Below are positions 1 through 64,000 of a stretch of 64,000 nucleotides of DNA, in pieces. Source of the DNA: an uncultured Chloroflexia bacterium. Its GTDB lineage: Bacteria; Chloroflexota; Limnocylindria; QHBO01. The notes below the pieces were generated by a model. It had not been told where the DNA came from. It ran no database searches and was given only the letters and a program-made list of their open reading frames with translations. Positions within the stretch are counted from its first letter, which is position 1, and each line of letters opens with the position of its first letter. The stretch is taken from positions 170,226 to 234,225 of the forward strand of contig CAWJIR010000009.1 of assembly GCA_963843015.1 (NCBI GenBank), in the 5' to 3' direction. The translations under genes and the position numbers were made by a program.

Positions 1-468
1 ACGACCTTCGGCTCGAGCTGGGCCACGACCTCCGCGGCCTCGGCCGGGGAGATGGTCGTGTTCCCGCCGGCCGGGACGAGCAGGACGTCGATCGGGCCGA
101 TCTCGTGGAGCTGCTCATCGGTCAGCAGGTGGCCCAGGTCGCCGAGGTGGCAGACGTGGACGCCGTCGACCTCGAAGGTGAAGATGACGTTCGGCCCCTG
201 CTTGGCACCGCCCTCGTTGTCATGCCAGGTGCGCACGCCGCTGACGAGCAGGTCCGCGAACTCGTACTCCCCGGGGCGGGTCAGGGTCAGGCCGGCGCTG
301 ATCGATCGGGTGTAGACGTGGTCGGGGTGGTCGTGGGAGATCGTCAGGAGGTCGACGTCATGCTTGCCCGCCACGAACCCGGTCTTGGGCGGGCAGGGGT
401 CGGTGATGACGCTCGCGCGTCGGCCCTTCAGCCGGAAGCAGGCGCGTCCGTACCAGGTGATCTCCACG
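1..468 (-). CDS. MBL-fold metallo-hydrolase (N-terminal portion; gene continues beyond window start)
   Basis: Minus-strand translation reads LEITWYGRACFRLKG...LTISHDHPDHV...VHVCHLGDLGHLLTDEQLHEIGPIDVLLVPAGGNTTISPAEAAEV, an HxHxDH-type metal-binding motif typical of UlaG-like beta-lactamase-fold hydrolases. Probable GTG start near 468. Confidence 0.6.
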
Positions 469-689
469 GGTGATCGATGCTACCGCACAACTGCGCCGGA
501 AAAGCACGAGCGCCGGTGCCCGCCCAATGACACCGGCGCCCGAAGGAGGGAGGGTGGAGGAGAAATCCTTCCGGATCTCTGACTCGCGCGACGAAGATAG
601 GTCGGTCACGTGAAGGCACAATCCCGCCAATGTGAAGAAACCTGAACCTTTGCCCCACAATGTCTGACCGATGACATCTCGCAGCCGAT

Positions 690-1946
690 GAGTCCGGCGT
701 CCGACGGCTCGTCGCCATCGTCACCCTGGTCCTGGCCCTGGCCGTGGTGGCGGTCCTGACCCTGCGAGCCTTCGGCGTCCCGATCGCCCTCGGACCGGAA
801 GCGACGCCATCACCTTCACCGACGCGGACGCCGGCCCCGAGCGGAGCGGCCTCCCCCGATCTCGCGGACGCGCTGGCCCAGCTGGAGGGTGACGTCGCCG
901 ACATCCGGGACCTGCCGCCGGCCGACATCGGCCCCGCGGAGTTCGTCACCCGCGAGGAGCTGGAGCAGCGGCTCGCCGACCAGTTCGCGGAGGACTACCC
1001 GCCCGAGGACGTGGCCGCCGACAACGCGCTGTACCAGGCCCTCGGCCTGCTCGACCCGAGCCAGGACATCGCCGAGCTGCAGCTCCAGCTGCTGTCCGGG
1101 CAGGTGCTCGGCTACTACGACGACGTCACCCGCTCGATGGTGATCGTGACCGACGCCGGCTTCACCGCCGAGGCTCAGGTCACCTATGCCCACGAGTACA
1201 CCCACGCGCTCCAGGACGCGGCGTTCGGCATCGACTCGATGCAGCTCGATGCCGACGGCGACGACGACGGGGCCTTCGCCCGGCTGGGGCTGGTCGAGGG
1301 AGACGCCTCGACCGCGATGGTCCTGTGGGCCATCGACAACCTCACCGTGGAGGACATGGTCGACATCAGCCAGACGCCGCTCCCCGACACCACCGGCGTG
1401 CCGGCCTGGATGGTCCGCCAGCTCGAGTTCCCGTACGCCGACGGAGCCGAGTTCGTCGCCCAGCTGTACGCCAACGGCGGGTTCGCCGCGGTGGACGAGG
1501 CGTGGGCCGATCCTCCGCGCTCGACCGAGCAGGTGCTCCACTTCGCCGCCTACCTCGAGGACGAGCCCCCGGTCGAGGTCGTGGAGGTCGATCCCGATAT
1601 CCGCGCGCTGGGGGTGGACGTCGTGGGCGAACACGACCCTCGGGGAGGCGATGACCGCGATCTGGCTCGGGGCGCTCGGCGTCGACGCGTCCGATGCCAC
1701 CCCGGCGGCCGCCGGGTGGGGCGGCGACCGCATCACGACGCTGGTCACTCCCGACGGCGAGGTGGCCGTGATCCTCCGCATGGCGTGGGACACCGCGGCC
1801 GACGCCGACCAGTTCGCCGCCGCCTACGACGCAGGCGCTCGAGCGCCTGCCGGTCTTCGGCCGCCTGGAGCGGGTGAACGAGACCGAGGTCGAGGTCGTG
1901 CAGGCCTCGACCGAGGCCCTCCTGGCGACGTTGGCCGGCCCCTGAG
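690..1946 (+). CDS. Secreted/membrane-anchored zinc metallopeptidase-like protein (HExxH), frameshifted
   Basis: N-terminal hydrophobic helix LVAIVTLVLALAVVAVL, then the HEYTHALQD (HExxH) motif. The C-terminus ...LERLPVFGRLERVNETEVEVVQASTEALLATLAGP resumes in another frame, with frame breaks near 700, 1640 and 1850. Start is uncertain. Confidence 0.5.
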
Positions 1947-1948
1947 CT

Positions 1949-3590
1949 CTACATCGAATCGGGAGCGGCGACTCCGATCAGGGCCAGGCTGTTGGCCAGC
2001 ACCTGGCGCGTGGCCCGGACCAGGCTCAGCCGCGCGGCGCTGAGGGCGGCGTCATCGGTCAGCACCCGGCAGTCGCGGTAGAACTGGCTGAACAGGTTCG
2101 CGACCTCCATCGCGTAGCGGGGCACCTCGTGCGTCTCGCGCCGCTCGGCGCCGTCGGCCACCACTTCCGGCAGGCGGACGAGATGGCGGATGAGCGCCTG
2201 CTCGGCGGGGTGCAGCAGGAGGGCGCTCGACTCGGCCGGGTCTGCGCTCTGCGCTTCGACCACGGCCGCGGCGGCCGGCTGGCGGAGGATGGACGAGCAG
2301 CGGGCGTGGGCGTACTGGACGTAGTAGACCGGGTTCTCGTTCGTCTGCTGACGGGCCAGGTCGAGGTCAAATTCGAGGTGCTGGTTCGCGGATCGGAGGG
2401 TGAAGAGGAACCGGGTCGCATCGACTCCGACCTCGTCCACCAGCTCGTCCAGCGTGACGTACTTCCCCTCGCGCTTGCTCATCGCCGCCCCACCGGCCAA
2501 CGACACGTGCTGGTAGATGATGAACTCGACGGCATCGGGATCGTGGCCCAGCCCGGAGGCCGCTCCCTTCCAGCGCTTGATCGTCCCGTGGTGGTCCGGA
2601 CCGAGGATGTAGACCAGGCGGGTGAACCCGCGCTCGAACTTGTCGAGCAGGTAGGCGATGTCGGCCGCGAAGTACGTTGGCTGGCCCGTTGGAGCGGATC
2701 AGCACCCGGTCCTTGTCGTCCCCGAAGGTCGTCGACCGAAACCAGGTGGCGCCCTCATCGTCGTACACGTGGCCGGCGGCCCGGAGCTGCTCGATGGCCG
2801 CGGTCACCTTCCCCGCCTCGTGCAGCTCGCGCTCGGATCGGTACACGTCGATCCGCATCCGGAGCCGACCGATGGTGCGCTTGATGTCCTCGTAGACCCG
2901 GTTCCAGGCCCACTCGCCGATGGCCTCCAGCGGGTTGACCGATGCGACGACCTCCTCGGGCACCTCCGCCGCCAGCTGACCGATGTATGCGCCGCGATAC
3001 CCGGCCTCGCCCGACTGCCCGGTCCGCGCCAGGTAGACCGACTGGCCGAAGTCCCGGACCTGGCTGCCGTAGTCGTTCACGTAGTACTCGCGCCCGACCG
3101 CCGCCCCGGACGCCTCCAGCAGGTTCGCCAGCGCGTCACCGATGAAGCCGCCGCGCCCGTTGCCGATGTGGAGCGGCCCGGTCGGGTTGGCGCTGATGAA
3201 CTCGACGTTGAACCGCTCGGCCGCGAGCCCGTCGGTCCGCCCCCAGTCGGGACCGGCGGCCTCGATGGCCGGCACCTGGGACGGCGACCCACGCCGGGTC
3301 GAGCCGCCAGTTGATGAATCCCGGCCGCTCCACGGTGGTCTCGCCCACGGCCGGTGGCGGGACGAGGTGGCGGACGAGGATCTCGGCAATGGCCATCGGC
3401 GCGGAGCGCGCGAGCGGCGCGAGCTGCATCGCCGCGTTGGTCGCGTAATCGCCGTGCTCGGCGAGCGCCGGCCGCTCCACGCCGGGCTGGGGCAATGCCG
3501 CACCCGCGGGGATGGTCAGCTCTCCGGCCTCCACGGCCCGGTCCCGCGCGGCACGAACCGCAGTCGCCAGCTCCTCGCGGATGCTCATCG
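1949..3590 (-). CDS. argS: Arginine--tRNA ligase (frameshifted in at least two places)
   Basis: N-terminus MSIREELATAVRAARDRAVEAGELTIP...HGDYATNAAMQLA; middle NVEFISANPTGPLHIGNGRGGFIGDALANLL...YYVNDYGSQV; C-terminus ...VYYVQYAHARCSSIL...ANLFSQFYRDCRVL...M. These lie in three different reading frames. Confidence 0.85.
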
Positions 3591-4499
3591 CTCTTTGGCC
3601 AGGCGAAGCTCGAGGGCCTGGTCGGCACTGAAGCCGCGCATGCCGAGCGCGTCGGCCGCGACTTCCAGCAGCGCGGCTGTTGGCGCGAGACCGATGAGCT
3701 CGGCGTGGTCGACGTCGGTCCCGGCCTGGCGCGCGAGGCGACGAACCTCCTGAACGACGGTCGGGATGCCGGTCTGCTCCCAGTCGGCGAGGTTCATGCT
3801 GACCTGGGCCAGGTGGCGGCCGTCGGGGACGGCGACCAGGACCCCCATCGCCTGGACCGCGGGCAGCCCGCCGGACGACTCGCGGATCGTTTCCGCGATC
3901 CGCTGCGCAATCTCCAGGTCGTCGGTCGCGAGGTTGAGGTTGAACGCGATGAGCGGCTTGCGGGCGCCGACCGCCACGGCCCCGCCGCGGGGATGGAGCC
4001 GGGCCGGTCCGAAGTCCGGGGCCCGATCGGGGTTCACGCCGATCTCCTCCTTGAGCGCCTCGTACTGGCCGCGGCGGATGTCCGCCAGTCGGCGCCGGTC
4101 CGGTCGCTGAGCGGCTTCGCCATAGAGGTAGACCGGGAGGCCGAACACCTTGGCCACCTGCTCGCCGAAACGTCGCGCGAGGTCCACGCACTCGTCCATG
4201 CCGGTGCCGCCGAGCGGCACGAACGGGATCACATCCACCGCGCCGATGCGCGGATGGACTCCGGTCTGCTGCTCCATGTCGATGAGCTCGAGCGCGCGCC
4301 CCACGGCAGCCATGGCGGCCCGCACCACCGGCTCGGGCCCGCCGGCAAAGGTCACCACGCTCCGGTTGTGCGACTCATCCCGGCTGGCATCGAGCAGGGT
4401 CACGCCCTCGATCTGGCGAATCGCGCGGGTGATCTCGTCGAGGACCTCGGGCCGCCGTCCCTCGCTGAAGTTCGGGACGCATTCGATCAGGCTCGCCAC
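3585..4499 (-). CDS. ftcD: Glutamate formimidoyltransferase (formiminotransferase domain only)
   Basis: MASLIECVPNFSEGRRPEVLDEITRAI... is the canonical N-terminus of the formiminotransferase domain. It is 304 aa with no cyclodeaminase domain attached. Its stop overlaps the argS start. Confidence 0.8.
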   Translation of the reverse strand: MASLIECVPNFSEGRRPEVLDEITRAIRQIEGVTLLDASRDESHNRSVVTFAGGPEPVVRAAMAAVGRALELIDMEQQTGVHPRIGAVDVIPFVPLGGTGMDECVDLARRFGEQVAKVFGLPVYLYGEAAQRPDRRRLADIRRGQYEALKEEIGVNPDRAPDFGPARLHPRGGAVAVGARKPLIAFNLNLATDDLEIAQRIAETIRESSGGLPAVQAMGVLVAVPDGRHLAQVSMNLADWEQTGIPTVVQEVRRLARQAGTDVDHAELIGLAPTAALLEVAADALGMRGFSADQALELRLAKER

Positions 4500-4515
4500 G
4501 GACCGATGATAGGGG

Positions 4516-5625
4516 TCAGGCTGAGGCGGCAGCCGCCTGTCGAGGGTCCTCCCGACCGATGGCGTCGGGGTTCGTGCCGCGGGCCCGCGCCAGGCGCTCG
4601 GTCAGCAGCTGGAGGGGAAGGACGACCGCGAGCACACCCGCGACGATCCGGGGCAGATCGCCATCGAGACCGACAAGGTGGGCTCCAACGCTGGCCTCCG
4701 GGCCGACATCGGCCATGTCGGATGAGCCGATGAGAACCGATGGCATCCCGAGTGCCGCGGCAGCGCGGAGGACGGATCGGGCGCGATCGCGCAGTGCCTC
4801 ACCGCGGGCCTCGGCATCGGTCAGGAGCACGACCAGGCCGGTCCTCTCGGTGGCGGCGGCGAGGTGGCCATGACGGATCGTCTCGAGCTCATGGGCTACC
4901 GCCGGGAGCCTGGCTCCCTCCTCGATCTTCAGGGCCAGCTCACGCGCGCGCCGCGTAGTCGGCCCCCGAACCGACGACGACGACGTGGTCGGTGCCCGCG
5001 AGGCCGGCAGCGAGTCGTTCGGCGACGGCGTCATCGGCACCGGCGGCGACCTGACGCTCGACGGCCTCCTCCGAGAGCTCGGTGGAGGTGATCGCGGCAT
5101 GGAGGCAGGCGCCGGCCACGAGCGGGGAGAGATAGCCGACGGTGTGGCACCACGATTGATCCTGCTCTCCGGTGGTGAGGACCTCACGCGCCAGTGCGGC
5201 ACCCGGCGAGCGGTCGCTGACCGTGACCAGTGCGGTCTTCCCGTCGCGCCCGCCAGCCCATCGCAACGCCAGGTTGGTGGCCTCGGTTCCGCCCTCGTGC
5301 GAAATCCCGATGACGACGCCCGCGGTGAGGCGCCCGGCCGGCCAGCTCGAACGCCTGGACCGCGCGCACGACCTCGCCACGCCGCCCGATCGTGGCCAGT
5401 CCGTCCGCGAGCAGCGCCGCCACGCGATCGCGCCGTGCTGGCTCGTCCCGCAGCCGGTGATCGTGACCGGCCGGCCATCGCCTGAGGCGTCGATGACAGC
5501 GGCAGCAACGCGTCCGAGTGCCGGGTCGGCCCGAAGGCGGCGCGTGAGCCGCCGGGCGACCGCCGGCTCGGCGGCGATCATCTCGGTCATGGCATACGGC
5601 GGTCGGTCGCGCCAGGCCGGCATCT
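4516..5625 (-). CDS. SIS-domain sugar-phosphate isomerase/deaminase family protein (AgaS/NagB-II/FrlB-like), frameshifted
   Basis: PPYAMTEMIAAEPAVARRL..., ITGCGTSQHGAIAW, GISHEGGTEATNLALRWA and ...VVVVGSGADYAARA, then RELALKIEEGARLPAVAHELETIRHGHLAA in a second frame. This is the two-SIS-domain architecture. Confidence 0.6.
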
Positions 5626-5742
5626 CGGACCCGGCCCAGGGATCGGGAGCGCCGGGCAGCGCTGCGGCGGGGTCGAACGGCATCGGCCCGATCCTACCCG
5701 GCACGTCGGCCGTCGCAGCCGCCTCCGCGCTACCATCGCGGC

Positions 5743-6466
5743 ATGGACACCCGCACCGCGCTCGCGGCGCTCGAGGCAGCCGGCACCGAACGAAACCGGG
5801 CGATCTACCTCCGCCACGGCGCCGGGGAGAACCAGTACGGCGTGTCGTTCAAGGACCTCCGCGCGCTCGCCAAGCGGATCGGCCATGACCAGCCGCTGGC
5901 CCGCACCCTGTGGTTGACCGGGAACGCCGACGCTCGCCTGCTGGCGTGCATGGTGGCTGAGCCGGCCCGCATGGACGAGGAGGAGCTGGACGACTGGATC
6001 GCCGCCATCTCGTACTACGTCCTGGTGGATGAGTTCGTGTCGAGCGTCGCCAGCCAGGTCCCCGGTCTGCGCCCCCGGATGGAACGCTGGACCCGGTCCG
6101 CCCGCGATTGGACCGCCCAGGCCGGTTGGGACCTCGCCGGCGTCCTCGCCGCGCGGGACGAGAACCTGTCCGACCGCTTCTTCCTCGATCTGCTGGCCAA
6201 GATCGAGCACGAGATCGGCCAGGCCGGGAACCGGACGCGGCATGCCATGAATGGGGCGCTGATCGCGATCGGACTGCGGAATGAGGACCTTCGCGAGGCA
6301 GCCATGTTGGCCGCCGCCAGCATCGGTCCGGTGGTGGTCGACCACGGCGAGACCGGACGCGTCACTCCCGCCGCCATCCCGTACATCGAGAAGACGATCG
6401 CCGACCGCGAGGCGCAGGCCGCCAAGCGCAAGGCGAAAGCGGCGGATCCACGGCCGGGGCGCGGTG
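5743..6466 (+). CDS. DNA alkylation repair enzyme (AlkD-like HEAT-repeat protein)
   Basis: MDTRTALAALEAAGTERNRAIYLRHGAGENQYGVSFKDLRALAKRIGHDQPLARTLWLTGNADARLLACMV... is typical of the AlkC/AlkD DNA-glycosylase family. The 3' end is uncertain because the frame stays open into the next gene. Confidence 0.55.
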
Positions 6467-7566
6467 AGCGAACCGATCCGGCCGGCGCTCGCCGGTTTCC
6501 AACCCGAACGGGTCGACGATCCCACCCTCATCAACCTCCATGACTACGAGCAGGCGGCCGCCACCCGCCTGACGCCGGGGGCGCTGGCGTACTTCAGCGG
6601 CGGCGCGAACGACGAGCGGACGCTGACCGATAACCGCGCCGCGTTCGCCCGGCGCCGGATCGTGCCTCGCGTCCTCCGGGACGTCTCCACCGTCGACGCC
6701 TCGGTCGAGCTGCTCGGCCGTCGATGGCCGTGGCCACTCTTCCTGTGCCCGACCGCATTCCACCGGATGGCCCACCCCGACGGGGAGCTGGGCACGGCCC
6801 GAGCGGCCGCCGCACGCGGCATCACGATGACCCTCTCGACCTCGTCGAGCACCGACCTGGCCGACGGTGGCGGAGGTCGATGGCCCGCGCTGGTTCCAGG
6901 TCTATCTCCTCGCCGACCCCGGCGCCCGCCGGGCGCTCGTCGAGCGGGCCGTGGCGGCCGGCTACGAGGCGCTGGTCCTGACCGTGGACCTGCCCCGCAT
7001 CGGCCGCCGCGAGCGCGACATCCGCGTCGGGTTCGCGATTCCCGACGACGTCCACGTTCCGAATCCCGCCGTCGCCGCCGGGCGTGCCCGAGACGGAGGG
7101 CCTGAGCGTGCCGTTCGTCGACCACATGACGTGGGACGACGTGGACTGGCTGGTGGGTTTCGGTCGACCGGTGGTGGTCAAGGGCATCCTCCACCCCGAC
7201 GACGCGCGGCTCGCGGTCGAGCACGGCGCGGCCGCCATCCAGGTCAGCAACCACGGCGGGCGCCAGCTCGACGGCGCGATCGCCAGCCTGGACGCATTGC
7301 CGGCCGTGGTCGAGGCGGTTGCCGGTCGCGTCCCGGTCCTGGTCGATGGCGGCATTCGTCGCGGGTCGGACGTCGTCATCGCGCTCGCCCTCGGCGCCGC
7401 GGCGGTGGGCATCGGCCGACCGGCGCTGTGGGGCCTCGCGGTGGATGGCGAAGCCGGGGTGGGACGGATCCTCGACCTGCTGACCGCCGAGACGGAGCTG
7501 GCGATGGCGCTCGCCGGCGCAGCCTCGACCGCGGACTCTGACCCCGGACCTGGTGGTGTCGGCCTA
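6464..7566 (+). CDS. FMN-dependent alpha-hydroxy-acid dehydrogenase (L-lactate dehydrogenase/glycolate oxidase family), frameshifted
   Basis: ...[54 protein letters not shown]..., [11 protein letters not shown]..., ...[42 protein letters not shown]...[14 protein letters not shown]. The protein is spread over three frames. Confidence 0.7.
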
Positions 7567-9305
7567 GCGGCCCCGCGCGTCCGCGTCGGCCATCGGGATC
7601 CGAACGCCGCGCTCGCGGGCGACCTCGAGCGCTCGCTCGTAGCCCGCATCGGCATGGCGGATGACGCCCATCCCCGGATCGGTCGTCAGCACCCGCTCCA
7701 GGCGGGCGGCGGCCGCATCGGTCCCGTCGGCCACGATGACCATCCCCGCGTGCAGCGAGTACCCGATGCCCACGCCACCGCCGTGGTGGACGCTGACCCA
7801 GGTCGCCCCCGCGGCCGTGTTCAGGAGCGCGTTCAGGACCGGCCAGTCGGCGATGGCATCGGACCCGTCGAGCATGCCCTCGGTCTCGCGGTAGGGGCTG
7901 GCGACGCTCCCCGCGTCGAGGTGGTCCCGCCCGATGACGATCGGCGCGGCCAGCTCCCCGGAGCGCACCATCTCGTTGATCCGCAGCCCCGCCTTCGCCC
8001 GCTCGCCGTAGCCCAGCCAGCAGATGCGGGCCGGCAGGCCCTGGAACGGGACCTTCTCCTCGGCCAGGCGCAGCCATCGGTGGAGCGACGCGTCCTCCGG
8101 GAAGAGCTCGGCCAGGGCCGCATCGGTCTTCAGGATGTCGTCCGGGTCGCCCGAAAGCGCCGCCCAGCGGAACGGGCCCTTCCCCTCGCAGAAGAGCGGG
8201 CCGGATGAAGGCCGGCACGAAGCCGGGGAAGGCGAAGGCATCGGTCACGCCCGCCTCCTGGGCAAAGGCGCGGATGTTGTTGCCGTAGTCGAACACGACC
8301 GACCCGGCCTGCTGGAAGGCGAGCATGGCCCGGACGTGGTCCGCGATCGAGGCCTTGGCCAGTCGGACGTACTCGTCGGGATCGCGATTCGCGCAGCGCC
8401 AGGGCTTCTGACAGACCGATGTTTCCCGGCACGTAGCCGCCAAGCGGGTCGTGGGCGGATGTCTGGTCGGTGACCACGTCGGGCCGCCAGCCGCGACGGA
8501 CCAGCTCCGGCTCGACGTCCGCCGCGTTGGCCACCAGGGCGATGCTCCGCGCCTCGCCGGCGGCGCGCCAGGCGTCGACCTTCCGGATCGCTTCGTCGAG
8601 GTCGGTCGTGACCTCGTCCACGTAGCCGGCCGCATGCCGCCGCTCGGCGCGGGCCGGGTCCACTTCGACGGCCAGCACCGCGCCCTCGTTCATCGTCACC
8701 GCCAGCGGCTGGGCGCCGCCCATCCCGCCCAGGCCCGCGGTCAGGGTCGCCGTCCCGCGCAGGGAGCCGCCGAAATGCTGCCGCGCGACCTCGGCGAACG
8801 TCTCGTAGGTCCCCTGGATGATTCCCTGGGTCGCGATGTAGATCCACGACCCGGCCGTCATCTGGCCGTACATCGTCAGGCCGGCCCGCTCCAGCTCGCG
8901 GAAGTGCTCCCAGGTGGCCCAGTGGGGGACGAGCAGCGCGTTCGCGATCAGGACGCGCGGGGCGTCAGGCGTGGTGCGGAACACGCCGACCGGCTTCCCG
9001 CTCTGGACGAGCAGCGTCTCGTCGTTCTCCAGCCGCCGCAGCTCGCGGACGATGGCGTCGAACGCCTCCCACGATCGCGCCGCCCGGCCCGTGCCGCCGT
9101 ACACGATGAGGTGGTCCGGATCCTCGGCCACGTCGGGGTCGAGGTTGTTCATCAGCATCCGGAGCGCCGCTTCCTGCTGCCACCCGCTTGCAGGAAAGCT
9201 CCGTCCCACGCGGCGCCCGGACGGTCCGCGGGGCCCGATGTCAAGGAGAGTCGCCGACCCAGAACGTGGCGGCGCTGTTGGACTGGCCAGCCAGGATGAG
9301 GACAT
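7564..9305 (-). CDS. hutU: Urocanate hydratase (frameshifted)
   Basis: ...[42 protein letters not shown]...[18 protein letters not shown]...[19 protein letters not shown]... continues with ...[16 protein letters not shown].. and ...[53 protein letters not shown]...[27 protein letters not shown] in other frames. It is near-colinear with known urocanases. Confidence 0.85.
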
Positions 9306-10450
9306 TCACCGATCACGATCGTGGCATAGACGGCGGAGCCCGAACCGGTGGTCCCCGGCGTCCCGGCGGCGAAGGGGAGATCCATCCAGGCGACGCCATC
9401 GGTGGACGCGCGCTGCGTGCCGTGGACGACGAAGCCGCCCTCGCTGCAGGGATAGGAGAGAGTGGTGTTGGCGACGAGCCATGGTGTCGAGCCATGTAGC
9501 GCCGTCACGATACTCGTGGCAGGTGGTGGACGGGTCGACGGGCACGGTCGATGAGCGGCATCGATCCGATTGCACTCCATTGCAGCCCGTTGGCCGAGAA
9601 CCACGTGGCCGCGGCCGAGTCGAACCCGGATGTGTTCGCGCCCGACGGCAACGCGTACCAATCGCCGGCTACCGGCGCAACGACCGCGGCCCCGAGCGGC
9701 GGGGACGGCGGGACCGAGGCCGTGAACCACGCCGAGCCGTCCGCGGAGGCGATGGCCATCGGCGCACCGGGGACTCCTCCCGGGTAGTGGGCGCCGGCCG
9801 CGACGAAGCCTTCGTCGCCCGCCCCGATGGCAACGACCTCATCGGTGAAGGTGTAGGTGAGGCTCCAGGTACTCGCATCCGCCGAGAACCACAGCTGGCT
9901 GGTCGTCGCCTGGACGAGCGCCAGGTGGCCCTGGCCGCCCGAGGCCAGATCACGGACGAACGCATTGGCCGGGAACGGGCTGGGGATCTCGGTCCAGGCC
10001 AGGCCGTCGGGAGATCCCCACAGTTCGAGCGTTTGGTCCGGAGCCGAAGGCCACGAAGCTGCCGTTCGGTGCCACCGCGAGGTGCTCCAGCGAGACGTCT
10101 CCGAAAACGCCAGTGGGGGTCACGTCCTCCCACGCCGGCCCATCCGCCGAAAGCCAGACCCGTCCTTCGTGCGGCGGCAACGGGCCAAGGTTCGGGAGCG
10201 GCTGATCGAACTGGGTCCCGACGGCCAGGACGCCCGCGGTGCCACTCCGCGAGGTCGATCACCAGCGAGAAGCCGCCCGGCTGGTTGAAGGACCCGGTCA
10301 CCGTCCCATGGCGCGATGGGTCGAGCTCGATGGCGCTCGGCTGACCGTGCTCGGCTGGCACGCTCGGGGATTGGCTGCGCCGACGGGGACGGTGATGCCG
10401 ATGGCGTCTGTGATGCGCAGCCGGCGACGAGGAGCTCGCCGCGAGGATGC
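9300..10450 (-). CDS. Secreted BNR/Asp-box repeat protein (frameshifted)
   Basis: Repeated S-x-D-G-x-x-W units ([40 protein letters not shown]) alternate with beta-strand-like segments. The N-terminus is low-complexity and signal-like. It is split over three or more frames and both ends are approximate. Confidence 0.4.
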
Positions 10451-10498
10451 GGAGCCCCGCGCGCATCGGGCCGGTCAGCATAGCGCGCTCTCGCGCCG

Positions 10499-11153
10499 TC
10501 AGGTCACGGCGGAGAGCAGGAAGGCGAGGGTGAAACCGAAGACGGTGACGAGGCCGGCCAGGTCGCCGCCATCCTCGAAGGCCTCGGGGATCATGGTGTC
10601 GACCAGCATCGTCAGCAGGCCGCCGGCGGCGAAGGCCTGGACGAACGGGACCGCCGGCCCGGCCACGTCGAAGAGCAGGAACGCGAGCGCGGCAGAAGCC
10701 GCGGACACGAGCACCACGGCCAGCCACAAGCCCAGGATCCAGCGCGCGGAGCGACCTTCCTCGCGGAGGTCGGCGGAGGCCGAGAACCCTTCCGGCACGT
10801 TGGACAGCAGGACGGCCGCGAAGAAGGCCGGCGACACGGCGCCACCGCCCAGGAGTGATGCGCCGAGAACGACCGACTCCGGGATGCCGTCGAGCATCGC
10901 GCCGAGGACGATCGAGAGGCCCTGGCCTTGGCTCCCCCGCTTTACGGTCGCCTTGGTCCGCGCCTTGCCGCGTGCCTTCAGCACGCGGTTGCCGGCGAAG
11001 TAGGTCAGCGCGCCGGCCGCCAGCCCCGCGCGCGAAGAGCGTGCCGCCACCCTCCTCGAACGCCTCGATCGAGAGCTCGAAGGCGACCGCACTGAACAAC
11101 GCTCCGGCACCGAATGCGAGAGCCAGCCCGACCAGCGTGCGGCTGACCTTCAT
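10499..11153 (-). CDS. ZIP-family divalent metal (zinc) transporter, ZupT-like (one frameshift)
   Basis: MKVSRTLVGLALAFGAGALFSAVAFELSIEAFEEGGG..., then GLSIVLGAMLDGIPESVVLGASLLGGGAVSPAFFAAVLLSNVPEGFSA...VLVSAASAALAFLLFDV. These are the characteristic ZIP transmembrane motifs. Confidence 0.7.
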
Positions 11154-11229
11154 GACCAGGGCCGGCCACCGCGCCCAGCAGCAGGGCGGACGCGGCGAGG
11201 AACGCCCAGCCGAAGGCTTCGATCATCGG

Positions 11230-11957
11230 TCAGTCGTCCCCGAACGGGTTCGGACGGGTCGGCTTCGGCGGGAGGCGAAAGACATCCTCCTCGCTCGGTC
11301 CTTTGGGCAGCGGCAGCGGCCAGGCATCGCCCTCGTCCGGCGGTCGCGCCTTGGACAGGAGGTCGTCCCAGCCGACTTCCACCTCGCCGGCCAGCTCGCG
11401 GCGGTAGACCGGGAACTGGTCGTCGCCGGCGGCCCGGACGAAGCCGGCGGCCTCGTAGACCGATGACGGCCCGCCCGGCGGGAGCCACGGATCGGCGGCC
11501 CGCTCGAGATAGGTCTCGACCGCGATCACGCCCGCGGCGGTCGAGGTCGGCACAGACGGCCTCCGCCAGCGCCTGACCGATGCGCTCGCGGTCCGCCAGC
11601 TCCGGGCACGACCTGGAGGCAGGTCAGGACCCACGGGGCGGGGGACTCGGGCAGATCGGGATACCGGTCGCGGATGAGCTGGGCCCGCGGGTACGCGCTG
11701 AGCGGTCCGAACTGGGCGTAGCCGACGACGGCTGCCGCCTTCATCGGTCGCCAGCATCCCGTACGAGCCGGCCAGCCGGGCGCCGGCCATGAGGGCGATC
11801 CGCTTGGCCTCGCGACGCGGCGTGGTGTCGTCACCTTCGCGGCTCCCCTCGAGCCGCTCCCAGTAGTCGCATGTCTGGCACCGGGCGCCAGGCCGAGCCG
11901 GCGCGGGGATGTCCTCGATGCTCGCTTCGTCGACGAGGGAGAAGGTGAGCTCGCCCA

Positions 11958-11958
<1 letters not shown>
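11230..11958 (-). CDS. Hypothetical protein, possibly GNAT-like acyltransferase fold (frameshifted)
   Basis: N-terminus MGELTFSLVDEASIEDIP...CQTCDYWERLEG. Middle ...VVGYAQFGPLSAYP...WVLTCLQVVPELADRERIGQALAEAV resembles a GNAT motif-A segment. C-terminus GVIAVETYLERAADPWLPPGGPSSVYEAAGFVRAAGDDQFPVYRRELAGE. The assignment is weak. Confidence 0.3.
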
Positions 11959-13484
<1,526 letters not shown>

Positions 13485-13504
13485 CTCGTTCCTATACTAC
13501 GGAC

Positions 13505-14318
13505 GTGCGGAGGTTCCCGGACCCGACGAGCCGCCTGGTCACCAGCCGCGGCGCGCAGTACCAGCTCGGCGGCGCGGTCCCCAGCCCCGCGGCGGCGTTC
13601 CTCGTCGCGCTCATCCTGCTCCCCACCCTGTTCTGGCTGGTCGCCCTCAAGCGGACGACGACCTACCTCCAGCCCGAGGAGTGGCTGATGCAGAACGTCG
13701 TCGTTCCCCTCCAGGCGTGGATGCAGGACAACCTGTCCATCGTGGATGCCACGCTGACCGCGATCAGCGCCCTGGGGTCGGGCTGGTTCGTGGCCCTCGG
13801 CTTCGCCGTCTGCGGCCTGGTCGCCCTCGCCAAGGGACGACGGGACCTCGCGCTGCTGCTGGCCCTCGGCACCCTGGCGTTCCCGATGGAGTGGGCGCTG
13901 AAGTTCTTCGTCGCCATGCCACCCATCTCCTTCGCGGAGCTCGTGGCGTCCATGTTCAACGTCGAGGGGTTCGGCCTCGACGACATCGCCGTCTTCCCGG
14001 CCGGCCATGCGCTGCGAGCCATGGCGTTCTACGGCCTCGTCGCGTTCTGCATCGCGCGCCTCTCGTCGGATCGGCGGCAGGGGATGATCGCCTATGCGGT
14101 GGCCGGGGTGCTCATCGTCAGCCATCGGTCTGGTCCGGATCTATCTCAACCTCCACTACCCGCTCGACGTCCTTGGCGGCTGGATCGCCGGTGCGGCCCT
14201 CGTATCGGTCCTGGTGGCCATCCACGTCCTGAACGTCGACGAGCAGATGCGCGTGACCGAGCGGCAGCGCGCGGCGGCGGAGCCGGGGCAGACCAGACCT
14301 GCGACGGCCGAGACCTAG
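13505..14318 (+). CDS. PAP2-family phosphatase (membrane), one frameshift
   Basis: Multiple transmembrane segments, then FPAGHALRAMAFYG and, in a second frame, IGLVRIYLNLHYPLDVLGGWIAGAALV. These are the PAP2 signature motifs. Confidence 0.65.
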
Positions 14319-14327
14319 CGGCCGGAC

Positions 14328-15000
14328 GTGCTGGAGTTCATCGACCAGACGGTCATCCCGTTCTTCCTGGACCTGTACGACACCCTCGGCTACGTCGGCG
14401 TGGCGGTGGGCGTGGCCCTGGAGACCTTCATCCCCATCATCCCGTCCGAGATCATCGTGCCCATGGCGGGCTGGAAGATCTCCCAGTCGGCAGCGGATCC
14501 GACGGTGACCGAATGGCTGACCGATGCGCCCTGGACCTTCATCGGGGTCATGGTGGCGGCCACCATCGGGGCGGCGGTCGGCTCGCTGGCCGGCTATCTC
14601 ATCGGCGCCTGGGGTGGTCGCCCACTGCTGGACCGATATGGACGCTACGTCCACATCAACGCCGATGACCTCGACCGCGCCGACGCCTGGTTCGCGCGCT
14701 ACGGCGGATGGGCCGTGTTCTTCGCCCGCTTCGTGCCGCTCCTGCGCGCCTTGATCAGCTACCCCGCCGGCGTGGCCCGCATGCCGCTGGGCCGGTACAT
14801 GGTCTTCTCGGTCGCGGGCTCGATCCCGTGGAACCTGGCCCTCGTCACCGCCGGCTGGCTGCTGGGCGAGAACTACGAGGCCCTGTACGAGGCGATCCGC
14901 CCGTTCGAGATCCTGATCTACGTCGTCGTCGTGCGTGGGCGGCGCCTTCATCCTGCTTCCGCTGGATCCGCGGTCGCGGCTCGCCTCGGGAGGTTTGACC
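14328..15000 (+). CDS. DedA/SNARE-associated (TVP38) family membrane protein
   Basis: MLEFIDQTVIPFFLDLYDTLGYVGVAVGVALETFIPIIPSEIIVPMAGW...RYGGWAVFFARFVPLLRALISYPAGVARMPLGRYMVFSVAGSIPWNLALVTAGWLLG. The C-terminal frame is uncertain; the listed ORF runs to 15098 and would overlap the riboswitch. Confidence 0.7.
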
Positions 15001-15044
15001 GGTCCGACGGTCGAGGTAGTGGCACGATCGGCGCAACTGAACGA

Positions 15045-15232
<188 letters not shown>

Positions 15233-15356
15233 CACGAGGCGTTCCTCCGACGACCCGCGAGACCGATCGGCGCTGCGCGCCCGCCGGATCCGCGGCGAGA
15301 CGGACCGATGGCCTCGCCGCTCCCCCGCCCCGCTGGCGCTGGCGCATGGGAGACCA

Positions 15357-16193
15357 ATGGCGAGCGAACCCCGATCCGGTCCGGCGATCACGATCGAGGA
15401 CCTGGCCGTCACGTTTTCCGGCCCTGCCGGGCCGCTCACCGCCCTGGACGGGTTGAGCGGGGAGGTGGCCGGCGGGGAGCTGCTGGCGGTCATCGGTCCG
15501 AACGGATCCGGCAAGAGCACCCTCCTGCGGGCGCTGGCCGGGCTGCTGCCGCCGACCGCGGGGCGCATCGGTCTGGCGCCCGATGGATCACCGCCGCGCG
15601 CCGGTGATGGCCGGGTCGGGCTCGTCTTCCAGCAGCCGCGCCTCCTCGGCTGGCGATCGACGCTGGACAACGTCACCCTCCCGCTCGAGCTGGAGGGCGT
15701 GCCGGCCGCCGAGCGCCGAGCGGCGGGGGAGCGGGCTCTGGCCCAGGTCGGCCTGACCGATGTCGCCGGCCTTCGGCCCCGCGAGCTGTCGGGCGGGATG
15801 CAGCAGCGGGTCGCGCTGGCCCGGTCGCTGGTCACCGACCCGCCGATCCTGCTCCTCGACGAGCCGTTCAGCGCCCTCGACGCCCTGACGCGCGACGCGT
15901 TCGATGCCCAGCTCGAGGCGCTGTGGCTGGCCGACCGGCGGACGGTGGTCCTGGTCACGCACTCGGTCAGCGAGGCCGTCCGGCTGGCCGACCGGATCTG
16001 GGTCCTGACTCCGCGCCCGGGCCGGGTCGCGGCCGAGATCCCGGTTCCGCTGCCGCGCCCTCGGCCGGCCAGTGCGTCGGCGGATCCGTGCGGCAGCCGC
16101 CGTCGAGGCCCAGGTTCGCGCCGCGCTGGCATCGGTCCATGCGCCCGAGCTCGAGGGCTGGGCCGAGGCGCCGCCGGAGGTCGCGGCATGAGC
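15357..16193 (+). CDS. ABC transporter ATP-binding protein (NitT/TauT family; RibXY-type riboflavin importer ATPase candidate), frameshifted near 16070
   Basis: Walker A GPNGSGKST, Q-loop, signature LSGGMQQRVALARSL, Walker B ILLLDEPFSALD, H-loop VTHS. Its stop overlaps the next ATG as ATGA. Confidence 0.8.
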
Positions 16194-16946
16194 GCCGTTC
16201 TGCGCCGGCTCGGCGCTGGTCGCTGCTGAGCGCCGCCGGGTTCCTGCGTCGTCTGGAGGCTCGTGGTGGTCATCGGCGACTACCCCGAGTACATCCTCCC
16301 CGCGCCGGAGGTCGTGGCCGCCCGTGCGGTGGAGGCCATCCAGAACGGGACGCTCCAGCCGCACCTGGCGGCGACGCTGGAGGAGAGCGTCATCGGCTTC
16401 GTCGTCGGGGCCGCGGTGGCGGTCGCGGTCGGGCATCCTGTTGGCCAAGAGCCTGACCGCCGAGCGGGTCCTGTCGCCGTACCTCGTCGCCGCCCAGGCG
16501 GTGCCCATCCTCGCCCTCGCGCCCGCTGATCGACATCTGGTTCGGCGGCGGGCTGACCGCGCGGGTCGTGATCTGCGCCCTGATCGTGTTCTTCCCGATC
16601 GCGATCGCGACCATGGTCGGCATCCGCGGCACCGACCCGCTGCTGGTCGAGATGGCGCGCGCCAACGGCGCCCGCGGTCCGCAGATCACCCGGCTGCTCG
16701 AGATTCCGACGGCCATGCCCGTCCTGTTCGGCGGGCTGCGGGTGGGCGTGACCCTGGCGGTCATCGGTGCGGTCGTGGCCGAGTGGGCCGGCGCCAGCGT
16801 CGGGCCTGGGCGTCCTGATCAACATTGCCGACCAGGGCCTGTTCGACACCCCGCTCATGTTCGTGGCCCTCGCCACCCTGGCCCTGCTGGGCCTGACCTT
16901 CTATGCCGTCGTGCTCCTCGCCGAGCGCGTGATGGTTCCCCGTTGA
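16188..16946 (+). CDS. ABC transporter permease (NitT/TauT family), frameshifted at least three times
   Basis: MSAVLRRLGAG..WSLLSAAGFLVVWRLVVVIGDYPEYILPAPEVV...VIGFVVGAAVAVAVG...SPYLVAAQAVPILALAP...LIDIWFGGGLTARVVICALIVFFPIAIATMVGIRGTDPLLVEMARANGA...GGLRVGVTLAVIGAVVAEWAGAS.. reconstructed across frames. Confidence 0.7.
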
Positions 16947-16963
16947 GCCCCGAAAGGAAACCG

Positions 16964-18019
16964 ATGCGTCCTCGCGCCCTGTCCCTGGCCGTCGCTCTCA
17001 CCCTGGCCGTTGCGGCCTGCACCCCGAGCGCGTCGCCGAGCCCGAGCGCCAGCGCGGAGCCGTGCGCCAAGCGGCCTCCGGCAGCCCGCCGTGGCGAGCT
17101 GCGCCAGGTGCGCCTCCTGCTCGGCTTCCGACCCGACGTCCAGTTCGCGCCGTTCTACCTGGCCCAGCAGGACGGCTATTTCGAGCGCGCTGGGCTGGAG
17201 GTCACCATCGAGCATGCCGATGCCGGCGAGCTCATCCGCCTGGTGGCCGACGGCCAGGCCGAGTTCGGGGTGGCGGATGCGACCGACGTGATGATCGCCC
17301 GCACACGGCGGCATCCCGATCAAGCTACATCTCGACCCTCTATCAGTATCTTCCCGGTTGCCGTGATCGGCCCGGTCGGAGCGGTGCCGTCGGATCCGGC
17401 AGACCTGGCCGGGATGACCATCGGGACGCCCGGCCGGTTCGGCTCCTCATGGCACGCTCTGCTGGCGCTGCTGGATGCCGGCGGGCTGACGCCGGATGAC
17501 GTGACGATCCGCGAGTACCCGCAGTTCAACCAGGTCGAGGGGCTGCTCGAACGGCGACGTCGACCTCATCACGGGCTTCCGCAACAACGAACCGCTGCGC
17601 CTGGCGGCCGAGGGCATGGACACGGAGCTCCTGACGGTCGACGAGGTCGCGCCGCTGCCGGGGCCGGGAGTGATCGCCGGAGACGAGCTGCTGGACACCG
17701 ACGTCGAGCTCGCGTCCTCCTTCGCCGCCGCCGTGGTGCTCGCCCAGCAGGCGATCGAGCGCAGAGCCCGAGGTCGGCCTTCAGGCGGCCGTCGAGGCGG
17801 TCCCCACGCATCGCCGAGGACGAGGCGACGGCCATGGCCGTGCTCGAGGCGACGATCCCGATCTGGCTCGGCGCCGGAGCCCGGAATCGACGGCGAGTGA
17901 TCAACGAAGCCGTCTGGCAGAGCGGGCACGCAGATCATGCTCGATCTCGGGTTCATCGACGGGTCGGTCCCGATGGAGGACATGATCGAGCCGGTCCACG
18001 ACCGCGATCCGACCAGCTA
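16964..18019 (+). CDS. ABC transporter substrate-binding lipoprotein (NMT1/THI5-like, ThiY/RibY-type), frameshifted
   Basis: MRPRALSLAVALTLAVAACTPSASPS has a lipobox (VAAC). Then ...RQVRLLLGFRPDVQFAPFYLAQQDGYFERAGLEVTIEHADAGELIRLVADGQAEFGVADATDVMIA... and ...GMTIGTPGRFGSSWHALLALLDAGGLTPDDVTIREYPQFNQVEGLL...VDLITGFRNNEPLRLAAEGMDTELLTVDEVA... in a second frame. Confidence 0.7.
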
Positions 18020-18765
18020 GCCGCCGATCAGGAATACGAGGCCGGCCACCGACGAGGACGACCTCGATGACGGCGACGAAGATCCGCTCCGGACATCCGG
18101 TCCACGATCCGCTTGCCGATCCACGAGCCGGCGATCATGGCCGGCGCCATCAGCAGGCCGATGCCCACAGTGAGCGGCGGTCAGGATCGCCGCAATGCCG
18201 TAGGCGACGAGCTTGGCCAGCGTGCATGACGACGCGTCGCCGCCGCTTCGGTCCCGATGTAGGCGCTCTTCACCAGCCCGGCGGCGAGGAAGAACGGCGC
18301 CATGATCGGCCCGATGGATCCGACCAGGGCGGACGCGAACGCGAAGACGGCGCCGATGACGGTGAAGGTCTCGGGCCCGAGGACACCGGACGGCCGCGGC
18401 CGGAGGTGGCGCCACGCGACCGAGGCCAGCAGGAACGCGCCGATGAGCCGGGTCAACGCCTCGAGCGGGGCGGCCGCGAACAGGAAACCGCCGATCAGCG
18501 CGGCCGGGATGCCGCCCAGCGCGAACCAGCCGACGATCGGCCACGCGATCGCGCCGCGGTTGAGGGCAACCCGCGAGCCATTGCTGACAAGCCCGGCGAC
18601 GGCCAGGATCGGGATCGCATCGCGTGGCCCGAACAGCGCGACCAGGACCGGGAGCAGGATGGCCGCTCCGCCGAAACCGGCGACCGCGGCCACGATGCTG
18701 GCCGCGAAGGCGGCGGCCAGCAGCAGGGCTACCTCGGGGAGGAGCTCGATGACGGGGCCCGCCAT
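18017..18765 (-). CDS. TauE/SafE (DUF81) family anion exporter, frameshifted near the C-terminus
   Basis: MAGPVIELLPEVALLLAAAFAASIVAAVAGFGGAAILLPVLVALFG...LAVAGLVSNGSRVALNRGAIAWPIVGWFALGGIPAALIGG.... Its stop is convergent with, and overlaps, the substrate-binding protein stop. Confidence 0.65.
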
Positions 18766-18774
18766 CGGTATCGG

Positions 18775-19639
18775 TCAGGCGCGCGGAGCGGATGCCGCCA
18801 GGCGTTCCGCGGCGGTGACGACCTGGTCGAGGAGCATGATCGTGGTCACCGGACCAACGCCGCCCGGGACCGGGGTGATGGCGGCCACCAGCGGCTGAAC
18901 CCGCTCGTAGTCCACGTCGCCGACCACGCCGTCCGGGGTGACGTTGATGCCGCAGTCCACGACCACCGTCTGGGCATTGACGTGCTCCGGACCGATGAGT
19001 CTCGGCTTGCCGACCGCGACGACCAGGATCTCGGCCTGCTGGGTCTCGGCGACGACGTCCTCGGTCTCGCTGTGGGCGACCGTCACCTCCGCCCGGTGGT
19101 TGGCGAGGAGGGCGGCGGTGGGCTGGCCGACCACCTTCGACCGGCCGACGACCACGACCCGGCGGCCGGTGATGGGGACCTGGTAGTGGCGGAGGATCTC
19201 GAGAACGGCCACCGCGGTGGCCGGGACGAAGGCCTCCTCGCCGCGGGCCAGCCGGTCGGCATTGACCGGGCTTGCGCCGTCCACGTCCTTGGCCGGGTCG
19301 ACCAGGCTGCCGACCGCGTCGGGGTCGAGGTGGGCGGGCACGGGATAGATGACCACGATCCCCGCCACTGCGGGGTCGGCGTTCAGGGCGCCGATGGCGG
19401 CGGCGGCATCGGTCAGGTCGACGTCGTCCGCCAGTCGAACGTCCGACGGAGCCACGCCGATGGCGCTGGCGGCTCGGGCGAGGCTCTGGGCATAGGCGAC
19501 CTCGGGTCCGGTGTCCGCGAAGCGGACGATGGCCAGGCCGGGACCGCTCCCGCCGCGGGTCAGCTGCGCGACGCGGTTCGGTGAGGTCCTCGCGATGGAG
19601 GGCCGCGATCGAGCGGCCGTCGAGGATCTGGCCACTCAT
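18775..19639 (-). CDS. folD: Bifunctional 5,10-methylene-THF dehydrogenase / 5,10-methenyl-THF cyclohydrolase
   Basis: MSGQILDGRSIAA... (frame 1), then ...VAQLTRGGSGPGLAIVRFADTGPEVAYAQS...LVDPAKDVDGASPVNADRLARGE...TVAHSETEDVVAETQQAEILVVAVGKPRLI...VVVDCGINVTPDG.VGDVDYE. Confidence 0.85.
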
Positions 19640-20289
19640 CCGGCGATCCGCTGCCGGACCGCCGCGAGCGCCTCTCCCTCGCGCTGCGCCACCGCCGACT
19701 CCAGCTCCGCGAGCCGTCGAGCGCCGTCCAGCCGCAGCGGGTGGTCGTCCGGCAGCGCCGGCAGGTTGATGGCCACGTTGAAGGCCGCTCCCCGGGCGGC
19801 GGCCGCCGCGAACAGGGCGGCGACGCCGGCATCGCTGATCGCGTTCCGGTTCCCGATGGGCGCCATGCGGGCCGCCAGGTCCAGGACATCGAGGGCCAGG
19901 CGCATGACGCGGAGCGGGACCTCGGTGGCCGCAACCGAGGCATCGGCAATGGCGGCCTTGCGGGCTGCCTTCTCGTCGTCCGTCTCGCGTGGCAGGCGAC
20001 GCGCCTCCGCCACGCGGTCGTACGCGGCGGCGTCCTCCTGGGCGGCGTCGAGCAGGGCAACGCGCAGCTCGCCGGCAGCCGCACCGATCTGGCGGGCGAC
20101 GGGGTCCACCTCCTCGTACTGCGGGTGTCCGACCGTCAGCTCGCAGACCATCTCGACCAGCGCGGCTCCCAGCGCTCCGCCGAGGGCGCTCGCGCTTCCA
20201 CCGCCCGGCGTCGGCGCGCGCGAGGCGAGCCGTTCCGTGAGGTCACGGACGGTCAGCTCAGCGAGCGAGGGAGGCGGGGCGCTGCTCAT
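19636..20289 (-). CDS. Formimidoyltetrahydrofolate cyclodeaminase (stand-alone FTCD C-domain)
   Basis: MSSAPPPSLAELTVRDLTERLASRAPTPGGGSASALGGALGAALVEMVCELTVGHPQYEE...LPRETDDEKAARKAAIADASVAATEVPLRVMRLALDVLDLAARMAPIGNRNAISDAGVAALFAAAAARGAAFNVAINL. Its stop overlaps the folD start. Confidence 0.75.
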   Translation of the reverse strand: MSSAPPPSLAELTVRDLTERLASRAPTPGGGSASALGGALGAALVEMVCELTVGHPQYEEVDPVARQIGAAAGELRVALLDAAQEDAAAYDRVAEARRLPRETDDEKAARKAAIADASVAATEVPLRVMRLALDVLDLAARMAPIGNRNAISDAGVAALFAAAAARGAAFNVAINLPALPDDHPLRLDGARRLAELESAVAQREGEALAAVRQRIAG

Positions 20290-20385
20290 CGGCAGCCGAT
20301 TGTACGGGCAGGCACGTGGATGCCCGGCGGGTGCGCGGGAGAGGGGACGCGGCACCCACCGGGCGGCGGATTGGGACCGGGGCGT

Positions 20386-20649
20386 CTAGGCGGCGGCGTC
20401 CAGGGCGTCGACGAACCAGCGCCGCCGGCGGGCGTCGAAGACCAGCTCCAGCGATTCACCCGAATCAACGTCCACCACCACCGTCAGCCGAGGTGAGCTG
20501 CCCGCCGGATAGGCGGCCCGCTCGTCGCGGACGGCCCCGACCCGGACGACCCGCAGGTCGCGGTCCGCGAACCGGACCCGGGCCGGGAGCGCGTGCCGCG
20601 CGTCCCAGGCCACCGAGGCCGCGACCGGGGTGATGGAGACGAGTGCCAT
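20386..20649 (-). CDS. Small hypothetical protein (87 aa) directly downstream of a LexA-box promoter; candidate SOS-induced effector
   Basis: MALVSITPVAASVAWDARHALPARVRFADRDLRVVRVGAVRDERAAYPAGSSPRLTVVVDVDSGESLELVFDARRRRWFVDALDAAA. There is no transmembrane segment. The start sits 7 nt after a TATTGT -10 element, so the mRNA would be leaderless. Confidence 0.45.
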   Translation of the reverse strand: MALVSITPVAASVAWDARHALPARVRFADRDLRVVRVGAVRDERAAYPAGSSPRLTVVVDVDSGESLELVFDARRRRWFVDALDAAA

Positions 20650-20662
20650 GCCCGTCACAATA

Positions 20663-20686
20663 CGAACAGATGTTCTAGTTGTCAAG
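20663..20686 (-). promoter_or_regulatory. SOS promoter with Cheo-type LexA operator (GAACagatGTTC) between -35 and -10
   Basis: The minus strand reads cTTGACAactaGAACatctGTTCgTATTGTgacgggcATG. That is -35 TTGACA, a 17-nt spacer containing the palindrome GAAC-N4-GTTC, -10 TATTGT, then a 7-nt gap to the ATG of the small ORF. The operator overlaps the dinB stop codon. Confidence 0.7.
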
Positions 20687-21870
20687 ATCCTTCGTCGCCC
20701 GTTCCGTCGGACGATCGGAGAACCGCCGATCGGGCGCCTCGCGGAGCAGTCGGGCCCGCGTGATGGCCTTGTCGCCGAACCGGTCACGAACCGCATCGGT
20801 CGCCTCCGCCAGGCGCTGGACACGCTGTCCGTCCTCGAACAGGGTGAGCTGCTGGGCGTTCGCCAGGGAGATGCCGGTGATCCCGATCAACCGAACCGCG
20901 CGACCCGGCTCGAGGGTCTTGTCCAGCAGCGCCCGAGCGGCCTCCAGGATGAGCTGGCTGTCGGTCGTCGGGTGGGGGAGGTGGCTCTGGCGCGTCAGCG
21001 TCTCGAAACCCTCGTACCGGAGCTTCAGCTGCACCCCGCCCGCCGCAAGCCCGTGACGCCGCAGCCGGCTGGCCACCGATTCGGCGATCCACAGCAGGGA
21101 CCCGTCCAGGCCGCTCCGCTCGGTGACGTCGGCGTTGAACGTGTGCTCATGACCGATGGATTTCGGCGCCTGCCCGGAGGTCACCCGAGAGGGGTCGATC
21201 CCGCGAGCCCGTTGCCCGAGCTCCACCCCCATCCGCCCGAACCGGCGGCGCAACGTCTCTGCGGGGACCGCTGCCAGCTGACCGATGGTCGTCACCCCGT
21301 AGTCGGCCAGTGCCTGGCGGACGCGGGGGCCCACTCCCCAGAGGCGGGTCACCGGCAGCGGGGCCAGGAATGCGGCCTCCTCGCCGGGCTCGACGATGAC
21401 CAGGGCATCGGGCTTGCGAAGGTCCGAGGCCACCTTGGCGACAAGCTTGTTCGTCGCCACCCCGACGCTGACCACCAGCCCGACTTCCTCGCGGACGCGA
21501 GACTTCAGCGCCCGACCGATGGTCGGCCCGTCACCCGCGGGTGCTCCGCTGACGTCGAGGAAGGCCTCGTCCATGCTGATCGGCTCCACCAGCGGGGTGT
21601 AGTCGTCGAAGATGGCCATCACCTGGTGGCTGACCTCGGCGTACCGCTCGAAGCGGCCCGGCAGGAACGCGGCCTGGGGACAGAGGCGGGCCGCCGTCCG
21701 CAGCGGCATGGCGGAATGGACCCCGAACGCGCGAGCCTCGTACGACGCGGCGCTCACCACGCCGCGGTCGTCCGGGTCCGCCGCCGACGATGACCGGGCG
21801 ACCGACGCAGGGACGGGTCGTCGTGGACCTCGACCGAGGCGTAGAACGCGTCCATGTCGGCGTGGATGAT
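20675..21870 (-). CDS. dinB: DNA polymerase IV (Y-family), N-terminal frameshift
   Basis: [33 protein letters not shown].. (frame 1), then ...[73 protein letters not shown]...[16 protein letters not shown]..., which is colinear with DinB. Confidence 0.85.
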
Positions 21871-21874
21871 CGTG

Positions 21875-23047
21875 CGCATCGGTCAGGCTCGGTCAGGTCG
21901 GTTCCCGGGTACCGATGGTACGCACTCTGCCCGAGCAGCGGCAGCAGGCGGGCCGCCTCCGACTCGAGCGCTTCGCGGTCGCTCGCCCTCAGGCGGCCGA
22001 AGGGCCGCAGGTCGAGCCGCGGCGACCCGCCGCTGTCCAGCTTCGGCAGCCACGTCCCGGCGACCAAGCCGTCGACCAGGAAGGTGGGGAGCACGTCCGC
22101 GTTCTTGGTGATGACGGTGGCCTGGTGCTCCGGCGGCAGGACCCGCGCTCGGTGGGCGGTGCCGTAGGCCAGCAGCAGGCTGTCCCAACGGGCGAGGAGC
22201 CGGGGAGGGGCGGGCGTGTCCGCGTCCGGTCGCGGTGCGCCAGGCAGGTCGACCAGGGTCCGGCCCGCTTCGTCGCTGAACTCGATCAGCTCCTCGTCGC
22301 ATGCCGTTCACCACCGACCGCCAGCGGCCGACGTTTCTCCCTCGCCCGACGTAGGCGACCAGATCCTCGACGCTCGCCGGGCCGAAGGCGGCGAGGTAGT
22401 GGCGGGTCAGCCGTGCCGCGGCGAGATCGGGGTCGGCCTCATCCGCGCGCGGCGGCCCGAGCCACTCCGCGGCGGGCAGGTACCGGGCCCGGCCGTAGGT
22501 CTCCTCGGGATAGGGGACGTGGATGAGCGGGACCGTGCCGCTGAAATGCCGCCACAGCGGTCGGTTGGGCGGGATCGCGGTCCGCCCCATCTCCGACTGG
22601 AGGATGGCCTCGATCTCGTGGATCGCCAGCGGTCGCTCGGCCATGGCCGCCAGGACCGACCGCGTGCGCCTTCCCGATCCGCTTGCCGAGCGGCGAGGTG
22701 GCCGGATCGCGCTTGAAGAGGAGCCGCCACTGGTCGAGGCGGAACGGATGGGTGAGCGTGGACATCGGCCAGAAGTCCGCCGCGCTCACGACGTGGACCG
22801 TCATCCGCATCAGCGAGCCGCGGACGACGGTGCGACGGGCGCGTGCCCGGTAGAGGTCGACCGGCGCCGCGGTCGCGGGCAGCCGCGCCATGAGCGCGAG
22901 CGGCGGCCAATCCGGGTGCTGGGCCTGCAGCGATCCGGCCCGCTCGACGAGCCGCGCCGCCGACGCGTGTGGCAACGGCGTCAGCAGGCCCTGGCGGGCG
23001 AGCGTGGCCCGGTTCAGCGCGCGGAGGGTCAGGAGCGGCGGAGACAT
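21875..23047 (-). CDS. YcaQ/AlkZ-family winged-helix DNA glycosylase-like protein (DUF1006), frameshifted
   Basis: [24 protein letters not shown]...[26 protein letters not shown]...[27 protein letters not shown]..., ...[18 protein letters not shown]...[33 protein letters not shown]..., and C-terminus ...[55 protein letters not shown]. The order and motifs follow E. coli YcaQ / Streptomyces AlkZ (interstrand-crosslink glycosylases). Confidence 0.55.
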
Positions 23048-23098
23048 CGGTCTGGCTCCAGCCTAGCGACGGCGCTGCCGCCGCCACGGGTCACGTGG

Positions 23099-23762
23099 TC
23101 AGAGCTTGCGAATGACGCCGACGACCTTGCCCTGGATCTGGAGATCGGTGGCGTAGATGGGTTCGAGCTCCGCATTGGCCGGCTGGAGGCGGATGCGTCC
23201 GTCCTCGCGGAAGAACCGCTTCAGCGTCACGCCGTTGTCCTCGAGCAGTGCCACGACGATGTCGCCGTCCTGGGCGGTGGCCTGGGGCTGGACGATGACG
23301 AAGTCGCCGTCGTCGATGAGGGCATCGATCATGCTCTTGCCCCGAACCCGGAGAACGTACGAATCCTCGCGAGCCTGGATGGATCGCGGAACCTCCATCG
23401 GCTCCGGGTCCTGGTAGGCCTCGATGGGCTGGCCGGCGGCGATCTCGCCGACCAGCGGCAGCGCGATGGGATCGCGTTCGATCGGCATCCGGAAGGGGGT
23501 GATCGTCCCACCCGTCGAGTGCGGCGGCGCCAGGCGAGGCCTCGGCCTCGGCCGTGAGCCGGAGCGCACGCGACGAGCGGCTGCCACGCTCGAGCAGTCC
23601 GGAGCGTTCCAGGGCAACCAGGTGGTGATGGACGGCCGACGTGGACGCCAGCCCGACCGCGTCGGCGATCTCGCGCACGGATGGCGGGTAGCCCCGCTCC
23701 GCCACGGTCCGGGCAATGAACTCGATGATGCGCTGCCGCCGCTCGGCGTCGTGCCGGGTCAC
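23099..23762 (-). CDS. lexA: LexA repressor (N-terminal frameshift)
   Basis: N-terminus MTRHDAERRQRIIEFIARTVAERGYPPSVREIADAVGLASTSAVHHHLVALERSGLLER (winged HTH). C-terminus ...ALPLVGEIAAGQPIEAYQD...SYVLRVRGKSMIDALIDDGDFVIVQPQATAQDGDIVVALLEDNGVTLKRFFREDGRIRLQPANAELEPIYATDLQIQGKVVGVIRKL carries the S24 peptidase Ser/Lys motifs GKSM...K. Confidence 0.85.
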
Positions 23763-23778
23763 GCCGTCGCAGCCTAGC

Positions 23779-23815
23779 AGAACACCTGTTCTATTGTCAA
23801 TTGCTCTGCTATGAT
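23779..23815. promoter_or_regulatory. Divergent SOS promoter region: Cheo-type LexA operator GAACacctGTTC inside the lexA promoter and next to a TGcTATGAT extended -10 for the divergent DUF1232 gene
   Basis: The minus strand reads gagcaaTTGACAatagaacaggtgttctgcTAGGCTgcgacggcGTG(lexA start). That is -35 TTGACA, an 18-nt spacer containing GAAC-N4-GTTC, -10 TAGGCT, and a leaderless-type start. On the plus strand tgcTATGAT (23807-23815) lies ~45 nt upstream of the DUF1232 ATG. Confidence 0.7.
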
Positions 23816-23859
23816 CCGCGCCCACCAAATCTGCGTCGGACCGGAGACCGATACCGATC

Positions 23860-24350
23860 GTGATGCGTCCCGGCCGGTGGCGCTATCTGCGCACCGCCAA
23901 GGTCATGCTCCAGTTCCCCACCTACGCCCGCCTGGTGTGGGGGCTCGCCCGCGACGCGCGGACCCCGATCGGTCTGAAGCTCCTGCTGGGCGCGGCGATC
24001 ACCTACGTCGTCACCCCGCTCGACCTGATCCCGGACGTGGTTCCCATCCTCGGCCACGCCGACGACCTCACCGTCCTGCTCCTGGTGCTGGACGTGTTCA
24101 TCAGCAACGCGCCGGCGGCCGTCCGCGACGAGCACCTCGCCCGGGCCCGTACGGGCCAGGCGGTCCTCGACGAGGACCTCGCCCAGCTGCGGTCCCTGCT
24201 CGGCGGCACGGTTCGACCGGATTCGCGACGCGCTCCCGCAGCTGCTCGAGCGGTTCGGCGCGCTCGGCGACTCCGACGAGGTCAAGCACCAGATCGCCGA
24301 GTGGCGCGCCGCGAGCCGCGCGGGCCACGCCGGCGAAGGAGGTCGCTGGG
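23860..24350 (+). CDS. DUF1232 (YkvA-like) small membrane protein, divergent from lexA; 3' end frameshifted
   Basis: [83 protein letters not shown] matches the DUF1232 core (LL..A..Y..SPIDLIPD..P..G..DD). Confidence 0.6.
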
Positions 24351-24352
24351 CG

Positions 24353-24800
24353 ATGAAGGTCATCCTCAAGCGTGACGTGAAGGGTCTCGGCCGCGAGGGC
24401 GACCTCCGCGAGGTCAAGGACGGGTATGCCCGCAACCACCTCATCCCGACCGGGGCCGCGGTCCTCGCCGACCTCGGAGCGGTGCGGAACTGGGAGCGCC
24501 ACCGCGATCAGCGCGAGCAACGCGACCTCGCCGTCGCAGGCGGATGCCGACGCGCTCGCTGCCCGCCTGAACGAGCTCACCGTCCAGATCGGCGTCAAGG
24601 CCGGCGAGCGCGATCGGCTGTTCGGGTCGGTCACGACCCGCGACATCGCGGACCGGCTGCGGCAGGAAGGGATCGAGATCGATCGCCACGACATCCACCT
24701 CCGCGAGCCGATCAAGACCGTCGGCGAGCACCCGGTCCGGGTCCACGTCATGGCCGGCGTCGAGGCGCAGCTCCGGGTCGAGGTCATCCCCGAGCACTGA
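24353..24800 (+). CDS. rplI: 50S ribosomal protein L9 (one frameshift near 24520)
   Basis: [39 protein letters not shown]... then ...[96 protein letters not shown] ribosome-binding site lies upstream. Confidence 0.85.
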
Positions 24801-24961
24801 ACCGGTGCGCGACAGGTGAGCTGTCACGGGACCCGATTTCACTGGCGGTGTGTTCTCCACCGCGGGCCGACAGGTTGAGGGCCGTTATCCCCGACGCCGT
24901 TTGACATCGGTGGACAAGCCCATTCCCGCGGCGGGCGCGGGTCCGTACCGTCCTTGAACCG

Positions 24962-26321
24962 ATGAGCATTGACCGCGTCGCCCCCCAGTCGGTCGAAGCC
25001 GAGCAGAGCGTGCTCGGGTCGATCCTCATCGACCCCGACGCCATTCTCAAGGTCGCGCGACTTCCTGCACGCGACCGATTTCTACCGGCCCCAGCACTCG
25101 GACATCTACGAGGCCATGCTGGCTCTCCACTCGCAGCGGGAGCCCATCGACCTCGTCACGCTCGGCGACGAGCTGACCCGTCACGACCGCCTGGAGGGGG
25201 TCGGCGGGCCGGCGTACCTGGCCACCCTGATGAACGCGGTCCCGACCGCCGTCCACGTCGAGCACTACGGGCGGATCGTCGAGCAGAAGGCGGTTCTCCG
25301 GAACCTGATCGCGGCCGCGGGCAAGATCGCGGCGGTGGGCTACGAGGAGGCCCACGACACCGCCGCGGCCATCGATCGGGCCGAGTCCATCCTGTTCGAG
25401 ATCAGCCAGCGCCGAACGGTGGCCGGCTTCGAAACGCTGGCCACCCTCCTCGGCCAGGCGTACGACCGGCTCGAGTACCTCCACGAGCACCGCGGCCAGA
25501 TTCTGGGCATCCCCACCGGCCTGGCCGGGCTGGATACCCTGCTCGGCGGGTTCCAGCCCTCGGACCTCGTCATCCTGGCCGCCCGGCCCAGCGTCGGGAA
25601 GACGAGCCTCGCCCTGAACGTGGCGCTCCATGCCGCCATCCACGAGCAGAAGCGGGTCGCCATCTTCTCGCTGGAGATGAGCCGCGAGCAGCTTGCCCTC
25701 CGCCTGCTGTCCTCCGAGACGGGGATCAACCCCCGCCCCCTGCAGACCGGGTTCATGGAAGAGACGGACTGGTCGAAGATCGCGAAGGTCATGAACGAGA
25801 TGGCCAGCGCCCGGATGTGGATCGACGACTCGCCCACCCTGTCGGTTCTCGAGCTGCGGACCAAGACCCGGCGGCTGGAGGTCGAGCAGCAGGGGCTCGA
25901 CCTGGTGATCGTCGACTACCTGCAGCTGATGCAGGCCTCGACCCCCTCCCGGGATCCGAACCGCGTCCAGGAGGTGAGCGAGATCAGCCGTGGCCTGAAG
26001 AACCTCGCCCGCGAGCTGAAGGTGCCGGTGCTCGCCCTCTCCCAGCTGTCGCGCAACGTCGAGCAGCGGGGCGGGATGGGCGAGCCGCGCCTGTCGGACC
26101 TCCGTGAGTCCGGATCCCTGGAGCAGGACGCCGATGTCGTCATCTTCCTGTACCGGGCCGAACAGGAGACCAACCCCGATGCCGACCTCGAGCTGGTGAA
26201 GGCCAAGATCGCCAAGCACCGCAACGGGCCCATCGGCGAGGTTCCGCTCCAGTTCCGCCGGACGCAGACCCGGTTCTACTCGGTGGCGGCTCGCGAAGAG
26301 GTCGAAGTTACGCCGTACTAA
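24962..26321 (+). CDS. dnaB: Replicative DNA helicase (frameshift near 25050; no intein)
   Basis: MSIDRVAPQSVEAEQSVLGSILIDPDAILKVA.. then ...GIPTGLAGLDTLLGGFQPSDLVILAARPSVGKTSLALNVALHAA (Walker A)...IVDYLQLMQ...RGLKNLARELKVPVLALSQLSRNVEQR...LSDLRESGSLEQDADVVIFLYR. Total length ~453 aa. Confidence 0.9.
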
Positions 26322-26397
26322 AGGGTTTCCCACGCTCGCGCGGCGTGGCATCATCGGCGGCTGGTACGTCCGGAACCCGAAGGAGAGGCAGGGCCCT

Positions 26398-26697
26398 GTG
26401 TTCACCGACAAGACCATCGCGTGCCGCGACTGCGGGATGGACTTCGTGTTCTCGGCCGGCGAGCAGCAGTTCTACCAGGAGAAGGGCCTGACCCACGAGC
26501 CCCAGCGCTGTCCGAGCTGTCGTGCCGTCGCCAAGCAGAATCGAGCCCTGGGCATCGGCACCGGTGGGGGCGCGCGGGAGATGCATGCCGCGGTCTGCGC
26601 CGAATGTGGGGGCCAGGCGCTGGTCCCGTTCCTGCCCCGCAACGACCGGCCGGTCTACTGCAGCACCTGCTTCGACAAGGTCCGCGCCCGCTCCTGA
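26398..26697 (+). CDS. Small zinc-ribbon protein with four CxxC pairs
   Basis: MFTDKTIACRDCGMDFVFSAGEQQFYQEKGLTHEPQRCPSCRAV...AAVCAECGGQALVPFLPRNDRPVYCSTCFDKVRARS has the pairs C9/C12, C38/C41, C67/C70 and C88/C91. GTG start with an AGGAGAGG ribosome-binding site. Confidence 0.6.
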   Translation: MFTDKTIACRDCGMDFVFSAGEQQFYQEKGLTHEPQRCPSCRAVAKQNRALGIGTGGGAREMHAAVCAECGGQALVPFLPRNDRPVYCSTCFDKVRARS

Positions 26698-26768
26698 CCG
26701 TTCCCTGACGCGGTCTTCCGCCGCCTATACTGCGGCCCCACCCGGCTGACCGCACCGGAGGCTTCCCG

Positions 26769-27958
26769 ATGGAGTCCGGCACGCTCCTCGATTCCCCGAT
26801 CGACGCTCTGATCGGTGGCGGCGGTCGCCTGCGGCGGGCCTACGGCTTCGAGGAGGTCTCCCTGGTCCCCGGTGCGGTGACCGTCGACCCGGCCGAGGTC
26901 GACACCTCCGTCCAGATCGGCGAGCTGACGCTCGAGATTCCCTTCCTGGCCGCGGCCATGGACGCCGTCAGTGACGCCGACATGGCCGTCCGACTCCACC
27001 GACTGGGTGGGCTGGCGGTCGTGAACCTCGAGGGCCTGCACACCAGGTTCCCGGATGCGGGACCGATCATCGAGCGGGTCGTCGCGGCGGCGGACGGGCT
27101 GGCGGCCGGACGCATCCTGGCCGAGGCGTACGACGAGCCGATCCGACCCGACCTGATCCAGGCCATCATCACCCGCATCAAGGCCGCCGGCGCGGCCGCG
27201 GCCGTGGCCACCACGCCGGCCTCGGCCTGGGAGCACGCCGAGCTGGCCGCCGCGGCCGGGGCCGACGTCTTCGTCGTCCAGTCCCAGGTGTCGAGCGCCC
27301 AGCACATCTCGACGTCCGGCCGGGTCCTGTCCCTGGCCGATCTGACCGGGGCGCTCCACATCCCGGTCATCGTGGGCAACACGGTGAGCGGCGAGGCCAC
27401 CGCTCAGCTCCTCGCCCAGGGCGCGGCCGGGATCCTGGTCGGCATCGGGCCGGGAGCCGCATGCACGACCCGCGAGGTGCTCGGCATCGGCGTGCCGCAG
27501 GTCTCGGCCACGCTGGAGGTGGCGGCGGCGCGCGACCGGTTCGCGGCCGAGACGGGGCGCTACGTGCCGATCATCACCGACGGCGGAATGAAGACCGGCG
27601 GGTGACATCGCGAAGGCCATCGCGTCCGGTGCCGACGCGGTGATGCTCGGGTCGCCGTTTGCCGCCGCCCTCGAGGCGCCGGGGCGCGGCGTGAACTGGG
27701 GCATGGCCGCTCCATCGCCCACGCTCCCGCGAGGGACGCGGATCCAGCTCGGGGAGCGGCTTCCCCTGGAGCAGATCCTGTTCGGGCCGGCGGCCACCAC
27801 CCATGGCACCCAGAACCTGGTCGGCGCGCTCCGCCAGTCCATGGGCGCGCTCGGCGCGCGGACGATCGCGGACATGCACCGCGTCGAGATGGTGTTCGCA
27901 CCCGCCATCGCCACCGAAGGGAAGTCGCACCAGCTGGCGAGCTCGGGCGACCGATGAC
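26769..27958 (+). CDS. IMP dehydrogenase-family protein without CBS domain (GuaB3-like), one frameshift near 27605
   Basis: ...YGFEEVSLVPGAVTVDPAEVDTSVQIGELTLEIPFLAAAMDAVSD...VIVGNTVSGEATAQLLAQGAAGILVGIGPGAACTTREVLGIGVPQVSA...[34 protein letters not shown].... It has the IMPDH TIM-barrel motifs but no CBS pair and a shortened flap. Confidence 0.7.
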
Positions 27959-27970
27959 GCTGGGCGACCG

Positions 27971-28378
27971 ATGAAGGTCACCCGCGCAGCAGAGCGCCGG
28001 CTCGAGCCGGCCGGCAGCGAGACATTCACCGGGGAGGTGTGGATCGCCACCAACTTCCTGGCGGACGGTCCCGGTTCCCTGAACTCGCACGAGGTTCGAT
28101 TCGCCCCCTCGGCGCGGACCCACTGGCACTCGCACCCCGGCGGCCAGGTCCTGATCGTCACCGAGGGCCGTGGCCGAACGCAGGAAGCGGGCGGCGAGCT
28201 GGCAACGTTCGGTGCCGGGGACGCGATCTCCGTGCCGTCCGGCGTCCAGCACTGGCACGGTGCCGACCCCGATTCTTCCATGAGCCACGTGTCGATCACC
28301 GGAGAGGGCGGCACCGAGTGGGACGGGGCCGCGGTGACCGACGCCGACTACGGGACCGGAGCTAGCTGGGACCGATGA
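27971..28378 (+). CDS. Cupin-domain protein
   Basis: MKVTRAAERRLEPAGSETFTGEVWIATNFLADGPGSLNSHEVRFAPSARTHWHSHPGGQVLIVTEGRGRTQEAGGELATFGAGDAISVPSGVQHWHGA shows the two cupin His clusters (HWHSHP..Q and HWH). Confidence 0.65.
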   Translation: MKVTRAAERRLEPAGSETFTGEVWIATNFLADGPGSLNSHEVRFAPSARTHWHSHPGGQVLIVTEGRGRTQEAGGELATFGAGDAISVPSGVQHWHGADPDSSMSHVSITGEGGTEWDGAAVTDADYGTGASWDR

Positions 28379-30050
28379 CGACGCGCGGCCGGACCGTCCA
28401 CGGCGAGGAGGCGAATGCCGGGCACCGCGTCCTGGCCCCGGACGACCTCGAGGTCGAGACCTACCTCGAGCAGGCCCTCCATGCACCGATCGATCGGCCC
28501 GAAGGGGAGCCATCGGACCCGCAGACGATCATCGTGCTCGACTTCGGCGGGCAGTACGCCCAGCTCATCGCGCGGCGGATCCGGGAGCTGAACGTCTATT
28601 CGGTGCTGCTCCCCCATGACACGCCGTGGGACGAGATCGAGCGGCGCCGGCCGGTGGGCATCATCCTGTCCGGCGGACCGGCATCGGTCTACGACGCCGA
28701 CGCGCCGCAGGCCGACCCGCGGCTGTGGGAGGGAAGGATCCCGGTCCTGGGCATCTGCTACGGCGTCCAGCTGATGGCCCATCAGCTCGGCGGTCGGGTG
28801 GCTCCGGCGGAGCGGCGCGAGTACGGCCCGGCCACCATCCGTGCCGTCGGCGACGAGCCGCTGCTGTCCGGCCTGCCGTCCAGCGCTCCGGTCTGGATGA
28901 GCCATGGGGACTCGATCCTCGAACCGCCTCCGGGGTTCCGGACGATCGCCTCGAGCGAGTCGACGCCGTACGCCGCGATGGCCAACGACCACGGCCTGAT
29001 GGGCCTCCAGTTCCACCCCGAAGTGGTCCACACGCCGAACGGCCGCGAGATCCTCGCCAACTTCGCCCTGGGCATCGCCGGCGCCCGTGGCGACTGGACA
29101 CCGGGCTCGTTCATCGGCTCCACCGTCGCCACCATCCGGGCCGAGGTCGGTGACGGTCGGGTCATCTGCGCCCTGTCCGGCGGGGTGGACAGCGCGGTGG
29201 CCGCCACCCTGGTCCATCGCGCGGTGGGGGACCAGCTGACCTGCATCTACGTCGACACCGGGCTCATGCGCAAGCGCGAGTCGGAGCTGCTGCGAGCGAC
29301 CTTCGAGCAGAACCTCGGGCATGCAGCTGCGCATGGTCGACGCCCGCGAGCGCTTCCTCGGCCGCCTGCGCGGCGTGACCGATCCCGAGGAGAAACGCCG
29401 GATCATCGGCGACGAGTTCATCCGCGTGTTCGAGGAGGAGGCCGCGACGCTCGGACCGATCGAGTTCCTGGTCCAGGGCACGCTGTACCCCGACGTCATC
29501 GAGTCGAAGACCGTGGAGTCGAAGGCCGCGGCCAAGATCAAGACCCATCACAACGTCGGCGGCCTTCCGGCCGACCTGCGCTTCCGCCTCATCGAGCCGC
29601 TGCGCTACCTGTTCAAGGACGAGGTGCGCCGGGTCGGGGCCGAGCTTGGGCTGCCGGAGGCCATGATCCAGCGCCAGCCGTTCCCCGGCCCCGGGCTCGC
29701 CATCCGGGTCATCGGAGAAGTGACCGCCTCCCGGCTGGAGACGCTGCGGGAGGCCGATTGGATCGTCCTGGACGAGATCAAGGCCGCGGACCTGTACGGC
29801 GAGCTGTGGCAGAGCTTCGCCATCCTGACCCCCATCGACACGGTCGGGGTCATGGGCGACGGCCGCACCTACGCCAACGTGGTCGCCGTCCGGGCGGTGA
29901 CCTCCGACGACGGGATGACCGCGGACTGGGCCCGGCTGCCCTACGACCTGTTGGCGCGGATCAGCAGCCGGATCGTGAACGAGGTACCCGGCGTCAACCG
30001 GGTCGTCTACGACATCAGCTCCAAGCCGCCCGGCCACCATCGAGTGGGAG
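28375..30050 (+). CDS. guaA: GMP synthase (glutamine-hydrolysing), frameshifted near 29300 and 30030
   Basis: GATase domain ...[25 protein letters not shown]...[20 protein letters not shown]...MSHGD; ATP-PPase P-loop [20 protein letters not shown]; dimerisation domain ...[29 protein letters not shown]...[22 protein letters not shown]...[58 protein letters not shown]. Confidence 0.9.
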
Positions 30051-30077
30051 TGACCGATCCCCCGTAGGATTGCGGCA

Positions 30078-33038
30078 GATGTCCTCGTGGTTCGACAAGC
30101 TGCTCGAAGAGATGCAGCGACGGCAGATGGAGCAGGACTACGCCCGCGAGGGCCGTCCGCTGCCGCCACGCCCGCCGGTCGGCCCGCCCGAGGAGCAGAT
30201 CCCCGACGACGATGACGACGGCGGGGACGGCCCACCTCCCCCGCGCCGGCTCCGCCCCCGAGGACGGCGCCCGGATCGCTCCCCGGGAACTGGGTCCGTC
30301 CCGTCCTGTTCCTGGTCGGCGCGTTCCTCGCTGCTCCAGCTGCTCGGCGGCCTGGTCCAGCTGTTCACCGACCTGGCGTGGTACGACTCGCTCGGACGCC
30401 GCGACGTCCTGCTGACCCGTTTCGTCGCCAACCTCGGCTGGTTCGTCGTCGGATTCGGGCTGTTCGCCGTCCCGGCCCTGCTCAGCCTGTGGGTCGCCCG
30501 CCGCCTCGGGCCGCAGGTCCCGATCCGACGGGTGGGATCGGTCGAGATGCCGGACATCTCGCGGCCGGTGGGCATCGTCCTGGTCGCCCTGGCCCTCGTC
30601 GGCGGGCTGTTCAGCGCGTTCGCGTGGGGCGGCAACTGGCAGACGCTGCTGCTCTGTACTTCAACGGCGGCGAGTTCGGGACCGCCGACGCGGCCTTCGG
30701 CCGCGACATCGGCTTCTACATCTTCGACCTGCCGTTCTGGCGGTTCGTCCAGGGCTGGGCGGTGCTCGCCCTGGCCGTGATCATCGGTCTGACGGTGGGG
30801 GCCTACGCCGTGTCGGCGACCCGCTGGTCGTTCCATTTCACCGCCCCGGTGCGCGCGCACCTGAGCCTGCTGGGCGCCGGTCTCCTGCTGGCCATCGCCG
30901 CGGGCTACCAGCTCGACGCCGCCGAGCTGGTGTACTCGACGCGCGGCATCGGCGGGACGGTCCAGGCCGCGATGTACACCGACATGAACGCCCAGGTCCC
31001 GGCCTACACCATCCTGACCGGGGTCGCGGTCGTCTCGGCCGGCCTGCTGCTCGCGAACATCTGGTTCAAGACCCTGTGGCTCATCGGGCTGGCGGCGGGC
31101 GCCTGGTTCGTGCTCTCGCTCGTGGTCGGCGGGTTCTATCCCGGGCGTCGTCCAGCGCTTCAGCGTCGAGCCGAACGAGCTGGAGCGCGAGCGGGTCTAC
31201 CTCGAGCGCCACCTGGCCGCGACGCGCGCGGCCTTCGACCTGGAGTCATCGAGGAGCGCGACTTCACCGGCGAGCAGCGGATCACGCGGGCGCTGTTCGA
31301 GGAGAACGCGGAGACGCTCGACAACCTGCGGCTGTGGGACTACCGCCCGCTGCTGGTGACGTTCGGCCAGCAGCAGATCCTGCGCCAGTACTACAACTTC
31401 CTCGACGTCGACATCGACCGGTACCAGATCGACGACGCGGAGCGCCAGATCATGCTCTCGGGCCGCGAGATCGAGATCGACCGCCTGGCCGATGCCGCCC
31501 GGACGTGGACCAACGAGCGGCTGGTCTTCACCCACGGCTACGGGCTGACCGCCGTCCGCTCGAACGCGATCACGCCCGAGGGCCAGCCCGACTACCTCAT
31601 CAGCGGCATCAACCGGAGCCAGACCTGCCGATCGGCGAGCCGCGCATCTACTTCGGCGAGGCCACGACCGATTACGTCGTGGTCCGGACCCGGACCCTCG
31701 AGTTCGACTATCCCGCTCGGCGACGAGGGCGGGGAGACGACCTCGTGGACCGGCGGGACCGGGGTGCCGGTCGACAACGTCCTGTCCCGCCTCATGTTCG
31801 CCATCCGATTCGGCGACCTGAACCTGTTCATCAGCGACCAGCTGACCGATGAGTCGGCGATCCTGTTCCGACGCGACATCCGACGACCGCGTCCCCGAGC
31901 TGGCGCCGTTCCTGGCCTACGACCGCGATCCGTATCTCGTCGTCGCCGATGACCGCCTGGTCTGGATCTGGGACGCCTACACCACTCAGCGACCGCTACC
32001 CGAACGCCCAGCCGCTCCCCGGTCGAGACCCAGTTCCCGGGCGCGAACTACGTGCGCAACTCGGTGAAGGTCGTGGTGGATGCCTACACCGGGGAGGTCC
32101 ACTACTACGTGATCGATCCGGACGAGCCGATCATCGCGGCCTGGTCGGCGATCTTCCCCGGCCTGTTCGAGCCGATCTCGGAGATGCCCGAGTCGCTGGT
32201 CGCCCACCTGCGGTACCCCGAGGACCTGTTCACCGCCCAGAACACGGCGTACCTGCTCTACCACATCGCGCCCACCGAATCGGGCGCGGGCACCTTCTAC
32301 AACCAGGACGACCGATGGGCGATCCCGACCCAGGTGTCGGACGTATCCGGCGAGGGCGGGCCGGTCGAGCCGTACTACGTGATCATGAAGGTCCCCGGCG
32401 AGGACCACAGTGAGTTCGTCCTCATCCAGCCGCTGGTTGCCGCCAACCGGCCGAACATGATCGCGTGGGTCGCGGCCCGAATGGACCCGGGCGACTACGG
32501 CGAGCGGATCGAGTTCCGGTTCCCCGTCGACACCACCACCCTGGGCCCGGCGCAGGTCCAGGCCCGGATCAACCAGGACTCGCGCATCAGCGAGCAGTTC
32601 ACGCTGTGGAGCCAGGCCGGTTCCGACGTCGTCCGCGGCGACCTGCTGGTCCTGCCGATGGGCGACTCGATCCTGTACGTGGAGCCGATCTACCTCCGCT
32701 CCACGCAGTCGAGCTTCCCCGAGTTCAAGCGGGTCATCCTGGCCGACCAGACGCGGGTGGCGTTCGCCGAGAACATCGACGAGGCACTGCGCCAGATCCT
32801 CGGCGAGGTCGAGATCCCCGAACCGGATGGCGGGGGTGGTGGAGGCGGCGGGGGTGGCGAGCTGCCCGCGGACGTGGCCGGTCTGATCGCATTGGCCGGC
32901 GAGCTGTACGACCAGGCGCAAACCGCGCTCGACGCCGGTGACCTGGGCGCATACCAGGATGCGGTCGACGAGCTGGGTCGGGTCCTGGACCGGATCGCCG
33001 AGCTGACCGGGACTCCCGCTCCGTCGCCGTCCCCATAG
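30078..33038 (+). CDS. UPF0182 family large membrane protein (many frameshifts)
   Basis: N-terminal transmembrane segments ...[52 protein letters not shown].... Later ...[54 protein letters not shown]...[20 protein letters not shown]... and ...[37 protein letters not shown]...[38 protein letters not shown]...[49 protein letters not shown] poly-Gly tail follows. It is colinear with UPF0182 proteins of Actinobacteria/Chloroflexi. Confidence 0.7.
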
Positions 33039-33113
33039 GTTGATCCGGGGGAGCCGACGAGCCGTGTCCTGCTGCTAGGCTTTCGTCTCGATCGGGCTTC
33101 GGAGATTGAGCGC

Positions 33114-33615
33114 TTGGACATCACGCCACAGTGGTCCGCGGCGGTTCAGCTGGAACTCATCGCCCGGCTGGCACTCAGCCTCGGGCTTGGGCGCTGTCGT
33201 CGGTGTCGAGCGCGAGAGGCATCGCCAACCGGCCGGGCTGCGGACCCACATGCTGGTGACCGTGGGCGCGGCGCTGTTCACGATCGTCAGCGCCTACGGC
33301 TTCTCGAGCGAGCTGGCGGACCCAACCCGGATCGCGGCCCAGATCGTGTCCGGCATCGGGTTCATCGGGGCCGGAGCCATCCTCCATTACCGCGGCAACG
33401 TGAAGGGGCTCACCACCGCGGCGTCGCTGTGGGCCATGGCCGCGGTCGGGATGGCGACCGGCGCCGGGCTCTACGTCATCGCCGTGGCCGCAACCGCCAT
33501 GGTCCTGGTCACGCTGTGGATCCTCGACCGGGTGGCGGACGTCGCCCGTGACGTGGGCGTCCTCCCGCCGGAGGGTGACAACGAGCCCGACGGCGCCACC
33601 GGGGATCACCAATGA
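33114..33615 (+). CDS. MgtC/SapB family membrane protein
   Basis: ...QLELIARLALSLGLGAVVGVERERHRQPAGLRTHMLVTVGAALFTIVSAYGF...IAAQIVSGIGFIGAGAILHYRGNVKGLTTAASLWAMAAVGMATGAGLYVIAVAATAMVLVTLWIL is the typical MgtC N-domain. TTG start; one frameshift near 33200. Confidence 0.7.
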
Positions 33616-34379
33616 CCGAGAACCCGGTCTGCCGTCGCTGCGGCACCCAGAACGCCCCCGGGGTCTCGTTCTGCGCCAACTGCGGCGAGCGGCTGGTCGC
33701 GGCCGAAGACGCCACCATGGCCCGTCCCGGATCGGTTGCCGAGACCAGCCCCTGCCCGCGCTGCGGCGCGATCAACCGTTCCGGCTCGGCGTTCTGCTCC
33801 GACTGCGGGTTCAACATCCGTCCAGCGGTGGCCGCCGCCGGCGTGTCCCTCACGGCACCGGCCTCTGGCGCGACGCCCGTGGCCGCGCCCGTGGCGGCGG
33901 CCCGTCGCGCGACCCGCGCGTGGCTCGGCCCGTTGGTGCTGACCATTGCCGCGGTGGGCATGGCGACGGCCTGGATGCTGCCGTTCGCGGTCGGTGACGG
34001 ATCGCTGGCCGAGCAGGCGCTGGGCGCGGACGGGTACGGCGTGGCCTTCTGGACGGCCTATCCCGCCGACGGCGGCCTGCTCGAGGCGGCGTATTTCGGC
34101 ATCGCCGCGCCACTCCCGATCCTCGTCGGGCTGCTGCTGATCCTCGCCGGGCTCGGGATCGTGCGAGCGGTGCCCGGCCGAGCCCAGCGCGTCGGCCTCG
34201 GCGTGGCCATCGCCTGGTGCGTCGCCTTCGCGGTCCTGTTCGTGGTGGTCGAGGTCGGCTCCGGGCTTGGAAACGACCTCATCGATCTGCTCCGGGGCCT
34301 GTCGCCGGCCGGCCTGATCGGCTTCCTGTCGGGCGTGATCGGCGCCATCGGGGGCGTGACCCGTCTGGCTGGGGGCTGA
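33612..34379 (+). CDS. Double zinc-ribbon domain membrane protein (zinc ribbons N-terminal, C-terminal transmembrane segments)
   Basis: CRRCGTQNAPGVSFCANCG and CPRCGAINRSGSAFCSDCG are two tandem zinc ribbons. Four predicted transmembrane helices follow (LVLTIAAVGMATAWML..., ...LPILVGLLLILAGLGIV, VAIAWCVAFAVLFVVV, LIGFLSGVIGAIGGV). Confidence 0.55.
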   Translation: MTENPVCRRCGTQNAPGVSFCANCGERLVAAEDATMARPGSVAETSPCPRCGAINRSGSAFCSDCGFNIRPAVAAAGVSLTAPASGATPVAAPVAAARRATRAWLGPLVLTIAAVGMATAWMLPFAVGDGSLAEQALGADGYGVAFWTAYPADGGLLEAAYFGIAAPLPILVGLLLILAGLGIVRAVPGRAQRVGLGVAIAWCVAFAVLFVVVEVGSGLGNDLIDLLRGLSPAGLIGFLSGVIGAIGGVTRLAGG

Positions 34380-34399
34380 CCGAGGCTCCCGGAAGGCCG

Positions 34400-36136
34400 C
34401 TAGCTGGCCTGCTTGCCGGGGCGAGGACCGGGGGCTCGGCGCCGACTTCGCCGGGCGTGGCGGCGGCCTTGGCTGCGCGGTCGGCCGACGTGCGCGACTG
34501 GCGCGTACCGGCGGAGCGCCTCGGCAGGCTGGGGCTGGGCGGCTCGGAGCAGCGCCGCGACCTTGGGGTCGAAGGCCTCGACCCCACCCTCCGCATGATC
34601 GTGGAGGCGCTGGATCTCCTCCTGTCCGTCGACCGGGACCTCGTCCCCGAAGACCGCAATGAAGACATCGACCACGGTCGGGTCGAACTGGGTCGCGGCG
34701 TGGCGCCGAAGCTCGGCGAGGGCCTGGGCGTGGGTGAGCGCCGACTTGTACGGACGCTCGTGCACCATGGCGTGGTACGCGTCGGCCACGGCCACGATCC
34801 GTGCGCCGAGAGGGATCTCCTCGCCACGCAGCCCATGTGGGTAGCCGGTGCCGTCGTAGCGCTCGTGGTGGTGGAGCACGATCGGAACCGCGTCGCGCAT
34901 GCTCGTCGCCTGCTCGAGGATGACCTGGCCGATCCGCGGGTGCTCGCCCACGACCTGCCACTCGAGGTCGGTCAGCGAGGAGGGCTTGTCGAGGATCTCG
35001 CCGGGGAGGGCCAGCTTGCCGAGGTCGTGGAGCAGGGCCGCGACGCGAATCCGATCCATCTCGACCCGCGACAGGCCCATGTGGAGACTGACCCCGATCG
35101 CCAGCGCGGCGATCATGTCGGACGGTCGGCCGCGGTGATGCGGCTGGGGCGCCAGGACCGACGCCAGCGCCTGGGCAGCGCTCGCGCTTGCCCAGCGACC
35201 GATGGCCGCCGCGGCATCCCGCCGCTCTGGCGTGATGGCGGCGCGGCGAACGACCGATTCATCGGTGACGCTCCCGAACAGGAAGCTGCGGTTGCGTCCC
35301 TCGGACTTCGCGACGTACATCGCCGCATCGGCCGCATCCACGAGGCGGTCGACCTGGAGCTCCGAGCTGTGCCCGCCGGCCACCCCGATGCTGATCGTCG
35401 CGTCGACGAGGATTCCGGACGCCACGCTGAGCGGTCGGCGCATGACCAGCTCGCGCAGCTCCTCGACCAGGACGAACGCATCCTCCGGCGTGGTCTCGGG
35501 CAGGATGAGCATGAACTCCTCGCCGCCATAGCGGCCGAAGATGTCGCTGGCCCGGATGCTCCGCGTGATGAGGCCGGCGAGCTGCTGGAGGACCGCGTCA
35601 CCGATGCGGTGGCCGTGGCTGTCGTTGATCGACTTGAATCGGTCGATGTCCATGAACGCGACCGACAGCGGTTTCGAGTGGCGGTTCGCCCGCTCCACCT
35701 CGCCGCCAAGGGTCCGGAGGAGTGACTCGCGGTTCGGGATGCCGGTCAGCCGGTCTCGGGTGGCCTGTGCCTCCGCGACCGCGAACGTGCCGGCCGCCCG
35801 GTTGAACGCCCGCGCCAGGCGCCGCTCCGCGGGCACGCCGGACTCCTTGAGGGTGATCGGGGTCCCCTGGTCAACGGTCTGCTCCAGGTCCTTGGCCAGC
35901 CTCGACAGGCGAAGGCCGAAGTAGAACCACGTGGTCAGCGCCATGGCCGTGGCGCCCAGACCGATGGCGAGCCCGACCAGGCCGACCATGAAGCCCCGCG
36001 TCTCCGGGGGCTGGTAGACGAGCATGACGCCGAGGAGGGTCAGGCACGCGACCGCCACGACCGGATACAGGAAGCCGAGCAGCCGCAGGAGCCAGAGCAA
36101 GCCGTCCTCCAGGTCGTGGTGATGAGTTCGCGACAA
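34400..36136 (-). CDS. Bifunctional c-di-GMP enzyme: GGDEF diguanylate cyclase + HD-GYP phosphodiesterase, with N-terminal transmembrane segments
   Basis: Transmembrane N-terminus; GGDEF domain with ...RLTGIPNRESLL...SVAFMDIDRFKSINDSHGHRIGDAVL...IFGRYGGEEFMLILPET (RYGGEEF active site); HD-GYP domain with ...AALLHDLGKLALP...HHHERYDGTGYPHGL. The last ~35 codons of the listed ORF are probably out of frame. Confidence 0.8.
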   Translation of the reverse strand: MSRTHHHDLEDGLLWLLRLLGFLYPVVAVACLTLLGVMLVYQPPETRGFMVGLVGLAIGLGATAMALTTWFYFGLRLSRLAKDLEQTVDQGTPITLKESGVPAERRLARAFNRAAGTFAVAEAQATRDRLTGIPNRESLLRTLGGEVERANRHSKPLSVAFMDIDRFKSINDSHGHRIGDAVLQQLAGLITRSIRASDIFGRYGGEEFMLILPETTPEDAFVLVEELRELVMRRPLSVASGILVDATISIGVAGGHSSELQVDRLVDAADAAMYVAKSEGRNRSFLFGSVTDESVVRRAAITPERRDAAAAIGRWASASAAQALASVLAPQPHHRGRPSDMIAALAIGVSLHMGLSRVEMDRIRVAALLHDLGKLALPGEILDKPSSLTDLEWQVVGEHPRIGQVILEQATSMRDAVPIVLHHHERYDGTGYPHGLRGEEIPLGARIVAVADAYHAMVHERPYKSALTHAQALAELRRHAATQFDPTVVDVFIAVFGDEVPVDGQEEIQRLHDHAEGGVEAFDPKVAALLRAAQPQPAEALRRYAPVAHVGRPRSQGRRHARRSRRRAPGPRPGKQAS

Positions 36137-36364
36137 GCATCGTCGACAGCCGCTCTGCGGGCCATGGGCTGTTCGTCAGGGAGTGGCCGCGGCGGCCGAC
36201 ACGCGGCGGCACGTTTTGGTCGTAGTGCGGTCCGGTGCAGTACCCGCCCCGGACCTCCGGCGGCCGCCTGGCCCCCGAAACGGGATCGCCGCACCCATCT
36301 GCTAGGATGACCGGCGCGCTTCGTGCCGGTTCGGCACGTCCCCATCAGTGAGGCACTATCGCGA

Positions 36365-36949
36365 ATGGAAGGTCTGCCGGACCCGGGCCAGATCTGGAGC
36401 GACTTCACCAGCAACCCGGTTGTGCAGCTGGCTGCGACCCTGATCGTCGTGTACGTCGTGATGCTCTGGCTGGGCACCGCGTACTGGGCGTTCCGCGATA
36501 TGCAGGCGCGGACCGAGAACCCGATCCTGCCCTACTTCGCCTCGGCCCTCATCATCTTCTTCACCCCGCTCGTCTTCCTGTTCGCATGGCTGATGTACAT
36601 CATCATTCGCCCGCGCGAGACGATGGCCGAGGTGTACGAGCGCTCGCTCGCCGAAGAGTCGCTCCTGGCCGAGATGGAGAAGCATCGCAGCTGCCCGACC
36701 TGTCGAGCCCGCGTCTCCGACGACTGGATCGTCTGCCCGAACTGCCGGACCCGACTGCACCGGATCTGCCCCGCCTGCCAGCGGTTGACGGAGCCCTCGT
36801 GGTCGATCTGCGCCTTCTGCGGCACGGAGCTTCCGACCCGAACGCGGCCCGCGGCCGCTGCCGCGCCCGTGGCCGCTGCCGCGGCGGTCGACCGCCCGGA
36901 GTACGCCCCCGAGAAGGGCGCCGTCCCGCAACCGGCGCATAACCCCTGA
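36365..36949 (+). CDS. Double zinc-ribbon domain membrane protein (N-terminal transmembrane segments, C-terminal zinc ribbons)
   Basis: Transmembrane helices LAATLIVVYVVMLWLGTAYWAF and ALIIFFTPLVFLFAWLMYIII. Then CPTCRARVSDDWIVCPNCR and CPACQRLTEPSWSICAFCG are two zinc ribbons. It mirrors the 33612 gene on the far side of the GGDEF/HD-GYP gene. Confidence 0.55.
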   Translation: MEGLPDPGQIWSDFTSNPVVQLAATLIVVYVVMLWLGTAYWAFRDMQARTENPILPYFASALIIFFTPLVFLFAWLMYIIIRPRETMAEVYERSLAEESLLAEMEKHRSCPTCRARVSDDWIVCPNCRTRLHRICPACQRLTEPSWSICAFCGTELPTRTRPAAAAAPVAAAAAVDRPEYAPEKGAVPQPAHNP

Positions 36950-37083
36950 CCGACGCGGCCGACGCCCCGGCCCCACAACCGCCCGACCTGATCTCCGCCC
37001 CGGCTGAGCCGACGCCGCCCGCCCCGCCGGCGGTCACGCGGCCGTCCCGCCTGCGTGGCCGGGCTGGGTCCTGGCCGGCCTCG

Positions 37084-37964
37084 GACTGCTGGTGACCCTG
37101 GGCGGGACGACGTGGCTGCTGTTCATCGCCGCGTCCGGGGTCGTGACCGCGGACTGGCTGCTGCCCGGTGCCCTGACCGCGCTCGGCGGGCTGGCCCTCC
37201 TCGGTAGCCTGGCGTGGCTGGCCGAGCGCGGGATCCGCGCGCGGCGTGACCTCGCCGCCGGAGCGCTATCGGGGCCCCAGCGTCATCCTGCTGTTCGTCC
37301 TGGCGGTGGCGACGGCCAACCTGCTCTCGCTGCCGGTTCTCGTCTCCGCGGCAACGGCCGGACGGGAGGTGACCAATCCAGGACCGATCGCCCTCACCAT
37401 CCTGCTGCTGGTGACCCCGGCCATCTTCGCGGCGGTCGGGCGCCGTGTTCGTCATCCGACCCGACGCCCTGGCCGGCGCGCGATTCACCGATGGGTCACG
37501 GACGGCGTTCAACGTCGGGCGCGGCGTGGCCCTCGGGGCCGGTGGCCTGGGTCGTATCGGCCGCCATCGCGGCGGGTCTCGGCTGGATCATCACCCAGCT
37601 CACCGGCCAGGAGCCGGCCGACAACCAGATCGTCGCCGAGATGGCGACCACCCTCCCGCCGCTGGTCGCGATCGGTCTGATCGGCATCCTCACGCCGATG
37701 GCCGAGGAGTTCTTCTTCCGCTGGATCGCGGTCAACGCCTGGGAACGCGAGCATGGGACCCGGATGGCCATCCTCGGCTCGGCCGCCCTGTTCGGCGCCG
37801 CCCACGTCCTCGGTGGGACGTTGCTCGCGCTGCCCTCGATCTTCCTGCTCGGCCTGATCCTCGCCGCGGCGTACGTGGCCACCCGCAGCCTGCCGCTGGT
37901 GATTGGCGTCCATGCCACGTTCAACTGCCTCTCGCTGGCGGTCCTGTTCCTCGTCGGCATCTGA
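37084..37964 (+). CDS. CPBP-family (CAAX/Abi) intramembrane metalloprotease, frameshifted
   Basis: ...LIGILTPMAEEFFFRWIAVNAW...ILGSAALFGAAHVLGG...AAAYVATRSLPLVIGVHATFNCLSLAVLFL contains the EExxxR, FxxxH and HxxxN/D motifs of the CPBP family. The N-terminal part lies in other frames and the start is uncertain. Confidence 0.65.
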
Positions 37965-38032
37965 GCCCGTGGCCCGGGGCGCAACCGCGCGCTAAGCCGG
38001 CGAAAAACGACGCGGCTGCCACCGTGTCGCGC

Positions 38033-38683
38033 ATGACCCCAGCCCGGCCGGCGGCCGACCGCCTGATGACGGTCGGGCCGTCGTCCGTGCCCGACGATGA
38101 GCTCCTCGCCCTCGTCCTCGGCGGCCGCGCCGCGCTGTCCGCGGCCCGGAGCCTGCTCGACCACTACGGCCTGGCCCGGATCTCCACCATGCTCGTGTCC
38201 GAGCTGGCGGAGGCCGAGGCGATCGGCCCTCGGCGAGGCGCGGCCGTGGCGGCCGCCTTCGAGCTGTCCCGGCGGGCGACGTCCCGCTGGCCGCTGCCCG
38301 GCTGGCGGGTGCGGACCCCGGCTGACGTGGCCGAGCGGCTGCTGCCCGAGATGCGCCACCTCGACCGCGAGGAGCTGCTCGTCTGCCTGCTCAACACCCG
38401 GAACGTGGTCCTCGGCCGCTCGACGGTGTACGTCGGCAACCTGGCCGGGTCCCCGGTCCGCATCGGCGAGGTCTACCGCGAAGCCATTCGGCGCCAGGCC
38501 GCGGCGGTCATCGTGGCGCACAACCACCCCTCGGGTGACCCCTCGCCCTCGAGCGACGACCTGCGGATCACCGCCGACCTGGCCGATGCGGGGCGGCTCC
38601 TGGATATCGAGCTCCTCGACCACCTGGTCATCGGCCACGACCGATGGGTCAGCCTGCGGGCCGCCGGCGCCTGTGACGCCTAG
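38033..38683 (+). CDS. radC: RadC-family JAB/MPN-domain protein
   Basis: ...DDELLALVLGG...ARSLLDHYGLARI...LLVCLLNTRNVVLGRSTVYVGNLAGSPVRIGEVYREAIRRQAAAVIVAHNHPSGDPSPSSDDLRITADLADAGRLLDIELLDHLVIG carries the JAMM-like HNHPSG...S..D motif. Confidence 0.8.
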   Translation: MTPARPAADRLMTVGPSSVPDDELLALVLGGRAALSAARSLLDHYGLARISTMLVSELAEAEAIGPRRGAAVAAAFELSRRATSRWPLPGWRVRTPADVAERLLPEMRHLDREELLVCLLNTRNVVLGRSTVYVGNLAGSPVRIGEVYREAIRRQAAAVIVAHNHPSGDPSPSSDDLRITADLADAGRLLDIELLDHLVIGHDRWVSLRAAGACDA

Positions 38684-39958
38684 GGCAGCGACCACGTGGT
38701 ACAGGCCGCCACCGCCAAGGTCGACGAGGTAGATCTCGCCGGATTCACCCTCGCCGAAGGAGCTCACCTGCAGCCCGCTCTGGAGCACGACCTTGGGCGT
38801 GATCGTGCCCTCGTCGACCTGGAGCGTGAACACGAGGCCACTGCACCAGTCCCCGAAGATGTAGACGCCCTCCAGCTCGGGCTGCGCCGTTCCGCGATAC
38901 ACGTAGCCGCCGATGATCGAGCAGCCAAGCGAATGGTCGTATTCGGCAATCGGCTGCACGAAGCCGGTGACGGTGCACGAGCCACTCAGGCAATGCCGTC
39001 CCTCCATGACCGGCCAGCCATAGTTCAGCCCGCCGGGCGCATCGGCCGGCTGGCGGTTGATCTCTTCCCATGACCCGCCGCCGACGTCGCCGATGAACAG
39101 GTCGCCCCACTCCCGGTCGAAGCTGATGCGCCACGGGTTGCGCATGCCGATGGCCCAGGCCTCGGGCGCCCCACCCCCGGTGGCGAAGGGATTGGTCGGC
39201 GGGATGGCGTACGCGCGACCCGCAGCCGGCGGGCCATTCACGTCGATCCGGAGGATCTTCCCGAGCACGCTGTTGGGGTTCTGGGCGTTGCCGAACTGGT
39301 CGTTCTGCCCACCGCCGTCGCCCATCGAGATGTACAGGTACCCGTCCGGCCCGAAAGCCAGCGCGCCGCCGTTGTGGTTGGCCGCCGGGTCCGGCGACCG
39401 CGATGAGGATGCGCTCCGAGGCCGGATCGGCCTGGTCCGGGTTGCTGCGAGACGTGGTACTCGGCGATGACGTTGGCGCCGTCCGGCTGGCGGGTGTAGG
39501 CCACGAACAGGCGGCCATTGCCCTCGTAGTGGGGGTGGAACGCCAGGCCCAGCAGTCCGCGCTCTCCGCCGGACAGGACGCGCGACACGATGTCGAGGAA
39601 CGGCGCGCTCGCTCTCGTGCCGTCGGGTCTGACGATCTGGATGCGGCCCTCTCGCTCAAGGACGAACAGGCGGTCGGACCCATCGCCGGCACTCGTGACG
39701 GCCGTCGGGTTCGCGAATCCGCCCGACCACGAGCTCCACCTCGAGGGCATCGGGTCCGGATGCCAGCGGTGGCTGCGTCTCGGGCCCGACCGAGGGCGTG
39801 GGCGACGGCGACGCGGACTCGGCGGGCGATTCCCCGCGGACGGCTGCCGCCGACGGGCTGGCGGACGGGCTGTTGCAGGCGGCCACGCAGCACGAGCGCC
39901 GATCGCGAGCAGGGCGACCCGGCTGCGGGGCTGGCCGACGCACGGACCGATCAGTCAT
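38684..39958 (-). CDS. PQQ-dependent sugar (glucose/sorbosone) dehydrogenase-like lipoprotein, frameshifted
   Basis: Lipoprotein signal ...RRSCCVAACNSPSASP. Then ...GGFANPTAVTSAGDGSDRLFVLEREGRIQIVRPDG...LDIVSRVLSGGERGLLGLAFHPHYEGNGRLFVAYT..., ...GGQNDQFGNAQNPNSVLGKILRIDVNG...NPFATGGGAPEAWAIGMRNPWRISFDREWGDLFIGDVGGGSWEEINRQP...NYGWPVMEGRHCL..., which are GSDH beta-propeller motifs. Its stop abuts the radC stop. Confidence 0.7.
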
Positions 39959-40003
39959 GGGTCATACAGCGTACCCGCTCGAATGGGGTAGGGTTCAAGG
40001 GCC

Positions 40004-42135
<2,132 letters not shown>

Positions 42136-42164
42136 GACTCGGGTCGTCCAGAGGCGCTGACCAG

Positions 42165-42940
42165 GTGCCACTCCCCGGGCTGACCTTCCTCGGTCACGCC
42201 ACGGTGCTCATCGAGCTCGGGGGGCTGCGGATCCTGACCGACCCCATCCTCGTCGACCGCCTGATGTTCCTGACCCGGGTCGTCCGTCCGGTCGAGCCCG
42301 TCGCTCTTCGCCGCGGTCGACCTCGTCCTCCTCAGCCACCTGCACATGGACCATTTCGATCGGCTCTCGCTGGCCCGCCTGGATTCCGAGCCAGAGCTCG
42401 TGGTCGGTCCCGGTGGGCGAGGCGCTCGCGCGACGGTGGGGCTGGACCCGGGTCACGGAGCTCGCGCCGGGGCAGTCGCACCGGGTCGGCGAGGTCACGG
42501 TCACGGCCCTGCCGGCCGCCCATCCCGGGTCACGGCCGCCGTTCGGGCCGCGCGGGACGGCCGTCGGCTACCTGCTCGAGTCGGGTGCGGCCCGCATCTA
42601 CTTCGCCGGCGACACGGACCTGTTCCCCGAGATGGCGACCATGCTGTCCGGGCGAGCTCGACGTGGCGCTGCTCCCGATCGGCGGCTGGGGGCCGCGGCT
42701 GGGCAGCGGCCACCTGGATCCGGCACGTGCGGTCGAGGCCGCGGCCCGAATCCAGCCGCGGTTCGCGGTGCCCATCCACTGGGGCACGCTGTGGCCATAC
42801 GGCCTGGATCGGATGTCACCCGGCCATCTCGACAGGCCCTCCAGCCGCGTTCGCCCGTGGCCTCGCCGAGCGGGAGGCGGAGATCGGTGCGCGAGCCTCT
42901 CATCGCCCTTCCCGGCGAGCGGGTACCCTTCATTCCCTGA
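42165..42940 (+). CDS. MBL-fold metallo-hydrolase (frameshifted)
   Basis: ...LTFLGHATVLIELGGLRILTDPILVDRL...VDLVLLSHLHMDHFD... then ...GYLLESGAARIYFAGDTDLFPEMA... then ...LPIGGWGPRLGSGHLDPARAVEAAARIQPRFAVPIHWGTLWP. The SHxHxDH motif is present. Confidence 0.6.
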
Positions 42941-42975
42941 TCCCCCCGGCCCCGACCCGAGGATTCCAGCACGTC

Positions 42976-45066
42976 ATGAGCTCCTGGTTCAGCCGTACGG
43001 CCGCCGCGTATCGCGCGCAGGCCCACGCCCTCCGTCGCCTCCGCCCGACCCCGCTCGGCCTGCTCGTTCGCGTCCTCCTATCCGTGGTTTCCGCGTGGTT
43101 GAGCCTGCTGATCACGATCGCCCTCGCGCCGGGCATCGAGCGGGAGCCGGGGACCTCGGTCCTGCTGGCGGTCGCCGTCATCGGGGCGGCGGACTTCCTC
43201 ATCCGGCCGCTCCTTCTGGCGGCCGTCCTGCCCATCGGCTTCATCGCGGTCTTCGCGGTCGGCTTCCTGTACCGCGCGGCTTCGTTCTTCTTCATCCTGC
43301 CGCTCCTCGGCTTCGATCTCGGCGGATTCGGGAGCGCGGTGGTGGGGGCCGGGATCTACGCCCTGGTCAGCACGATCTTCGGCGGCCTGGTGGGCATGAC
43401 CGACGACGAGTCGTACGGCCAGCGGGTCGTCAACCAGGTCATCAAGGACCAGGAGAAGGTTCCCCACAGCGACGTGCCCGGGGTGGTCGTGATCCAGGTC
43501 GACGGCCTCGCGTTCCCGCTCCTGGTGGCTCAGGTCCGCTCGGGCACCCTCTCCACGCTGTCGCGATGGATCCGATCAGGCTCGCACCGGATGATGGAGT
43601 ACACCGCCGACCTCCCGTCCCAGACCTCCACCGGGCAGGCCGGCCTGCTCCACGGCAACGCCGCCGGCATCCCCGCCTTCCGCTGGTACGAGAAGGAGCG
43701 GCGGCGAATGATGGTCTCCAACCGCCCCGCCGACGCCGCCGAGATCGAGGCCCGCCTCAGCGATGGCAACGGGCTCTTGGCCAACGGCGGCGCATCGATC
43801 GACAACATGTTCTCCGGCGACGCCACCCACGTCCGAATGGTGATGAGCAAGCTGAACAGCAACCTGGACAAGGCCGGCCGCGATCGGAGCATGTACTACT
43901 TCCTGCTCAACCCGTACAGCATCGGTCGGACCATCGTCCGCACCGCTCGGCGAGATCCTGAAGGAGCTGTACCAGGGCTGGCAGCAGCGGCGGCGGGGGA
44001 TCGAGCCGCGGATGCACCGCGGCCTGAAGTTCGCCGGCCTGCGGGCCACTACCAACGTCGTCCTCCGCGACCTGAACCACGCCCTCGTCGCCGAGCAGAT
44101 GCTGCGCGGGACGCCGGTGATGTACTGCGACTTCGTGGACTACGACGACATCGCCCATCACACCGGGCCGGAGCGGCAGGAAGCCCTCCAGTCGCTGGCC
44201 GGGATCGACCGCTCCATCGGTCGCCTGGAGCGGATGGTGCCCGACTGTCCGCGACCGTACCGCTTCGTGATCGTCTCCGACCATGGCCAGAGCCAGGGGG
44301 CGACGTTCCGCCAGCGATACGGGGTAGACGATCGAGGACTGGCTTCGCACCCGAATCGGCGCGGACGTCACGCGCACGGCGACCGCGCCGGTGGAGGACG
44401 CGGGTCGCCTCTCGACCGTCCTGACCGAGGCCAGCTCCGCCGACGGCGCAACTGCCGCCCTCAGCCGTCGCGCCCTCGAAGGCAGCATGGACGACGGCGC
44501 GGTCGAGCTGGGCGCGCTCGGTGACGAGGTGGCCGAGGAGCCGACCGGCGAGCTGCCCGATCTCGTCGTCTGCGCGTCGGGCAACCTGGGGCTGGTCTAC
44601 TTCGGGGTCGCCGAACATCGCATGTCGTTGCCCGAGATCGAGGCCGCCTTCCCGGGCATGATGGACGAGCTCGTCGCCCACGAAGGCATCGGCTTCGCGC
44701 TCGTCCGATCCGGGGACGGCCATCGCCCTGGCCATCGGCCCGAACGGCCGCCACGACCTGTCGGACGGGAGCGTGACCGGCGTCGATCCGGTCGCCCAGT
44801 TCGGCCCCGACGCACCCGACCAGCTGCGCCACCTCGACGGCATCGACCACGTCGGCGACCTTGTCCTGATCAGCCGGCTCGACACCGGCACCGACGAGGT
44901 GGCCGCCTTCGAGGAGCTCATCGGCAGCCACGGCGGGATGGGTGGATGGCAGACCCAGCCGTGCCTGGTCTATCCCGCGGATTGGCCGGCGCCCGATGGG
45001 CGCCTGATGGGCGCCCCGGCCGTCCACCGGCAGCTGAAGCGCTGGATCGCCGCCGAGCAGGGATAG
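42976..45066 (+). CDS. Fusion protein: N-terminal 4-TM holin-like (phage-holin-4/DUF360-type) domain + alkaline-phosphatase-superfamily phosphodiesterase/pyrophosphatase domain (frameshifted)
   Basis: Transmembrane region LLVRVLLSVVSAWLSLLITIALAPGI...VLLAVAVIGAADFLIRPLLLAAVLPIGFIAVFAVGFLYRAASFFFILPLL...AVVGAGIYALVSTIFGGLV. Then ...VVVIQVDGLAFPLL...EYTADLPSQTSTGQAGLLHGN (metal-ligand Thr/Ser region of the AlkP core) and ...YCDFVDYDDIAHHTGPE...FVIVSDHGQSQG.... Confidence 0.6.
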
Positions 45067-45073
45067 GGGGCCG

Positions 45074-46129
45074 GTGGGCATCTTCGACGGCGTCCTCGGC
45101 ATCTTCAGCCACGACCTGGGGATCGATCTCGGAACGGCCAACACCCTGGTCACCGTCCGCCATCGCGGGATCGTCATCAGCGAGCCGTCGGTGGTGGCCA
45201 TGGAGACGCGCTCGAAGCGGGTCCTCGCCATCGGCGCCGAGGCGAAGCGGATGGTCGGTCGGACGCCGGCCAACATCGTCGCCATCCGGCCCCTGCGCGA
45301 CGGGGTGATCAGCGACTTCGACGTGACCGAGCAGATGATCCGGTACTTCATCGAGAAGGTGCACGACCGCTACTTCCGGATCCCGCGGCCCCGGGTCCTG
45401 GTCGGCATCCCGTCCGGCGTGACCGAGGTCGAGAAGCGAGCGGTGCGCGACGCCACCCTCAATGCCCACGCCCGCTGGGCTCGTCTCATCGAGGAGCCGA
45501 TGGCCGCCGCCATCGGCGCCGGCCTGCCGGTCAGCGAGCCATCAGGGTCGCTCATCGTCGACATCGGAGGTGGAACCACCGAGGTTGCGGTCATCTCGCT
45601 CGGCGGCATCGTCGTCAGTCGATCGATCCGGATCGGCGGGGACGAGATGGACCAGGACATCGTCAACTTCGCCCGCCGCGAGTACAACCTGCTGATGGGC
45701 GAGCGGACGGCGGAGGAGATCAAGATCGCCGTCGGCTCGGCGTACCCCGACCTCGACCCGCGGACCGTGACCTTCCGCGGCCGCGACCTGCTGACCGGAC
45801 TCCCGCGCAGCGTGGAGGTGAGCAGCGACCAGATCCGTGAAGCGCTGGAGCCGTCCGTGGCCGCGATCATCCAGGCCATCCGCGACACGATCGAGGAAAC
45901 GCCGCCCGAACTGGTGGCGGACATCATGGACCAGGGGATCGTGCTGGCCGGTGGCGGCGCTCTGCTGGCCGGGCTCGACCGTCGGGTGGCCGAGACGACC
46001 CAGATGCCGGTCCACGTCGCTGATGATCCCCTGACCTGCGTCGTGCGCGGGACGGGCCGGGTGCTGGAAGAGCTCGACACCCTGGAGCGGGTGCTCATCA
46101 CCGAGCAGTACACCCGCGCCCCCCGATAG
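45074..46129 (+). CDS. mreB: Rod shape-determining protein MreB
   Basis: ...DLGIDLGTANTLVTVRHRGIVISEPSVVAME...IRPLRDGVISDFDVTEQMIRYFIEKV...LIEEPMAAAIGAGLPVSEPSGSLIVDIGGGTTEVAVISLGGIV...GIVLAGGGALLAGLDRRVAETTQMPVHVADDPLTCVVRGTGRVLEE is intact and colinear with MreB. Confidence 0.95.
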   Translation: MGIFDGVLGIFSHDLGIDLGTANTLVTVRHRGIVISEPSVVAMETRSKRVLAIGAEAKRMVGRTPANIVAIRPLRDGVISDFDVTEQMIRYFIEKVHDRYFRIPRPRVLVGIPSGVTEVEKRAVRDATLNAHARWARLIEEPMAAAIGAGLPVSEPSGSLIVDIGGGTTEVAVISLGGIVVSRSIRIGGDEMDQDIVNFARREYNLLMGERTAEEIKIAVGSAYPDLDPRTVTFRGRDLLTGLPRSVEVSSDQIREALEPSVAAIIQAIRDTIEETPPELVADIMDQGIVLAGGGALLAGLDRRVAETTQMPVHVADDPLTCVVRGTGRVLEELDTLERVLITEQYTRAPR

Positions 46130-46136
46130 GCCGGGC

Positions 46137-47018
46137 ATGCGCCTGTCCTCGCTGCAGCCTGGTCGCCACACCTCGAGCCCGCACCGCCGCACCGGGCATG
46201 GGATCTGGTGGGCCGTCCTGCTCCTCGTGTCGCTCGGACTGGTCGTCGTCTCGGGAACGGATCCTGCCCGGTCCGTCCAGGAGCTCGGCGCCCGGGCGAT
46301 GGCCCCGGTCCATGCCGCGGTCAGCAGCATCGGAAGGGGGATCGCCGACGTCGTCGGGACGATCGGCGCAATCGGTCAGCTCCGCGCCGAGAACGACGAG
46401 CTGCGGAGCACCCTGGCCGCCGCGGAGCAGCGCATCGCCGAGCTCCAGGAGGCGGCGCGCGAGAATGCGCGGCTGCGGGCCCTCCTCGGCCTGCGCGCCG
46501 TCCTGGGCTGGGATCTGCTGCCGGCACGAGTGGTCGCGGTGGGGACCGGGGCCCTGACCTGGGAGGTGGCGATCGACGCCGGTCGGGACGATGGCGTCGC
46601 GGTGGGCATGCCGGTGATCGGGGCCGCCCCGGGCGGCGGCGCGCTGGCCGGCATGGTCGTCGAGGCCCGCAGCGATCGGGCCATCGTTCTGCTCACCGTT
46701 GACCCGCGAAGTCGAGTCGTCGCCCGGGACCAGGAGACCGACGCGCTCGGCGTGGTCCAGGGCCAGCCGGGTGGTCAGCTGGTCATGACCCAGGTCGCCG
46801 TCACCGACGAAGCCGCGGTCGGCGACACGATCGTCACCGCCGGGCTGGAGATCGAAGGGGTGGCCGCCTCTCCGTACCCGGCGGGGCTGCTCATCGGAAC
46901 CGTATCCGCTCTCGAGACCGATGCGAACGGTCTGACCCGGACGGTGTTCGTCCGCCCGGCTCTGGATCCCCGTGCCGTCGAATGGCTGATGGTGGTTCGG
47001 TCCGCGACGATCGACTGA
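46137..47018 (+). CDS. mreC: Rod shape-determining protein MreC
   Basis: N-terminal transmembrane segment; coiled-coil segment LRAENDELRSTLAAAEQRIAELQEAARENARLRALLGL; C-terminal beta-domain ...GMPVIGAAPGGGALAGMVVEARSDRAIVLLTVDPRSRVVARDQETDALGVVQGQPGGQLVM...GLLIGTV. It follows mreB immediately. Confidence 0.85.
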   Translation: MRLSSLQPGRHTSSPHRRTGHGIWWAVLLLVSLGLVVVSGTDPARSVQELGARAMAPVHAAVSSIGRGIADVVGTIGAIGQLRAENDELRSTLAAAEQRIAELQEAARENARLRALLGLRAVLGWDLLPARVVAVGTGALTWEVAIDAGRDDGVAVGMPVIGAAPGGGALAGMVVEARSDRAIVLLTVDPRSRVVARDQETDALGVVQGQPGGQLVMTQVAVTDEAAVGDTIVTAGLEIEGVAASPYPAGLLIGTVSALETDANGLTRTVFVRPALDPRAVEWLMVVRSATID

Positions 47019-47173
47019 GCCGATCGAGCCGGCCATGCGCCGGTTCGGCGGGCGGTGTTGCCGGCGCGCACATGGGCACAAGGTCCGGCGATCGGCCGAA
47101 CCATCGCCCCATGGGAGGAATCACGTTCGCTGCGTAGGGTCAATTCCGTACTTATCTGTTCTCGGAGACCCTG

Positions 47174-49477
47174 TTGCACGAGCGAACGCTGCTCAGTCCT
47201 TGGCGCCTGGCCCTCTTGCTTGCGGTCGCCTTTGCGCTCGCCGTAACCGCGATTCTCGGACCACTCCCGGTTCGTGCTGCGGCGACCCAGAAGGTGGTCG
47301 TCATCGTCGGCCCGGTGGGGGGCGGCTCGATCCAGACCAACTACCTCAACCGCGGCGAGCAGATCGCTGCCTCGGCCGAAGCCCGTGGGGCCACGGTCGT
47401 GCGCGTGTTCTCGCCGAACGCGACCTGGGCGGCGGCCCGTGCGGCGGCCAACGGGGCCAACATCATCGTCTACATCGGGCACGGCAGCGGCTACCCGAAC
47501 CCGTACGCCGCGAACAACCAGCCGGCCTACAACAACGGCTGGGGACTGAACAAGATCGCGGGCGCCGATTCCGCCGACCCGACGGGCCACGGCCACGGCA
47601 TCAACAGCCAGATGGTCTATTGCGGCGAGGCCGCGTTGCAAGGCCAGGCGCTGCCTGCCGGAACCGCCACCGCGGCCTACTGCTCGCCTGGGCCCATCAC
47701 GCCCGCGCCGGGCTTCGTGATGGTGTACTCGAACGCCTGCTACGCGCCGGGCGCCGGCGAGACGGAGGAGAGCACCCCGAGCAGCGAGGGGACGGCCCTC
47801 ACCCGCGTGAACTACTACTCGCGACCGATCCTCGCGCTCGGGGGCTCGTATTTCGCAAGTGACCTGGGCGCGCGTTCGGTGGTGGAGGCAATCCTCGACC
47901 ACCCGACCTCCAGCCTGGGCGACATCTTCGAGATGGGCACCGGCTATAGCCCGACTGCCATCCGCCACTTCCCGCACTGGTTTACCAGCGGCGCGGAGGC
48001 CTGGATCCAGAGGACCGTGGGCGTAGGTGGGCTCATGAGCTACTGGTACGCGTTCGCCGGGAACCCGAACCAGATGCCGCAGGCTGGCCCGCCCAACGCC
48101 GACTTCACCGCCTCGCCAACCGCCGGCCTGCTGCAGCTCACGGTCTCGTTCTTCAACGAGACCGCGACCTATGGTTCAACCACCTACACATGGGATTTTG
48201 ACGCCAACGGCTCGGTCGACTCCACCGCCCAGTCCCCGGTGTGGTCCTACCCCACGGCAGGCACCTACTCGGTGACGATGACGGCGACGAACAGCCTGGG
48301 CACCGATGTCGTGACCCGGACGAACTACATCACCGTTCGAACCCCGGTGCCGGGCACCTATGTCCCGCTCCCGCCCGCCCGCCTGCTCGACACGCGGGCG
48401 GGCAACGGCCTGAGTGGGGCGTTCAGCGCGAACGTGCCGCGGACGTTCCAGGTCGCGGGGCGGGGCGGAGTCCCGGCCAACGCGGTCGCTGTCACGGGCA
48501 ACCTGACGGTCACCAACCAGGGCTCGGCCGGCTACGCGTACCTGGGTCCCGACCCGGTCATCGGTCCGACCAGCTCGACCATCAACTTCCCCGCTGGTGA
48601 CACCCGGGCCAACGGCGTGACCGTGGCACTCGGCCCCGGCGGAACGCTGGCCGCAACGCTCGGTCCGGGAATGGCGGGCGGCGCCGATCTCCTGTTCGAC
48701 GTGACCGGCTACTTCCTGCCCGGCAGCGCGCAGGGGACCTACGTTCCGCTGGCCCCCGCCCGTCTGCTCGATACCCGTGATGGCACCGGCCTGAGCGGGC
48801 CGTTCGCCGCGAACACGCCGCGTGCCTTCCAGGTTGCCGGGCTCGGCGGCGTCCCGGCCGGTGCGGTGGCCGTGACCGGCAACCTGACCGTCACCGGACA
48901 GAGCGGCGGCGGCTATGTCTATCTCGGTCCCGATCAGGTCGCCAACCCCTCCAGCTCGACGCTGAACTTCCCGGCCGGCGACAGCCGTGCCAACGGTGTG
49001 ACTGTTGCGCTCGGGCCAGGGGGAACGCTGGCGGCCACGCTCGGCGTCCCGGGCACGACCCACCTCCTGTTCGACGTGACTGGCTACTTCGTGACCGACG
49101 GATCGGGCGCGACCTACGTCGCCCTCTCACCGTCTCGCCTGCTCGACACCCGGGTGGGCAACGGCCTGAGTGGGCCGTTCAGCGCGAACAACCCGCGGTC
49201 CTACCAGGTCCACGGCCGTGGCGGCGTGCCGGCCACTGCGGTGGCGGTCACCGGCAACCTGACGGTGACCGGCCAGAGCGGCGCGGGCTACACCTACCTT
49301 GGTCCGGATCCGGTCGCCAACCCGACCAGCTCGACCCTGAACTTCCCTGCCGGGGACACGCGGGCCAACGGGGCCACCGTGGCTCTGGGTGCGGGCGGGA
49401 CCCTGGCCGCGACCCTCGCCCTGACCGGAAGCACGCACCTCGTGTACGACGTGACCGGCTACTTCTACATGGACTGA
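47174..49477 (+). CDS. Secreted multidomain protein: putative clan-CD (gingipain/clostripain-like) cysteine peptidase domain + PKD domain + three diverged ~120-aa C-terminal repeats of unassigned type
   Basis: Signal peptide LLSPWRLALLLAVAFALAVTAILGPLPVRAAA (TTG start). N-domain with NIIVYIGHGSGYPNPY ... FVMVYSNACYAPGAG has the His-Gly and Ala-Cys dyad spacing typical of the caspase-fold clan CD. PKD-like segment WDFDANGSVDSTAQSPVWSYPTAGTYSVTMTATNSLGTDVVTRTNYITV. Three repeats each start TYVPL.P.RLLDTR.G.GLSG.F.AN.PR.FQV.G.GGVPA.AVAVTGNLTVT.QSG.GY.YLGPD....P.SST.NFPAGD.RANG.TVALG.GGTLAATL......LLFDVTGYF. Confidence 0.6.
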   Translation: MHERTLLSPWRLALLLAVAFALAVTAILGPLPVRAAATQKVVVIVGPVGGGSIQTNYLNRGEQIAASAEARGATVVRVFSPNATWAAARAAANGANIIVYIGHGSGYPNPYAANNQPAYNNGWGLNKIAGADSADPTGHGHGINSQMVYCGEAALQGQALPAGTATAAYCSPGPITPAPGFVMVYSNACYAPGAGETEESTPSSEGTALTRVNYYSRPILALGGSYFASDLGARSVVEAILDHPTSSLGDIFEMGTGYSPTAIRHFPHWFTSGAEAWIQRTVGVGGLMSYWYAFAGNPNQMPQAGPPNADFTASPTAGLLQLTVSFFNETATYGSTTYTWDFDANGSVDSTAQSPVWSYPTAGTYSVTMTATNSLGTDVVTRTNYITVRTPVPGTYVPLPPARLLDTRAGNGLSGAFSANVPRTFQVAGRGGVPANAVAVTGNLTVTNQGSAGYAYLGPDPVIGPTSSTINFPAGDTRANGVTVALGPGGTLAATLGPGMAGGADLLFDVTGYFLPGSAQGTYVPLAPARLLDTRDGTGLSGPFAANTPRAFQVAGLGGVPAGAVAVTGNLTVTGQSGGGYVYLGPDQVANPSSSTLNFPAGDSRANGVTVALGPGGTLAATLGVPGTTHLLFDVTGYFVTDGSGATYVALSPSRLLDTRVGNGLSGPFSANNPRSYQVHGRGGVPATAVAVTGNLTVTGQSGAGYTYLGPDPVANPTSSTLNFPAGDTRANGATVALGAGGTLAATLALTGSTHLVYDVTGYFYMD

Positions 49478-49605
49478 CGCTCTGGGGGTGGTCCGCGGCC
49501 AATTAGTACCATGGGTCCGGGCCGCGGTGGTCGGTAGGGTGTGGCCTGCTGGAGTCTAGGGCGGTTGGCGCGTCCCGGACCCGCAGACTCGAGGCCATCG
49601 CCCGC

Positions 49606-52600
49606 GTGAACCGCTTCAGGCTCCCCGCTCACTTCGCCCTCGCCGTTGTTCTGCTCATCGGTGCGCCGTCGAGCCTGTCACCGGCACTCGCGACCGAACC
49701 GACGACCGCCCGACCCGGCGCGTCTGGGACCGACTGGTCCATTCCGCCGGCTCTCCCCGACGGACCAATCACGCTGCCGAGCGGCGAGGTCCTGCCGCCG
49801 ATGCCCGATGAGTTCGAGGTCCCGGGCATCCAGGCCGAGATGCTCGCCCAGCATGCGGACGACGCGCCGACACTCGCAGCGGGCGCCCAACCCGGCGCGG
49901 CTGGCACCGGGTCTCCGAGCGTTCCCCCCGGCAACTCGACGGTCGCCAACCCAGAGCAGTTACTGGCGGCTCCAAGCGGCGGGTTCGCCGCATTGCCGAA
50001 CGGCCTGCGCAAGGAAGTGTTCGGGTTCCTGCCGTACTGGATGCTGGCCGATTCCAAGCTCCAGTGGATGCGCTACGACCTGGTGTCGACGATCGCGTAC
50101 TTCGGCGTGGCGGCCGGCAGCGATGGAACGCCTGGCGACGGCTTCGACGGGCTGGAACGGCTGGACATCGTCGGCCATGACCGGGGTCATCAACGCGGCC
50201 CATGCTCACGGCGTCCGGGTGGTGCTGACCGTGACGATGATGGCCTGGGATGGTGGCGCCGCCCAGGCCGCCCTCCTCGCCGACGCGGCTGCACGGGCTC
50301 GACTCGTCAACGCCATCGTGGCGGCCGTCCGGGATCGGAGCGCGGACGGGGTGAACCTCGACTTCGAGCCGGTCTACGTGCCGCAGCGGGACCAGTACAC
50401 GTCTTTCGTCCGGCAGCTCAAGGCGGCGCTCGTCGCGGCCGGCGTGGGGTCGTACCTGACGGTTTGCACGACCGGCGGAGCTGCGAGCTGGGCGACCGGC
50501 TATGACCTCGCGGGGCTCGTGGCCCCCGGCGCCGCCGACAGCATCTTCGTGATGGGCTACGACTACAGCTGGTCGGGCTCTGCGCGGGCGGGTGGCGTGG
50601 CGCCGATGGAGTCGCCGTACATGCTCGACGTCAGCCAGTCGGTCGATGACTACCTGCGCCGCGTGCCCGCCATCCAAGCTCATCTGGGGCGTTCCCTACT
50701 ACGGCCGAGCCTGGCGAACGACCTCCGACGCGCTGAACGCCGCGACCGTACCCGGCGCATCCGCGTCATCGGTGGCCTACTACTACGTCGGCAACCAGGT
50801 CCTGCCAGGCCCAGCATGGGCGCCGATGGGACGCGGTCGGCCAGGTGCCCTGGTTCGCGTACTACGACAGCGTTGCCGGATCGTGGGTCGAGGGCTACTA
50901 CGACGACGTCCAGTCCCTGGCGGTGAAATGGGACATGGTCAACCAGCGTGGCCTGGCGGGCACGGGGATCTGGGCCCTGCTCATGGACGAGGGCAGCAGC
51001 GACCTGTGGAACCTGCTCGCCACGAAGTTCGTCTCGGATGTCGCGCCGCCGACCGGCGGCATCGTGCCGCTGCCGGCGGGAACGGACGCCTCCGGCGTCG
51101 GCGTGTCCTGGCGCCACCTCGACATCGGCTCTGGGGTCGGTTCGTACACGGTGCAGGTTCGCGATCGCGCGGGCGGCGAATGGACGTCCTGGCAGACCGA
51201 TGTCAGCTGGACGTCGGCCCACTTCGTGGGGACCGAAGGCCATTCCTACGAGTTTCGGGTCTCGGCCGTGGATATGGTCGGCAACCGCCAGCCGTGGACG
51301 CCAGCGGCGCTCGACGTCAGCTCGAGCCTCCAGGTCGGCGGGTTCGCGGGGGTGAACGTCGGGGTCCTGAACGTCCGGTCCGGGACGGGCACGGGATTCG
51401 CCGTGCTCGACCAGCTGGCGGCGGGTGACCGGCTCGCGATTCTCGGCGGCCCGGTGCTGGCCGGCGGACTGCAGTGGTACTGGGTCCAGTTCGACTGGAC
51501 CGAATGGCCATCGTCGTCGTTCCCGCGGTATGGCTGGGCAGCCGCCGGCGACGCGAGTGGTCCCTTCCTCGTGCCGGCGCCGGCCCCGACGGTCACCACG
51601 ATCAGCCCAGCCATCTCCGGGTACGCCGTGAGTCCGCGGCGCATCTCGCCAAACGGGGACGGGACCGCCGAGAGCACCGCGGTCACCTTCTCGCTGGCCG
51701 CCGCGGCCAGCGATGCCCGCCTCGACGTGATCAATGGCGGCGGCACGGTGGTCGCGAGCCAGGCCCTCGGTCCCCTCGCACCCGGCACGCAAGCCGTTTC
51801 CTGGGATGGCCGCGCGGCCGGTGCCCCGGTCGCCGACGGTGTGTACCTGCTCCGCCTCACGGTGGTCGACGGTGCCGGGTCCCACGTCGCGCCGGTGGCG
51901 GGGGTCGACTGGAGCGCGCTGTCGACGTGGGGCGTCGTCGCGAGCGTGACGCCGCCGGGCGCGACCTACATCCCGCTCGCCCCCTCTCGCCTCCTCGACA
52001 CCCGGGTCGGCAACGGCCTGGCCGGGACGTTCGCGGCGGGCACCCCGCGCACGTTCCAGGTCGCCGGCCGGGGCGGGGTCCCGGCCAACGCGGTGGGCGT
52101 GACCGGCACCCTGACCGCCACCGGCTCGAGCGGCCCCGGCTTCGTGTTCCTCGGTCCCGATCCGACGGCCACCCCGACGAGCTCGACCTTGAACGTGCCG
52201 GCGGGGGACACCCGGGCGGGCGGGGTGACGGTGGCCCTCGGCCCGGGCGGGACCCTGAGCGCGACCTTCGGCTACACCGGGACGACCCACCTCCTGTTCG
52301 ACGTGACCGGCTACTTCGTGCCCGATGCCAGCGGCGCGACCTACATCCCGCTCGCCCCCTCTCGCCTCCTCGACACCCGGGTCGGCAACGGCCTGTCCGG
52401 GACGTTCGCGGCGGGCACCCCGCGCACGTTCCAGGTCGCCGGCCGGGGCGGGGTCCCGGCCAACGCGGTGGGCGTGACCGGCACCCTGACCGCCACCGGC
52501 TCGAGCGGCCCCGGCTTCGTGTTCCTCGGTCCCGATCCGACGGCCACCCCGACGAGCTCGACCTTGAACGTGCCGGCGGGGGACACCCGGGCGGGCGGGG

Positions 52601-53076
52601 TGACGGTGGCCCTCGGCCCGGGCGGGACCTTGAGCGCGACCTTCGGCTACACCGGGACGACCCACCTCCTGTTCGACGTGACCGGCTACTTCGTGCCCGA
52701 TGCCAGCGGCGCGACCTACATCCCGCTCGCCCCCTCTCGCCTCCTCGACACCCGGGTCGGCAACGGCCTGTCCGGGACGTTCGCGGCGGGCACCCCGCGC
52801 ACGTTCCAGGTCGCCGGCCGGGGCGGGGTCCCGGCCAACGCGGTGGGCGTGACCGGCACCCTGACCGCCACCGGCTCGAGCGGCCCCGGCTTCGTGTTCC
52901 TCGGTCCCGATCCGACGGCCACCCCGACGAGCTCGACCTTGAACGTGCCGGCGGGGGACACCCGGGCGGGCGGGGTGACGGTGGCCCTCGGCCCGGGCGG
53001 GACCCTGAGCGCGACCTTCGGCTACACCGGGACGACCCACCTCCTGTTCGACGTGACCGGCTACTTCGTGCCCTGA
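49606..53076 (+). CDS. Secreted multidomain protein: GH18-like domain + Fn3-like + SH3b-like + FlgD-Ig-like domains + three near-identical 125-aa C-terminal repeats of the same type as in the preceding gene (GH18 part frameshifted)
   Basis: Signal peptide MNRFRLPAHFALAVVLLIGAPSSLSPALA. GH18-like segment ...EVFGFLPYWMLAD...YDLVSTIAYFG... ...VNAAHAHGVRVVLTV...ADGVNLDFEPV (D-x-x-N-x-D-x-E variant of the GH18 catalytic motif) ...IFVMGYDYSW...YYGRAW... ...GIWALLMDEGS. Then VSWRHLDIGSGVGSYTVQVRD...EWTSWQTDVSWTSAHFVGTEGHSYEFRVSAVDMVGNRQ (Fn3-like); NVRSGTGTGFAVLDQLAAGDRLAILGG.VLAGGLQWYWVQ (SH3b-like); ISPNGDGTAESTAVTFSLAAAASDARLDVINGGGTVV...VYLLRLTVVDGAGS (FlgD-Ig-like); then 3 x ([124 protein letters not shown]). 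Confidence 0.6.
51961..53073 (+). repeat. Three head-to-tail copies of a 375-bp coding unit (A 51961-52335, B 52336-52710, C 52711-53073), essentially identical at the DNA level
   Basis: Exact 375-nt periodicity is visible, e.g. gcgacctacatcccgctcgccccctctcgcctcctcgacacccgggtcggcaacggcctg recurs at 51961, 52336 and 52711. I found only two single-base differences among copies (gcc vs tcc in ggcctgGccggg of copy A; ctg vs ttg in gggaccCtgagc of copy B). The identical 81-aa antisense ORFs at 51966, 52341 and 52716 are a by-product of this repeat. Confidence 0.9.
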
Positions 53077-53972
53077 CCACCCTCCAGGACACGACTCCAG
53101 AGCTCCCACATCGCGTCGCGGTAGCGCTGGACGCTGAACCGCGCCGCCGTAGCCGCGACCAGCGCAGGATCGTAGTCGGGCACCACCGCGAGCGCTGCCT
53201 CGTAGGCGCCATCGGTGACGAGGGACCCATTCACCCCATCGGTCACGATTTCCCGCAGCCCTCCGACCGCGGCGGCGACCACCCAGCGCCCTGACGCGAT
53301 CGCCTCCGCGGCGACGAGGCCGTAGGGCTCGACCCTCGACGGAACGAGCACGACGTCGTGGCTCTCCATCAGGGCCGGCACCTCGGCGGGGTCGACCTCC
53401 CGCAGTCCTGGCCCGACGAGCGTATCCGCCAGTCTGGCTGCCACGTCCACCCCTTTCTCCGCCACGTCCCCTCCGAGGTAGAGGACGCGGCGAGGGGACG
53501 GCCGCGGCGTGGGGCGAAAGCGCGCGAGGTCGATACCGGGCGGAATGACTTCCGCCCGACGCCCGAGGCGCTCGACGAGCGCAGCGGTCTCGGGCGAATT
53601 CGCGACCACGGCTGCAGCCGACCGGATCACGGTGCGCGCCAGCCATCGATGGACCGCGGAACGCTGGGCCGCGCTGCGAACGTCCGCGCCATGGGCGTAG
53701 ACGACCAGCGGCAGGCCGCGCAGGCGCGCGGCCAGCAGGGCTGGTGGCCCGCTGGCGAGGACGAAGTGCGCTTCCACACCGTCGAAACGGCCACGGGCGG
53801 TCATCGCCTCCCAGGCCAGCCGCGCGAACCGTCCCCAACGCGAGCCATCGTACCGATGCGGCGCCACGACGGTAGCCCGCAGCCTGGGATCGGCGAGCCG
53901 ATCTCGGACGAATACACCTGCGGCCGGCCGGTCAGCGGTCGGGTAGCGGGTCGTCACCACCAGCAGGCGCAT
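53061..53972 (-). CDS. Glycosyltransferase family 4 (GT-B, GT1-like)
   Basis: [29 protein letters not shown]... ...[15 protein letters not shown]...[48 protein letters not shown] carries the EX7E-type motif. Its stop is convergent with, and overlaps, the end of the 49606 gene. Confidence 0.7.
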
Positions 53973-54007
53973 GGAGCCCGACGGTAGCACGGGTAGAATC
54001 GCGGGCA

Positions 54008-54742
54008 ATGTCGACGATCGCCCCGCCGCGCCGTGCCGACGGACGCCTGCCGAACCAGCTGCGCCCGGTGAAGATCGTGCCCGACTACCTGAAGTTCGCC
54101 GAGGGCTCGGCCCTGATTCGGGTGGGCGATACGCGCGTCCTGTGTGCGGCCACACTCGAGGATCGCGTCCCGCCCTTCCTGCGGGGGAAGGGCACCGGCT
54201 GGGTGACCGCCGAGTACAGCATGCTGCCGCGCGCCGGCACCGAGCGGTCGCAGCGTGAGGCGAGCAAAGGCCGGATCGGCGGCCGGACCCACGAGATCCA
54301 GCGCCTGATCGGACGCTCCCTGCGTTCGGTGGTGGACATGGCCGGCCTCGGCGAACGGAGCCTGACCCTCGACTGCGACGTCATCCAGGCCGATGGCGGG
54401 ACCCGCACCGCGTCCATCACCGGCGCCTACGTGGCCCTCGCCCGCGCCCTCCACAAGTACGGCATGGAGCGGCTGCTGACCGGCCAGGTGGCGGCCGTCA
54501 GCGTCGGGATGTCGGCGAGCGGCCTCCTCCTCGACCTCGACTACGCCGAGGACTCGACCGCGGGGGTGGACTTCAACGTCGTGATGCTCGACGACGGGCG
54601 GTTCGTCGAGATCCAGGGCACCGCGGAGCACATCCCGTTCAGCTCGGACCAGATGACCGAGATGGTCTCCCTCGCCTCCGCCGGCATCCGGCAGCTGTAC
54701 GAGCTCCAGCGCGAGGCGATTGCGGCTCCCGCCGCCGAGTGA
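54008..54742 (+). CDS. rph: Ribonuclease PH
   Basis: ...[101 protein letters not shown]...[27 protein letters not shown] is intact. Confidence 0.9.
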
Positions 54743-55375
54743 GCCGCCTCCTGGTCGCCACCCACAACCCGGGCAAGCTGGCCGAGTTCCAGCGGCTGCT
54801 CAGCGGGCTCGGTGCCGAGGTCGTCAGCGCCGCGGACCTGGGCCTCGACCTCGACGTTCCCGAGCCCCATGACACGTACGCCGAGAACGCCGCCGACAAG
54901 GCGATCGCCTTCTGCCGCGCATCGGGCGAGATCACCCTGGCCGACGACTCGGGCATCGAGGTCGCGGCCCTGGACTGGGGCCCTGGCGTCCGGTCGGCGC
55001 GGTTCGCGGGACCGGATCGGATCACCGGGGCGGACCTGCTCCTCAAACGGCTGGCCGGCGTCGAGCGACCGACGGGCCCGGATGGTCTGCTGGCTTGCGC
55101 TGGCCCAGCCGTCCGACGAGCGGGCCGGCGAACCGACGGTCGAGCTCTTCGCCGGCATGGTCGAGGGCCGCTGTCGCGGATCAGCGGCGGGGGAGCGGCG
55201 GCTTCGGCTACGACCCGGTCTTCGAGCTCCCGGACGGCCGGACCACCGCCGAGCTCGACGACGACGGCAAGGATCTGGTCTCGCACCGGGGACTGGCGGT
55301 CGCGGCGGCCATGCCACGCCTCCGAGAGTTGGTCGCGCGCCACGCTAGAATGCCCGCCATAGCGGAGGACGCATG
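54739..55375 (+). CDS. rdgB: dITP/XTP pyrophosphatase (Ham1 family), frameshifted
   Basis: [91 protein letters not shown]... then ...[10 protein letters not shown].. and ...[39 protein letters not shown] in other frames. Its start overlaps the rph stop. Confidence 0.8.
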
Positions 55376-55977
55376 AACGAGGCCTCGCCCGTGCGCGTCC
55401 ACCCCACCGCCGATGTCTCCGCCGAGGCGAGCATCGGCGCCGGCACCAGCATCTGGAACCAGGCCCAGGTCCGCGAGCGTGCCCGGATCGGGGTGGGCTG
55501 CGTGATCGGCAAGAACGTGTACGTGGACTTCGACGTCGTGGTCGGCGACCGGGTCAAGATCCAGAACAATGCGTCGCTCTACCACGGCGTCACCGTCGAG
55601 GACGGCGTGTTCATCGGTCCGCATGTGTGCTTCACGAACGACCGCCTGCCGCGGGCGGTGAACCCCGATGGATCGGCCAAGACCGACGACGACTGGGAAG
55701 TCGGCCCCATCCGCGTCCGCACCGGTGCGGCCGTGGGGGCCTCGACGCGTCGTCGTTCCGGGCGTGACGATCGGCCGATGGGCGCTGGTGGGTGCCGGCA
55801 GCGTGGTGACCGCCGACGTCGCCGACTACGCGCTCGTGGTCGGCAACCCCGCGCGCCGGATCGGCAGCGCCTGCCCGTGCGGCGAGCCGCTCCGCGACGG
55901 GCCGGACGGGACCGCGTTCCGCGGCGCGTGCCCCAGCTGCGGCCGCCCCTTCCCGCCGCCGGAGGATGCGCTGTGAA
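55373..55977 (+). CDS. Left-handed beta-helix (hexapeptide) sugar N-acetyltransferase, WbpD-like; one frameshift
   Basis: VHPTADVSAEASIGAGTSIWNQAQVRERARIGVGCVIGKNVYVDFDVVVGDRVKIQNNASLYHGVTVEDGVFIGPHVCFTND shows hexapeptide repeats. The C-terminus ...VVPGVTIGRWALVGAGSVVTADVADYALVVGNPARRIG... follows. Confidence 0.65.
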
Positions 55978-57075
55978 GGTCGCTCTCCGTGGTTGGCGCC
56001 CGGCCGCAGTTCGTGAAGGCCGCTCCGGTCAGCCGCCAGCTGCGCACCCGCCATCGCGAAATCCTGGTGCATACCGGGCAGCACTACGACGACGCGATGA
56101 GTGACGTCTTCTTCCGAGACCTCGGCCTGCCGCCGCCCGACCGCGATCTCGGGGTCGGCAGCGGGTCGCACGCGACCCAGACGGCCGAGATGCTGCGTCG
56201 GCTCGAGCCGGTGCTGGTCGATGAGCGTCCTGACGTCGTCCTGCTCTACGGCGACACGAACTCGACCCTGGCCGGCGCCCTGGCGGCCGCCAAGCTCAGC
56301 GACCTGGCCGAGCAACGACCCCTGCTCGCCCACGTAGAGGCCGGTCTCCGCTCATTCAACCCATCCATGCCCGAGGAACGGAACCGGATCGTGGCTGACC
56401 ACCTCTCCGACCTCCTCCTGGCGCCGACCCCGCCAGCCATGGCGAACCTGGCCCGCGAGGGCCTGGCCGATCGGGCCACGCTGGTCGGAGACGTGATGGT
56501 CGACGCGATGGACGCCGCCGTCGAACGGGCGCCCGGCGCGCTGCCACCGGAAGCGCAGGATGCCCCGGGATACGTGCTCCTGACCCTGCATCGGCCGTCG
56601 AACGTCGACGATCCGGTGCGGCTCGGCGCCTGGCTCGCCGCCGCGGCACCAGCCGGACCGGTCGTCTTCCCGGTCCATCCCCGGACGCGCGCGGTGCTCG
56701 ACCGGGCTGGGGTGGCGGTCCCGAGCGGCGGTGACGCTCATGGAGCCGGTCGGCTACCTCACCATGATTGCCCTCGAGCGTGGCGCTCGGGTGATCGCCA
56801 CCGACTCGGGAGGCGTTCAGAAGGAGGCCTACCTGGCCGGCGTTCCCTGCGTGACCCTGCGAAGCGAGACCGAATGGGTCGAGACCATCGAGGCCGGGTG
56901 GAACCGCCTGGCCCCCAACCCCTCGGACCTCGGTCCGGCCCTGGTCGAGGCCGCCGCCACGCCGTCTTCGTTGCCGCGTCCCGCTCTGTATGGGGATGGA
57001 CATGCGGCCGGGCGGATCGTGGATTCCCTCGAGCGGCTGGCGGCTCACCGCGAAGCGGCACCGGTGGCCTCGTGA
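55974..57075 (+). CDS. UDP-N-acetylglucosamine(-uronate) 2-epimerase, non-hydrolysing (WecB/WbpI-like); one frameshift
   Basis: ...[68 protein letters not shown]...[23 protein letters not shown]...[35 protein letters not shown]...[61 protein letters not shown]. Confidence 0.8.
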
Positions 57076-58183
57076 TCCCGATCGCGCAGCCCCAGATCGG
57101 CCCCGAGGAGCAGGCCCTCGTGGCGGAGACGCTCGCGTCCGGCTCGCTGGCCCAGGGCCCCCGCGTCCGCGAGCTCGAGGAGCGCTTCGCGGCCCTGGTC
57201 GGCGTGTCCGCACGCGGTCGCCACCTCCTCGGGGACGACGGCGCTCCATCTCGCCCTGCTGGCCGCCGGCGTCGGGCCCGAGCGACGAGGTCATCACCGT
57301 CCCGTTCACCTTCATGGCCAGCGGCACGAGCATTCTCTATGTCGGGGCCCGGCCGGTCTTCGTCGACGTCGACGCCCGCTCGTTCATGGCGGTCCCGGAT
57401 CGCGATCGAGGCCGCCATCACGCCCCGGACGAAGGCGATCATGCCGGTCAGCCTCTACGGCCAGCCCGCCGACATGCCCGCCATCGAGGCCATCGCCGAG
57501 CAGCACGGCCTGGCGCTCATCGAGGACGCGGCCCAGACCCATGGGGCCTCCATCGACGGACGCGCGTCGGGGAGCTTCGGACAGGGCGTGTTCAGCTTCT
57601 ACCCGACCAAGAACATGACCACCGGCGAGGGCGGCATGATCACGACCGCCGATGGCGCGCATCTCCGAGTGGGCGCGCCTTCGCCGCGAGCACGGGATGA
57701 AGGTGCGCTACCACCACGACGTGCTCGGCTACAACTTCCGGATGAGCGATATCCACGCGGCCATCGGGCTGGCGCAGCTCGACAAGCTGGCCGGCTTCAA
57801 CGACCGCCGGATCGCGACCGCCGCCCGCTACGAGGCCGAGCTCCGCGGCGTGGTCACGCCATGGGTCCGGCCCGGGACGGTCCACGTCTTCCACCAGTAC
57901 ACCATTCGCGTCCTCAAGCGCGACGCGTTCGTCGAGCGCGCTCCGCGAGCGGGGCGTGGGCACCGGGGTCTACTACCCGATCCCGCTGCATCGGCAGAAG
58001 CCGTTCATCGAGCTCGGCTATGGCGACCAGTCGTTCCCGGTCAGCGAGCAGCTGTGCGAGGAGGTCGTCTCCATCCCGGTCCATCCGGGCCTGAGCGACG
58101 CGGACGTGGACACGGTGATCGAGGCCGTGAACGCGGTCGCCACCGAGCTCGGGTCGCATCCGGAGAGCCGGGTCGCGGTATGA
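57072..58183 (+). CDS. DegT/DnrJ/EryC1/StrS-family PLP sugar aminotransferase (WbpE-like), frameshifted several times
   Basis: ...[43 protein letters not shown]...[37 protein letters not shown]...[71 protein letters not shown]...[27 protein letters not shown]...[11 protein letters not shown].... The active-site Lys context is FYPTKN. Confidence 0.8.
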
Positions 58184-59193
58184 GCGGCAGCAGGGCGGGA
58201 GGACCGTCGGCGCGGGCCGCCGTCATCGGCCTCGGGATGATGGGCGCCAACCATGCCCGGGTCCTGAACGAGCTCCCCGAGGTGGACCTCGTGGCGGTGG
58301 CGGATCTCGATCCAGAGGCCGTGGCTCGCGCCACCGCGGGGCGCTCGGCCCGGGGGTACACCGATCCGTCGGCGCTCCTGGCCAACGAGCACCCGGATCT
58401 CGTCGTGGTCGCGGTCCCGACCTCGCTCCACCTGGAGACGACGGTCGAGGCCCTGAGCAGCGGCGCGCACGTCCTGGTCGAGAAGCCGATTGCCGCGACC
58501 CGGAGCGAAGCCGAGGCGATGATCGCGGCCGCCGAGACAGCCGGCCGCATGCTCACCGTCGGCCACATCGAGCGCTTCAACCCGGCCATCCGGGAGCTCA
58601 GCCGACGCCTCGACGCCGGCGAGCTGGGCCGGGTCTTCCAGGTCCGGGCCTCGCGGCTCGGGCCTTTCCCGGCGCGCGTCCGCGACGTCGGGGTCGTCGT
58701 CGACCTCGCTCCCCATGACCTGGACATCATGCGGCTGCTCCTCCATTCGGAGCCGATCCGGATCTACGCCGAGACCGAGCAGCGGATCCACACCGACCAC
58801 GAGGACCTGTTCACCGGGCTGCTGAAGTTCGAGTCCGGAGCGATCGGGCTGCTCGAGATCAACTGGCTGACGCCGACGAAGGTCCGGAAGCTGAGCGTGA
58901 CCGGTGAACGCGGGATGTACGAGGCCGACTACCTGACCCAGGATCTCGTGTTCTACGCCAATCCCGACCAGGTCCTGGTCGCCGAAGGGGAGATGACGCG
59001 GCGCGCGGTCCAGCGCCGGGAGCCGCTCGCGGTGGAGCTGTCGGAGTTCGTCTCCGCCATTCGCCGGGGAGGACCGCCCCCGGTCGACCCCCGGGATGCG
59101 CTGATTGCCATGCTCCTGGCGCGGGCCATGGTGGACTCCGCATTGCGCGGCATCGTCATCGGCGCCGAGGACCTGAGACCGATCCTGGCATGA
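58180..59193 (+). CDS. Gfo/Idh/MocA-family NAD-dependent sugar 3-dehydrogenase (WbpB-like)
   Basis: ...AAVIGLGMMGANHARVLNELPEVDLVAVADLDPEAVARA...VVVAVPTSLHLETTVEALSSGAHVLVEKPIAATRSEAEAMIAAAETAGRMLTVGHIERFNPAIREL... is intact (~337 aa). Confidence 0.75.
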   Translation: MSGSRAGGPSARAAVIGLGMMGANHARVLNELPEVDLVAVADLDPEAVARATAGRSARGYTDPSALLANEHPDLVVVAVPTSLHLETTVEALSSGAHVLVEKPIAATRSEAEAMIAAAETAGRMLTVGHIERFNPAIRELSRRLDAGELGRVFQVRASRLGPFPARVRDVGVVVDLAPHDLDIMRLLLHSEPIRIYAETEQRIHTDHEDLFTGLLKFESGAIGLLEINWLTPTKVRKLSVTGERGMYEADYLTQDLVFYANPDQVLVAEGEMTRRAVQRREPLAVELSEFVSAIRRGGPPPVDPRDALIAMLLARAMVDSALRGIVIGAEDLRPILA

Positions 59194-60465
59194 GGATTGC
59201 CGTTGTCGGGCTTGGGCACATCGGCCTTCCCCTGGCCGTGCAGTACGCGAGCCGCGGCCACGAGGTCATCGGCTGCGACCTGGACGCCCGTGTGGTCGAC
59301 GCCATCAACCGCGGGGAGTCTCCGCACGACGACGAGGCCGAGGTCAGCGAGCAGGTCCCGGCGCTCGTCCGCGAGGGCCGTCTGCGGGCCACCACCGATG
59401 ACGCTGCCGGTGTCCGCGACGCGGAGGTGGTCGTCGTCATCGTGCCGGTCGTCGTGGACGAGGCGCGCCAGGTGGACTTCTCCCAGATCGACGCCGCCAC
59501 CCGTGACCTGGCCCGTGGCCTGTCAGCGGGCACGCTCGTCATTTTCGAGACGACGCTTCCGATCGGCACCACCCGCGATCGGCTGGGCCCGATGCTCGAA
59601 GCCGGATCCGGCCTCCAGGTTGGCCGCGACCTCCAGCTCGCCTTCTCGCCCGAGCGGGTCCTGGTTGGCCGCGTTCTGCTCGACCTGCGGCGCTACCCGA
59701 AGGTCGTCGGTGGGCTGAGCCCGGAGGCGACCGAGCGTGCGGTCGCGTTCTACACCGCCGTCCTCGAGCCGGGAACCGAGATTCGCGCCATGGCCAGTGT
59801 CGAAGCCGCCGAGATGACGAAGCTGGCCGAGACCACCTACCGCGATGTGAACATCGCCCTGGCCAACGAGTTCGCCCAGGTGGCGGACCGCCATGGGATC
59901 GACGTCACCGAGATCATCGCGGCCGCGAACTCCCAGCCATACAGCCACATCCATCAGCCCGGTGTCGGGGTGGGCGGCCATTGCATCCCGGTATATCCCC
60001 ACCTGCTGTTCCACGACGAGCCGACCATGCGCATCCCGCCTCTGGCCCGTGCCGTGAATGACGGCATGGCGGCCTACGCCGTCGGCCACCTCGCCGAGGC
60101 GCTCGGACCGCTGGACGGCGTCGCGGTGCTCGTCCTGGGCATCGGTTACCGAGGAGACGTTCGCGAGGACTTCTTCAGCAGCGCCCTGCTGCTGCGCGAG
60201 GCGCTGGTGGCAGCCGGCGCCACGGTGCACGGCCACGACCCCTACTTCGACGCCGAGCACCTTCTGCGGCGCGGATTCGTCCCGTACGACTTCGCGGCCC
60301 CGGCCCCGGTTCGCGCCGCCATCCTCCAGGCGGCTCACACGGCCTATCAGCGATCTCGATCCGGCCGCGATCCCCGGCCTCGAGGTCCTCGTCGACGGAC
60401 GGAATGCGATGAATCGGGAGCGCATCGAGGCAGCCGGCGTCCGCTACCTCGGAGTCGGCCGCTGA
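59190..60465 (+). CDS. UDP-N-acetyl-D-glucosamine/mannosamine 6-dehydrogenase (nucleotide-sugar dehydrogenase, WbpA/WecC-like); C-terminal frameshift
   Basis: MRIAVVGLGHIGLPLAVQYASRGHEVIGCDLD (Rossmann fold) ...LVIFETTLPIGTTRD...FSPERVLVGRVLLDLRRYPKVVGG...EMTKLAETTYRDVNIALANEFA...GVGVGGHCIPVYP (catalytic Cys)...VLVLGIGYRGDVREDFFSSA... Confidence 0.8.
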
Positions 60466-61253
60466 ACGTGGAGGACCCCGAGCCGACACCGTCGGTCGGT
60501 CTCGCCGCCGGGCGCGGGGTGTGGGTGGTGATCCCGACCTACAACGAGCGCGAGAACCTGACCCGCGTGGTCGAGGCCGCGCTGGCCGCGTTGCCCGAGG
60601 CTCATGTGCTGGTGGTGGATGACCGCTCACCCGACGGGACCGGGGAGCTGGCAGACACGCTCGCCGCCACCAACGCCCGGATCGAAGTCCTCCACCGACC
60701 GGGGAAGGAGGGCCTTGGGGTCGCCTACCGCGACGGGTTCAAACGGGTCCTCGACAAGCCGGGAACGATGGCGGTCGTCCAGATGGACGCCGACCTCAGC
60801 CATGACCCTGCAGACCTGCCCCGCCTCATCGCGCCCCTGATGCGCGACGCGGATCTCGTCCTCGGGACGCGCTGGATGCCCGGTGGCGGCACGGTGGGCT
60901 GGCCATTCCTCCGCCGGATCGTGAGCCGCGGCGGGACCCTCTTCGCTCGAGTCGTCCTGCTGCTGCCCTACCGCGATCTGACCGGCGGCTTCAAGGCATG
61001 GCGCCACGAGCTGCTCGAGGCGATCCGCCTGCGCGAGGCCTCCAGCCAGGGCTATGGCTTCCAGGTGGAGACAACCTGGTGGGCCCACCGCCGTGGTGCG
61101 AAGATCCGCGAGGTCCCGATCATGTTTCGCGAGAGGACGGCGGGGCGCTCGAAGATGTCCGGGTCGATCGTGGCCGAGGCCATCGTTCTCGTGCTTCGCC
61201 TCCGCTGGGGAGCCATCCGCCGACCGTCCCGCCAGCCCCGTGGCGAGCGGTGA
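60466..61253 (+). CDS. GT2 polyprenol-phosphate glycosyltransferase (DPM1/Ppm1/GtrB-like)
   Basis: ...VWVVIPTYNERENLTRVVEAALAALPEAHVLVVDDRSPDGTGELADTLAATNARIEVLHRPGKEGLGVAYRDGFKRVLDK...AVVQMDADLSHDPADLPRLIAPLMRDADLVLGTRWMPGGG. The DxD motif is in QMDAD. Confidence 0.75.
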
Positions 61254-61329
61254 AGGTATCGGGTACCATCCGCGCTCGCCCGCCCAGTTCCCTTGTTGAT
61301 CGCGCCTGCCCGGCGCTGACTGGAGCCCG

Positions 61330-63085
61330 TTGACGTATCGCAGCCGCCCCGCCCCTCGCCGTCGGCACCGGGCCCGCTGGCAGGACGAGCTTCGGACCCA
61401 GCGTCTGCTGGTCGGTGGCTTTGCCGTCGCGATCGCGATCGCCCTCGGGCTGTTCGGGATGAGCGCGTGGAACGCGTACTACGACTCTCACCTGCGGCAG
61501 GTGATCGTGGTCGAGGGCACCAGCGTTTCCACGGAGGCACTCGACCTCCGCCAGGCGATCATGGGTGCGGAGCTACAGGCGACCGGGACCGATCTCTCCG
61601 AGCAGGTGGGCGGTGTCGAGGGGCGGCCTGCTACCGCTCGTGACCCGGTCCTCCAGCAGCAGCTTTCGGTCATCTCCGACCAGTTCTCGAACCTGACGAG
61701 CACGGCCACCGGCTCCATCGTCGACGGTCTGTTCCAGGCCACCCGCGCCGATGGGTTGGGCATCAGCGTCAGTGATGCCGAGATCGACGCCGAGATCGAG
61801 ACCCGGCAGACGCTGCCGGCTCGCATCCAGGTCTCGATCATCGCGGTCGATGCTCTCCCCGCGGATGCGGCGACCGGTGCCGAGCCGACCGACGAGGACT
61901 TTGCCCGGGCCGAGGACGAGGCCGCCGAGATCCGCGCCCAGCTCGACGATGGCGGCGACTTCGCAACCATTGCGGCCGCGCAGTCGGATGACGCCGGCTC
62001 GGCGCAGGCTCAGGGCCTCGTCGGGTGGGTGTCCGAGGACGACGTCCAGTACGGATATCTCTTCCCGCTGGCCGACGGCGTCGAGTCAGGTGAGCTCGCA
62101 GGACCGTCGCGAACCGACGAGGGGTACGTCATCCTGCGCGTCGAGGACCGCACCGAGGCCGGCCCGTTCACCGGTTTTCTCGATCAGCTCGACGCGGCCC
62201 GGGTCACCGACGAGGACTACCGCGCCTACGTGTCCGACGAGCTCCTCCGCCGCGCCTTCCGGACCCATTTCGAGGAGGAGGTGGCGGTCTCGCCCGCGCC
62301 GCAGCGCGAGATCGCCCAGATCCTGATCCTCAACGACCAGGGCACGCCCGCTCCCGAAGCAGCGGATCCGACATCTCCTCGCCCAGCCGATCCCCGGTGC
62401 CGAAGACCAGACCGCGGCCACCGAGGAGCAGTGGCAGGCCGCCCTGGCTCGGGCCGAGGCGTGGTACGAGCAGGTTCAGGACCCCGAGGCCGACTGGTTT
62501 GCTCTCGCCACCGAGAGCGACGATCCCGGCTCGCGCAATAACGGCGGCGACCTCGGCTGGTACGACCCGACGACCGGCCAGTTCGTGCCGGAGTTCGAGG
62601 CCGCGGTCGCCCGGCTGGCGGTCGGCGAGATCAGCGAGCCGGTCCGGACCGACTTTGGCTACCACGTCATCCAGGTGACCGACCAGCGCACGACCGCCCT
62701 CGATTTCGCCGACCGCTTGATCGCCGACCTGCAGGCCGATCCCGACAGCTTCGGGGCGCAGGCGCTGGCCAACAGCGAAGACTCCGCGACCAGGACCGAC
62801 GAGGGCCACCTCGGCTGGGTGGCCCGCTACGAGGGGACCGCGGCCCGGGAGGACGCGATCTTCGCGATGACCGAGGTCGGTGAGATCAGCTCCGCTCCGG
62901 TGATCGATGGCAACCAGATCTGGATCTTCCAGCTCCTCGCCATCAACGAGGAACGCATCATCGAAGAAAGCCGGCTGAGCACGATCAAGTCCACGGGCTA
63001 CACACGCTGGTACGACGAGCTGAAGGCCGACGGCGAGATCTGGATCGACACCCAGCTCCAGCTGGATTCGACCTCGGCGGCGTAG
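61330..63085 (+). CDS. Membrane-anchored parvulin-type peptidyl-prolyl isomerase (PrsA/SurA-like); one frameshift near 62340
   Basis: N-terminal transmembrane segment [19 protein letters not shown]. Long SurA-N-like chaperone region. PpiC domain ...[52 protein letters not shown] and a second parvulin-like segment ...[13 protein letters not shown]...[27 protein letters not shown]. Confidence 0.65.
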
Positions 63086-63096
63086 GCCGCGGCCAC

Positions 63097-64000
63097 CATG
63101 GCGGGTGCCTCGCGATCGGTGGATGAGCTTCTGGCCCAGGCCGGCCTCGATCCGGCCGATGGCGTGCAGGTGGTCGCCGCCGACCGGCTGGCGAGCGCGG
63201 CGTTCGACCCCGGTCTCCCGCTCCTCGTCCTGGCCGCCGAGCCGGAGAGCGACCGCGTGCAACGGGGTTCCCTCCCGGGGCGCCACGCGCGCCGCGGCCC
63301 GGCCGCCGTGCTGGGCGCGCTCTACCCACTCGGACACCTTGCGCGTTCCCTGCCCGCAGGCGAGGCGGTGCGGGTCGAGGAGCTGGACGATGCGAGGCTG
63401 GCGGCCAGTGACTGGTTGGTGCCACCCCTCGCACCCGAGGCGAACCTGGCGTCCCCGCATGGGATGGCTGCCATCAGCGCCCGCCTCCGGGCACCGGACG
63501 GTTGCCCCTGGGACCGACGCCAGGATCACCGCACCCTCCGGCCGTACCTGCTGGAGGAGGCCTACGAGACGGTCGATGCCATCGAGCGCGGCAGCCCGGC
63601 AGACCTCGCCGAGGAGCTCGGCGACCTGTACCTCCAGGTCATCCTCCATGCCCAGCTCGCGGCGGAAGACGGTGCCTTCGACCTCACCGACGTGTACCGG
63701 ACGCTGGGGACGAAGATCATCCGTCGACACCCCCATGTCTTCGGCGATGTGGCGGTGAGCGGCGTGGACCAGGTCGTCACCAACTGGGAGACGATCAAGT
63801 CCACCGAGCGTGAAGACGCCGGCCGCCCAGGCGCGTCCTTCGGCGACGTGGCCCGCACGCTGCCTGCCCTGCCGGCCAGCCGCGAGATCCAGGAGCGGGC
63901 ATCGGCCCTCGGCTGGGACTGGCCCGACGTGGTCGGCGTCTGGGACAAGGTCGGCGAAGAGCTGGACGAGCTGCGCGCCGCCGCCGGTGGACCGGCCCCC
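63097..64000 (+). CDS. mazG: Nucleoside triphosphate pyrophosphohydrolase MazG fused to an N-terminal YabN-like methylase-fold domain (3' end beyond window)
   Basis: ...DPGLPLLVLAAEPE... (tetrapyrrole-methylase-like), then MazG repeat 1 ...CPWDRRQDHRTLRPYLLEEAYETVDAIERG...LAEELGDLYLQVILHAQLAAEDGAFDLTDVYRTLGTKIIRRHPHVFGD and the start of repeat 2 ...FGDVARTLPALPASREIQERASALGWDWPDVVGVWDKVGEELDEL. Confidence 0.75.

Follow-up and report, generated by a model that had tools for sequence, protein, structure and literature searches.

A class-restricted small-protein family under predicted LexA control in the SOS locus of Limnocylindria (Chloroflexota)

Most of the SOS locus described here is ordinary; the exception is an uncharacterised 87-aa protein. 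The locus lies in a 64-kb window (64,000 nucleotides, the whole stretch of DNA that was analysed) from an uncultured soil/freshwater Chloroflexota bacterium of the class Limnocylindria. We have high confidence that the LexA-controlled gene family and its locus are real, and the overall reading, in which the region is the core SOS locus of a genome from Limnocylindria (Chloroflexota) and includes a small effector, is in our judgement probable. The features of the locus are collected in Table 1.

Table 1. Features of the SOS locus, in window coordinates.
Feature	Position	Strand	Description
87-aa small ORF	20386..20649	-	Soluble all-beta protein (predicted) of a Limnocylindria-restricted family; predicted leaderless ATG; C-terminal Ala-Ala
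Small-ORF promoter	20657..20685	-	TTGACA (20685-20680), 17-nt spacer holding operator 2, TATTGT (20662-20657)
Predicted LexA operator 2, GAACAGATGTTC	20664-20675		Upstream of small ORF; box scan, 29.7 bits
dinB (Y-family DNA polymerase IV)	20675..21879	-	~400 aa; IMS, IMS_HHH, IMS_C (Pfam)
AlkZ-like (HTH_42) DNA glycosylase gene	21893..23047	-	~383 aa, second in lexA operon; PF06224 fragments
lexA	23099..23762	-	~220 aa, GTG start; LexA_DNA_bind and Peptidase_S24 (Pfam)
lexA promoter	23771..23800	-	TTGACA (23800-23795), 18-nt spacer holding operator 1, TAGGCT (23776-23771)
Predicted LexA operator 1, GAACACCTGTTC	23780-23791		Common to lexA promoter and divergent DUF1232 promoter; box scan, 31.7 bits
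Extended -10 of DUF1232-rplI transcription unit, TGCTATGAT	23807-23815	+	Read from sequence; 18 nt from operator 1
DUF1232 membrane-protein gene	23863..24356	+	~165 aa; PF06803 matches

The initial annotation had described a compact locus under LexA control, with two operators of the Cheo type, and the analysis supports this description. Both operators were located at the claimed positions within promoter spacers, and no third GAAC-N4-GTTC site occurs in the 64-kb window (0.53 sites expected; 8 of 100 shuffled windows contained at least two). With a matrix trained on relatives, no other position in the window, and no shuffle, scored above 14 bits. In 883 kb of related loci, nearly all perfect boxes (219 of 234) lay at the same two places. 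Exactly one box lies in the lexA/DUF1232 intergenic region of each locus, 71 loci in total, and in each of 81 loci one or two precede the small ORF; when loci were sampled through DinB, a box followed dinB in 25 of 26 in-clade loci. In most of the class the small gene is preceded by two operators (27-42 nt apart, start to start), and in Limnocylindrales it has two while dinB has no perfect LexA box. The last base of the dinB stop codon TAG (20677-20675) is also the first G of operator 2, in agreement with the earlier reading that this operator overlaps the stop and serves the small ORF only.

The GTG start of lexA lies 8 nt past the -10 element and the ATG of the small ORF 7 nt past its own, with no Shine-Dalgarno sequence at either start in the window's clade. 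These short distances, the lack of a Shine-Dalgarno sequence, the family N-terminus MAL(V/I)SI, which is conserved in the family alignment, and the same geometry in close relatives make it most likely that lexA and the small ORF have leaderless transcripts in this clade, as previously proposed; the call is drawn from promoter-start geometry. The lexA promoter pattern TTGACA-wTA-box-TGC-TAnnnT is kept in all loci. The small-ORF promoter, whose -35 element falls inside the last dinB codons, is the sole strict sigma-70-type site in 20100-24500 (10 of 12 matches), and its geometry is kept in close relatives; an own LexA-box promoter of the small ORF is kept in every relative examined.

On sequence grounds, the 87-aa ORF is a real gene and represents a new class-restricted family, comprising 57 clusters at 90% identity, with 94 representatives among 1.84 billion proteins and occurrences in 108 species genomes. 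Its dN/dS against close relatives is 0.03-0.15 and its GC3 is 0.91. The 9.5-kDa product is predicted to be soluble, with no transmembrane segment, and AlphaFold gives a confident six-strand all-beta model (AF2 pLDDT 87.9), in which the most conserved feature of the alignment, VRDERAAYPxGxxPR, forms an exposed loop. Profile and fold searches returned no match to any solved structure or known family. The DinI/YebG-type identity that had been suggested for the small ORF is likewise not supported by any profile or fold search. The uncharacterised family DUF6504 (PF20114) is of similar size, and a beta-rich character is expected for it; the window protein and almost all others of its family gave no match to the DUF6504 profile, a divergent member (P0101) scored 22.3 bits (positions 24-100 of 103 in the profile) and another 14 bits, so that even the best lies below the gathering score of 24.2.

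In all 83 loci compared, the last two residues of the small protein are Ala-Ala, an ending found in 4.3% of background ORFs. The genome is 71% G+C and alanine is abundant, yet Ala-Ala-ending ORFs still make up only that fraction of the background. A terminal Ala-Ala is the critical element of ssrA-like ClpXP degrons, necessary but not sufficient for recognition (PMC10862746), and cleaved LexA is cleared through the same type of signal (Neher et al. 2003, PMC196044, as cited in PMC10862746). The resemblance suggests that the Ala-Ala end may act as a ClpXP degron. The residues that end the protein, LDAAA, show no strong match to the ssrA consensus upstream of Ala-Ala.

In every locus with readable flanks the small ORF lies directly downstream of dinB, and in an unbiased DinB-anchored sample it followed dinB in 26 of 26 in-clade loci and 1 of 30 out-clade loci. 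The pair was kept after an inversion of lexA-DUF1232-rplI in Limnocylindrales; extra genes lie between the two in four loci (L071, L076, L089 and L090). The small ORF was thus found present and syntenic in relatives, where its absence or non-synteny would have marked it as spurious, and the initial annotation is borne out in calling it a real, dedicated SOS output without a transmembrane segment. FTCD_C and folD are equally invariable neighbours on its other side. The whole dnaB...folD block is syntenic across the class, and therefore dinB adjacency alone says little about function.

As the most likely function of the small protein we tentatively propose, by analogy, a checkpoint-type role in which it would transiently inhibit division or replication as a cytosolic counterpart of SulA. 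SOS checkpoint effectors are typically lineage-restricted, non-homologous small proteins (PMC6851548), and the family described here is lineage-restricted and soluble, with no transmembrane segment. SulA of E. coli is cytosolic, repressed by LexA, harmful if it persists and cleared by an ATP-dependent protease through a C-terminal signal, properties that we infer for the small protein. The two share no sequence or fold similarity, SulA being a 169-aa alpha/beta protein cleared by Lon, whereas the small protein has 87 residues, an all-beta fold and a ClpXP-type Ala-Ala end. The inhibitors YneA, SosA, ChiZ and DivS are also small, lineage-restricted SOS proteins whose turnover is controlled by proteases and whose genes lie near lexA (PMC6851548). 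They are, however, membrane proteins encoded divergently from lexA, as known for the lexA-adjacent inhibitors of Gram-positive bacteria, whereas the small protein is soluble and encoded downstream of dinB; the lexA-divergent gene here is DUF1232, in an operon with rplI.

The strict adjacency to dinB fits a polymerase accessory role equally well. The small protein could, by analogy with UmuD' for UmuC or with the modulation of E. coli DinB by UmuD and RecA, serve DinB (Pol IV) as an accessory or regulatory subunit and tune translesion synthesis in the SOS response, a role that we regard as possible but rather unlikely. Its gene stays directly 3' of dinB in all loci with readable flanks and in the 26 in-clade loci sampled through DinB, and remains with it when lexA is inverted away, and, like UmuD'/UmuD, it would be a small, beta-rich, SOS-induced protein encoded beside a Y-family polymerase gene, with a putative ClpXP signal. 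UmuD'/UmuD is a ClpXP substrate, and UmuD' of E. coli is cleared by ClpXP. However, the small protein lacks the S24 fold and any fold similarity to UmuD, has no self-cleavage site, and is encoded downstream of the polymerase gene with a separate promoter rather than upstream and overlapping. The small gene always has its own promoter and operator or operators and is not translationally coupled to dinB, and the distribution of boxes in Limnocylindrales indicates that the two are not co-regulated. The genes inserted between them in four loci, and the equal proximity of FTCD_C and folD, which makes position alone weak evidence, further argue against a DinB subunit.

The divergent extended -10 that had been reported near operator 1 is present, and in the window's clade the operator falls at about -31 to -42 relative to this promoter. 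The initial annotation had placed the DUF1232 membrane protein in the position of a YneA- or SulA-type division inhibitor. The divergent position stands (69 of 69 loci, the pairing surviving the Limnocylindrales inversion), and lexA-divergent division inhibitors are a recognised pattern (PMC6851548); the inhibitor role itself, argued from position only, is a weak proposal. DUF1232, as the positional equivalent of YneA, SosA and ChiZ, is unlikely to take the part of SOS-induced division inhibitor in place of the small ORF. In all loci the DUF1232 gene overlaps rplI, here by 4 nt between its stop and the rplI ATG (24353), an arrangement that indicates a shared operon with the gene for ribosomal protein L9 and probably dnaB; the promoter would then also serve these genes, which points to a housekeeping unit. 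The TGnTATCAT motif itself is conserved but its spacing from the box is not, at 18 nt in the window's clade only and ~31 or ~49 nt elsewhere, and in Limnocylindrales 167-1014 nt separate the box from the DUF1232 gene. The DUF1232 family is, moreover, widespread and not known to be linked to division, and the orthologue in the related locus L009 has two hydrophobic segments; a Pfam search found no LysM-type or other extracellular effector domain in the protein.

A role for the small protein in modulating SOS signalling itself, with the RecA filament or LexA cleavage as its target as for DinI, RecX or PsiB, is quite improbable. As a small, soluble, predicted SOS-induced protein of about DinI size, with a conserved, charged and exposed loop (RDER...) suited to protein binding, the protein would be of the right kind, but it shows no relationship in sequence or fold to DinI, RecX, PsiB or YebG, and the two operators and the putative degron suggest that mis-expression of the product does harm, a trait uncharacteristic of DinI.

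The identities given to the other genes (LexA_DNA_bind and Peptidase_S24, AlkZ-like, IMS/IMS_C and DUF1232) are borne out by Pfam. Some gene ends were off by up to ~20 nt, with dinB starting at the ATG at 21879 rather than 21870 and the AlkZ-like gene ending at ~21893 rather than 21875. The genes had also been read as intact, which overlooked at least seven frameshifts, and lexA, the AlkZ-like gene and dinB have no continuous ORFs. The frame breaks are single-base insertions, located near 23526-23540 in lexA (with the two Pfam matches in different frames), near 22660, 22310 and 21896 in the AlkZ-like gene (the last, GAC(C)TGA, losing the stop), near 21809 and 21777 in dinB and near 24209 in DUF1232, and they also occur in rplI (split near 24533) and dnaB. 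Removing one base from lexA restores a 220-aa LexA with HTH and S24 domains, the Ala-Gly cleavage site (IAAG) and the Ser/Lys dyad (GKSM, LKRF), and removing two from dinB restores a 400-aa DinB with a 10-residue motif and an SMDEAFLD motif; L009 encodes an intact 221-aa LexA orthologue. Because ~24 such insertions are spread over the whole 12 kb compared, ~1 per 500 bp and including essential genes, and insertions of this kind are also seen in other long-read MAGs of the same series (L001, L005), these breaks are assembly artefacts. It is very improbable that they are genuine and that the SOS locus is decaying into pseudogenes: at least seven fall in lexA, the AlkZ-like gene, dinB and DUF1232 and none in the small ORF, but they recur at the same density in essential dnaB, in rplI and in genes downstream of folD, are rare in short-read MAGs, and in these genes are all insertions, like a technical signature.

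The AlkZ-like gene is carried by 31 of 71 loci (44%) as an accessory insert, and its pairing with dinB is thus not fixed. Its intact L009 orthologue matches PF06224 over profile positions 1-327 of 329 (200.6 bits), a full-length match as in the AlkZ-like (AZL) subfamily of HTH_42 glycosylases, and the QAQ at residues 41-43 fits the AZL catalytic motif (Q/H)-Phi-Q and not the YcaQ-type Q-Phi-D (PMC9040887). Unlike AZL genes, it lies between lexA and dinB in an operon under LexA control rather than in a biosynthetic gene cluster, and in under half of the related loci. The locus otherwise resembles the Gram-positive/Chloroflexi SOS regulon in the GAAC-N4-GTTC Cheo box inside the promoter of an autoregulated lexA, in LexA domain architecture and cleavage motifs, and in having a Y-family polymerase in the regulon. 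It differs in that lexA comes first in an operon with dinB, with or without the glycosylase, in the predicted leaderless lexA of the window's clade, and in a second conserved target that is a gene family not known elsewhere.

In the regulation that we propose, the lexA promoter should drive the operon of lexA, the AlkZ-like glycosylase and dinB, and the second, near-consensus promoter within the last dinB codons would drive the 87-aa gene only. LexA bound to both spacers would block RNA polymerase in the undamaged cell, and RecA-stimulated self-cleavage of LexA upon damage would free both promoters. If both transcripts are leaderless, the small gene would be efficiently translated only from its own transcript with a 5'-terminal AUG, and not from operon read-through. 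The two operators in distant relatives would provide tight control and the Ala-Ala end suggests ClpXP-type clearance, consistent with a tightly repressed, strongly induced and rapidly cleared SOS effector that may bind another protein via its conserved loop. Our best guess is that the small protein serves these bacteria as a short-lived effector of the SOS response that would work either as a checkpoint inhibitor or by modulating a polymerase.

The region reads, with good support from its sequence, as a lexA operon from a Limnocylindria bacterium that is predicted to be autoregulated and that carries dinB and, in this lineage, also a gene for an AlkZ-like DNA glycosylase (HTH_42, PF06224). Comparably well supported is a second, dedicated LexA-controlled gene of the locus, an 87-codon ORF downstream of dinB (hereafter the small ORF). 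The initial annotation had proposed two Cheo-type operators lying in promoter spacers, and both are present: operator 1 between lexA and a divergent DUF1232 gene, and operator 2 in front of the small ORF. They are the only two GAAC-N4-GTTC sites in the 64 kb, and a scoring matrix trained on the boxes of relatives gives them 31.7 and 29.7 bits, against at most 14 for the rest of the window and all shuffles. A strict sigma-70 scan of the region returned one site, the small-ORF promoter. No tRNA or tmRNA was found in the window.

Features of the lexA locus in the window, in window coordinates
Feature	Position	Strand	Details	Basis
lexA promoter	TTGACA 23800-23795; TAGGCT 23776-23771	minus	18-nt spacer; 8 nt from -10 to start	read directly
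Operator 1, GAACAGGTGTTC	23791-23780	read on minus	within lexA promoter spacer	sequence read directly
lexA	GTG 23762, stop 23099	minus		sequence reading
lexA-AlkZ-like gap	51 nt past lexA stop (23099)	minus		sequence reading
AlkZ-like gene	ATG 23047, end about 21893	minus		sequence reading
dinB	ATG 21879 to TAG 20677-20675	minus		sequence reading
Small-ORF promoter	TTGACA 20685-20680; TATTGT 20662-20657	minus	-35 in last dinB codons; 17-nt spacer; 7 nt from -10 to start	read directly
Operator 2, GAACATCTGTTC	20675-20664	read on minus	within small-ORF promoter spacer	sequence read directly
Small ORF	ATG 20649, end 20386	minus	87 codons	sequence reading
TGCTATGAT	23807-23815	plus	18 nt from operator 1, upstream of DUF1232 gene	sequence reading
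DUF1232 gene	ATG 23863, end 24356, stop overlapping rplI start at 24353	plus		sequence reading
FTCD_C cyclodeaminase-like gene, folD	18775-20355	minus	directly downstream of small ORF	side observation

The genes had been taken as intact, but lexA, the AlkZ-like gene, dinB, the DUF1232 gene, and rplI are all discontinuous ORFs in the window, and the earlier boundaries of 21875 for the AlkZ-like gene and 21870 for dinB move to about 21893 and 21879. Alignment with seven relatives traces each frame break to one inserted base that only the window has. About 24 such insertions occur over the full comparable 12 kb (14385-26649), a density of roughly one per 500 bp. They affect dnaB (near 25058), rplI (near 24533), the DUF1232 gene (near 24209), and genes beyond folD, and further ones lie near 23526-23540 in lexA, near 22660, 22310, and 21896 in the AlkZ-like gene, and near 21809 and 21777 in dinB. 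The same signature is seen in two further MAGs of the same long-read series (loci L001 and L005), and short-read MAGs mostly do not have it. Removal of one base from lexA yields a 220-aa LexA with an IAAG cleavage site, the GKSM serine, and the LKRF lysine, and removal of two bases from dinB yields a 400-aa DinB with both acidic motifs, including SMDEAFLD. Because the insertions are spread over 12 kb, hit essential genes, and recur in long-read MAGs of the same series, and because corrected bases restore the proteins, we treat the frameshifts as assembly artefacts; pseudogenisation of the SOS locus is rejected, given the even spread of the insertions and their presence in essential genes. A short-read relative, L009, provides a clean map of lexA (221 aa), the AlkZ-like gene (383 aa), dinB (about 394 aa), and the small ORF (87 aa). 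The window appears to derive from an insertion-prone long-read assembly, and ORF-level readings of it therefore need frameshift-aware checking; further ORFs are probably also falsely split.

The two LexA domains, PF01726 (75 bits) and PF00717 (103 bits), match in two different frames of the window; in L009, the winged HTH and S24 peptidase domains lie within one ORF. The corrected window protein reads ...GEIAAGQP..., ...RGKSMID..., and ...VTLKRF..., in which we take the Ala-Gly cleavage site and the Ser/Lys dyad to be placed as in E. coli LexA, and the N-terminal fragment left by cleavage would end in ...GEIAA. DinB matches PF00817, PF11798, and PF11799, corresponding to the IMS core, the HhH, and the IMS_C little finger. 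The glycosylase, found in 31 of 71 loci and each time between lexA and dinB, matches PF06224 only in fragments in the window (46.7 and 32.7 bits), and its intact L009 orthologue scores 200.6 bits over profile positions 1-327 of 329. Both carry a QAQ motif (Q41-A42-Q43) near the N-terminus. A (Q/H)-Phi-Q catalytic motif defines the AlkZ-like (AZL) subfamily, and Q-Phi-D the YcaQ-like (YQL) subfamily (PMC9040887); by its motif letters, the protein would fit AZL rather than YQL, whose motif it lacks. A phmmer search with this protein against the PDB returned only artefactual RecA matches from repeated chains and no AlkZ or YcaQ chain.

Across 883 kb of related loci, 219 of 234 perfect LexA boxes fall at the same two promoters, 148 of them upstream of the small ORF and 71 between lexA and DUF1232, where each locus has exactly one. 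The remaining 15 lie elsewhere, several of them being small-ORF sites in loci missed by the tblastn probe. The operator sits inside the lexA promoter spacer in all 71 loci, from which autoregulation is predicted, and a box precedes the small ORF in every one of the 81 loci whose upstream region can be read. The operator of the small family is as conserved as that in front of lexA.

The arrangement of the operators differs within the class. In the window's clade, a single box occupies the promoter spacer and the start codon lies 13-16 nt past it, for lexA and the small ORF alike. Elsewhere in the class, two boxes precede the small ORF, their starts separated by 27-42 nt, and a 30-60-nt leader carrying a GGAG Shine-Dalgarno sequence comes after them; lexA likewise has a leader there. 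The two-box leaders, which are absent from the window, were examined in L021-L083 and L084-L091, with 30-60 nt between box 2 and the small-ORF start. Of 69 distinct leaders, 55 show pairing between the 3' half of box 2 and sequence 15-20 nt further downstream, forming a stem with compensatory variants (GCCTG/CAGGC, ACCTG/CAGGT, GTCCG/CGGAC); the loop or leader repeatedly contains a GTGCC(C) motif. RNAalifold returned a 5-bp stem with compensatory changes at three pairs and only a small covariation term. This pairing may represent a 5' mRNA stem-loop or a second regulatory site. Automatic gene calls (L003 3986-4711 and the database entries P0070 and P0124) sometimes place lexA or small-ORF starts too far upstream, such that LexA boxes are translated (peptide IEQVF).

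The short distance between the -10 element and the start codon (7-8 nt in the window, for lexA as for the small ORF, with no purine-rich tract) is common to close relatives, in contrast to the leaders of distant ones. This geometry, the absent Shine-Dalgarno sequence, and the conserved N-terminus MAL(V/I)SI make the two window transcripts candidates for leaderless translation. The small ORF would lack both a Shine-Dalgarno sequence and a 5'-terminal AUG on transcripts reading through from the lexA operon, and its own promoter is therefore probably its sole route to efficient translation.

The small family is confined to one lineage. Its homologues form 57 clusters at 53-98% identity, nearly all 85-92 aa long, and Chloroflexi or Candidatus Limnocylindria is the source wherever one is named. 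When 1.84 billion representatives were searched exhaustively with a profile, only 94 members were recovered, and a scan of reference genomes placed the family in 108 species-level genomes, almost all of them Limnocylindria or Chloroflexota MAGs. Because the first set of loci had been selected entirely through the small ORF, a second sample was drawn from metagenomes through DinB. The initial annotation had named absence or loss of synteny in all relatives as the mark of a spurious ORF; the small ORF is present and syntenic in all 26 in-clade DinB loci whose downstream sequence is long enough, with operator(s) in 25 of them, and among 30 more distant DinB loci it occurs in only 1.

Wherever the flanks can be read, dnaB, rplI, and the DUF1232 gene lie on one strand and lexA, the AlkZ-like gene where present, dinB, the small ORF, the FTCD_C gene, and folD on the other. 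In the order Limnocylindrales (L085-L087, L091), the segment holding lexA, DUF1232, and rplI has the opposite orientation with respect to dnaB and dinB; this inversion leaves lexA divergent from DUF1232 and dinB paired with the small ORF. There, lexA is no longer upstream of dinB, which has no perfect LexA box, and the small ORF keeps two. The one-carbon block downstream of the small ORF (FTCD_C, folD, and in some orders FTHFS; e.g., L085 7590-10742) is conserved as well. An extra gene of ~1 kb between the small ORF and FTCD_C in many distant loci was considered and set aside as a formyltransferase-like gene on the opposite strand (L030 6265-7113), not an SOS gene. Limnocylindria-type loci with the same synteny also occur in MAGs labelled Vicinamibacterales, Pleomorphomonadaceae, Dormiibacterota, Methylomirabilota, Steroidobacteraceae, Zixiibacteriota, Binatia, and Angelobacter (L005, L010, L023, L032, L043, L065, L069, L081), whose contigs are probably mis-binned.

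The small protein (9.5 kDa, pI 8.5, zero hydrophobic segments) shows dN/dS values of 0.03-0.15 against close relatives and a GC3 of 0.91 in frame, indicating that it is under purifying selection. AlphaFold2 with the family alignment gave a confident six-strand, all-beta model (pLDDT 87.9, pTM 0.77). The best-conserved stretch, VRDERAAYPxGxxPR, forms the loop between strands 3 and 4 and is the least confidently modelled part, a combination that suggests an exposed interaction loop. The protein received no family assignment in Pfam (E up to 10), NCBIfam, PHROGs, or PADLOC, and its lone match in the family libraries, to RsxB, is spurious. No solved or viral structure resembles it in a fold search. 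The suggestion of a DinI/YebG-type effector is not borne out by sequence-profile or fold similarity, and the same comparisons gave no similarity to SulA or UmuD. DUF6504 (PF20114) gives no match to the window protein at E values up to 10; among family members, the divergent P0101 comes closest, with 22.3 bits against a gathering threshold of 24.2, and P0091 reaches 14.2 bits. A homology search from P0101 and tblastn against annotated plasmids returned no genuine DUF6504 proteins, and no paper on DUF6504 or PF20114 was found in a literature search. Apparent domain fusions (P0124, P0075, P0115, P0129, P0100) were rejected as read-throughs, frameshift fusions, or a mid-fold chimera. In P0124, a subtilase, the final 60 residues correspond to the C-terminal two-thirds of the small protein, and this entry is probably an assembly chimera.

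The C-terminus is a further constant feature. All 83 small ORFs read from the loci end in Ala-Ala, as opposed to 4.3% of background ORFs, as do 179 of 213 database members; the dipeptide is kept though the tail varies in length and the residues before it differ (RAA, TAA, AAA, PAA, and others). A terminal Ala-Ala is a critical but not sufficient element of ClpXP ssrA-like degrons (PMC10862746), and the cleaved N-terminal fragment of LexA is cleared through the same class of signal, according to Neher et al. (2003) as cited there. The small-protein end is thus degron-like and a candidate ClpXP signal.

The divergent DUF1232 gene had been likened to division inhibitors of the yneA/sulA type. The positional analogy, which extends to sosA and chiZ, is real, since the gene and lexA diverge in 69 of 69 loci; several observations count against the functional part. 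The DUF1232 gene overlaps the start of rplI (ribosomal protein L9) by 4 nt in every locus, with dnaB following, which indicates translational linkage and an operon rather than a stand-alone gene, and makes DUF1232 by gene order an unusual conserved operon partner for L9. PF06803 is the sole domain found in its product, which has two hydrophobic segments and a charged tail, and the domain search found no extracellular effector domain such as LysM. The operator overlaps the DUF1232 -35 region in the window's clade only, its spacing being unconserved elsewhere. A division-inhibitor role is therefore disfavoured; LexA control of the DUF1232-rplI unit is possible in the window's clade, though not as a conserved feature. 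In some distant loci (L021, L038, and L047), an inverted repeat of ~30 nt (e.g., gaggtggcggatttccggattcgccacctc) lies between the DUF1232 -10 and the lexA -35.

For a few cultured phyla, SOS regulons are well understood; their checkpoint and modulator proteins, however, are lineage-specific, and homology usually fails to find them. We commit to reading the small protein as an SOS effector that is tightly repressed, short-lived, and active through protein binding. It would appear briefly after damage and be harmful if persistent, since the near-consensus promoter, the double operators in most of the class, the degron-like C-terminus, and the restriction to one lineage all fit such a product. 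In this it would resemble SulA and the Gram-positive SOS inhibitors, which are likewise needed briefly and harmful when persistent (PMC6851548). A checkpoint role is accordingly our leading, if still doubtful, assignment. That the protein instead serves as an accessory of Pol IV would account for a small ORF that invariably adjoins dinB, but its promoter is always separate, further genes are occasionally inserted between the two, and in Limnocylindrales the small gene has two boxes and dinB no perfect one, leaving this role rather unlikely. Modulation of RecA or LexA we regard as a long shot.

The operator type and the shared regulon of lexA and dinB are known from Gram-positive-type SOS systems, and the rest of the SOS locus is ordinary; the new part is a class-wide, uncharacterised protein family with lexA-grade operator conservation. 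A literature search found no paper linking Limnocylindria with LexA. Taken as a whole, our proposal is tentative and may well not hold in full: the 87-aa protein would found a new, Limnocylindria-only fold family of cytosolic SOS effectors, repressed at one or two LexA operators, translated from a leaderless mRNA, cleared through an Ala-Ala degron, and acting through the invariant RDERAAYPxG loop either to arrest division or replication or to gate Pol IV. Comparative genomics alone yields here an SOS effector candidate from a class that is abundant in soil and freshwater and uncultured, with sequence features that suggest tight repression and fast removal, and a heterologous host would allow a direct test of the hypothesis. 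If true, Chloroflexota would gain its first described SOS checkpoint or translesion regulator.

Follow-up and report, generated by a model that had tools for sequence, protein, structure and literature searches.

Anchors of the SLH and CWB2 classes need three tandem repeats, which together form one body, and both classes occur in many paralogs with varied heads. In C. difficile, the genes for the CWB2 proteins are followed directly by the PSII (AP) locus, a documented precedent (PMC4973711) for the adjacency of a triplet and a glycan cluster. In the one Limnocylindria genomics paper that we searched, the envelope, the cell wall and the S-layer receive no mention.

In this paper we analyse a window of 64,000 nucleotides, the whole stretch of DNA under study, from an uncultured bacterium of the Limnocylindria. 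An earlier note, made from the sequence alone, had claimed that two adjacent secreted enzymes in this window end in the same triple repeat, and had proposed that the repeat is a new wall-anchoring module. A comparison of the repeat with its relatives, its predicted fold and its genomic surroundings leads us to read the triplet, tentatively, as a putative surface anchor of secreted proteins.

Two adjacent genes with a common ending

The two genes, here called A and B, have the following features.

47174-49477, plus strand: gene A, intact ORF of 767 aa (signal peptide, head, PKD, triplet)
47282-48100, plus strand: gene A head (about aa 37-309), between signal peptide and PKD
48101-48337, plus strand: PKD domain of gene A (aa 310-388; PF18911 1.3e-7, PF00801 9.4e-7)
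48356-49465, plus strand: gene A triplet, three units with 7-aa linkers
48356-48715, plus strand: gene A unit 1 (aa 395-514)
48737-49090, plus strand: gene A unit 2 (aa 522-639)
49112-49465, plus strand: gene A unit 3 (aa 647-764)
49606-53076, plus strand: gene B, GH18-Fn3-SH3b-FlgD_Ig-triplet, with three +1 frame changes in the assembly
50050-50990, plus strand: GH18 catalytic region of gene B, spread across three frames
51088-51300, plus strand: Fn3-like domain of gene B (fn3 4.6e-4, under the gathering score)
51364-51489, plus strand: SH3b-like domain of gene B (SH3_3 2e-3, under the gathering score)
51658-51867, plus strand: FlgD_Ig domain of gene B (FlgD_ig 9.7e-11, solid)
51964-53067, plus strand: gene B triplet, at the end of ORF 50845-53076
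51964-52317, 52339-52692 and 52714-53067, plus strand: the three gene B units

The shared triple-repeat ending is real. Coordinates, identities and tandem period agree with the claim that two adjacent genes each carry exactly three C-terminal copies of one unit. The unit is 118-120 aa long and recurs with a period of 375 nt in both genes, for which Tandem Repeats Finder, at this same period, gave 2.9 copies with a 75% match (gene A) and 3.0 copies with a 99% match (gene B). The units of gene A are mutually 77-79% identical and those of gene B 99-100%, with 72-77% identity between the two sets; unit against unit, tblastn gave E values of 1e-49 to 1e-72, well above chance, and found no extra copies in the window beyond the two genes.

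The protein of gene A, for which an identical entry is on record (NCBI/ENA), has a signal-peptide-like N-terminus, MHERTLLSPWRLALLLAVAFALAVTAILGPLPVRAAA, read directly from the sequence. Its PKD domain, already named in the earlier note, was found by Pfam and is the sole Pfam domain found in the gene. The head had been taken for a clan CD peptidase; it is without a match in Pfam, NCBIfam, PHROGs or PDB sequences, and no clan CD profile (C11, C13, C14, C25, CHAT) matched it in the searches of Pfam, NCBIfam and PDB sequences. The motifs YIGHGSG and SNACYAPG are seen in its sequence; clan CD peptidases are marked by a catalytic dyad, in His-Gly and Ala-Cys, within a caspase-like fold.

Gene B, whose N-terminus MNRFRLPAHFALAVVLLIGAPSSLSPALA is also signal-peptide-like, had been treated as one continuous ORF, which it is not in this assembly. 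Its starting frame meets stops at 50503, 50647 and 50734, and in a GC3 frame plot the coding frame moves +1 at about 50131, 50666 and 50802. When an intact 1236-aa ortholog from another locus (L003) was used in tblastn, gene B was read in frames 1, 2, 3 and 1; sequence comparison with this ortholog shows single-base insertions, and the frame changes are most likely assembly indels. PF00704 (Glyco_hydro_18) matches ORF 49646-50926 at 9.8e-16, ORF 50592-51428 at 3.3e-4 and ORF 50845-53076 at 0.049, the last under the gathering score, and the three matches take successive parts of the profile. The head belongs to GH18 by this match and by a counterpart of the catalytic motif DxxDxDxE, which in translation reads DGVNLDFE, with the catalytic Glu kept and the second Asp replaced by Asn. 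The GH18 and FlgD_Ig parts of the domain make-up first proposed for gene B thus stand, and its fn3 and SH3_3 parts stay weak. The L003 ortholog joins its orthologous head to a different tail; the module swaps even among orthologs.

A large family outside the profile collections

The unit was correctly placed outside the known profile families: neither Pfam-A (2025 copy) nor NCBIfam 20.0 has a model that matches it at E<=1, PHROGs likewise offers none, and the PDB contains no sequence relative. Actinobacterial members are equally without a profile or PDB sequence relative, and the proteins of the window, of Streptomyces and of Curtobacterium have no SLH (PF00395) or CWB2 (PF04122) Pfam match at E<=1. 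The family numbers 29,864 cluster representatives (E<=1e-3); some 30,000 representatives lacking a Pfam or NCBIfam profile are an annotation gap, whatever their function proves to be. The unit is found on many secreted proteins in Chloroflexota and Actinomycetota of the soil, among them Limnocylindria and cultured Streptomyces, Arthrobacter, Paenarthrobacter and Curtobacterium. Even where identity has fallen to about 30%, as in Streptomyces, Curtobacterium and Paenarthrobacter, the triplet is kept. Every unit has the invariant polar residues R9, D12, R14, S74, T75, N77, D113 and Y117 (unit A2 numbering) and the motif RxLD(T/S)R. With a median pI of 6.6, the module as a whole is near-neutral.

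The distinctive trait of the family is its copy number of 3, sometimes 6 or 9. Exactly three copies, as in genes A and B, are the rule both in the 150 best representatives (three units in 141, six in 7, nine in 1 and five in 1) and in genomic arrays, where three units occur in 82 of 110; the other arrays are for the most part split triplets or probable short-read repeat collapses. Of 256 linkers, 234 are 7 aa long. The units evolve in concert, with an identity of 0.62 within a protein vs 0.52 between proteins, while the number stays at three. Units are often near-identical, and position-specific signal is almost nil.

Predicted structure

A single unit of gene A is modelled by AF2 as an all-beta structure of nine strands with a pLDDT of 97.2, and the triplet of gene A (375 residues) with a pLDDT of 94.2 and a pTM of 0.91, three of the five triplet models being lower (pLDDT 77-83). 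By structure prediction the unit is a beta-jelly-roll, and its fold is not a new one. The triplet is most likely, to judge from these models, one compact three-lobed body, a single-chain pseudo-trimer; we infer the pseudo-threefold packing from model confidence alone. Three tandem units at a protein terminus, predicted to form one body, are the arrangement that marks triplet wall anchors of the SLH/CWB2 class.

Among solved folds, the tip domain of the prey-adhesion fibre of Bdellovibrio (Bd2133; PDB 8OK3, 8OND) comes closest, at 13-14% identity, and the next-best structural neighbours are substrate-binding CBMs. Other jelly-roll neighbours are tip or cement proteins of phages and spore appendages, capsid, nucleoplasmin and endospore-appendage proteins, and TNF-like trimers. 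The single-chain TNF trimer 4zch_B aligns with the triplet over 175 residues; structure comparison found no solved chain with a three-unit arrangement like that of the triplet.

Such a body might work without any ligand, as a stable terminal cap or, through protein-protein contacts, as an S-layer- or sheath-like lattice or oligomerisation element. The predicted compactness and high model confidence would suit this role, several of the jelly-roll neighbours (capsid, cement, nucleoplasmin and endospore-appendage proteins) self-assemble, and concerted evolution would hold the units alike. The invariant polar residues, however, resemble a binding or interface motif more than a plain cap, a lattice-forming partner was not identified, and several paralogs with different heads per genome suit a shared docking site better; we consider a structural role of this kind very unlikely.

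Protein context of the module

In 133 of the 150 best representatives, no more than 10 aa follow the last unit before the C-terminus, and in the rest the module mostly stands directly behind the signal peptide. This second position, found in about 10% of the best representatives and also in a Curtobacterium cutinase and a Paenarthrobacter RHS protein, where the module is N-terminal, contradicts the view that the module is always C-terminal. A signal-peptide-like N-terminus was counted in 108 of the 150 proteins by a crude rule. That the module swaps among unrelated heads was borne out: they include S8 protease, GH18, SpoIID, CAP, multicopper oxidase, cutinase and an M14-like domain, RHS toxin, and arrays of Ig, Fn3 and PKD domains or of beta-propellers, types that are typical of secreted or surface proteins. 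There are at least 9 arrays per genome, and 26 of 75 loci hold at least two. Many Streptomyces members consist of PKD and triplet alone, with no enzyme part.

One Streptomyces PKD-triplet gene adjoins an 'immunity 49 family' gene, and a conjugative plasmid encodes an RHS polymorphic toxin headed by the module.

The predicted fold is a beta-jelly-roll, as in CBM6/35/36, and GH18 heads occur in gene B and in other family members, as would be expected if the unit were a divergent module of this type that concentrates an enzyme on a polysaccharide. Against such substrate targeting, the unit matches no CBM Pfam family at E<=1, and only a minority of its partner domains act on carbohydrates; the others include S8 protease, CAP, multicopper oxidase, cutinase, M14-like domain and RHS toxin. 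To our knowledge, CBMs occur singly or in variable number, mostly on carbohydrate-active enzymes, and do not form obligate triplets on proteases, oxidases or toxins; nor do we know of a strict three-copy rule with fixed linkers among them. We judge this explanation highly improbable.

Alternatively, the pseudo-trimer could be a target-recognition lectin or adhesin that binds foreign glycans or surfaces, for example those of other bacteria or of fungi, plant polymers or soil particles, and steers enzymes, toxins and adhesin arrays towards a target instead of keeping them on the wall of the producer. The Bdellovibrio fibre tip as the nearest solved fold points this way, as do the tip, cement and TNF-like neighbours, the plasmid-borne RHS toxin, the enzyme-less Streptomyces proteins with one gene beside an immunity gene, and the many heads that are Ig, Fn3, PKD or beta-propeller arrays. 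However, the same module on enzymes of unrelated substrates argues for a common ligand that is independent of substrate, and the own-wall heads (SpoIID, YaaH-like GH18), the adjacency to mreBC and the glycan-cluster link indicate the producer's envelope; if the target were the cell wall of kin, the ligand would be the same as that of an anchor. We regard outward recognition as unlikely, and prefer, with the reservations given below, a surface anchor.

Genomic neighbourhood

The flanks of genes A and B are those described earlier, with MreB and MreC upstream and, downstream, a GT4 followed by sugar genes from the epimerase to the GT2.

45074-46129, plus strand: mreB (ORF translation)
46137-47018, plus strand: mreC (MreC Pfam 2.8e-28)
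53061-61253, mixed strands: glycan cluster (Pfam and synteny)
53061-54155, minus strand: GT4 (Pfam)
after GT4: rph (RNase PH) and ham1 (Ham1) (Pfam)
after ham1, plus strand: hexapeptide acetyltransferase, UDP-GlcNAc 2-epimerase, DegT aminotransferase (Pfam)
end of the glycan cluster, plus strand: GFO/IDH/MocA oxidoreductase, UDP-sugar dehydrogenase, GT2 (Pfam)

Several of the glycan cluster genes are frame-broken in this assembly. Synteny with the cluster is kept in loci L002-L005, L007, L010, L016, L018, L021 and L068, and in a distant form in L028, L035, L043 and L060; in L028, L043 and L035 a GT2 gene starts no more than about 75-175 nt from the last unit. Across the syntenic loci MreB keeps 81-99% identity, and the order of mreBC, triplet genes and GT/Wbp cluster persists to 81% identity in MreB and 34% in MreC. 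The proposed link between triplet and glycan genes is therefore upheld as conserved synteny in Limnocylindria but not for most triplet genes: at about 50 of 75 loci, homologs of the glycan genes are absent from the 10 kb around the triplet. Nor does the near-neutral pI of the module single out an anionic ManNAc(3NAc)A polymer, to which the earlier note had pointed as the ligand.

A putative surface anchor

Our best reading, which we would put somewhat short of an even chance, is that the triplet is a putative non-covalent surface anchor of secreted proteins, comparable to 3xSLH and 3xCWB2. The jelly-roll unit would be functional only in sets of three, and three units with fixed 7-residue linkers would fold into a compact body that mimics the homotrimer of related jelly-roll tip domains. 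At one end of Sec-secreted proteins, this body would serve as a non-catalytic retention or targeting module and bind some component of a bacterial envelope, most likely a wall glycan of the producer itself, through sites located on the units or between them; we infer both that it binds and what it binds. Enzymes, adhesin-like arrays and toxins would thereby be retained at the cell surface. In the window, the module would tether two enzymes, the product of gene A, with its head and PKD, and that of gene B, in which GH18 is combined with SH3b- and Ig-like domains; both genes lie between mreBC and a candidate wall-glycan synthesis cluster.

Several points count against an anchor. The near-neutral pI suggests something other than a bulk binder of an anionic polymer, most triplet genes lie apart from the glycan genes that were compared, the nearest neighbour of the predicted structure is a prey-recognition fibre tip and not a self-wall anchor, with substrate-binding CBMs next in line, and the Streptomyces PKD-triplet proteins have no enzyme to anchor. 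A fuller form of the proposal holds that the triplet joins SLH and CWB2 as a third wall anchor of the three-repeat, pseudo-trimer kind, one that evolved independently and is built of jelly-rolls. It would display enzymes, adhesins and RHS toxins on the cell wall in both Chloroflexota and Actinomycetota (Streptomyces among the latter), as phyla with monoderm members in soil, its ligand being a secondary wall glycan and, in Limnocylindria, the product of the GT/Wbp (UDP-ManNAc(3NAc)A-type) cluster by mreBC. Taken as a whole, this form is possible but somewhat unlikely.

Should the triplet prove to be a wall anchor, it would account for the surface retention of a large share of the secreted proteins in two abundant soil phyla, give a name to thousands of 'hypothetical' and 'PKD domain-containing' Streptomyces proteins, and offer a first handle on the envelope of uncultured Limnocylindria. 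It would also be a third three-repeat, one-body design, this one all-beta, and suggest convergence on pseudo-trimers for wall polymers. Cultured, genetically tractable hosts carry the module, so that the anchor reading is directly testable, and the triplet might be of use as a surface-display tag for actinomycetes.

Comparison with known systems

With SLH (PF00395) the module shares three tandem repeats in one body with approximate threefold symmetry (a predicted one for the triplet), a terminal, non-catalytic position, many paralogs with varied heads, occurrence in monoderm bacteria and an Arg motif in each repeat, TRAE in SLH and RxLD(T/S)R in the unit. The SLH repeat, however, has about 55 residues, with GIIxG as a motif besides TRAE, and is helical, whereas the unit has about 120 and is all-beta by prediction; there is no Pfam match between them, and the ligand of SLH is pyruvylated secondary cell-wall polymers.

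CWB2 (PF04122) also requires all three repeats and is not 'beads on a string'. In C. difficile it binds PSII and occurs in 29 paralogs with protease, peptidoglycan-hydrolase or adhesin heads. The unit family offers a parallel in its triplets, in the 9 or more paralogs of a genome with their varied heads, and in its position beside a GT/Wbp cluster. The two differ in sequence, with no match, in hosts (Firmicutes for CWB2, Chloroflexota and Actinomycetota for the unit family) and in their repeats, which are non-identical and non-interchangeable in CWB2 but often near-identical here.

Among jelly-roll proteins, CBM6, CBM35 and CBM36 have no sequence-family match with the unit. The Bd2133 MAT fibre tip (8OK3, 8OND) is a twisted beta-sandwich at the C-terminus of a trimeric beta-helix fibre; it works as a trimer and has a pocket where the three protomers meet. 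Besides its low sequence identity, it differs from the triplet in that three separate chains make up a true homotrimer, carried on the fibre of a Gram-negative predator, whereas the three copies of the triplet lie in one chain on globular secreted proteins. TNF/C1q-like trimers (BclA C-terminal domain, OX40L and the engineered scAPRIL-BAFF-BAFF, 4ZCH) share with the predicted triplet the jelly-roll protomers, the threefold axis and the position at a protein end.

The triplets of genes A and B

Two neighbouring genes of the window encode proteins with a signal-peptide-like N-terminus and a C-terminal end made of three tandem copies (the triplet) of one domain of 118-120 aa (the unit):

47174-49477, + strand: gene A, intact 767-aa ORF
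49606-53076, + strand: gene B, GH18, Fn3, SH3b and FlgD_Ig domains followed by the triplet

In gene A the signal-peptide-like N-terminus is followed by a head of ~270 residues, which has no match in PDB sequences or in PHROGs, then by a PKD domain at aa 310-388 (Pfam PF18911, 1.3e-7) and by units at aa 395-514, 522-639 and 647-764. The 3' part of gene B, ORF 50845-53076, carries its units at aa 374-491, 499-616 and 624-741, at the C-terminal end. Both genes have a 375-nt period in Tandem Repeats Finder, with 2.9 copies at 75% match in gene A and 3.0 copies at 99% match in gene B. Since the units are 77-79% identical inside gene A, 99-100% inside gene B and 72-77% between the two, with unit-vs-unit tblastn E-values of 1e-49 to 1e-72 in the window, the common C-terminal triplet that the earlier note had claimed for these genes is real and far above chance. 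A tblastn search found no further copies of the unit in the window. Lys and Cys are absent from both triplets (window 48350-49474 and 51958-53073), in which all positive charge is carried by Arg.

The same note had listed 49606-53076 as one gene, and as assembled this stretch is not a single ORF. The frame that opens at 49606 meets stops at 50503, 50647 and 50734, the GH18 Pfam signal is distributed across three frames, and the GC3 frame plot changes phase along the gene. Against the intact 1236-aa ortholog in L003, a locus from a k127/metaWRAP MAG, the window runs through frames 1, 2, 3 and 1, with junctions at ~50131, 50666 and 50802 that are all single-base insertions. Frame breaks are found in many other conserved genes (42346-45308, 49606-50850, 55373-61253): the gene upstream of mreB is spread over three frames, and chimeric ORFs join an epimerase (Epimerase_2) to DegT at 55989, DegT to GFO/IDH/MocA at 57652, and a UDP-sugar dehydrogenase to the GT2 at 59190. 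Because other conserved genes are broken too, as are the syntenic 'MFD' MAG loci L068, L021 and L018 on very long contigs, and because the L003 orthologs are intact with no such breaks, we infer from the assembled sequence that the breaks reflect assembly indels rather than decay of the genes; they resemble the indel errors of long reads, and gene B is on the same grounds unlikely to be a true pseudogene.

In gene B the GH18 catalytic motif is DGVNLDFE (window ~50390-50420, frame of ORF 49646-50926), so that compared with DxxDxDxE the catalytic Glu is kept and the second Asp is replaced by Asn. A related 767-aa GH18-triplet protein, P0174, bears the JGI name 'spore germination protein YaaH'.

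Identity and fold of the unit

The unit has no Pfam-A or NCBIfam model at E<=1 and no match in PHROGs, and its profile found only noise among PDB sequences (nanobody E 0.03, ecotin E 0.1); actinobacterial members of the family are likewise without a profile-database match. The unassigned type given to the unit earlier is thus upheld, and the accompanying idea of a novel fold is refuted by structure prediction. AlphaFold2 models a single unit (47-sequence alignment) as an all-beta domain of nine strands (pLDDT 97.2, pTM 0.89), and its Foldseek matches include a trimeric phage cement protein, BclA and OX40L, so that the predicted unit is of a known fold class, the jelly-roll, yet claimed by no solved family. 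Its conserved residues are R9, D12, R14, S74, T75, N77, D113 and Y117, and N86 varies hardly at all.

The nearest solved fold is the tip domain of Bd2133, a MAT fibre protein of Bdellovibrio bacteriovorus. This tip has a previously uncharacterised beta-sandwich fold and packs as a trimer, with ions along the threefold axis, a pocket at the trimer interface and an unknown ligand (PMC10769870). The similarity speaks for the main rival to the reading that we prefer below, namely that the triplet is a lectin or adhesin tip directed at external targets, which we consider rather unlikely.

Family size and taxonomic spread

Searched exhaustively with HMMER, 1.84 billion cluster representatives yielded 29,864 family members at E<=1e-3; 19,628 of them reach E<=1e-10, and 6,906 reach E<=1e-30. 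The closest genomic relatives are nearly all Candidatus Limnocylindria or other Chloroflexota MAGs, and the exact protein sequence of gene A is on record (NCBI, ENA). Judged by sequence, the range of the family extends to cultured Actinomycetota: a plasmid tblastn returned 23 records at 29-39% identity (Streptomyces 19, Paenarthrobacter 2, Arthrobacter 1, Curtobacterium 1), and of the 8,000 candidates scored against a Streptomyces triplet as query, 2,718 reached E<=1e-5. The Streptomyces-query matches listed are nearly all proteins of 510-570 aa from Streptomyces chromosomes and plasmids, matched over the whole triplet, most of them with PKD and named only 'hypothetical' or 'PKD domain-containing'. 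WP_257858379 is one Streptomyces protein of the PKD-triplet type.

Matches of 101-207 aa (P0001-P0120) proved not to be stand-alone single-unit proteins; they are fragments of longer genes with several repeats and start inside a unit, at an internal Met or where a contig ends. In metagenomes the family is probably under-counted and mis-modelled because repeats collapse and contigs break. Censuses with default filters may also overlook divergent members on long repetitive proteins, because default hmmsearch missed the triplet of a Paenarthrobacter RHS toxin entirely and its three units were recovered only with --max (i-Evalues 1e-13 to 2e-9). As a domain family, the unit is very large, has no name and shows an obligate triplet architecture.

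The rule of three and predicted triplet packing

Three units are present in 141 of the 150 best representatives, six in 7, nine in 1 and five in 1. These were ranked by total score, which disfavours proteins of one or two units but not those of four, five, seven or eight, which gives weight to the near-absence of the latter numbers. No such ranking bias affects the 75 genomic loci, and there a frameshift-tolerant count found three units in 82 of the 110 arrays away from locus ends. The exceptions are of two kinds, gap-split triplets (L028, L043, L073) and one-unit arrays on contigs whose names are of short-read style, among them L005:6289-6642 and L010:7186-7545, both orthologs of gene B; collapse of the 99%-identical units of the gene B type is expected in short-read assemblies.

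The linker is exactly 7 aa long in 234 of 256 cases. Median unit identity is 0.62 within a protein and 0.52 between proteins, and units are at least 95% identical in 8 of 134 proteins. Descent from an ancient block of position-specific units is not supported, identity being 0.521 for the same position and 0.513 for different positions. Higher identity within proteins with almost no position signal points to concerted evolution in which the number of units stays fixed. Members from Streptomyces, Curtobacterium and Paenarthrobacter, although only ~30% identical, still have the triplet.

AlphaFold2 models the whole gene A triplet with a pLDDT of 94.2 and a pTM of 0.91 over 375 residues, three of the five models being lower (pLDDT 77-83), and a pTM at this level argues against three domains moving independently. 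Considered together, these observations lead us to infer that the triplet is probably a single-chain pseudo-trimer, with a predicted symmetry like that of the homotrimer of related tip domains. That the triplet is a structural or assembly module without a ligand appears improbable.

Position, heads and proposed function

In 133 of 150 representatives, no more than 10 residues follow the last unit. Most of the remainder have a signal peptide, the triplet and then an M14-like, RCC1, IPT/TIG-like or peptidase-like domain, and a Curtobacterium 'cutinase family' protein has an N-terminal triplet as well. In the Paenarthrobacter RHS toxin (L079:8800-13299, on the conjugative plasmid pB of P. ureafaciens) a signal peptide and three units (aa 75-447) precede the RHS repeats. 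WapA of Bacillus subtilis has three wall-binding repeats at the corresponding position. By a crude rule, 108 of the 150 have a signal-peptide-like N-terminus. The domains joined to the triplet vary widely and are such as secreted or surface proteins usually have (fn3, CarboxypepD_reg, Peptidase_S8, GH18, RCC1, PKD, Ig-like domains, SpoIID, CAP, multicopper oxidase, glutaminase, purple acid phosphatase). Counted from the fetched loci, and so as a minimum, genomes have 9 or more arrays, and two or more arrays lie in 26 of the 75 loci.

Up to the start of the triplet, gene B and its L003 ortholog have the same head, but from there the ortholog runs into a different tail (L003:12960-14285), in which a Big_5 domain is joined by four copies of another ~70-aa repeat (SFASGSHTGYQF...NGVWAGYWV.ES..V.L). 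No Pfam model matches this repeat, which could be another unnamed terminal module of equivalent role. Together with the diversity of heads, the exchanged tail bears out the earlier view of the triplet as a swappable terminal module.

A terminal, non-catalytic three-in-one module would hold secreted proteins on the bacterial cell surface, most probably via a glycan of the producer's own wall. An anchoring role is plausible, and a cell-surface anchor, most probably wall-glycan-binding in the manner of SLH and CWB2, is the best-supported reading of our analysis, although we hold it tentatively. A substrate-targeting CBM would agree with the fold but is at odds with the diversity of heads and the rule of three, and seems very improbable. 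An adhesin directed outwards draws further support from Streptomyces triplet proteins without an enzyme part and from the RHS toxin of Paenarthrobacter. The adhesin and anchor readings would merge if the target were the kin cell wall.

On a plasmid of Streptomyces sp. NBC_00354 a PKD-triplet gene (L077:5680-8262) is directly followed by an 'immunity 49 family protein' gene, an arrangement hinting that, in some actinomycetes, the module is connected with polymorphic toxins or competition systems.

Neighbouring glycan genes

The flanking genes agree with the earlier description, with mreBC upstream of gene A and glycosyltransferase and sugar-pathway genes downstream of gene B, where rph and ham1 intervene between the GT4 gene and the Wbp genes. 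Two further features frame the locus:

39798-43961: 1387-aa ORF, upstream of the mreB region
61330-62541: PPIase with a SurA_N-like region (PrsA-like extracytoplasmic foldase), just downstream of the glycan genes

The PPIase is consistent with a cell-envelope locus. In a limited search of the Limnocylindria genomics literature, envelope, cell wall and S-layer were unmentioned.

About 14 of the 75 loci represent the same locus in other genomes. In its diverged versions (L028, L035, L043, L060) MreB, where present, is ~81% identical, MreC 34-36% and the A-like head 31-35%, and the order (mreB)-mreC, secreted triplet protein(s), GT2 and Wbp-type genes is kept, with the GT2 starting ~75-175 nt past the last unit in L028, L043 and L035. 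L018:9623-16944 has three consecutive triplet genes (A-like, GH18 B-like and a third) between mreC and GT4. This kept linkage is moderate evidence for functional coupling.

The claim of a specific ligand is weakened by three observations: ~50 of the 75 loci have none of the glycan genes within 10 kb, rph and ham1 interrupt the cluster, and the module is near-neutral (median pI 6.6), a value that also leaves bulk electrostatic binding to an anionic polymer unsupported. One biosynthetic locus per genome would be enough to supply the ligand despite the unlinked loci. Cultured Streptomyces and Arthrobacter would allow a direct test of the anchor hypothesis.

Comparison with known triplet anchors

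SLH and CWB2 likewise require three tandem repeats that act as one body, as is predicted for the triplet, and likewise occur in many paralogs with varied heads. In C. difficile the PSII synthesis locus lies directly downstream of CWB2 protein genes (PMC4973711), so that CWB2 genes adjoin the locus for synthesis of their ligand much as the triplet genes here adjoin the GT/Wbp cluster. The triplet family resembles these known anchors in its apparent way of working; its fold, its near-identical units and its taxonomic range set it apart.

Follow-up and report, generated by a model that had tools for sequence, protein, structure and literature searches.

Gene content of the locus

The window (the whole 64,000-nucleotide stretch of DNA analysed here) contains two neighbouring forward-strand genes, referred to below as gene 1 and gene 2, that each end in a triplet of the same domain (Table 1). 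They lie directly downstream of mreB and mreC, and these four genes follow one another in the same order (mreB, mreC, gene 1, gene 2) in the contigs L005 and L010 (the latter GCA_036556745.1). On the other side lies a convergent gene for a GT4-type glycosyltransferase. Its 3' end overlaps that of gene 2, which leaves the gene 2 array closely confined in the 3' direction. This glycosyltransferase gene opens a downstream group of glycosyltransferase and sugar-nucleotide genes that also includes Epimerase_2, DegT, GFO_IDH_MocA, UDP-glucose dehydrogenase and GT2.

Gene 1 encodes, in order, a signal peptide, an N-terminal domain of about 300 amino acids without a family match and with no relative among PDB sequences, a PKD domain and a triplet of diverged units. 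These units are mutually 74–78% identical in amino acids, higher than the 60–70% estimated in the first-pass annotation, and 75–77% identical in nucleotides; Tandem Repeats Finder (TRF) reports 75% nucleotide matches over 48356–49474. Gene 2 encodes a signal peptide followed by a GH18 glycosidase domain, fn3, SH3_3, FlgD_ig and three units of the same family (Pfam: GH18 60.9 bits, FlgD_ig 41.9 bits, fn3 and SH3_3 weaker). A diverged and a homogenised triplet of one domain are found 2.5 kb apart, an arrangement that is shared by at least two lineages.

Table 1. Positions of the two genes, their repeat units and the flanking genes in the window
Feature	Position	Strand	Description	Evidence
mreB	45074–46129	+	directly upstream	Pfam MreB_Mbl, 481.7 bits
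mreC	46137–47018	+	directly upstream	Pfam MreC, 99 bits
Gene 1	47174–49477	+	767 aa, identical to P0415	Pfam, unit profile, database identity
Gene 1, first unit	48356–48736	+		
Gene 1, second unit	48737–49111	+		
Gene 1, third unit	49112–49474	+		
Gene 2	49606–53076	+	about 1,157 codons if read through	three-frame translation, Pfam, collinear tblastn
Gene 2, repeat copy A	51958–52332	+	375 bp, 125 codons; non-synonymous G at 52021 (Ala for Ser)	TRF, alignment, base check
Gene 2, repeat copy B	52333–52707	+	375 bp; synonymous T at 52630	TRF, alignment, unit profile, base check
Gene 2, repeat copy C	52708–53073	+	366 bp, without the 9-bp Asp-Ala-Ser linker; TGA stop directly after, at 53074–53076	TRF, alignment, unit profile, base check
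GT4-type glycosyltransferase gene, convergent	53064–53972	–		tblastn of L010 GT4 protein, 70.6% identity over 303 aa; Pfam labels on L010

Reading frame of gene 2

Gene 2 is collinear in tblastn with the intact 1,162-aa orthologue P0488 and with L010 across frames 2>3>1>2, and its three frame changes all fall inside the GH18 domain (near 50131, near 50668 and within 50800–50834). The GH18 profile PF00704 matches the middle frame piece at 60.9 bits, against a gathering cut-off of 29.6, while the flanking pieces match the adjoining profile positions; full-length orthologues of gene 2 also have PF00704. The catalytic GH18 motif D-x-x-D-x-D-x-E reads D-G-V-N-L-D-F-E, with the D-x-E core present and the middle Asp replaced by Asn. 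The called open reading frame at 50845–53076 (743 aa) is 100% identical to the database protein P0385.

Frame breaks were located by tblastn comparison with syntenic orthologues that are intact, since noise in GC3 frame plots and in a crude gene caller prevented a count of frameshifts. By comparison with the intact, syntenic L010, the Ham1, Hexapep (hexapeptide transferase), Epimerase_2 (UDP-GlcNAc 2-epimerase) and DegT genes of the window are also frame-broken, all within 8 kb. Because nearby housekeeping genes are broken in the same way, the breaks in GH18 are most likely assembly indel errors, and we have rejected a pseudogene as the main reading of gene 2. With so many frame breaks, the window looks like the product of an indel-prone long-read assembly. 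The contigs L005 and L007 differ from each other by two indels.

A near-identical repeat array

The array of gene 2 is reported by TRF at 51958–53073 with a period of 375, 3.0 copies, 99% matches, 0% indels and a score of 2218. Alignment and direct reading of the bases give exactly two SNPs and no indels among the three copies. At position 52021, copy A has G where copies B and C have T (52396 and 52771), so that copy A encodes Ala and the others Ser; at position 52630, copy B has T where the other two have C (52255 and 53005), a synonymous CTG/TTG difference. Nei-Gojobori counts accordingly give one synonymous and one non-synonymous difference. This bears out the first-pass annotation, which had described three near-identical units with one Ala/Ser change in copy A and one synonymous change in copy B. 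The unit profile matches copy A at 51946–52323 (E 2.6e-61). Units of 375 bp at 99.5% identity cannot arise by chance, and the near-identical pattern is present in the independent assemblies L005, L007 and L009; the repeat is real.

Units that are in truth diverged, or present in another number, could in principle have been made identical by the consensus of misplaced reads. The window consensus is imperfect, with its many frame-breaking indels, and in an assembly this prone to error even the two SNPs could be mistakes of the consensus. An artefact of this kind is nevertheless highly improbable: the three copies hold no indel although indels are the error mode of this assembly, long reads anchored in the unique flanks easily span a 1.1-kb array, three near-identical units are also found in L005 and L007, which come from different samples, and the units of L009 are 100% identical. 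The count of three is probably correct, and more than three copies in gene 2 of the window are unlikely.

A large family of C-terminal triplets

The unit is predicted by AlphaFold2 to be a 125-aa beta-sandwich, jelly-roll-like domain (pLDDT 87.6 for a single unit). It matches no Pfam family at E≤0.1, the only Pfam matches in the two proteins being PKD, FlgD_ig, fn3, SH3_3 and GH18 elsewhere in the chains, and no NCBIfam model. The SLH (PF00395) and CWB2 (PF04122) profiles do not match it, and a search of its profile against PDB sequences returned chance nanobody matches only. Several relatives carry names that we consider spurious. Ecotin, the JGI name on several of them, scores 22.3 bits with NF002987 against a cut-off of 162, and the Crystallin, lambda-integrase-N, GerPA and ecotin labels are all sub-threshold noise on the repeat.

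With clusters at 50% identity, a profile search found the unit in 28,233 representatives at E≤1e-3; at E≤1e-10 the number is 18,670. The family is prominent among soil Limnocylindria, a class of Chloroflexota. Exactly three units are present in 338 of 365 relatives (93%); nine relatives have six units, the commonest exception and a multiple of three, and one has nine. In a subset of 226 proteins, the triplet ends at most five residues from the C-terminus in 211. The canonical form of the family is thus a run of exactly three units, placed as a rule at the very C-terminal end of a secreted protein with several domains. The partner domains in relatives include SpoIID, GH18, amidase_2 (PF01510), M14 and S8 peptidases, CAP, PKD and fn3. 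Unit identity within a protein forms a continuum from 0.4 to 1.0 and reaches at least 0.95 in 17 of 320 triplets (about 5%), which occur in different architectures.

Predicted structure of the triplet

For the 376-aa triplet, AlphaFold2 gives a pLDDT of 96.2 and a pTM of 0.92, a model in which the three units pack as one rigid body rather than as beads on a string. The predicted body would most simply be a single-chain pseudo-trimer. We infer the pseudo-threefold symmetry from the pTM and from the trimeric nature of the fold matches of a single unit, the best of which are weak: the Bd2133 fibre tip (TM 0.56; best E 2e-3), the BC2L-C N-terminal lectin and the KHP40 trimeric cement protein, all of them trimer-forming jelly rolls. 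The triplet matches a viral BclA-C-terminal-domain protein at a TMq of 0.48 and a C1q-domain protein at a TMq of 0.21; compared as a whole with the PDB, it has no fold match above a TM of 0.25.

Probable concerted evolution of the units

Across the family, units in the same position exceed other pairs in identity by only 1–3 points, an excess too weak to use, and positional orthology was instead judged on five syntenic loci. L005 and L007 represent one syntenic locus of a related organism, as strain variants from two samples. The L005 array consists of 3.0 copies of 381 bp with 99% matches and two SNPs, and the L007 triplet also has three units. The gene 2 units of the window and of L005 are 70–72% identical to each other and 99–100% identical within each gene, and orthologous units cluster together in just 4 of 300 bootstraps. 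At site 205, units B and C of L007 have G where every other unit has C. The L005 units being near-identical yet about 29% unlike those of the window, and a variant being common to two L007 units, concerted evolution is favoured.

Taken as a whole, the reading that we prefer, and hold to be somewhat better than an even bet, is that of a conserved C-terminal triple module with an anchoring role, in which the near-identical units of gene 2 evolve in concert with their count held at three. Recombination between units would keep the copies almost identical, either by gene conversion or by unequal exchange after which selection would restore the count of three.

A different history would have a single unit acquired and then triplicated very recently, independently in the window and L005/L007 lineages, with near-identity reflecting youth alone. 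The orthologues in L008 (JGI 3300055273) and L010 have a single unit and lie in the interior of their contigs, which fits such a history, as does the fact that the C-terminal module of gene 2 is clearly exchangeable: eight orthologues combine Big_5 with a different C-terminal repeat and no units, and L010 combines Big_5 with one unit. Distant orthologues with old, diverged triplets likewise make the homogeneity lineage-specific. However, two independent expansions would both have had to stop at exactly three and both to make the same Pro-Asp-Ala-Ser linker, which inspection of translations shows to be common to the window and L005 lineages and which is absent from a single-unit gene. Near-identical tandem units are also expected to collapse in L008, L009 (JGI 3300052992) and L010, whose contigs look like short-read assemblies going by their record names, and L009 holds two 100% identical units together with an artefact-like, perfect duplication of 3,164 bp. 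The single-unit state of L008 and L010 could be real, ancestral or derived, rather than a collapse. As a probe for a hidden multi-unit array in the L008 population, an exact junction pattern derived from L008 (unit end, linker, unit start) had no match in metagenome contigs, a collection outside which short junction contigs may lie. A scan of genome contigs with the non-repeat part of gene 2 gave only weak FlgD_ig matches in the unrelated MAGs L001–L004. Finally, the variant common to two L007 units indicates exchange between units that already existed. We regard very recent triplication as unlikely, at roughly one chance in six.

Under concerted evolution, homogenisation would be episodic across the family, with some triplets old and retaining position-specific orthology, some partly homogenised and about 5% near-identical. 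Bootstrap trees of the syntenic loci are consistent with this. Units A and C of gene 1 in L005 and L008 pair by position with 100% bootstrap each, so that positional orthology is kept in these old triplets; units B and C of L013 group at 94%, a partial homogenisation; and the gene 1 units of the window show weak signs of an older homogenisation. Counting against the preferred reading, the clustering of all window units reaches only 47–54% bootstrap support. Gene 1-type proteins of relatives (P0441, P0473 and P0428) have homogenised triplets. Distant GH18-type orthologues have mostly diverged triplets (0.41–0.56), and homogenisation is therefore not intrinsic to gene 2. The first-pass annotation had proposed recent expansion or ongoing conversion in one gene only; homogenisation between units is upheld by the L005/L007 triplets and the shared L007 variant, but its restriction to one gene is not, given these three relatives and the weak older signs in gene 1. 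As two lineages with long-read-like assemblies were compared, the pattern may reflect persistent conversion or two independent recent events.

A count probably held at three

Perfect repeats might also vary in number through slipped-strand or RecA-mediated exchange and so adjust a surface protein in length or avidity across the population, as the first-pass annotation had suggested. Repeats of 375 bp at 99.5% identity are good substrates for recombination, orthologues with one or two units exist, and near-identical units are strongly over-represented among the rare relatives that have two, four or five of them (Mann-Whitney p = 5e-6). Counts of one, two or four are seen almost exclusively in proteins with near-identical units. 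Two of the relatives, P0276 and P0470, are apparently complete proteins with four units and cannot be explained by collapse, although some of the one-, two- and four-unit counts are probably due to short-read collapse. The enrichment suggests that unequal exchange probably occurs and is then selected against.

Variation as a working property of the locus is nonetheless improbable, at about one chance in ten. The 93% of relatives with exactly three units, with six and nine as the commonest exceptions, speak against it, as do the window, L005 and L007, the three contigs regarded as long-read assemblies, each of which has three units. The triplet is predicted to be one rigid body (pTM 0.92), the array is confined by a stop codon and the overlapping convergent gene, and the analogous CWB2 system requires all three of its repeats (PMC4973711). 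Copy number as a variable trait that tunes length or avidity is not supported in the form suggested, and the warning of an assembly hazard that accompanied it proved justified, with orthologue assemblies of one or two units and one contig carrying an artefact-like perfect duplication of 3.1 kb.

Function and significance

The triplet may bind a polymer of the cell envelope or anchor proteins to it, and it would hold enzymes such as the GH18 hydrolase at the cell surface. A role in anchoring or targeting enzymes to such a polymer, similar to that of the unrelated SLH or CWB2 triplets, is suggested more weakly than the architecture itself, by the partner domains, the mreBC and polysaccharide-gene neighbours, the exchangeable C-terminal module and the precedents of three-repeat anchors. 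Among these precedents are obligatory three-repeat, pseudo-trimeric anchors (PMC4973711) and the binding of cell-wall polymer by SLH-domain trimers (PMC6081394).

The locus offers a clean natural case of repeats that evolve in concert while their number stays fixed. Since a diverged and a homogenised triplet lie 2.5 kb from each other, in an arrangement found in two lineages or more, long-read data from populations would allow the rate of conversion and the selection on repeat number to be measured directly. In short-read MAGs of related organisms, gene 2 may be mis-assembled with one or two units or with spurious duplications, in which case protein catalogues of this family would contain truncated architectures. 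The larger prize is the domain, which represents a very large family without a Pfam or NCBIfam model and is attached to hydrolases of peptidoglycan type and to proteases in a soil lineage that is abundant yet almost uncultured. Should the module be a cell-wall anchor, it would tell us something new about the envelope of Limnocylindria and provide a handle for surface display or for pull-down of the ligand polymer.

Comparison with known systems

SLH units are short and helical. The unit described here has no sequence relationship to them, is a predicted 125-aa all-beta sandwich and stands in a C-terminal triplet; SLH units within one protein are also diverged, not near-identical. In other respects the SLH triplets of Bacillus anthracis Sap and Paenibacillus alvei SpaA are alike: three tandem units form one pseudo-trimeric body (here predicted), the triplet occurs on a wide range of secreted enzymes and surface proteins in a lineage of monoderm type, and it lies beside genes for envelope-polysaccharide synthesis (PMC4973711, PMC6081394). 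For the SLH property of binding a pyruvylated secondary cell-wall polymer, the window offers genomic context in the form of the neighbouring GT4, UDP-GlcNAc 2-epimerase, DegT aminotransferase, UDP-glucose dehydrogenase and GT2 genes.

In the CWB2 triplets of Clostridioides difficile, all three tandem copies are required and form one structure, not beads on a string, and the triplet is common to the members of a large paralogous family, peptidoglycan hydrolases and proteases among them (PMC4973711). CWB2 is unrelated in sequence, and its repeats are about 27% identical and not interchangeable, whereas the units described here can be 99–100% identical, an indication that the triplet can do without differences specific to each position.

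Alpha C/Rib-type surface proteins of Gram-positive cocci have long in-frame repeats that are kept near-identical at the DNA level through inter-repeat recombination; these repeats are independent domains, and their number varies widely between strains. The units described here, by contrast, are predicted to pack together, and their count is apparently kept at three.

C1q/TNF-like proteins, the BclA C-terminal domain, the Bdellovibrio Bd2133 fibre tip and the BC2L-C N-terminal lectin have a similar all-beta sandwich topology and are trimers around a threefold axis. The likeness is weak (TM ≤0.56, about 12% identity), and they are homotrimers of three chains, whereas here three domains lie on one chain without a collagen-like or coiled-coil stalk. 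As a tentative proposal, to which we give about one chance in three, the unit would be an undescribed and very widespread C-terminal module, a single-chain, pseudo-trimeric C1q/TNF-like head that anchors dozens of secreted enzymes to an envelope polymer. Its units would tolerate identity and be periodically reset, so that the ligand site would be threefold symmetric, and it would stand beside SLH and CWB2 as a third independently evolved three-repeat anchor.

The gene-2 repeat array

The array of near-identical repeats at the end of gene 2 is real. Tandem Repeats Finder returned 3.0 copies of a 375-bp period with 99% matches and no indels, and an alignment of the copies (A, B and C in gene order) found two differences in total. 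Both changes reported in the first-pass annotation are seen in the bases: copy A has G at 52021, giving Ala, where the others have T (52396 and 52771), giving Ser, and copy B has T at 52630 against C at 52255 and 53005, in a synonymous Leu codon. Copy C is without the 9-bp Asp-Ala-Ser linker and adjoins the stop codon. Each repeat encodes a 125-aa domain, hereafter the unit. Gene 1 holds the same unit three times, and a six-frame profile search of the window found none beyond genes 1 and 2. The gene-1 triplet is diverged, as first described, although its amino-acid identity of 74-78% (75-77% for nucleotides) is somewhat closer than the 60-70% estimated; pairwise dS is 0.63-0.83 and dN/dS 0.18-0.28.

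The gene-1 N-terminal domain (~270 aa over 47282-48100) matches nothing in Pfam, NCBIfam or PDB sequences and is 66-68% conserved in the orthologues on contigs L005 and L010. It holds IVYIGHGSG and VYSNACYAPG, which may be akin to the His and Cys motifs found in peptidases of clan CD (caspase/gingipain-like).

Coordinates of genes 1 and 2 and of neighbouring features in the window
Feature	Position	Content	Method
Phage_holin_4_2 ORF	42346-44524	692 aa; 4-TMS domain at residues 242-344	
Type I phosphodiesterase fragment	44012-44524	another frame; profile positions 158-225 only	
Gene 1 (+)	47174-49477	signal peptide, ~300-aa N-terminal domain, PKD, diverged triplet	
Gene-1 N-terminal domain	47282-48100		
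Gene-1 triplet	48356-49474		
Gene 2 (+)	49606-53076	signal peptide, GH18, fn3, SH3_3, FlgD_ig, near-identical triplet	
Gene-2 frame shifts	near 50131, near 50668, within 50800-50834	three, within GH18	
Gene-2 array	51958-53073		Tandem Repeats Finder
Gene-2 stop codon	53074-53076		
Polysaccharide cluster	53064-61253	GT4 (minus strand), hexapeptide acyltransferase, UDP-GlcNAc 2-epimerase, DegT-type aminotransferase, GFO/IDH/MocA oxidoreductase, UDP-glucose/GDP-mannose dehydrogenase, GT2	
Ham1	~55060-55170 (frame breaks)	two frame breaks vs intact syntenic MAG contig L010	tblastn
Hexapeptide transferase	~55740 (frame break)	one frame break vs L010	tblastn
UDP-GlcNAc 2-epimerase	~56725 (frame break)	one frame break vs L010	tblastn
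DegT	55989-58094 and 57652-59193	split between ORFs	Pfam
PPIC-type rotamase ORFs	61300-62541 and 62327-63085	overlapping, domain in each	

Frame breaks and gene neighbourhood

Both P0488, an intact 1,162-aa orthologue of gene 2, and the L010 orthologue are collinear with the gene through frames 2>3>1>2 (tblastn). Comparison with intact syntenic orthologues puts no fewer than seven frame-breaking indels in the ~8 kb of 49606-57600. The frames of mreB, mreC, gene 1, the GT4 gene and RNase PH are unbroken. Since housekeeping genes are among those broken, these indels indicate an indel-prone, long-read-type assembly whose consensus appears unpolished; as such genes close by are affected too, gene 2 is less likely to be a pseudogene. 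Several long ORFs in the interval are chimeras of adjacent genes. The Phage_holin_4_2 ORF and the phosphodiesterase fragment are probably further frame-shifted genes, and the two rotamase ORFs may be a single SurA/PrsA-like gene split by a frameshift.

The order mreB, mreC, gene 1, gene 2, convergent GT4, RNase PH, Ham1, hexapeptide transferase, epimerase, DegT is kept whole in L010, and its first four genes are kept in L005. RNase PH and Ham1 are interspersed in the cell-envelope polysaccharide cluster.

Probable concerted evolution of the units

The syntenic L005 locus (ENA ERZ25039478) carries mreB, mreC and orthologues of both genes. Its gene-1 triplet is diverged, and its gene-2 orthologue ends, adjoining the stop codon, in 3.0 copies of a 381-bp repeat (99% identity, two SNPs). 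Over 4 kb, L007, a strain variant from a different sample, matches L005 at 98.7%; its three units lie in an intact gene of 1,162 aa. Gene-2 units are 99-100% identical within each gene (window and L005) and 70-72% identical between the two, and no more than 4 of 300 bootstrap trees unite the orthologous gene-2 units. Identity between the loci is 59-68% in their non-repeat parts and 95% in the C-terminal part of MreB. On inspection of the translations, the Pro-Asp-Ala-Ser linker is identical in both lineages. Because this shared linker would be missing from any single-unit gene, the sequences argue that the multi-unit array is older than the split of the two lineages and has been homogenised since.

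Across the units of L005 and L007, six in all, four sites vary, and the site 205 variant is common to units B and C of L007 and found nowhere else among the six, the footprint that unit-to-unit transfer would be expected to leave. The proposal of gene conversion thus gains support and, through the near-identical L005 triplet and site 205 in L007, extends to an orthologue. Its restriction to one gene is not supported. Units of one protein are between 0.4 and 1.0 identical to each other (median 0.67), and the 17 of 320 triplets at or above 0.95 have varied architectures, gene-1-type proteins among them, so homogenisation is not peculiar to gene 2. Positional orthology is kept in old triplets: in gene 1, unit A and unit C each pair between L005 and contig L008 at 100% bootstrap. 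Units B and C of contig L013 cluster at 94%, a partial homogenisation, and all three gene-1 units of the window cluster at 54% only. The phenomenon is most likely a variant of concerted evolution of tandem domain repeats, which is a known kind, here with the number fixed at three.

In the 4-kb overlap of L005 and L007, 44 differences fall in the 2,874 non-repeat bp and 5 in the 1,128-bp repeat, which is ~3.5 times less diverged than the remainder of the same gene. Constraint, recent between-strain exchange or polishing could each account for this.

Copy number

Three units were found in 338 of 365 relatives, six in nine, nine in one, and one, two, four or five in 17. The window and two related contigs judged to be long-read assemblies also have three, and the suggested copy-number switch is mostly not supported. 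The orthologues on L008 and L010 have one unit each, with the gene inside the contig. On contig L009, which starts inside a unit's end, two units are 100% identical, and positions 1-6201 form a 3,164-bp direct repeat (100% identity, period 3,037 bp) in which the whole gene-2 orthologue and a spacer are duplicated. The duplication has the look of a graph-loop artefact, in which the identical units would have led the assembly into a loop; the alternative is that the whole gene was tandemly duplicated very recently. A junction search for a hidden multi-unit array in the L008 population was without match and is itself uninformative.

Unit identity is much higher in two-, four- and five-unit proteins than in three-unit proteins (Mann-Whitney p = 5e-6; two- versus three-unit proteins at identity >=0.94, Fisher p = 0.002). 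We read part of the one- and two-unit records as collapsed assemblies; two apparently complete four-unit proteins cannot be explained in this way. Unequal exchange would occur between near-identical units, and departures from three are rare and probably purged by selection. The warning of an assembly hazard was justified, mainly for other assemblies of relatives (L008-L010) rather than for the window.

Exchange of the C-terminal module

Eight more gene-2 orthologues (JGI metagenome contigs L011-L018; 54-62% identity in the core) are without the unit. They share the GH18-fn3-SH3-FlgD_ig core, followed by Big_5 and two or four copies of an unnamed repeat of ~85-95 aa with the motif G-x-W-A-G-Y-W; L010 (7000-7560) has Big_5 plus one unit. 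Because of these combinations, the C-terminal part of the enzyme is a cassette exchanged between lineages, which fits a targeting or anchoring role. Such exchangeability also keeps alive the rival reading that gene 2 acquired the unit recently.

A large domain family and its predicted fold

The unit has no Pfam or NCBIfam match, and the array belongs to a large domain family for which neither has a model. When a profile built from 23 units was searched against 1.84 billion proteins, 28,233 cluster representatives passed E<=1e-3, of which 18,670 passed E<=1e-10; the nearest named relatives are from Chloroflexota, Candidatus Limnocylindria and Limnocylindrales MAGs. In a subset of 226 proteins with three full units, 211 triplets end at most five residues from the C-terminus. 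Partner domains include fn3, PKD, SpoIID, GH18, amidase_2 (PF01510), M14 and S8 peptidases, CAP and FlgD_ig.

Several triplet proteins (P0298, P0301, P0302, P0348 and others) bear the JGI names 'serine protease inhibitor ecotin' or 'YoaK membrane protein', and precomputed Pfam lists put Crystallin, lambda-integrase-N or GerPA on the repeat of relatives. For the two proteins of the window, Crystallin and ecotin gave low scores on short repeat stretches, far under the cut-off for ecotin. We take lambda-integrase-N, GerPA and other labels on relatives to be the same noise and misleading as annotation.

A profile search of PDB sequences found no relative of the unit. AlphaFold2 predicts a nine-strand beta sandwich for a single unit (pLDDT 87.6), whose top PDB fold match is weak: the trimeric Bd2133 fibre tip (E 2e-3, TM 0.56). 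Lower-ranked weak matches are jelly rolls, several of them trimeric, including the BC2L-C N-terminal lectin, the KHP40 cement protein and CBMs. The triplet (376 aa) was modelled at pLDDT 96.2 and pTM 0.92, and is therefore predicted to be one rigid body rather than three beads. The triplet as a whole has no similar chain in the PDB (TM <=0.25); among viral models it weakly matches a BclA-C-terminal-domain protein (TMq 0.48) and a C1q-domain protein (TMq 0.21). From the triplet's pTM and the weak matches to trimeric folds, we infer a single-chain pseudo-trimer.

Proposed function and comparison with known systems

By analogy with SLH and CWB2 triplets, we infer that the triplet targets or anchors its proteins, because these are secreted, the enzymes partnered with it are of the cell-wall type, their genes adjoin mreBC and sugar-nucleotide and glycosyltransferase genes, and the canonical count is three. 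The polymer bound could be the product of the downstream polysaccharide cluster. The CWB2 system requires all three repeats, and one pseudo-trimeric binding structure has been proposed for it (PMC4973711); SLH motifs are reported to form a pseudo-trimeric structure (PMC4973711), and SLH-domain trimers are described (PMC6081394). The unit belongs to neither family, as profile tests against both failed in the Pfam search. The likeness is one of pattern, and unlike CWB2 repeats, copies of the unit can be identical.

Follow-up and report, generated by a model that had tools for sequence, protein, structure and literature searches.

An operon in this stretch of DNA probably encodes a Wbp/Wlb-type pathway that makes UDP-ManNAc3NAcA, a rare acidic sugar, for a wall glycan, and the breaks in its reading frames are best explained as assembly errors. 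This reading is drawn from sequence comparison. The window, the whole 64-kb stretch analysed, probably belongs to a Candidatus Limnocylindria (Chloroflexota) genome assembled from a Nanopore metagenome. The operon appears ordinary in kind yet conserved class-wide in this uncultured soil lineage of Chloroflexota; if the reading is correct, members of the class share an anionic secondary wall polymer as a core trait, not as a variable antigen.

Table 1. Genes of the block and its surroundings, with the approximate position of each inserted base
Feature	Position	Strand	Profile or match	1-nt insertions (about)
mreB	45074-46126
mreC	46137-47015
GT4 glycosyltransferase, ~303 aa, intact	53061..53972	-	Glycos_transf_1 + Glyco_transf_4
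rph (RNase PH), intact, opens overlapping series	54008..54742	+	RNase_PH + RNase_PH_C
rdgB/Ham1-family NTP pyrophosphatase, broken	54739..55376	+	Ham1p_like	55066, 55172
Left-handed beta-helix (LbH) N-acetyltransferase, WlbB/WbpD-like	55373..55976	+	Hexapep, two frames	55748
UDP-2,3-diacetamido-2,3-dideoxy-glucuronate 2-epimerase-like, WbpI/WlbD type	55973..57075	+	Epimerase_2, split over two frames	55982, 56730
DegT/WbpE-family PLP sugar aminotransferase	57072..58183	+	DegT fragments, three frames	57207, 57274, 57404, 57654, 57940
Gfo/Idh/MocA (GFO) NAD-dependent sugar 3-dehydrogenase, intact	58180..59193	+	GFO_IDH_MocA + C-terminal domains
UDP-N-acetylhexosamine 6-dehydrogenase (6-DH), WbpA/WecC clade	59190..60465	+	UDPG_MGDP_dh N-terminal + central domains	60351
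GT2 polyprenol-phosphate sugar synthase (DPM1/Ppm1-like catalytic domain), intact	60468 or 60519 to 61253	+	Glycos_transf_2
Membrane-anchored parvulin PPIase, ~584 aa, PpiD/SurA-like	61330..63085	+	Rotamase; SurA_N_3 below threshold	62347
MazG-family NTP pyrophosphohydrolase, continues past window end	63098..64000	+	tblastn to L001

Pfam searches recovered every gene family named in an earlier sequence-only reading, in the same order and with starts off by a few bases at most. Six successive 4-nt GTGA/ATGA start-stop overlaps couple seven genes (rph, rdgB, LbH, epimerase, DegT, GFO and 6-DH; GTGA between rph and rdgB), so the tight, operon-like series proposed in that reading is real and includes rph and rdgB. 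These two genes, previously taken to break contiguity between the GT4 gene and the sugar genes, are instead the 5' part of the operon, which would run as one co-directional series: rph-rdgB-[N-acetyltransferase, 2-epimerase, aminotransferase, 3-dehydrogenase, 6-dehydrogenase]-GT2-PPIase-mazG. The GT4 gene is divergent from rph across a 35-bp gap; its true extent is probably 53061-53972, with the ATG at 53972 as start, and a single tblastn HSP gives 72% identity to the 307-aa GT4 of a relative, L001. A 364-aa ORF reaching 54155 (53061-54155) is over-extended and runs into rph. Identity to L001 is 97% for rph, 85% for the stitched rdgB protein, whose Ham1p_like match is limited to profile positions 1-106 in one frame, and 78.6% for MazG over residues 6-302 (tblastn), the Pfam MazG domain being found in the relative.

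The two genes that follow the sugar enzymes were only partly as described. The GT2 scores under the cut-offs of the AglJ, PpgS and dolichyl-P-hexose transferase models, and its sole PDB match is the Pyrococcus furiosus Dol-P-Man synthase 5MLZ (120 bits); the likeness to dolichol-P-mannose synthase upholds the polyprenol-phosphate assignment, while the start given at 60466 is out of frame. The supposed PrsA-like foldase is not one: it has an N-terminal TM helix, an N-terminal stretch free of Cys and thus of a lipobox (Cys is present in the mature protein), a length of ~584 aa and, in relatives, two parvulin domains. The stitched protein is 78.5% identical to its 590-aa L001 orthologue, which has two Rotamase regions. 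A '166-aa ORF' at 62585-63085 belongs to this PPIase as its C-terminal portion. Similarly, what was read as a second 'repeat protein' at 50845-53076 forms the C-terminal end of a larger GH18-domain protein (~1150 aa, about 49606-53076), itself frameshifted.

Of 438 related loci the best 80 were kept (~80 Limnocylindria species-level genomes), and essentially all of them have the block from LbH to GT4b. Intact syntenic orthologues of the genes here match at 78-97% identity. Seven relatives have no aminotransferase gene in the block; otherwise the five sugar genes always occur together and in order. Flippase, polymerase and ligase genes, for which the sequence-only reading had suggested looking just beyond the window, were found in relatives. 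Past the point matching the window end, these carry genes for a phosphoglycosyl transferase (Bac_transf), GT4s, a Wzy_C protein, two LCP enzymes and a Wzx-like flippase (Polysacc_synt); all of these are beyond the window, and only the relatives show them. Such assembly genes favour the dedicated wall glycopolymer that had been proposed. Judging from these syntenic relatives, the sugar would enter an undecaprenyl-linked glycan built by the small phosphoglycosyl transferase and GT4 enzymes, exported by the Wzx-like flippase, processed by the Wzy_C protein and fixed to peptidoglycan by the LCP enzymes. Housekeeping genes (rph, rdgB, mazG, PPIase and glnA) are interspersed in the locus, so that some of the synteny could come simply from the genome being small and stable.

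The destination of the glycan admits a second reading. Wzy_C domains also occur in bacterial O-oligosaccharyltransferases such as PglL and WsaB, so that, with the pathway unchanged, the Wzy_C protein could transfer the glycan to the neighbouring PKD/GH18 proteins or an S-layer and not to peptidoglycan. In relatives this membrane protein adjoins the phosphoglycosyl transferase, and PKD/GH18 secreted-protein genes lie at most about 10 kb from the block in either gene arrangement. Local synteny with these genes is thus kept in relatives even where the block has been swapped, and the separation from surface-protein genes that would have spoken against the earlier reading is not seen, although this is weak evidence for a link. 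We nevertheless regard this destination as unlikely: the Wzy_C gene is flanked by two genes for LCP enzymes, which link polymers to peptidoglycan, and the surface-protein matches are in part to common Ig-like domains. The mreB and mreC genes noted earlier nearby are confirmed.

The five-gene set itself is best read, as first proposed, as a Wbp-type route to a UDP-2,3-diacetamido-2,3-dideoxy-hexuronate. UDP-GlcNAc would be oxidised at C6 and C3, in either order, transaminated at C3, N-acetylated and 2-epimerised to UDP-ManNAc3NAcA. For the acetyltransferase and the epimerase, the assignment draws on close similarity to characterised enzymes. The stitched LbH protein (93% identical to L001) has WlbB as its top PDB match (3MQG, 138 bits; runner-up 107 bits), in line with the WbpD-like label. 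The epimerase scores 358 bits against the Thermus enzyme 8SXY, 238 against 4NEQ and ~120 against most UDP-GlcNAc 2-epimerases (WecB-type), and keeps Arg12, Gln14, Lys17, Ala18, Tyr96, Asp98, Arg302, Glu306 and Trp307. The T. thermophilus UDP-GlcNAc3NAcA 2-epimerase is biochemically proven, with Ala18, Tyr96 and Trp307 as substrate-specific substitutions (PMC10622841); all three are present here and, with the 358-bit score, bear out the WbpI-like claim.

For the remaining three enzymes we infer roles at family level. The aminotransferase (stitched protein 91% identical to L001) has WbpE 3NYU as its second-best match (252 bits), but PDB scores do not separate it from perosamine, ArnB or QdtB-type enzymes; the earlier WbpE-like label holds at the level of the family. 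Likewise, the WbpA-like 6-dehydrogenase can be placed in the UDP-HexNAc dehydrogenase clade (TIGR03026, 317 bits, cut-off 189.8; 4R16, 224 bits; Cap5O, 193 bits) and no more finely; an intact 424-aa protein from a metagenome matches the stitched sequence at 96% identity along 100% of the latter's length. WbpB/WlbA orthology of the 3-dehydrogenase is rejected. Its nearest family is the archaeal UDP-GlcNAc 3-dehydrogenase NF040723 (284 bits, under the cut-off of 450; inositol dehydrogenase, the next model, 147), its best PDB match is 7BVJ (111 bits), and PDB matches at E<=1e-10 include no chain named WbpB or WlbA, so the order of pathway steps may differ. Metagenomes hold thousands of its homologues, some labelled UDP-GlcNAc 3-dehydrogenase by JGI.

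These scores also bear on a scheme with two products, in which WecB/WecC enzymes would make UDP-ManNAcA while a GnnA/GnnB-like dehydrogenase and aminotransferase, with the acetyltransferase, would make the non-uronic UDP-GlcNAc3NAc. It is suggested by the 6-dehydrogenase, closest to UDP-ManNAc dehydrogenases (a point against a single pathway), by the epimerase, which passes the wecB equivalog threshold (TIGR00236, 255.6 bits, cut-off 210), by the likeness of the 3-dehydrogenase to enzymes using UDP-GlcNAc itself, and by the relatives whose block is missing the aminotransferase. We consider it improbable, since the epimerase has the full set of Thermus substitutions for the bulkier 3-acetamido-uronate, including Trp for the 3-OH-binding Arg, and matches the Thermus enzyme with roughly three times the score it reaches against typical UDP-GlcNAc 2-epimerases, and the five genes are translationally coupled and co-occur in order outside those seven relatives.

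Aligned with intact orthologues by a frameshift-aware method, the block requires 12 one-base skips (Table 1), interruptions that the sequence-only reading had missed. Nine of the breaks hit four sugar genes, GFO being the one of the five left whole; elsewhere in the block, GT4, rph and GT2 are the only genes that read through. Thus the pathway described as 'complete' is so for enzyme families but not for intact ORFs, and depends on these nine frameshifts being sequencing errors, which is likely, not proven. The most likely cause of all 12 events is erroneous single-base insertion in the assembly, not gene decay. They are absent from five relatives (that at 57939 in DegT from a 94.5%-identical contig, L004), are typical of Nanopore MAGs, and lie in genes under purifying selection in the corrected frames: 3' of 57939, the corrected frame has 9 synonymous codon differences and 1 nonsynonymous one, the wrong frames 1 and 10. 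Orthologous genes carry 33 frame changes per 264 genes in Nanopore MFD MAG loci (PMC12313526) and 1 per 469 genes in other loci, taken to be short-read. That the genes are genuine pseudogenes of a strain losing the pathway is very improbable, for although nine breaks fall in sugar genes, and the breaks are somewhat denser in the block than window-wide (~1 per 0.7 kb against ~1 per 1.1 kb, an HMM estimate) and lie outside homopolymers, unlike the classic Nanopore error signature, every event is a +1 insertion with zero in-frame stops, the synonymous excess is strong, the frameshifted DegT is closer to L001 than the intact GFO (83%), Nanopore loci often show similar breaks at different positions while presumed short-read ones hardly ever do, and the about 57 frame switches across the window (rdgB, PPIase and GH18 gene included) would, as real mutations, leave hardly any intact genes.

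Several known systems resemble the predicted pathway. Methanococcus maripaludis MMP0350-0353 make diacetamido-glucuronate for N-glycans, and NF040723, the family nearest to our 3-dehydrogenase, belongs with them; the host here is bacterial, the family cut-off is not reached, and the other enzymes are nearer bacterial Wlb and Thermus proteins. The same five-step chemistry, starting at UDP-GlcNAc (PMC10622841), is shared by the Pseudomonas aeruginosa B-band Wbp (WbpA, B, E, D, I) and Bordetella WlbA-D systems, a likeness seen in the WbpE and WlbB matches but not extending to WbpB; their loci determine variable O-antigen/LPS in diderm bacteria, whereas the locus described here belongs to the conserved core of a Chloroflexota class and has LCP ligases near it. 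In Thermus thermophilus HB27, the same five activities form one UDP-ManNAc3NAcA cluster (WP_011172736-739, WP_148187554; consecutive accessions) in the order I-D-E-B-A, against D-I-E-B-A here, and the 2-epimerase (structures 8SXV-8SYH) is identical in active-site and specificity residues; unlike that cluster, the sugar genes here are joined to the rph-rdgB operon and include an archaeal-like 3-dehydrogenase. Finally, in Geobacillus stearothermophilus a secondary cell wall polymer with 2,3-diacetamido-2,3-dideoxymannuronic acid anchors non-SLH S-layer proteins (PMC4232325). This anionic polymer of a Gram-positive-type envelope, set beside a Limnocylindria polymer predicted from genes only, offers a precedent for the earlier idea that the glycan is a ligand of surface proteins.

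The best reading of the five enzymes predicted at 53-63 kb is a pathway to UDP-ManNAc3NAcA. A Pfam scan of the long ORFs in this interval, within a window whose G+C content stays at 70-74% along its entire length, detected every gene family that the sequence-only reading had named there. That reading also took the pathway genes to be complete, which holds for the families and fails for the reading frames. The coding frame jumps within genes, as seen in a plot of G+C by codon position and in a three-frame reading; domains are split across frames and unrelated ones fused, giving for instance a 701-aa 'epimerase plus DegT' ORF and a 687-aa '6-dehydrogenase plus GT2' ORF. A plain ORF listing with GC3 computed per ORF led astray, since frameshifts merge some genes and break up others, and it was replaced by a frame HMM and frameshift-aware protein-to-DNA alignment.

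Features of the window and of related loci, with the one-base skips that restore each frame against the intact reference locus
Feature	Position	Strand	Basis	Skips or frame breaks
Long ORF upstream of mreB	42274-44521		Phage_holin_4_2 (PF04020); see text	frameshifted
GH18 protein, ~1150 aa	49606-53076		GH18, fn3, FlgD_ig	near 50173, 50674, 50804
'Second triple-repeat protein'	50845-53076		C-terminal part of the GH18 protein	
GT4	53061-53972 (ATG at 53972)	-	Pfam	uninterrupted
GT4-rph gap	53973-54007			
RNase PH (rph)	start 54008	+	Pfam	uninterrupted
Ham1/RdgB (rdgB)		+	Pfam	2
Hexapeptide-repeat acetyltransferase		+	Pfam	1
Epimerase_2 (2-epimerase)		+	Pfam	2
DegT aminotransferase		+	Pfam	5
Gfo/Idh/MocA dehydrogenase (3-dehydrogenase)		+	Pfam	uninterrupted
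UDP-glucose/GDP-mannose-type dehydrogenase (6-dehydrogenase)		+	Pfam	1
GT2		+	Pfam, 100 bits	uninterrupted
Parvulin PPIase		+	Pfam	1
mreB in L050, L051, L054, L066, L076, L077, L081	~5200-6250 of locus			
mreC in the same loci	~6290-7110 of locus			
Acetyltransferase in the same loci	from ~7200 of locus			

Close relatives were retrieved through the intact dehydrogenase, and the proteins of one of them, an uninterrupted syntenic locus on a megabase-scale contig (L001), were aligned to the DNA of the window by dynamic programming that tolerates frameshifts. Twelve one-base skips restored full-length products with 78-97% identity to L001 and zero in-frame stops. The skips fall at about 55066 and 55172 (rdgB), 55748 (acetyltransferase), 55982 and 56730 (epimerase), 57207, 57274, 57404, 57654 and 57940 (aminotransferase), 60351 (6-dehydrogenase) and 62347 (PPIase). 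At each of the 12 sites the window has a base that five related sequences lack; the insertion at 57939, for example, is missing from a locus (L004) whose DNA is 94.5% identical. Downstream of that insertion, the comparison with the same locus gives 9 synonymous to 1 nonsynonymous differences in the corrected frame, and 1 to 10 in the other two. Once stitched, the 6-dehydrogenase aligns from end to end, at 96% identity, with a metagenome protein of 424 aa that is intact. The breaks extend far beyond the sugar genes: a seven-state frame HMM placed about 57 frame switches inside ORFs along the 64 kb, roughly one per kilobase. Among orthologous genes from rph to the GT4 downstream of mazG in 85 related loci (L001-L085), the 264 genes from Microflora Danica MAG loci, which are Nanopore assemblies (PMC12313526), showed 33 frame changes, and the 469 genes from the other loci, taken as short-read, showed 1. 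Decay into pseudogenes is rejected on the window-wide spread of the switches, the lack of in-frame stops, the excess in Nanopore MAGs and the 9:1 synonymous ratio. Since the extra bases are missing in relatives, the breaks occur throughout the window, Nanopore MAGs show an excess and substitutions in the corrected frame are mainly synonymous, assembly errors are the most likely cause. Some doubt comes from the sequence context: in the stretch examined in detail, all the events are single-base insertions, and the inserted bases lie outside homopolymers. With about one single-base insertion per kilobase, any ORF-based reading of this window needs frameshift-aware methods, and the excess of frame changes is a quality signal for Microflora Danica MAGs in high-GC Chloroflexota.

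In the corrected frames, six consecutive GTGA/ATGA start-stop overlaps of 4 nt chain seven genes together, the first being rph and the last the 6-dehydrogenase. Because the overlaps run through both rph and rdgB, these two genes open the same apparent operon at its 5' end; they had been regarded as a break in the cluster, which is not borne out by their coupling to the sugar genes. Together with the gene order shared by about 80 relatives, the overlaps suggest that the five sugar genes are clustered and co-expressed. The GT2 gene starts 2 to 53 nt past the 6-dehydrogenase, the PPIase gene follows 76 nt further on, and mazG begins about 12 nt after the PPIase and extends past the window end. 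On the other side, GT4 is divergent from rph, with just 35 bp between the start codons, so that, if the starts are right, the promoters of both genes must overlap coding regions. A promoter and terminator scan of 52800-64000 returned no promoter-like and one terminator-like site, numbers that do not exceed shuffle expectation and are uninformative at 71% GC.

Two of the five steps are well supported by sequence comparison. The best solved relative of the epimerase is the UDP-2,3-diacetamido-2,3-dideoxy-glucuronate 2-epimerase of Thermus thermophilus HB27 (8SXY, 358 bits), followed by the Methanocaldococcus jannaschii protein 4NEQ at 238 bits, other UDP-GlcNAc 2-epimerases scoring about 120 bits. 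Thoden et al. described three substitutions that fit a 3-acetamido-uronate substrate (PMC10622841): the 3-OH-binding Arg becomes Trp307, His/Gln becomes Tyr96 and Leu/Met becomes Ala18. In our alignment the window epimerase conserves all three, along with the catalytic and UDP-binding residues Arg12, Gln14, Lys17, Asp98, Arg302 and Glu306. A WecB-type UDP-GlcNAc 2-epimerase fits by fold and by score (255.6 bits against TIGR00236, the wecB equivalog, above its cut-off of 210), but the Arg that binds the 3-OH is replaced by Trp, and this assignment was rejected on the substrate signature. The protein thus has the predicted features of a UDP-GlcNAc3NAcA-specific 2-epimerase (WbpI/WlbD). The acetyltransferase finds its best PDB match in WlbB, the UDP-GlcNAc3NA N-acetyltransferase of Bordetella (3MQG; 138 bits, E 3e-39, residues 8-192), with the next matches at 107 and 98 bits, and is predicted to be a left-handed beta-helix enzyme of the WlbB/WbpD type.

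The three other steps are assigned at the family level, and the two oxidations may come in either order. For the DegT aminotransferase, WbpE ranks second at 252 bits, with perosamine synthase, ArnB and QdtB close behind at 243-248 bits, and the PDB search does not discriminate. The 3-dehydrogenase belongs to the Gfo/Idh/MocA fold family. Its best family model is that of the archaeal UDP-GlcNAc 3-dehydrogenase (NF040723, an equivalog; 284.2 bits, covering profile positions 2-300 of 302), which fails the curated cut-off of 450 bits and is still the best by a wide margin, the next model scoring 147. Its best structure is 7BVJ (111 bits), which may be GnnA. It had been called WbpB-like; orthology to WbpB/WlbA finds no support in the PDB search, where none of the 56 matches at E<=1e-10 is a chain so named. 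Against 3Q2I and 3Q2K, presumably the WlbA proteins of Chromobacterium and Bordetella, it scores only 84 bits, as much as it does against inositol dehydrogenases. The 6-dehydrogenase is a bona fide nucleotide-sugar dehydrogenase (317 bits against TIGR03026, cut-off 189.8). Among specific models and structures it comes nearest to UDP-ManNAc dehydrogenases, without reaching any of their cut-offs; JGI automated names for its close homologues are UDP-GlcNAc dehydrogenase in seven cases and UDP-ManNAcA dehydrogenase in one.

GT2 has a predicted Dol-P/polyprenol-P hexose synthase-type catalytic domain; its sole PDB match is the Pyrococcus furiosus DPM synthase (5MLZ, 120 bits), and its scores against AglJ, PpgS and Dol-P-hexose models (53-69 bits) are far below the cut-offs. 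The PPIase had been likened to PrsA, which in Firmicutes is a lipobox-Cys lipoprotein, some 290 aa long, that contains one parvulin domain. The stitched protein departs from this description: it is 584 aa long, its N-terminal hydrophobic, transmembrane helix has no lipobox, because no Cys occurs there (the mature protein has Cys), and its orthologues carry two Rotamase (parvulin) regions. Its own SurA_N-like similarity is below threshold. It is predicted to be PpiD/SurA-like rather than PrsA-like.

The locus is conserved across the lineage. Species-representative genomes yielded 438 related loci, the best 80 of which come almost entirely from Candidatus Limnocylindria or unclassified Chloroflexota MAGs, and the window fits the averages of Limnocylindria genomes (mean 2.4 Mb, 69% G+C; PMC10608941). 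In these 80 loci the order acetyltransferase, epimerase, aminotransferase, 3-dehydrogenase, 6-dehydrogenase, GT2, PPIase, MazG, GT4 is identical wherever the contig covers it. Seven loci (L026, L052, L062, L063, L071, L073 and L078) have no DegT gene between epimerase and 3-dehydrogenase, nor in the flanks covered; these relatives may encode the aminotransferase at another site or use a different pathway. Two neighbourhoods occur. In the window's sub-clade, mreB and mreC are followed by the genes for a PKD protein and a GH18 protein, GT4 on the minus strand, rph and rdgB, and then the block; in the other, mreB and mreC lie directly before the acetyltransferase (Table), and PKD/GH18-like genes come after the downstream GT4, an arrangement that amounts to a local block swap relative to the window. 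The adjacency to mreBC in relatives was seen within the 10 kb upstream of the dehydrogenase. The retained block order and the two neighbourhood arrangements therefore mark the locus as part of the conserved core, as opposed to an antigen island that varies. Upstream of the window's own mreB, the long ORF with a Phage_holin_4_2 membrane domain is joined in the adjoining frame by a type I phosphodiesterase/nucleotide pyrophosphatase fragment.

Within the window, GT4 and GT2 are the only parts of a Wzx/Wzy-LCP kit; the rest lies 1-20 kb past its end in syntenic relatives, where the flippase, polymerase and ligase genes that the sequence-only reading had suggested looking for were found. In the nearest relatives, mazG is followed in order by GT4, a phosphoglycosyl transferase (229 aa, Bac_transf; EPS_sugtrans 261 bits), a Wzy_C-domain membrane protein (516 aa), an LCP ligase, a GGDEF protein and a second LCP protein, and then by housekeeping genes, two more GT4s and a Polysacc_synt (Wzx-type) protein. 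This gene set supports a predicted glycan that would be undecaprenyl-linked, flipped and attached to peptidoglycan by LCP proteins. In two of the loci (L086, 1-9830; L087, 1-9802), the segment past the first LCP gene carries GGDEF, the second LCP, glutamine synthetase, two GT4s and Polysacc_synt. In L087 the gene call joins the flippase to a GT4 domain in one 633-aa protein, possibly another frameshift artefact.

Two triple-repeat surface proteins had been placed beside the sugar genes. The first has a PKD domain; the second is no separate entity, being the C-terminal part of a frameshifted enzyme that has a GH18 (chitinase/endo-beta-N-acetylglucosaminidase-like) domain as well as fn3 and FlgD_ig domains, and whose orthologue is a 1046-aa protein of L001. 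A link between the glycan and these proteins is speculation. In Geobacillus stearothermophilus, a secondary wall polymer containing ManNAc3NAcA anchors S-layer proteins (PMC4232325), which is a precedent for the idea of a ligand for the window's repeat proteins. A much broader proposal strikes us as possible and rather unlikely: that all Limnocylindria, abundant and uncultured in soil and freshwater, build an essential anionic ManNAc3NAcA wall polymer that fills the role of teichoic or teichuronic acid, with its precursor operon hard-wired beside the mreBC elongasome genes and the polymer serving as anchoring ligand or attached glycan of the PKD and GH18 proteins. The same proposal includes a hybrid pathway, in which an epimerase and an acetyltransferase of Thermus/Bordetella type would work with an archaeal-type 3-dehydrogenase on UDP-GlcNAc; the step order would then be unlike the Pseudomonas paradigm because the 3-dehydrogenase would act on UDP-GlcNAc.

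Our literature search on Limnocylindria wall chemistry and on diacetamido sugars in Chloroflexota found nothing relevant. From this cluster one would expect a specific and unusual acidic sugar among the core envelope constituents of a Chloroflexota class that is widespread and uncultured; in soil Chloroflexota, that sugar would be something concrete to look for in wall chemistry, with lectin or antibody probes and in studies of phage receptors. The initial idea of a Wbp-type pathway feeding a wall glycan largely stands, except that the 3-dehydrogenase is non-orthologous and the step order may differ. This is a well-known pathway, extended in a straightforward way to a new lineage. Thermus HB27 has the same five genes, under consecutive accessions and in nearly the same order as the window, and the predicted pathway resembles those of Thermus and Bordetella in all but its non-orthologous 3-dehydrogenase.
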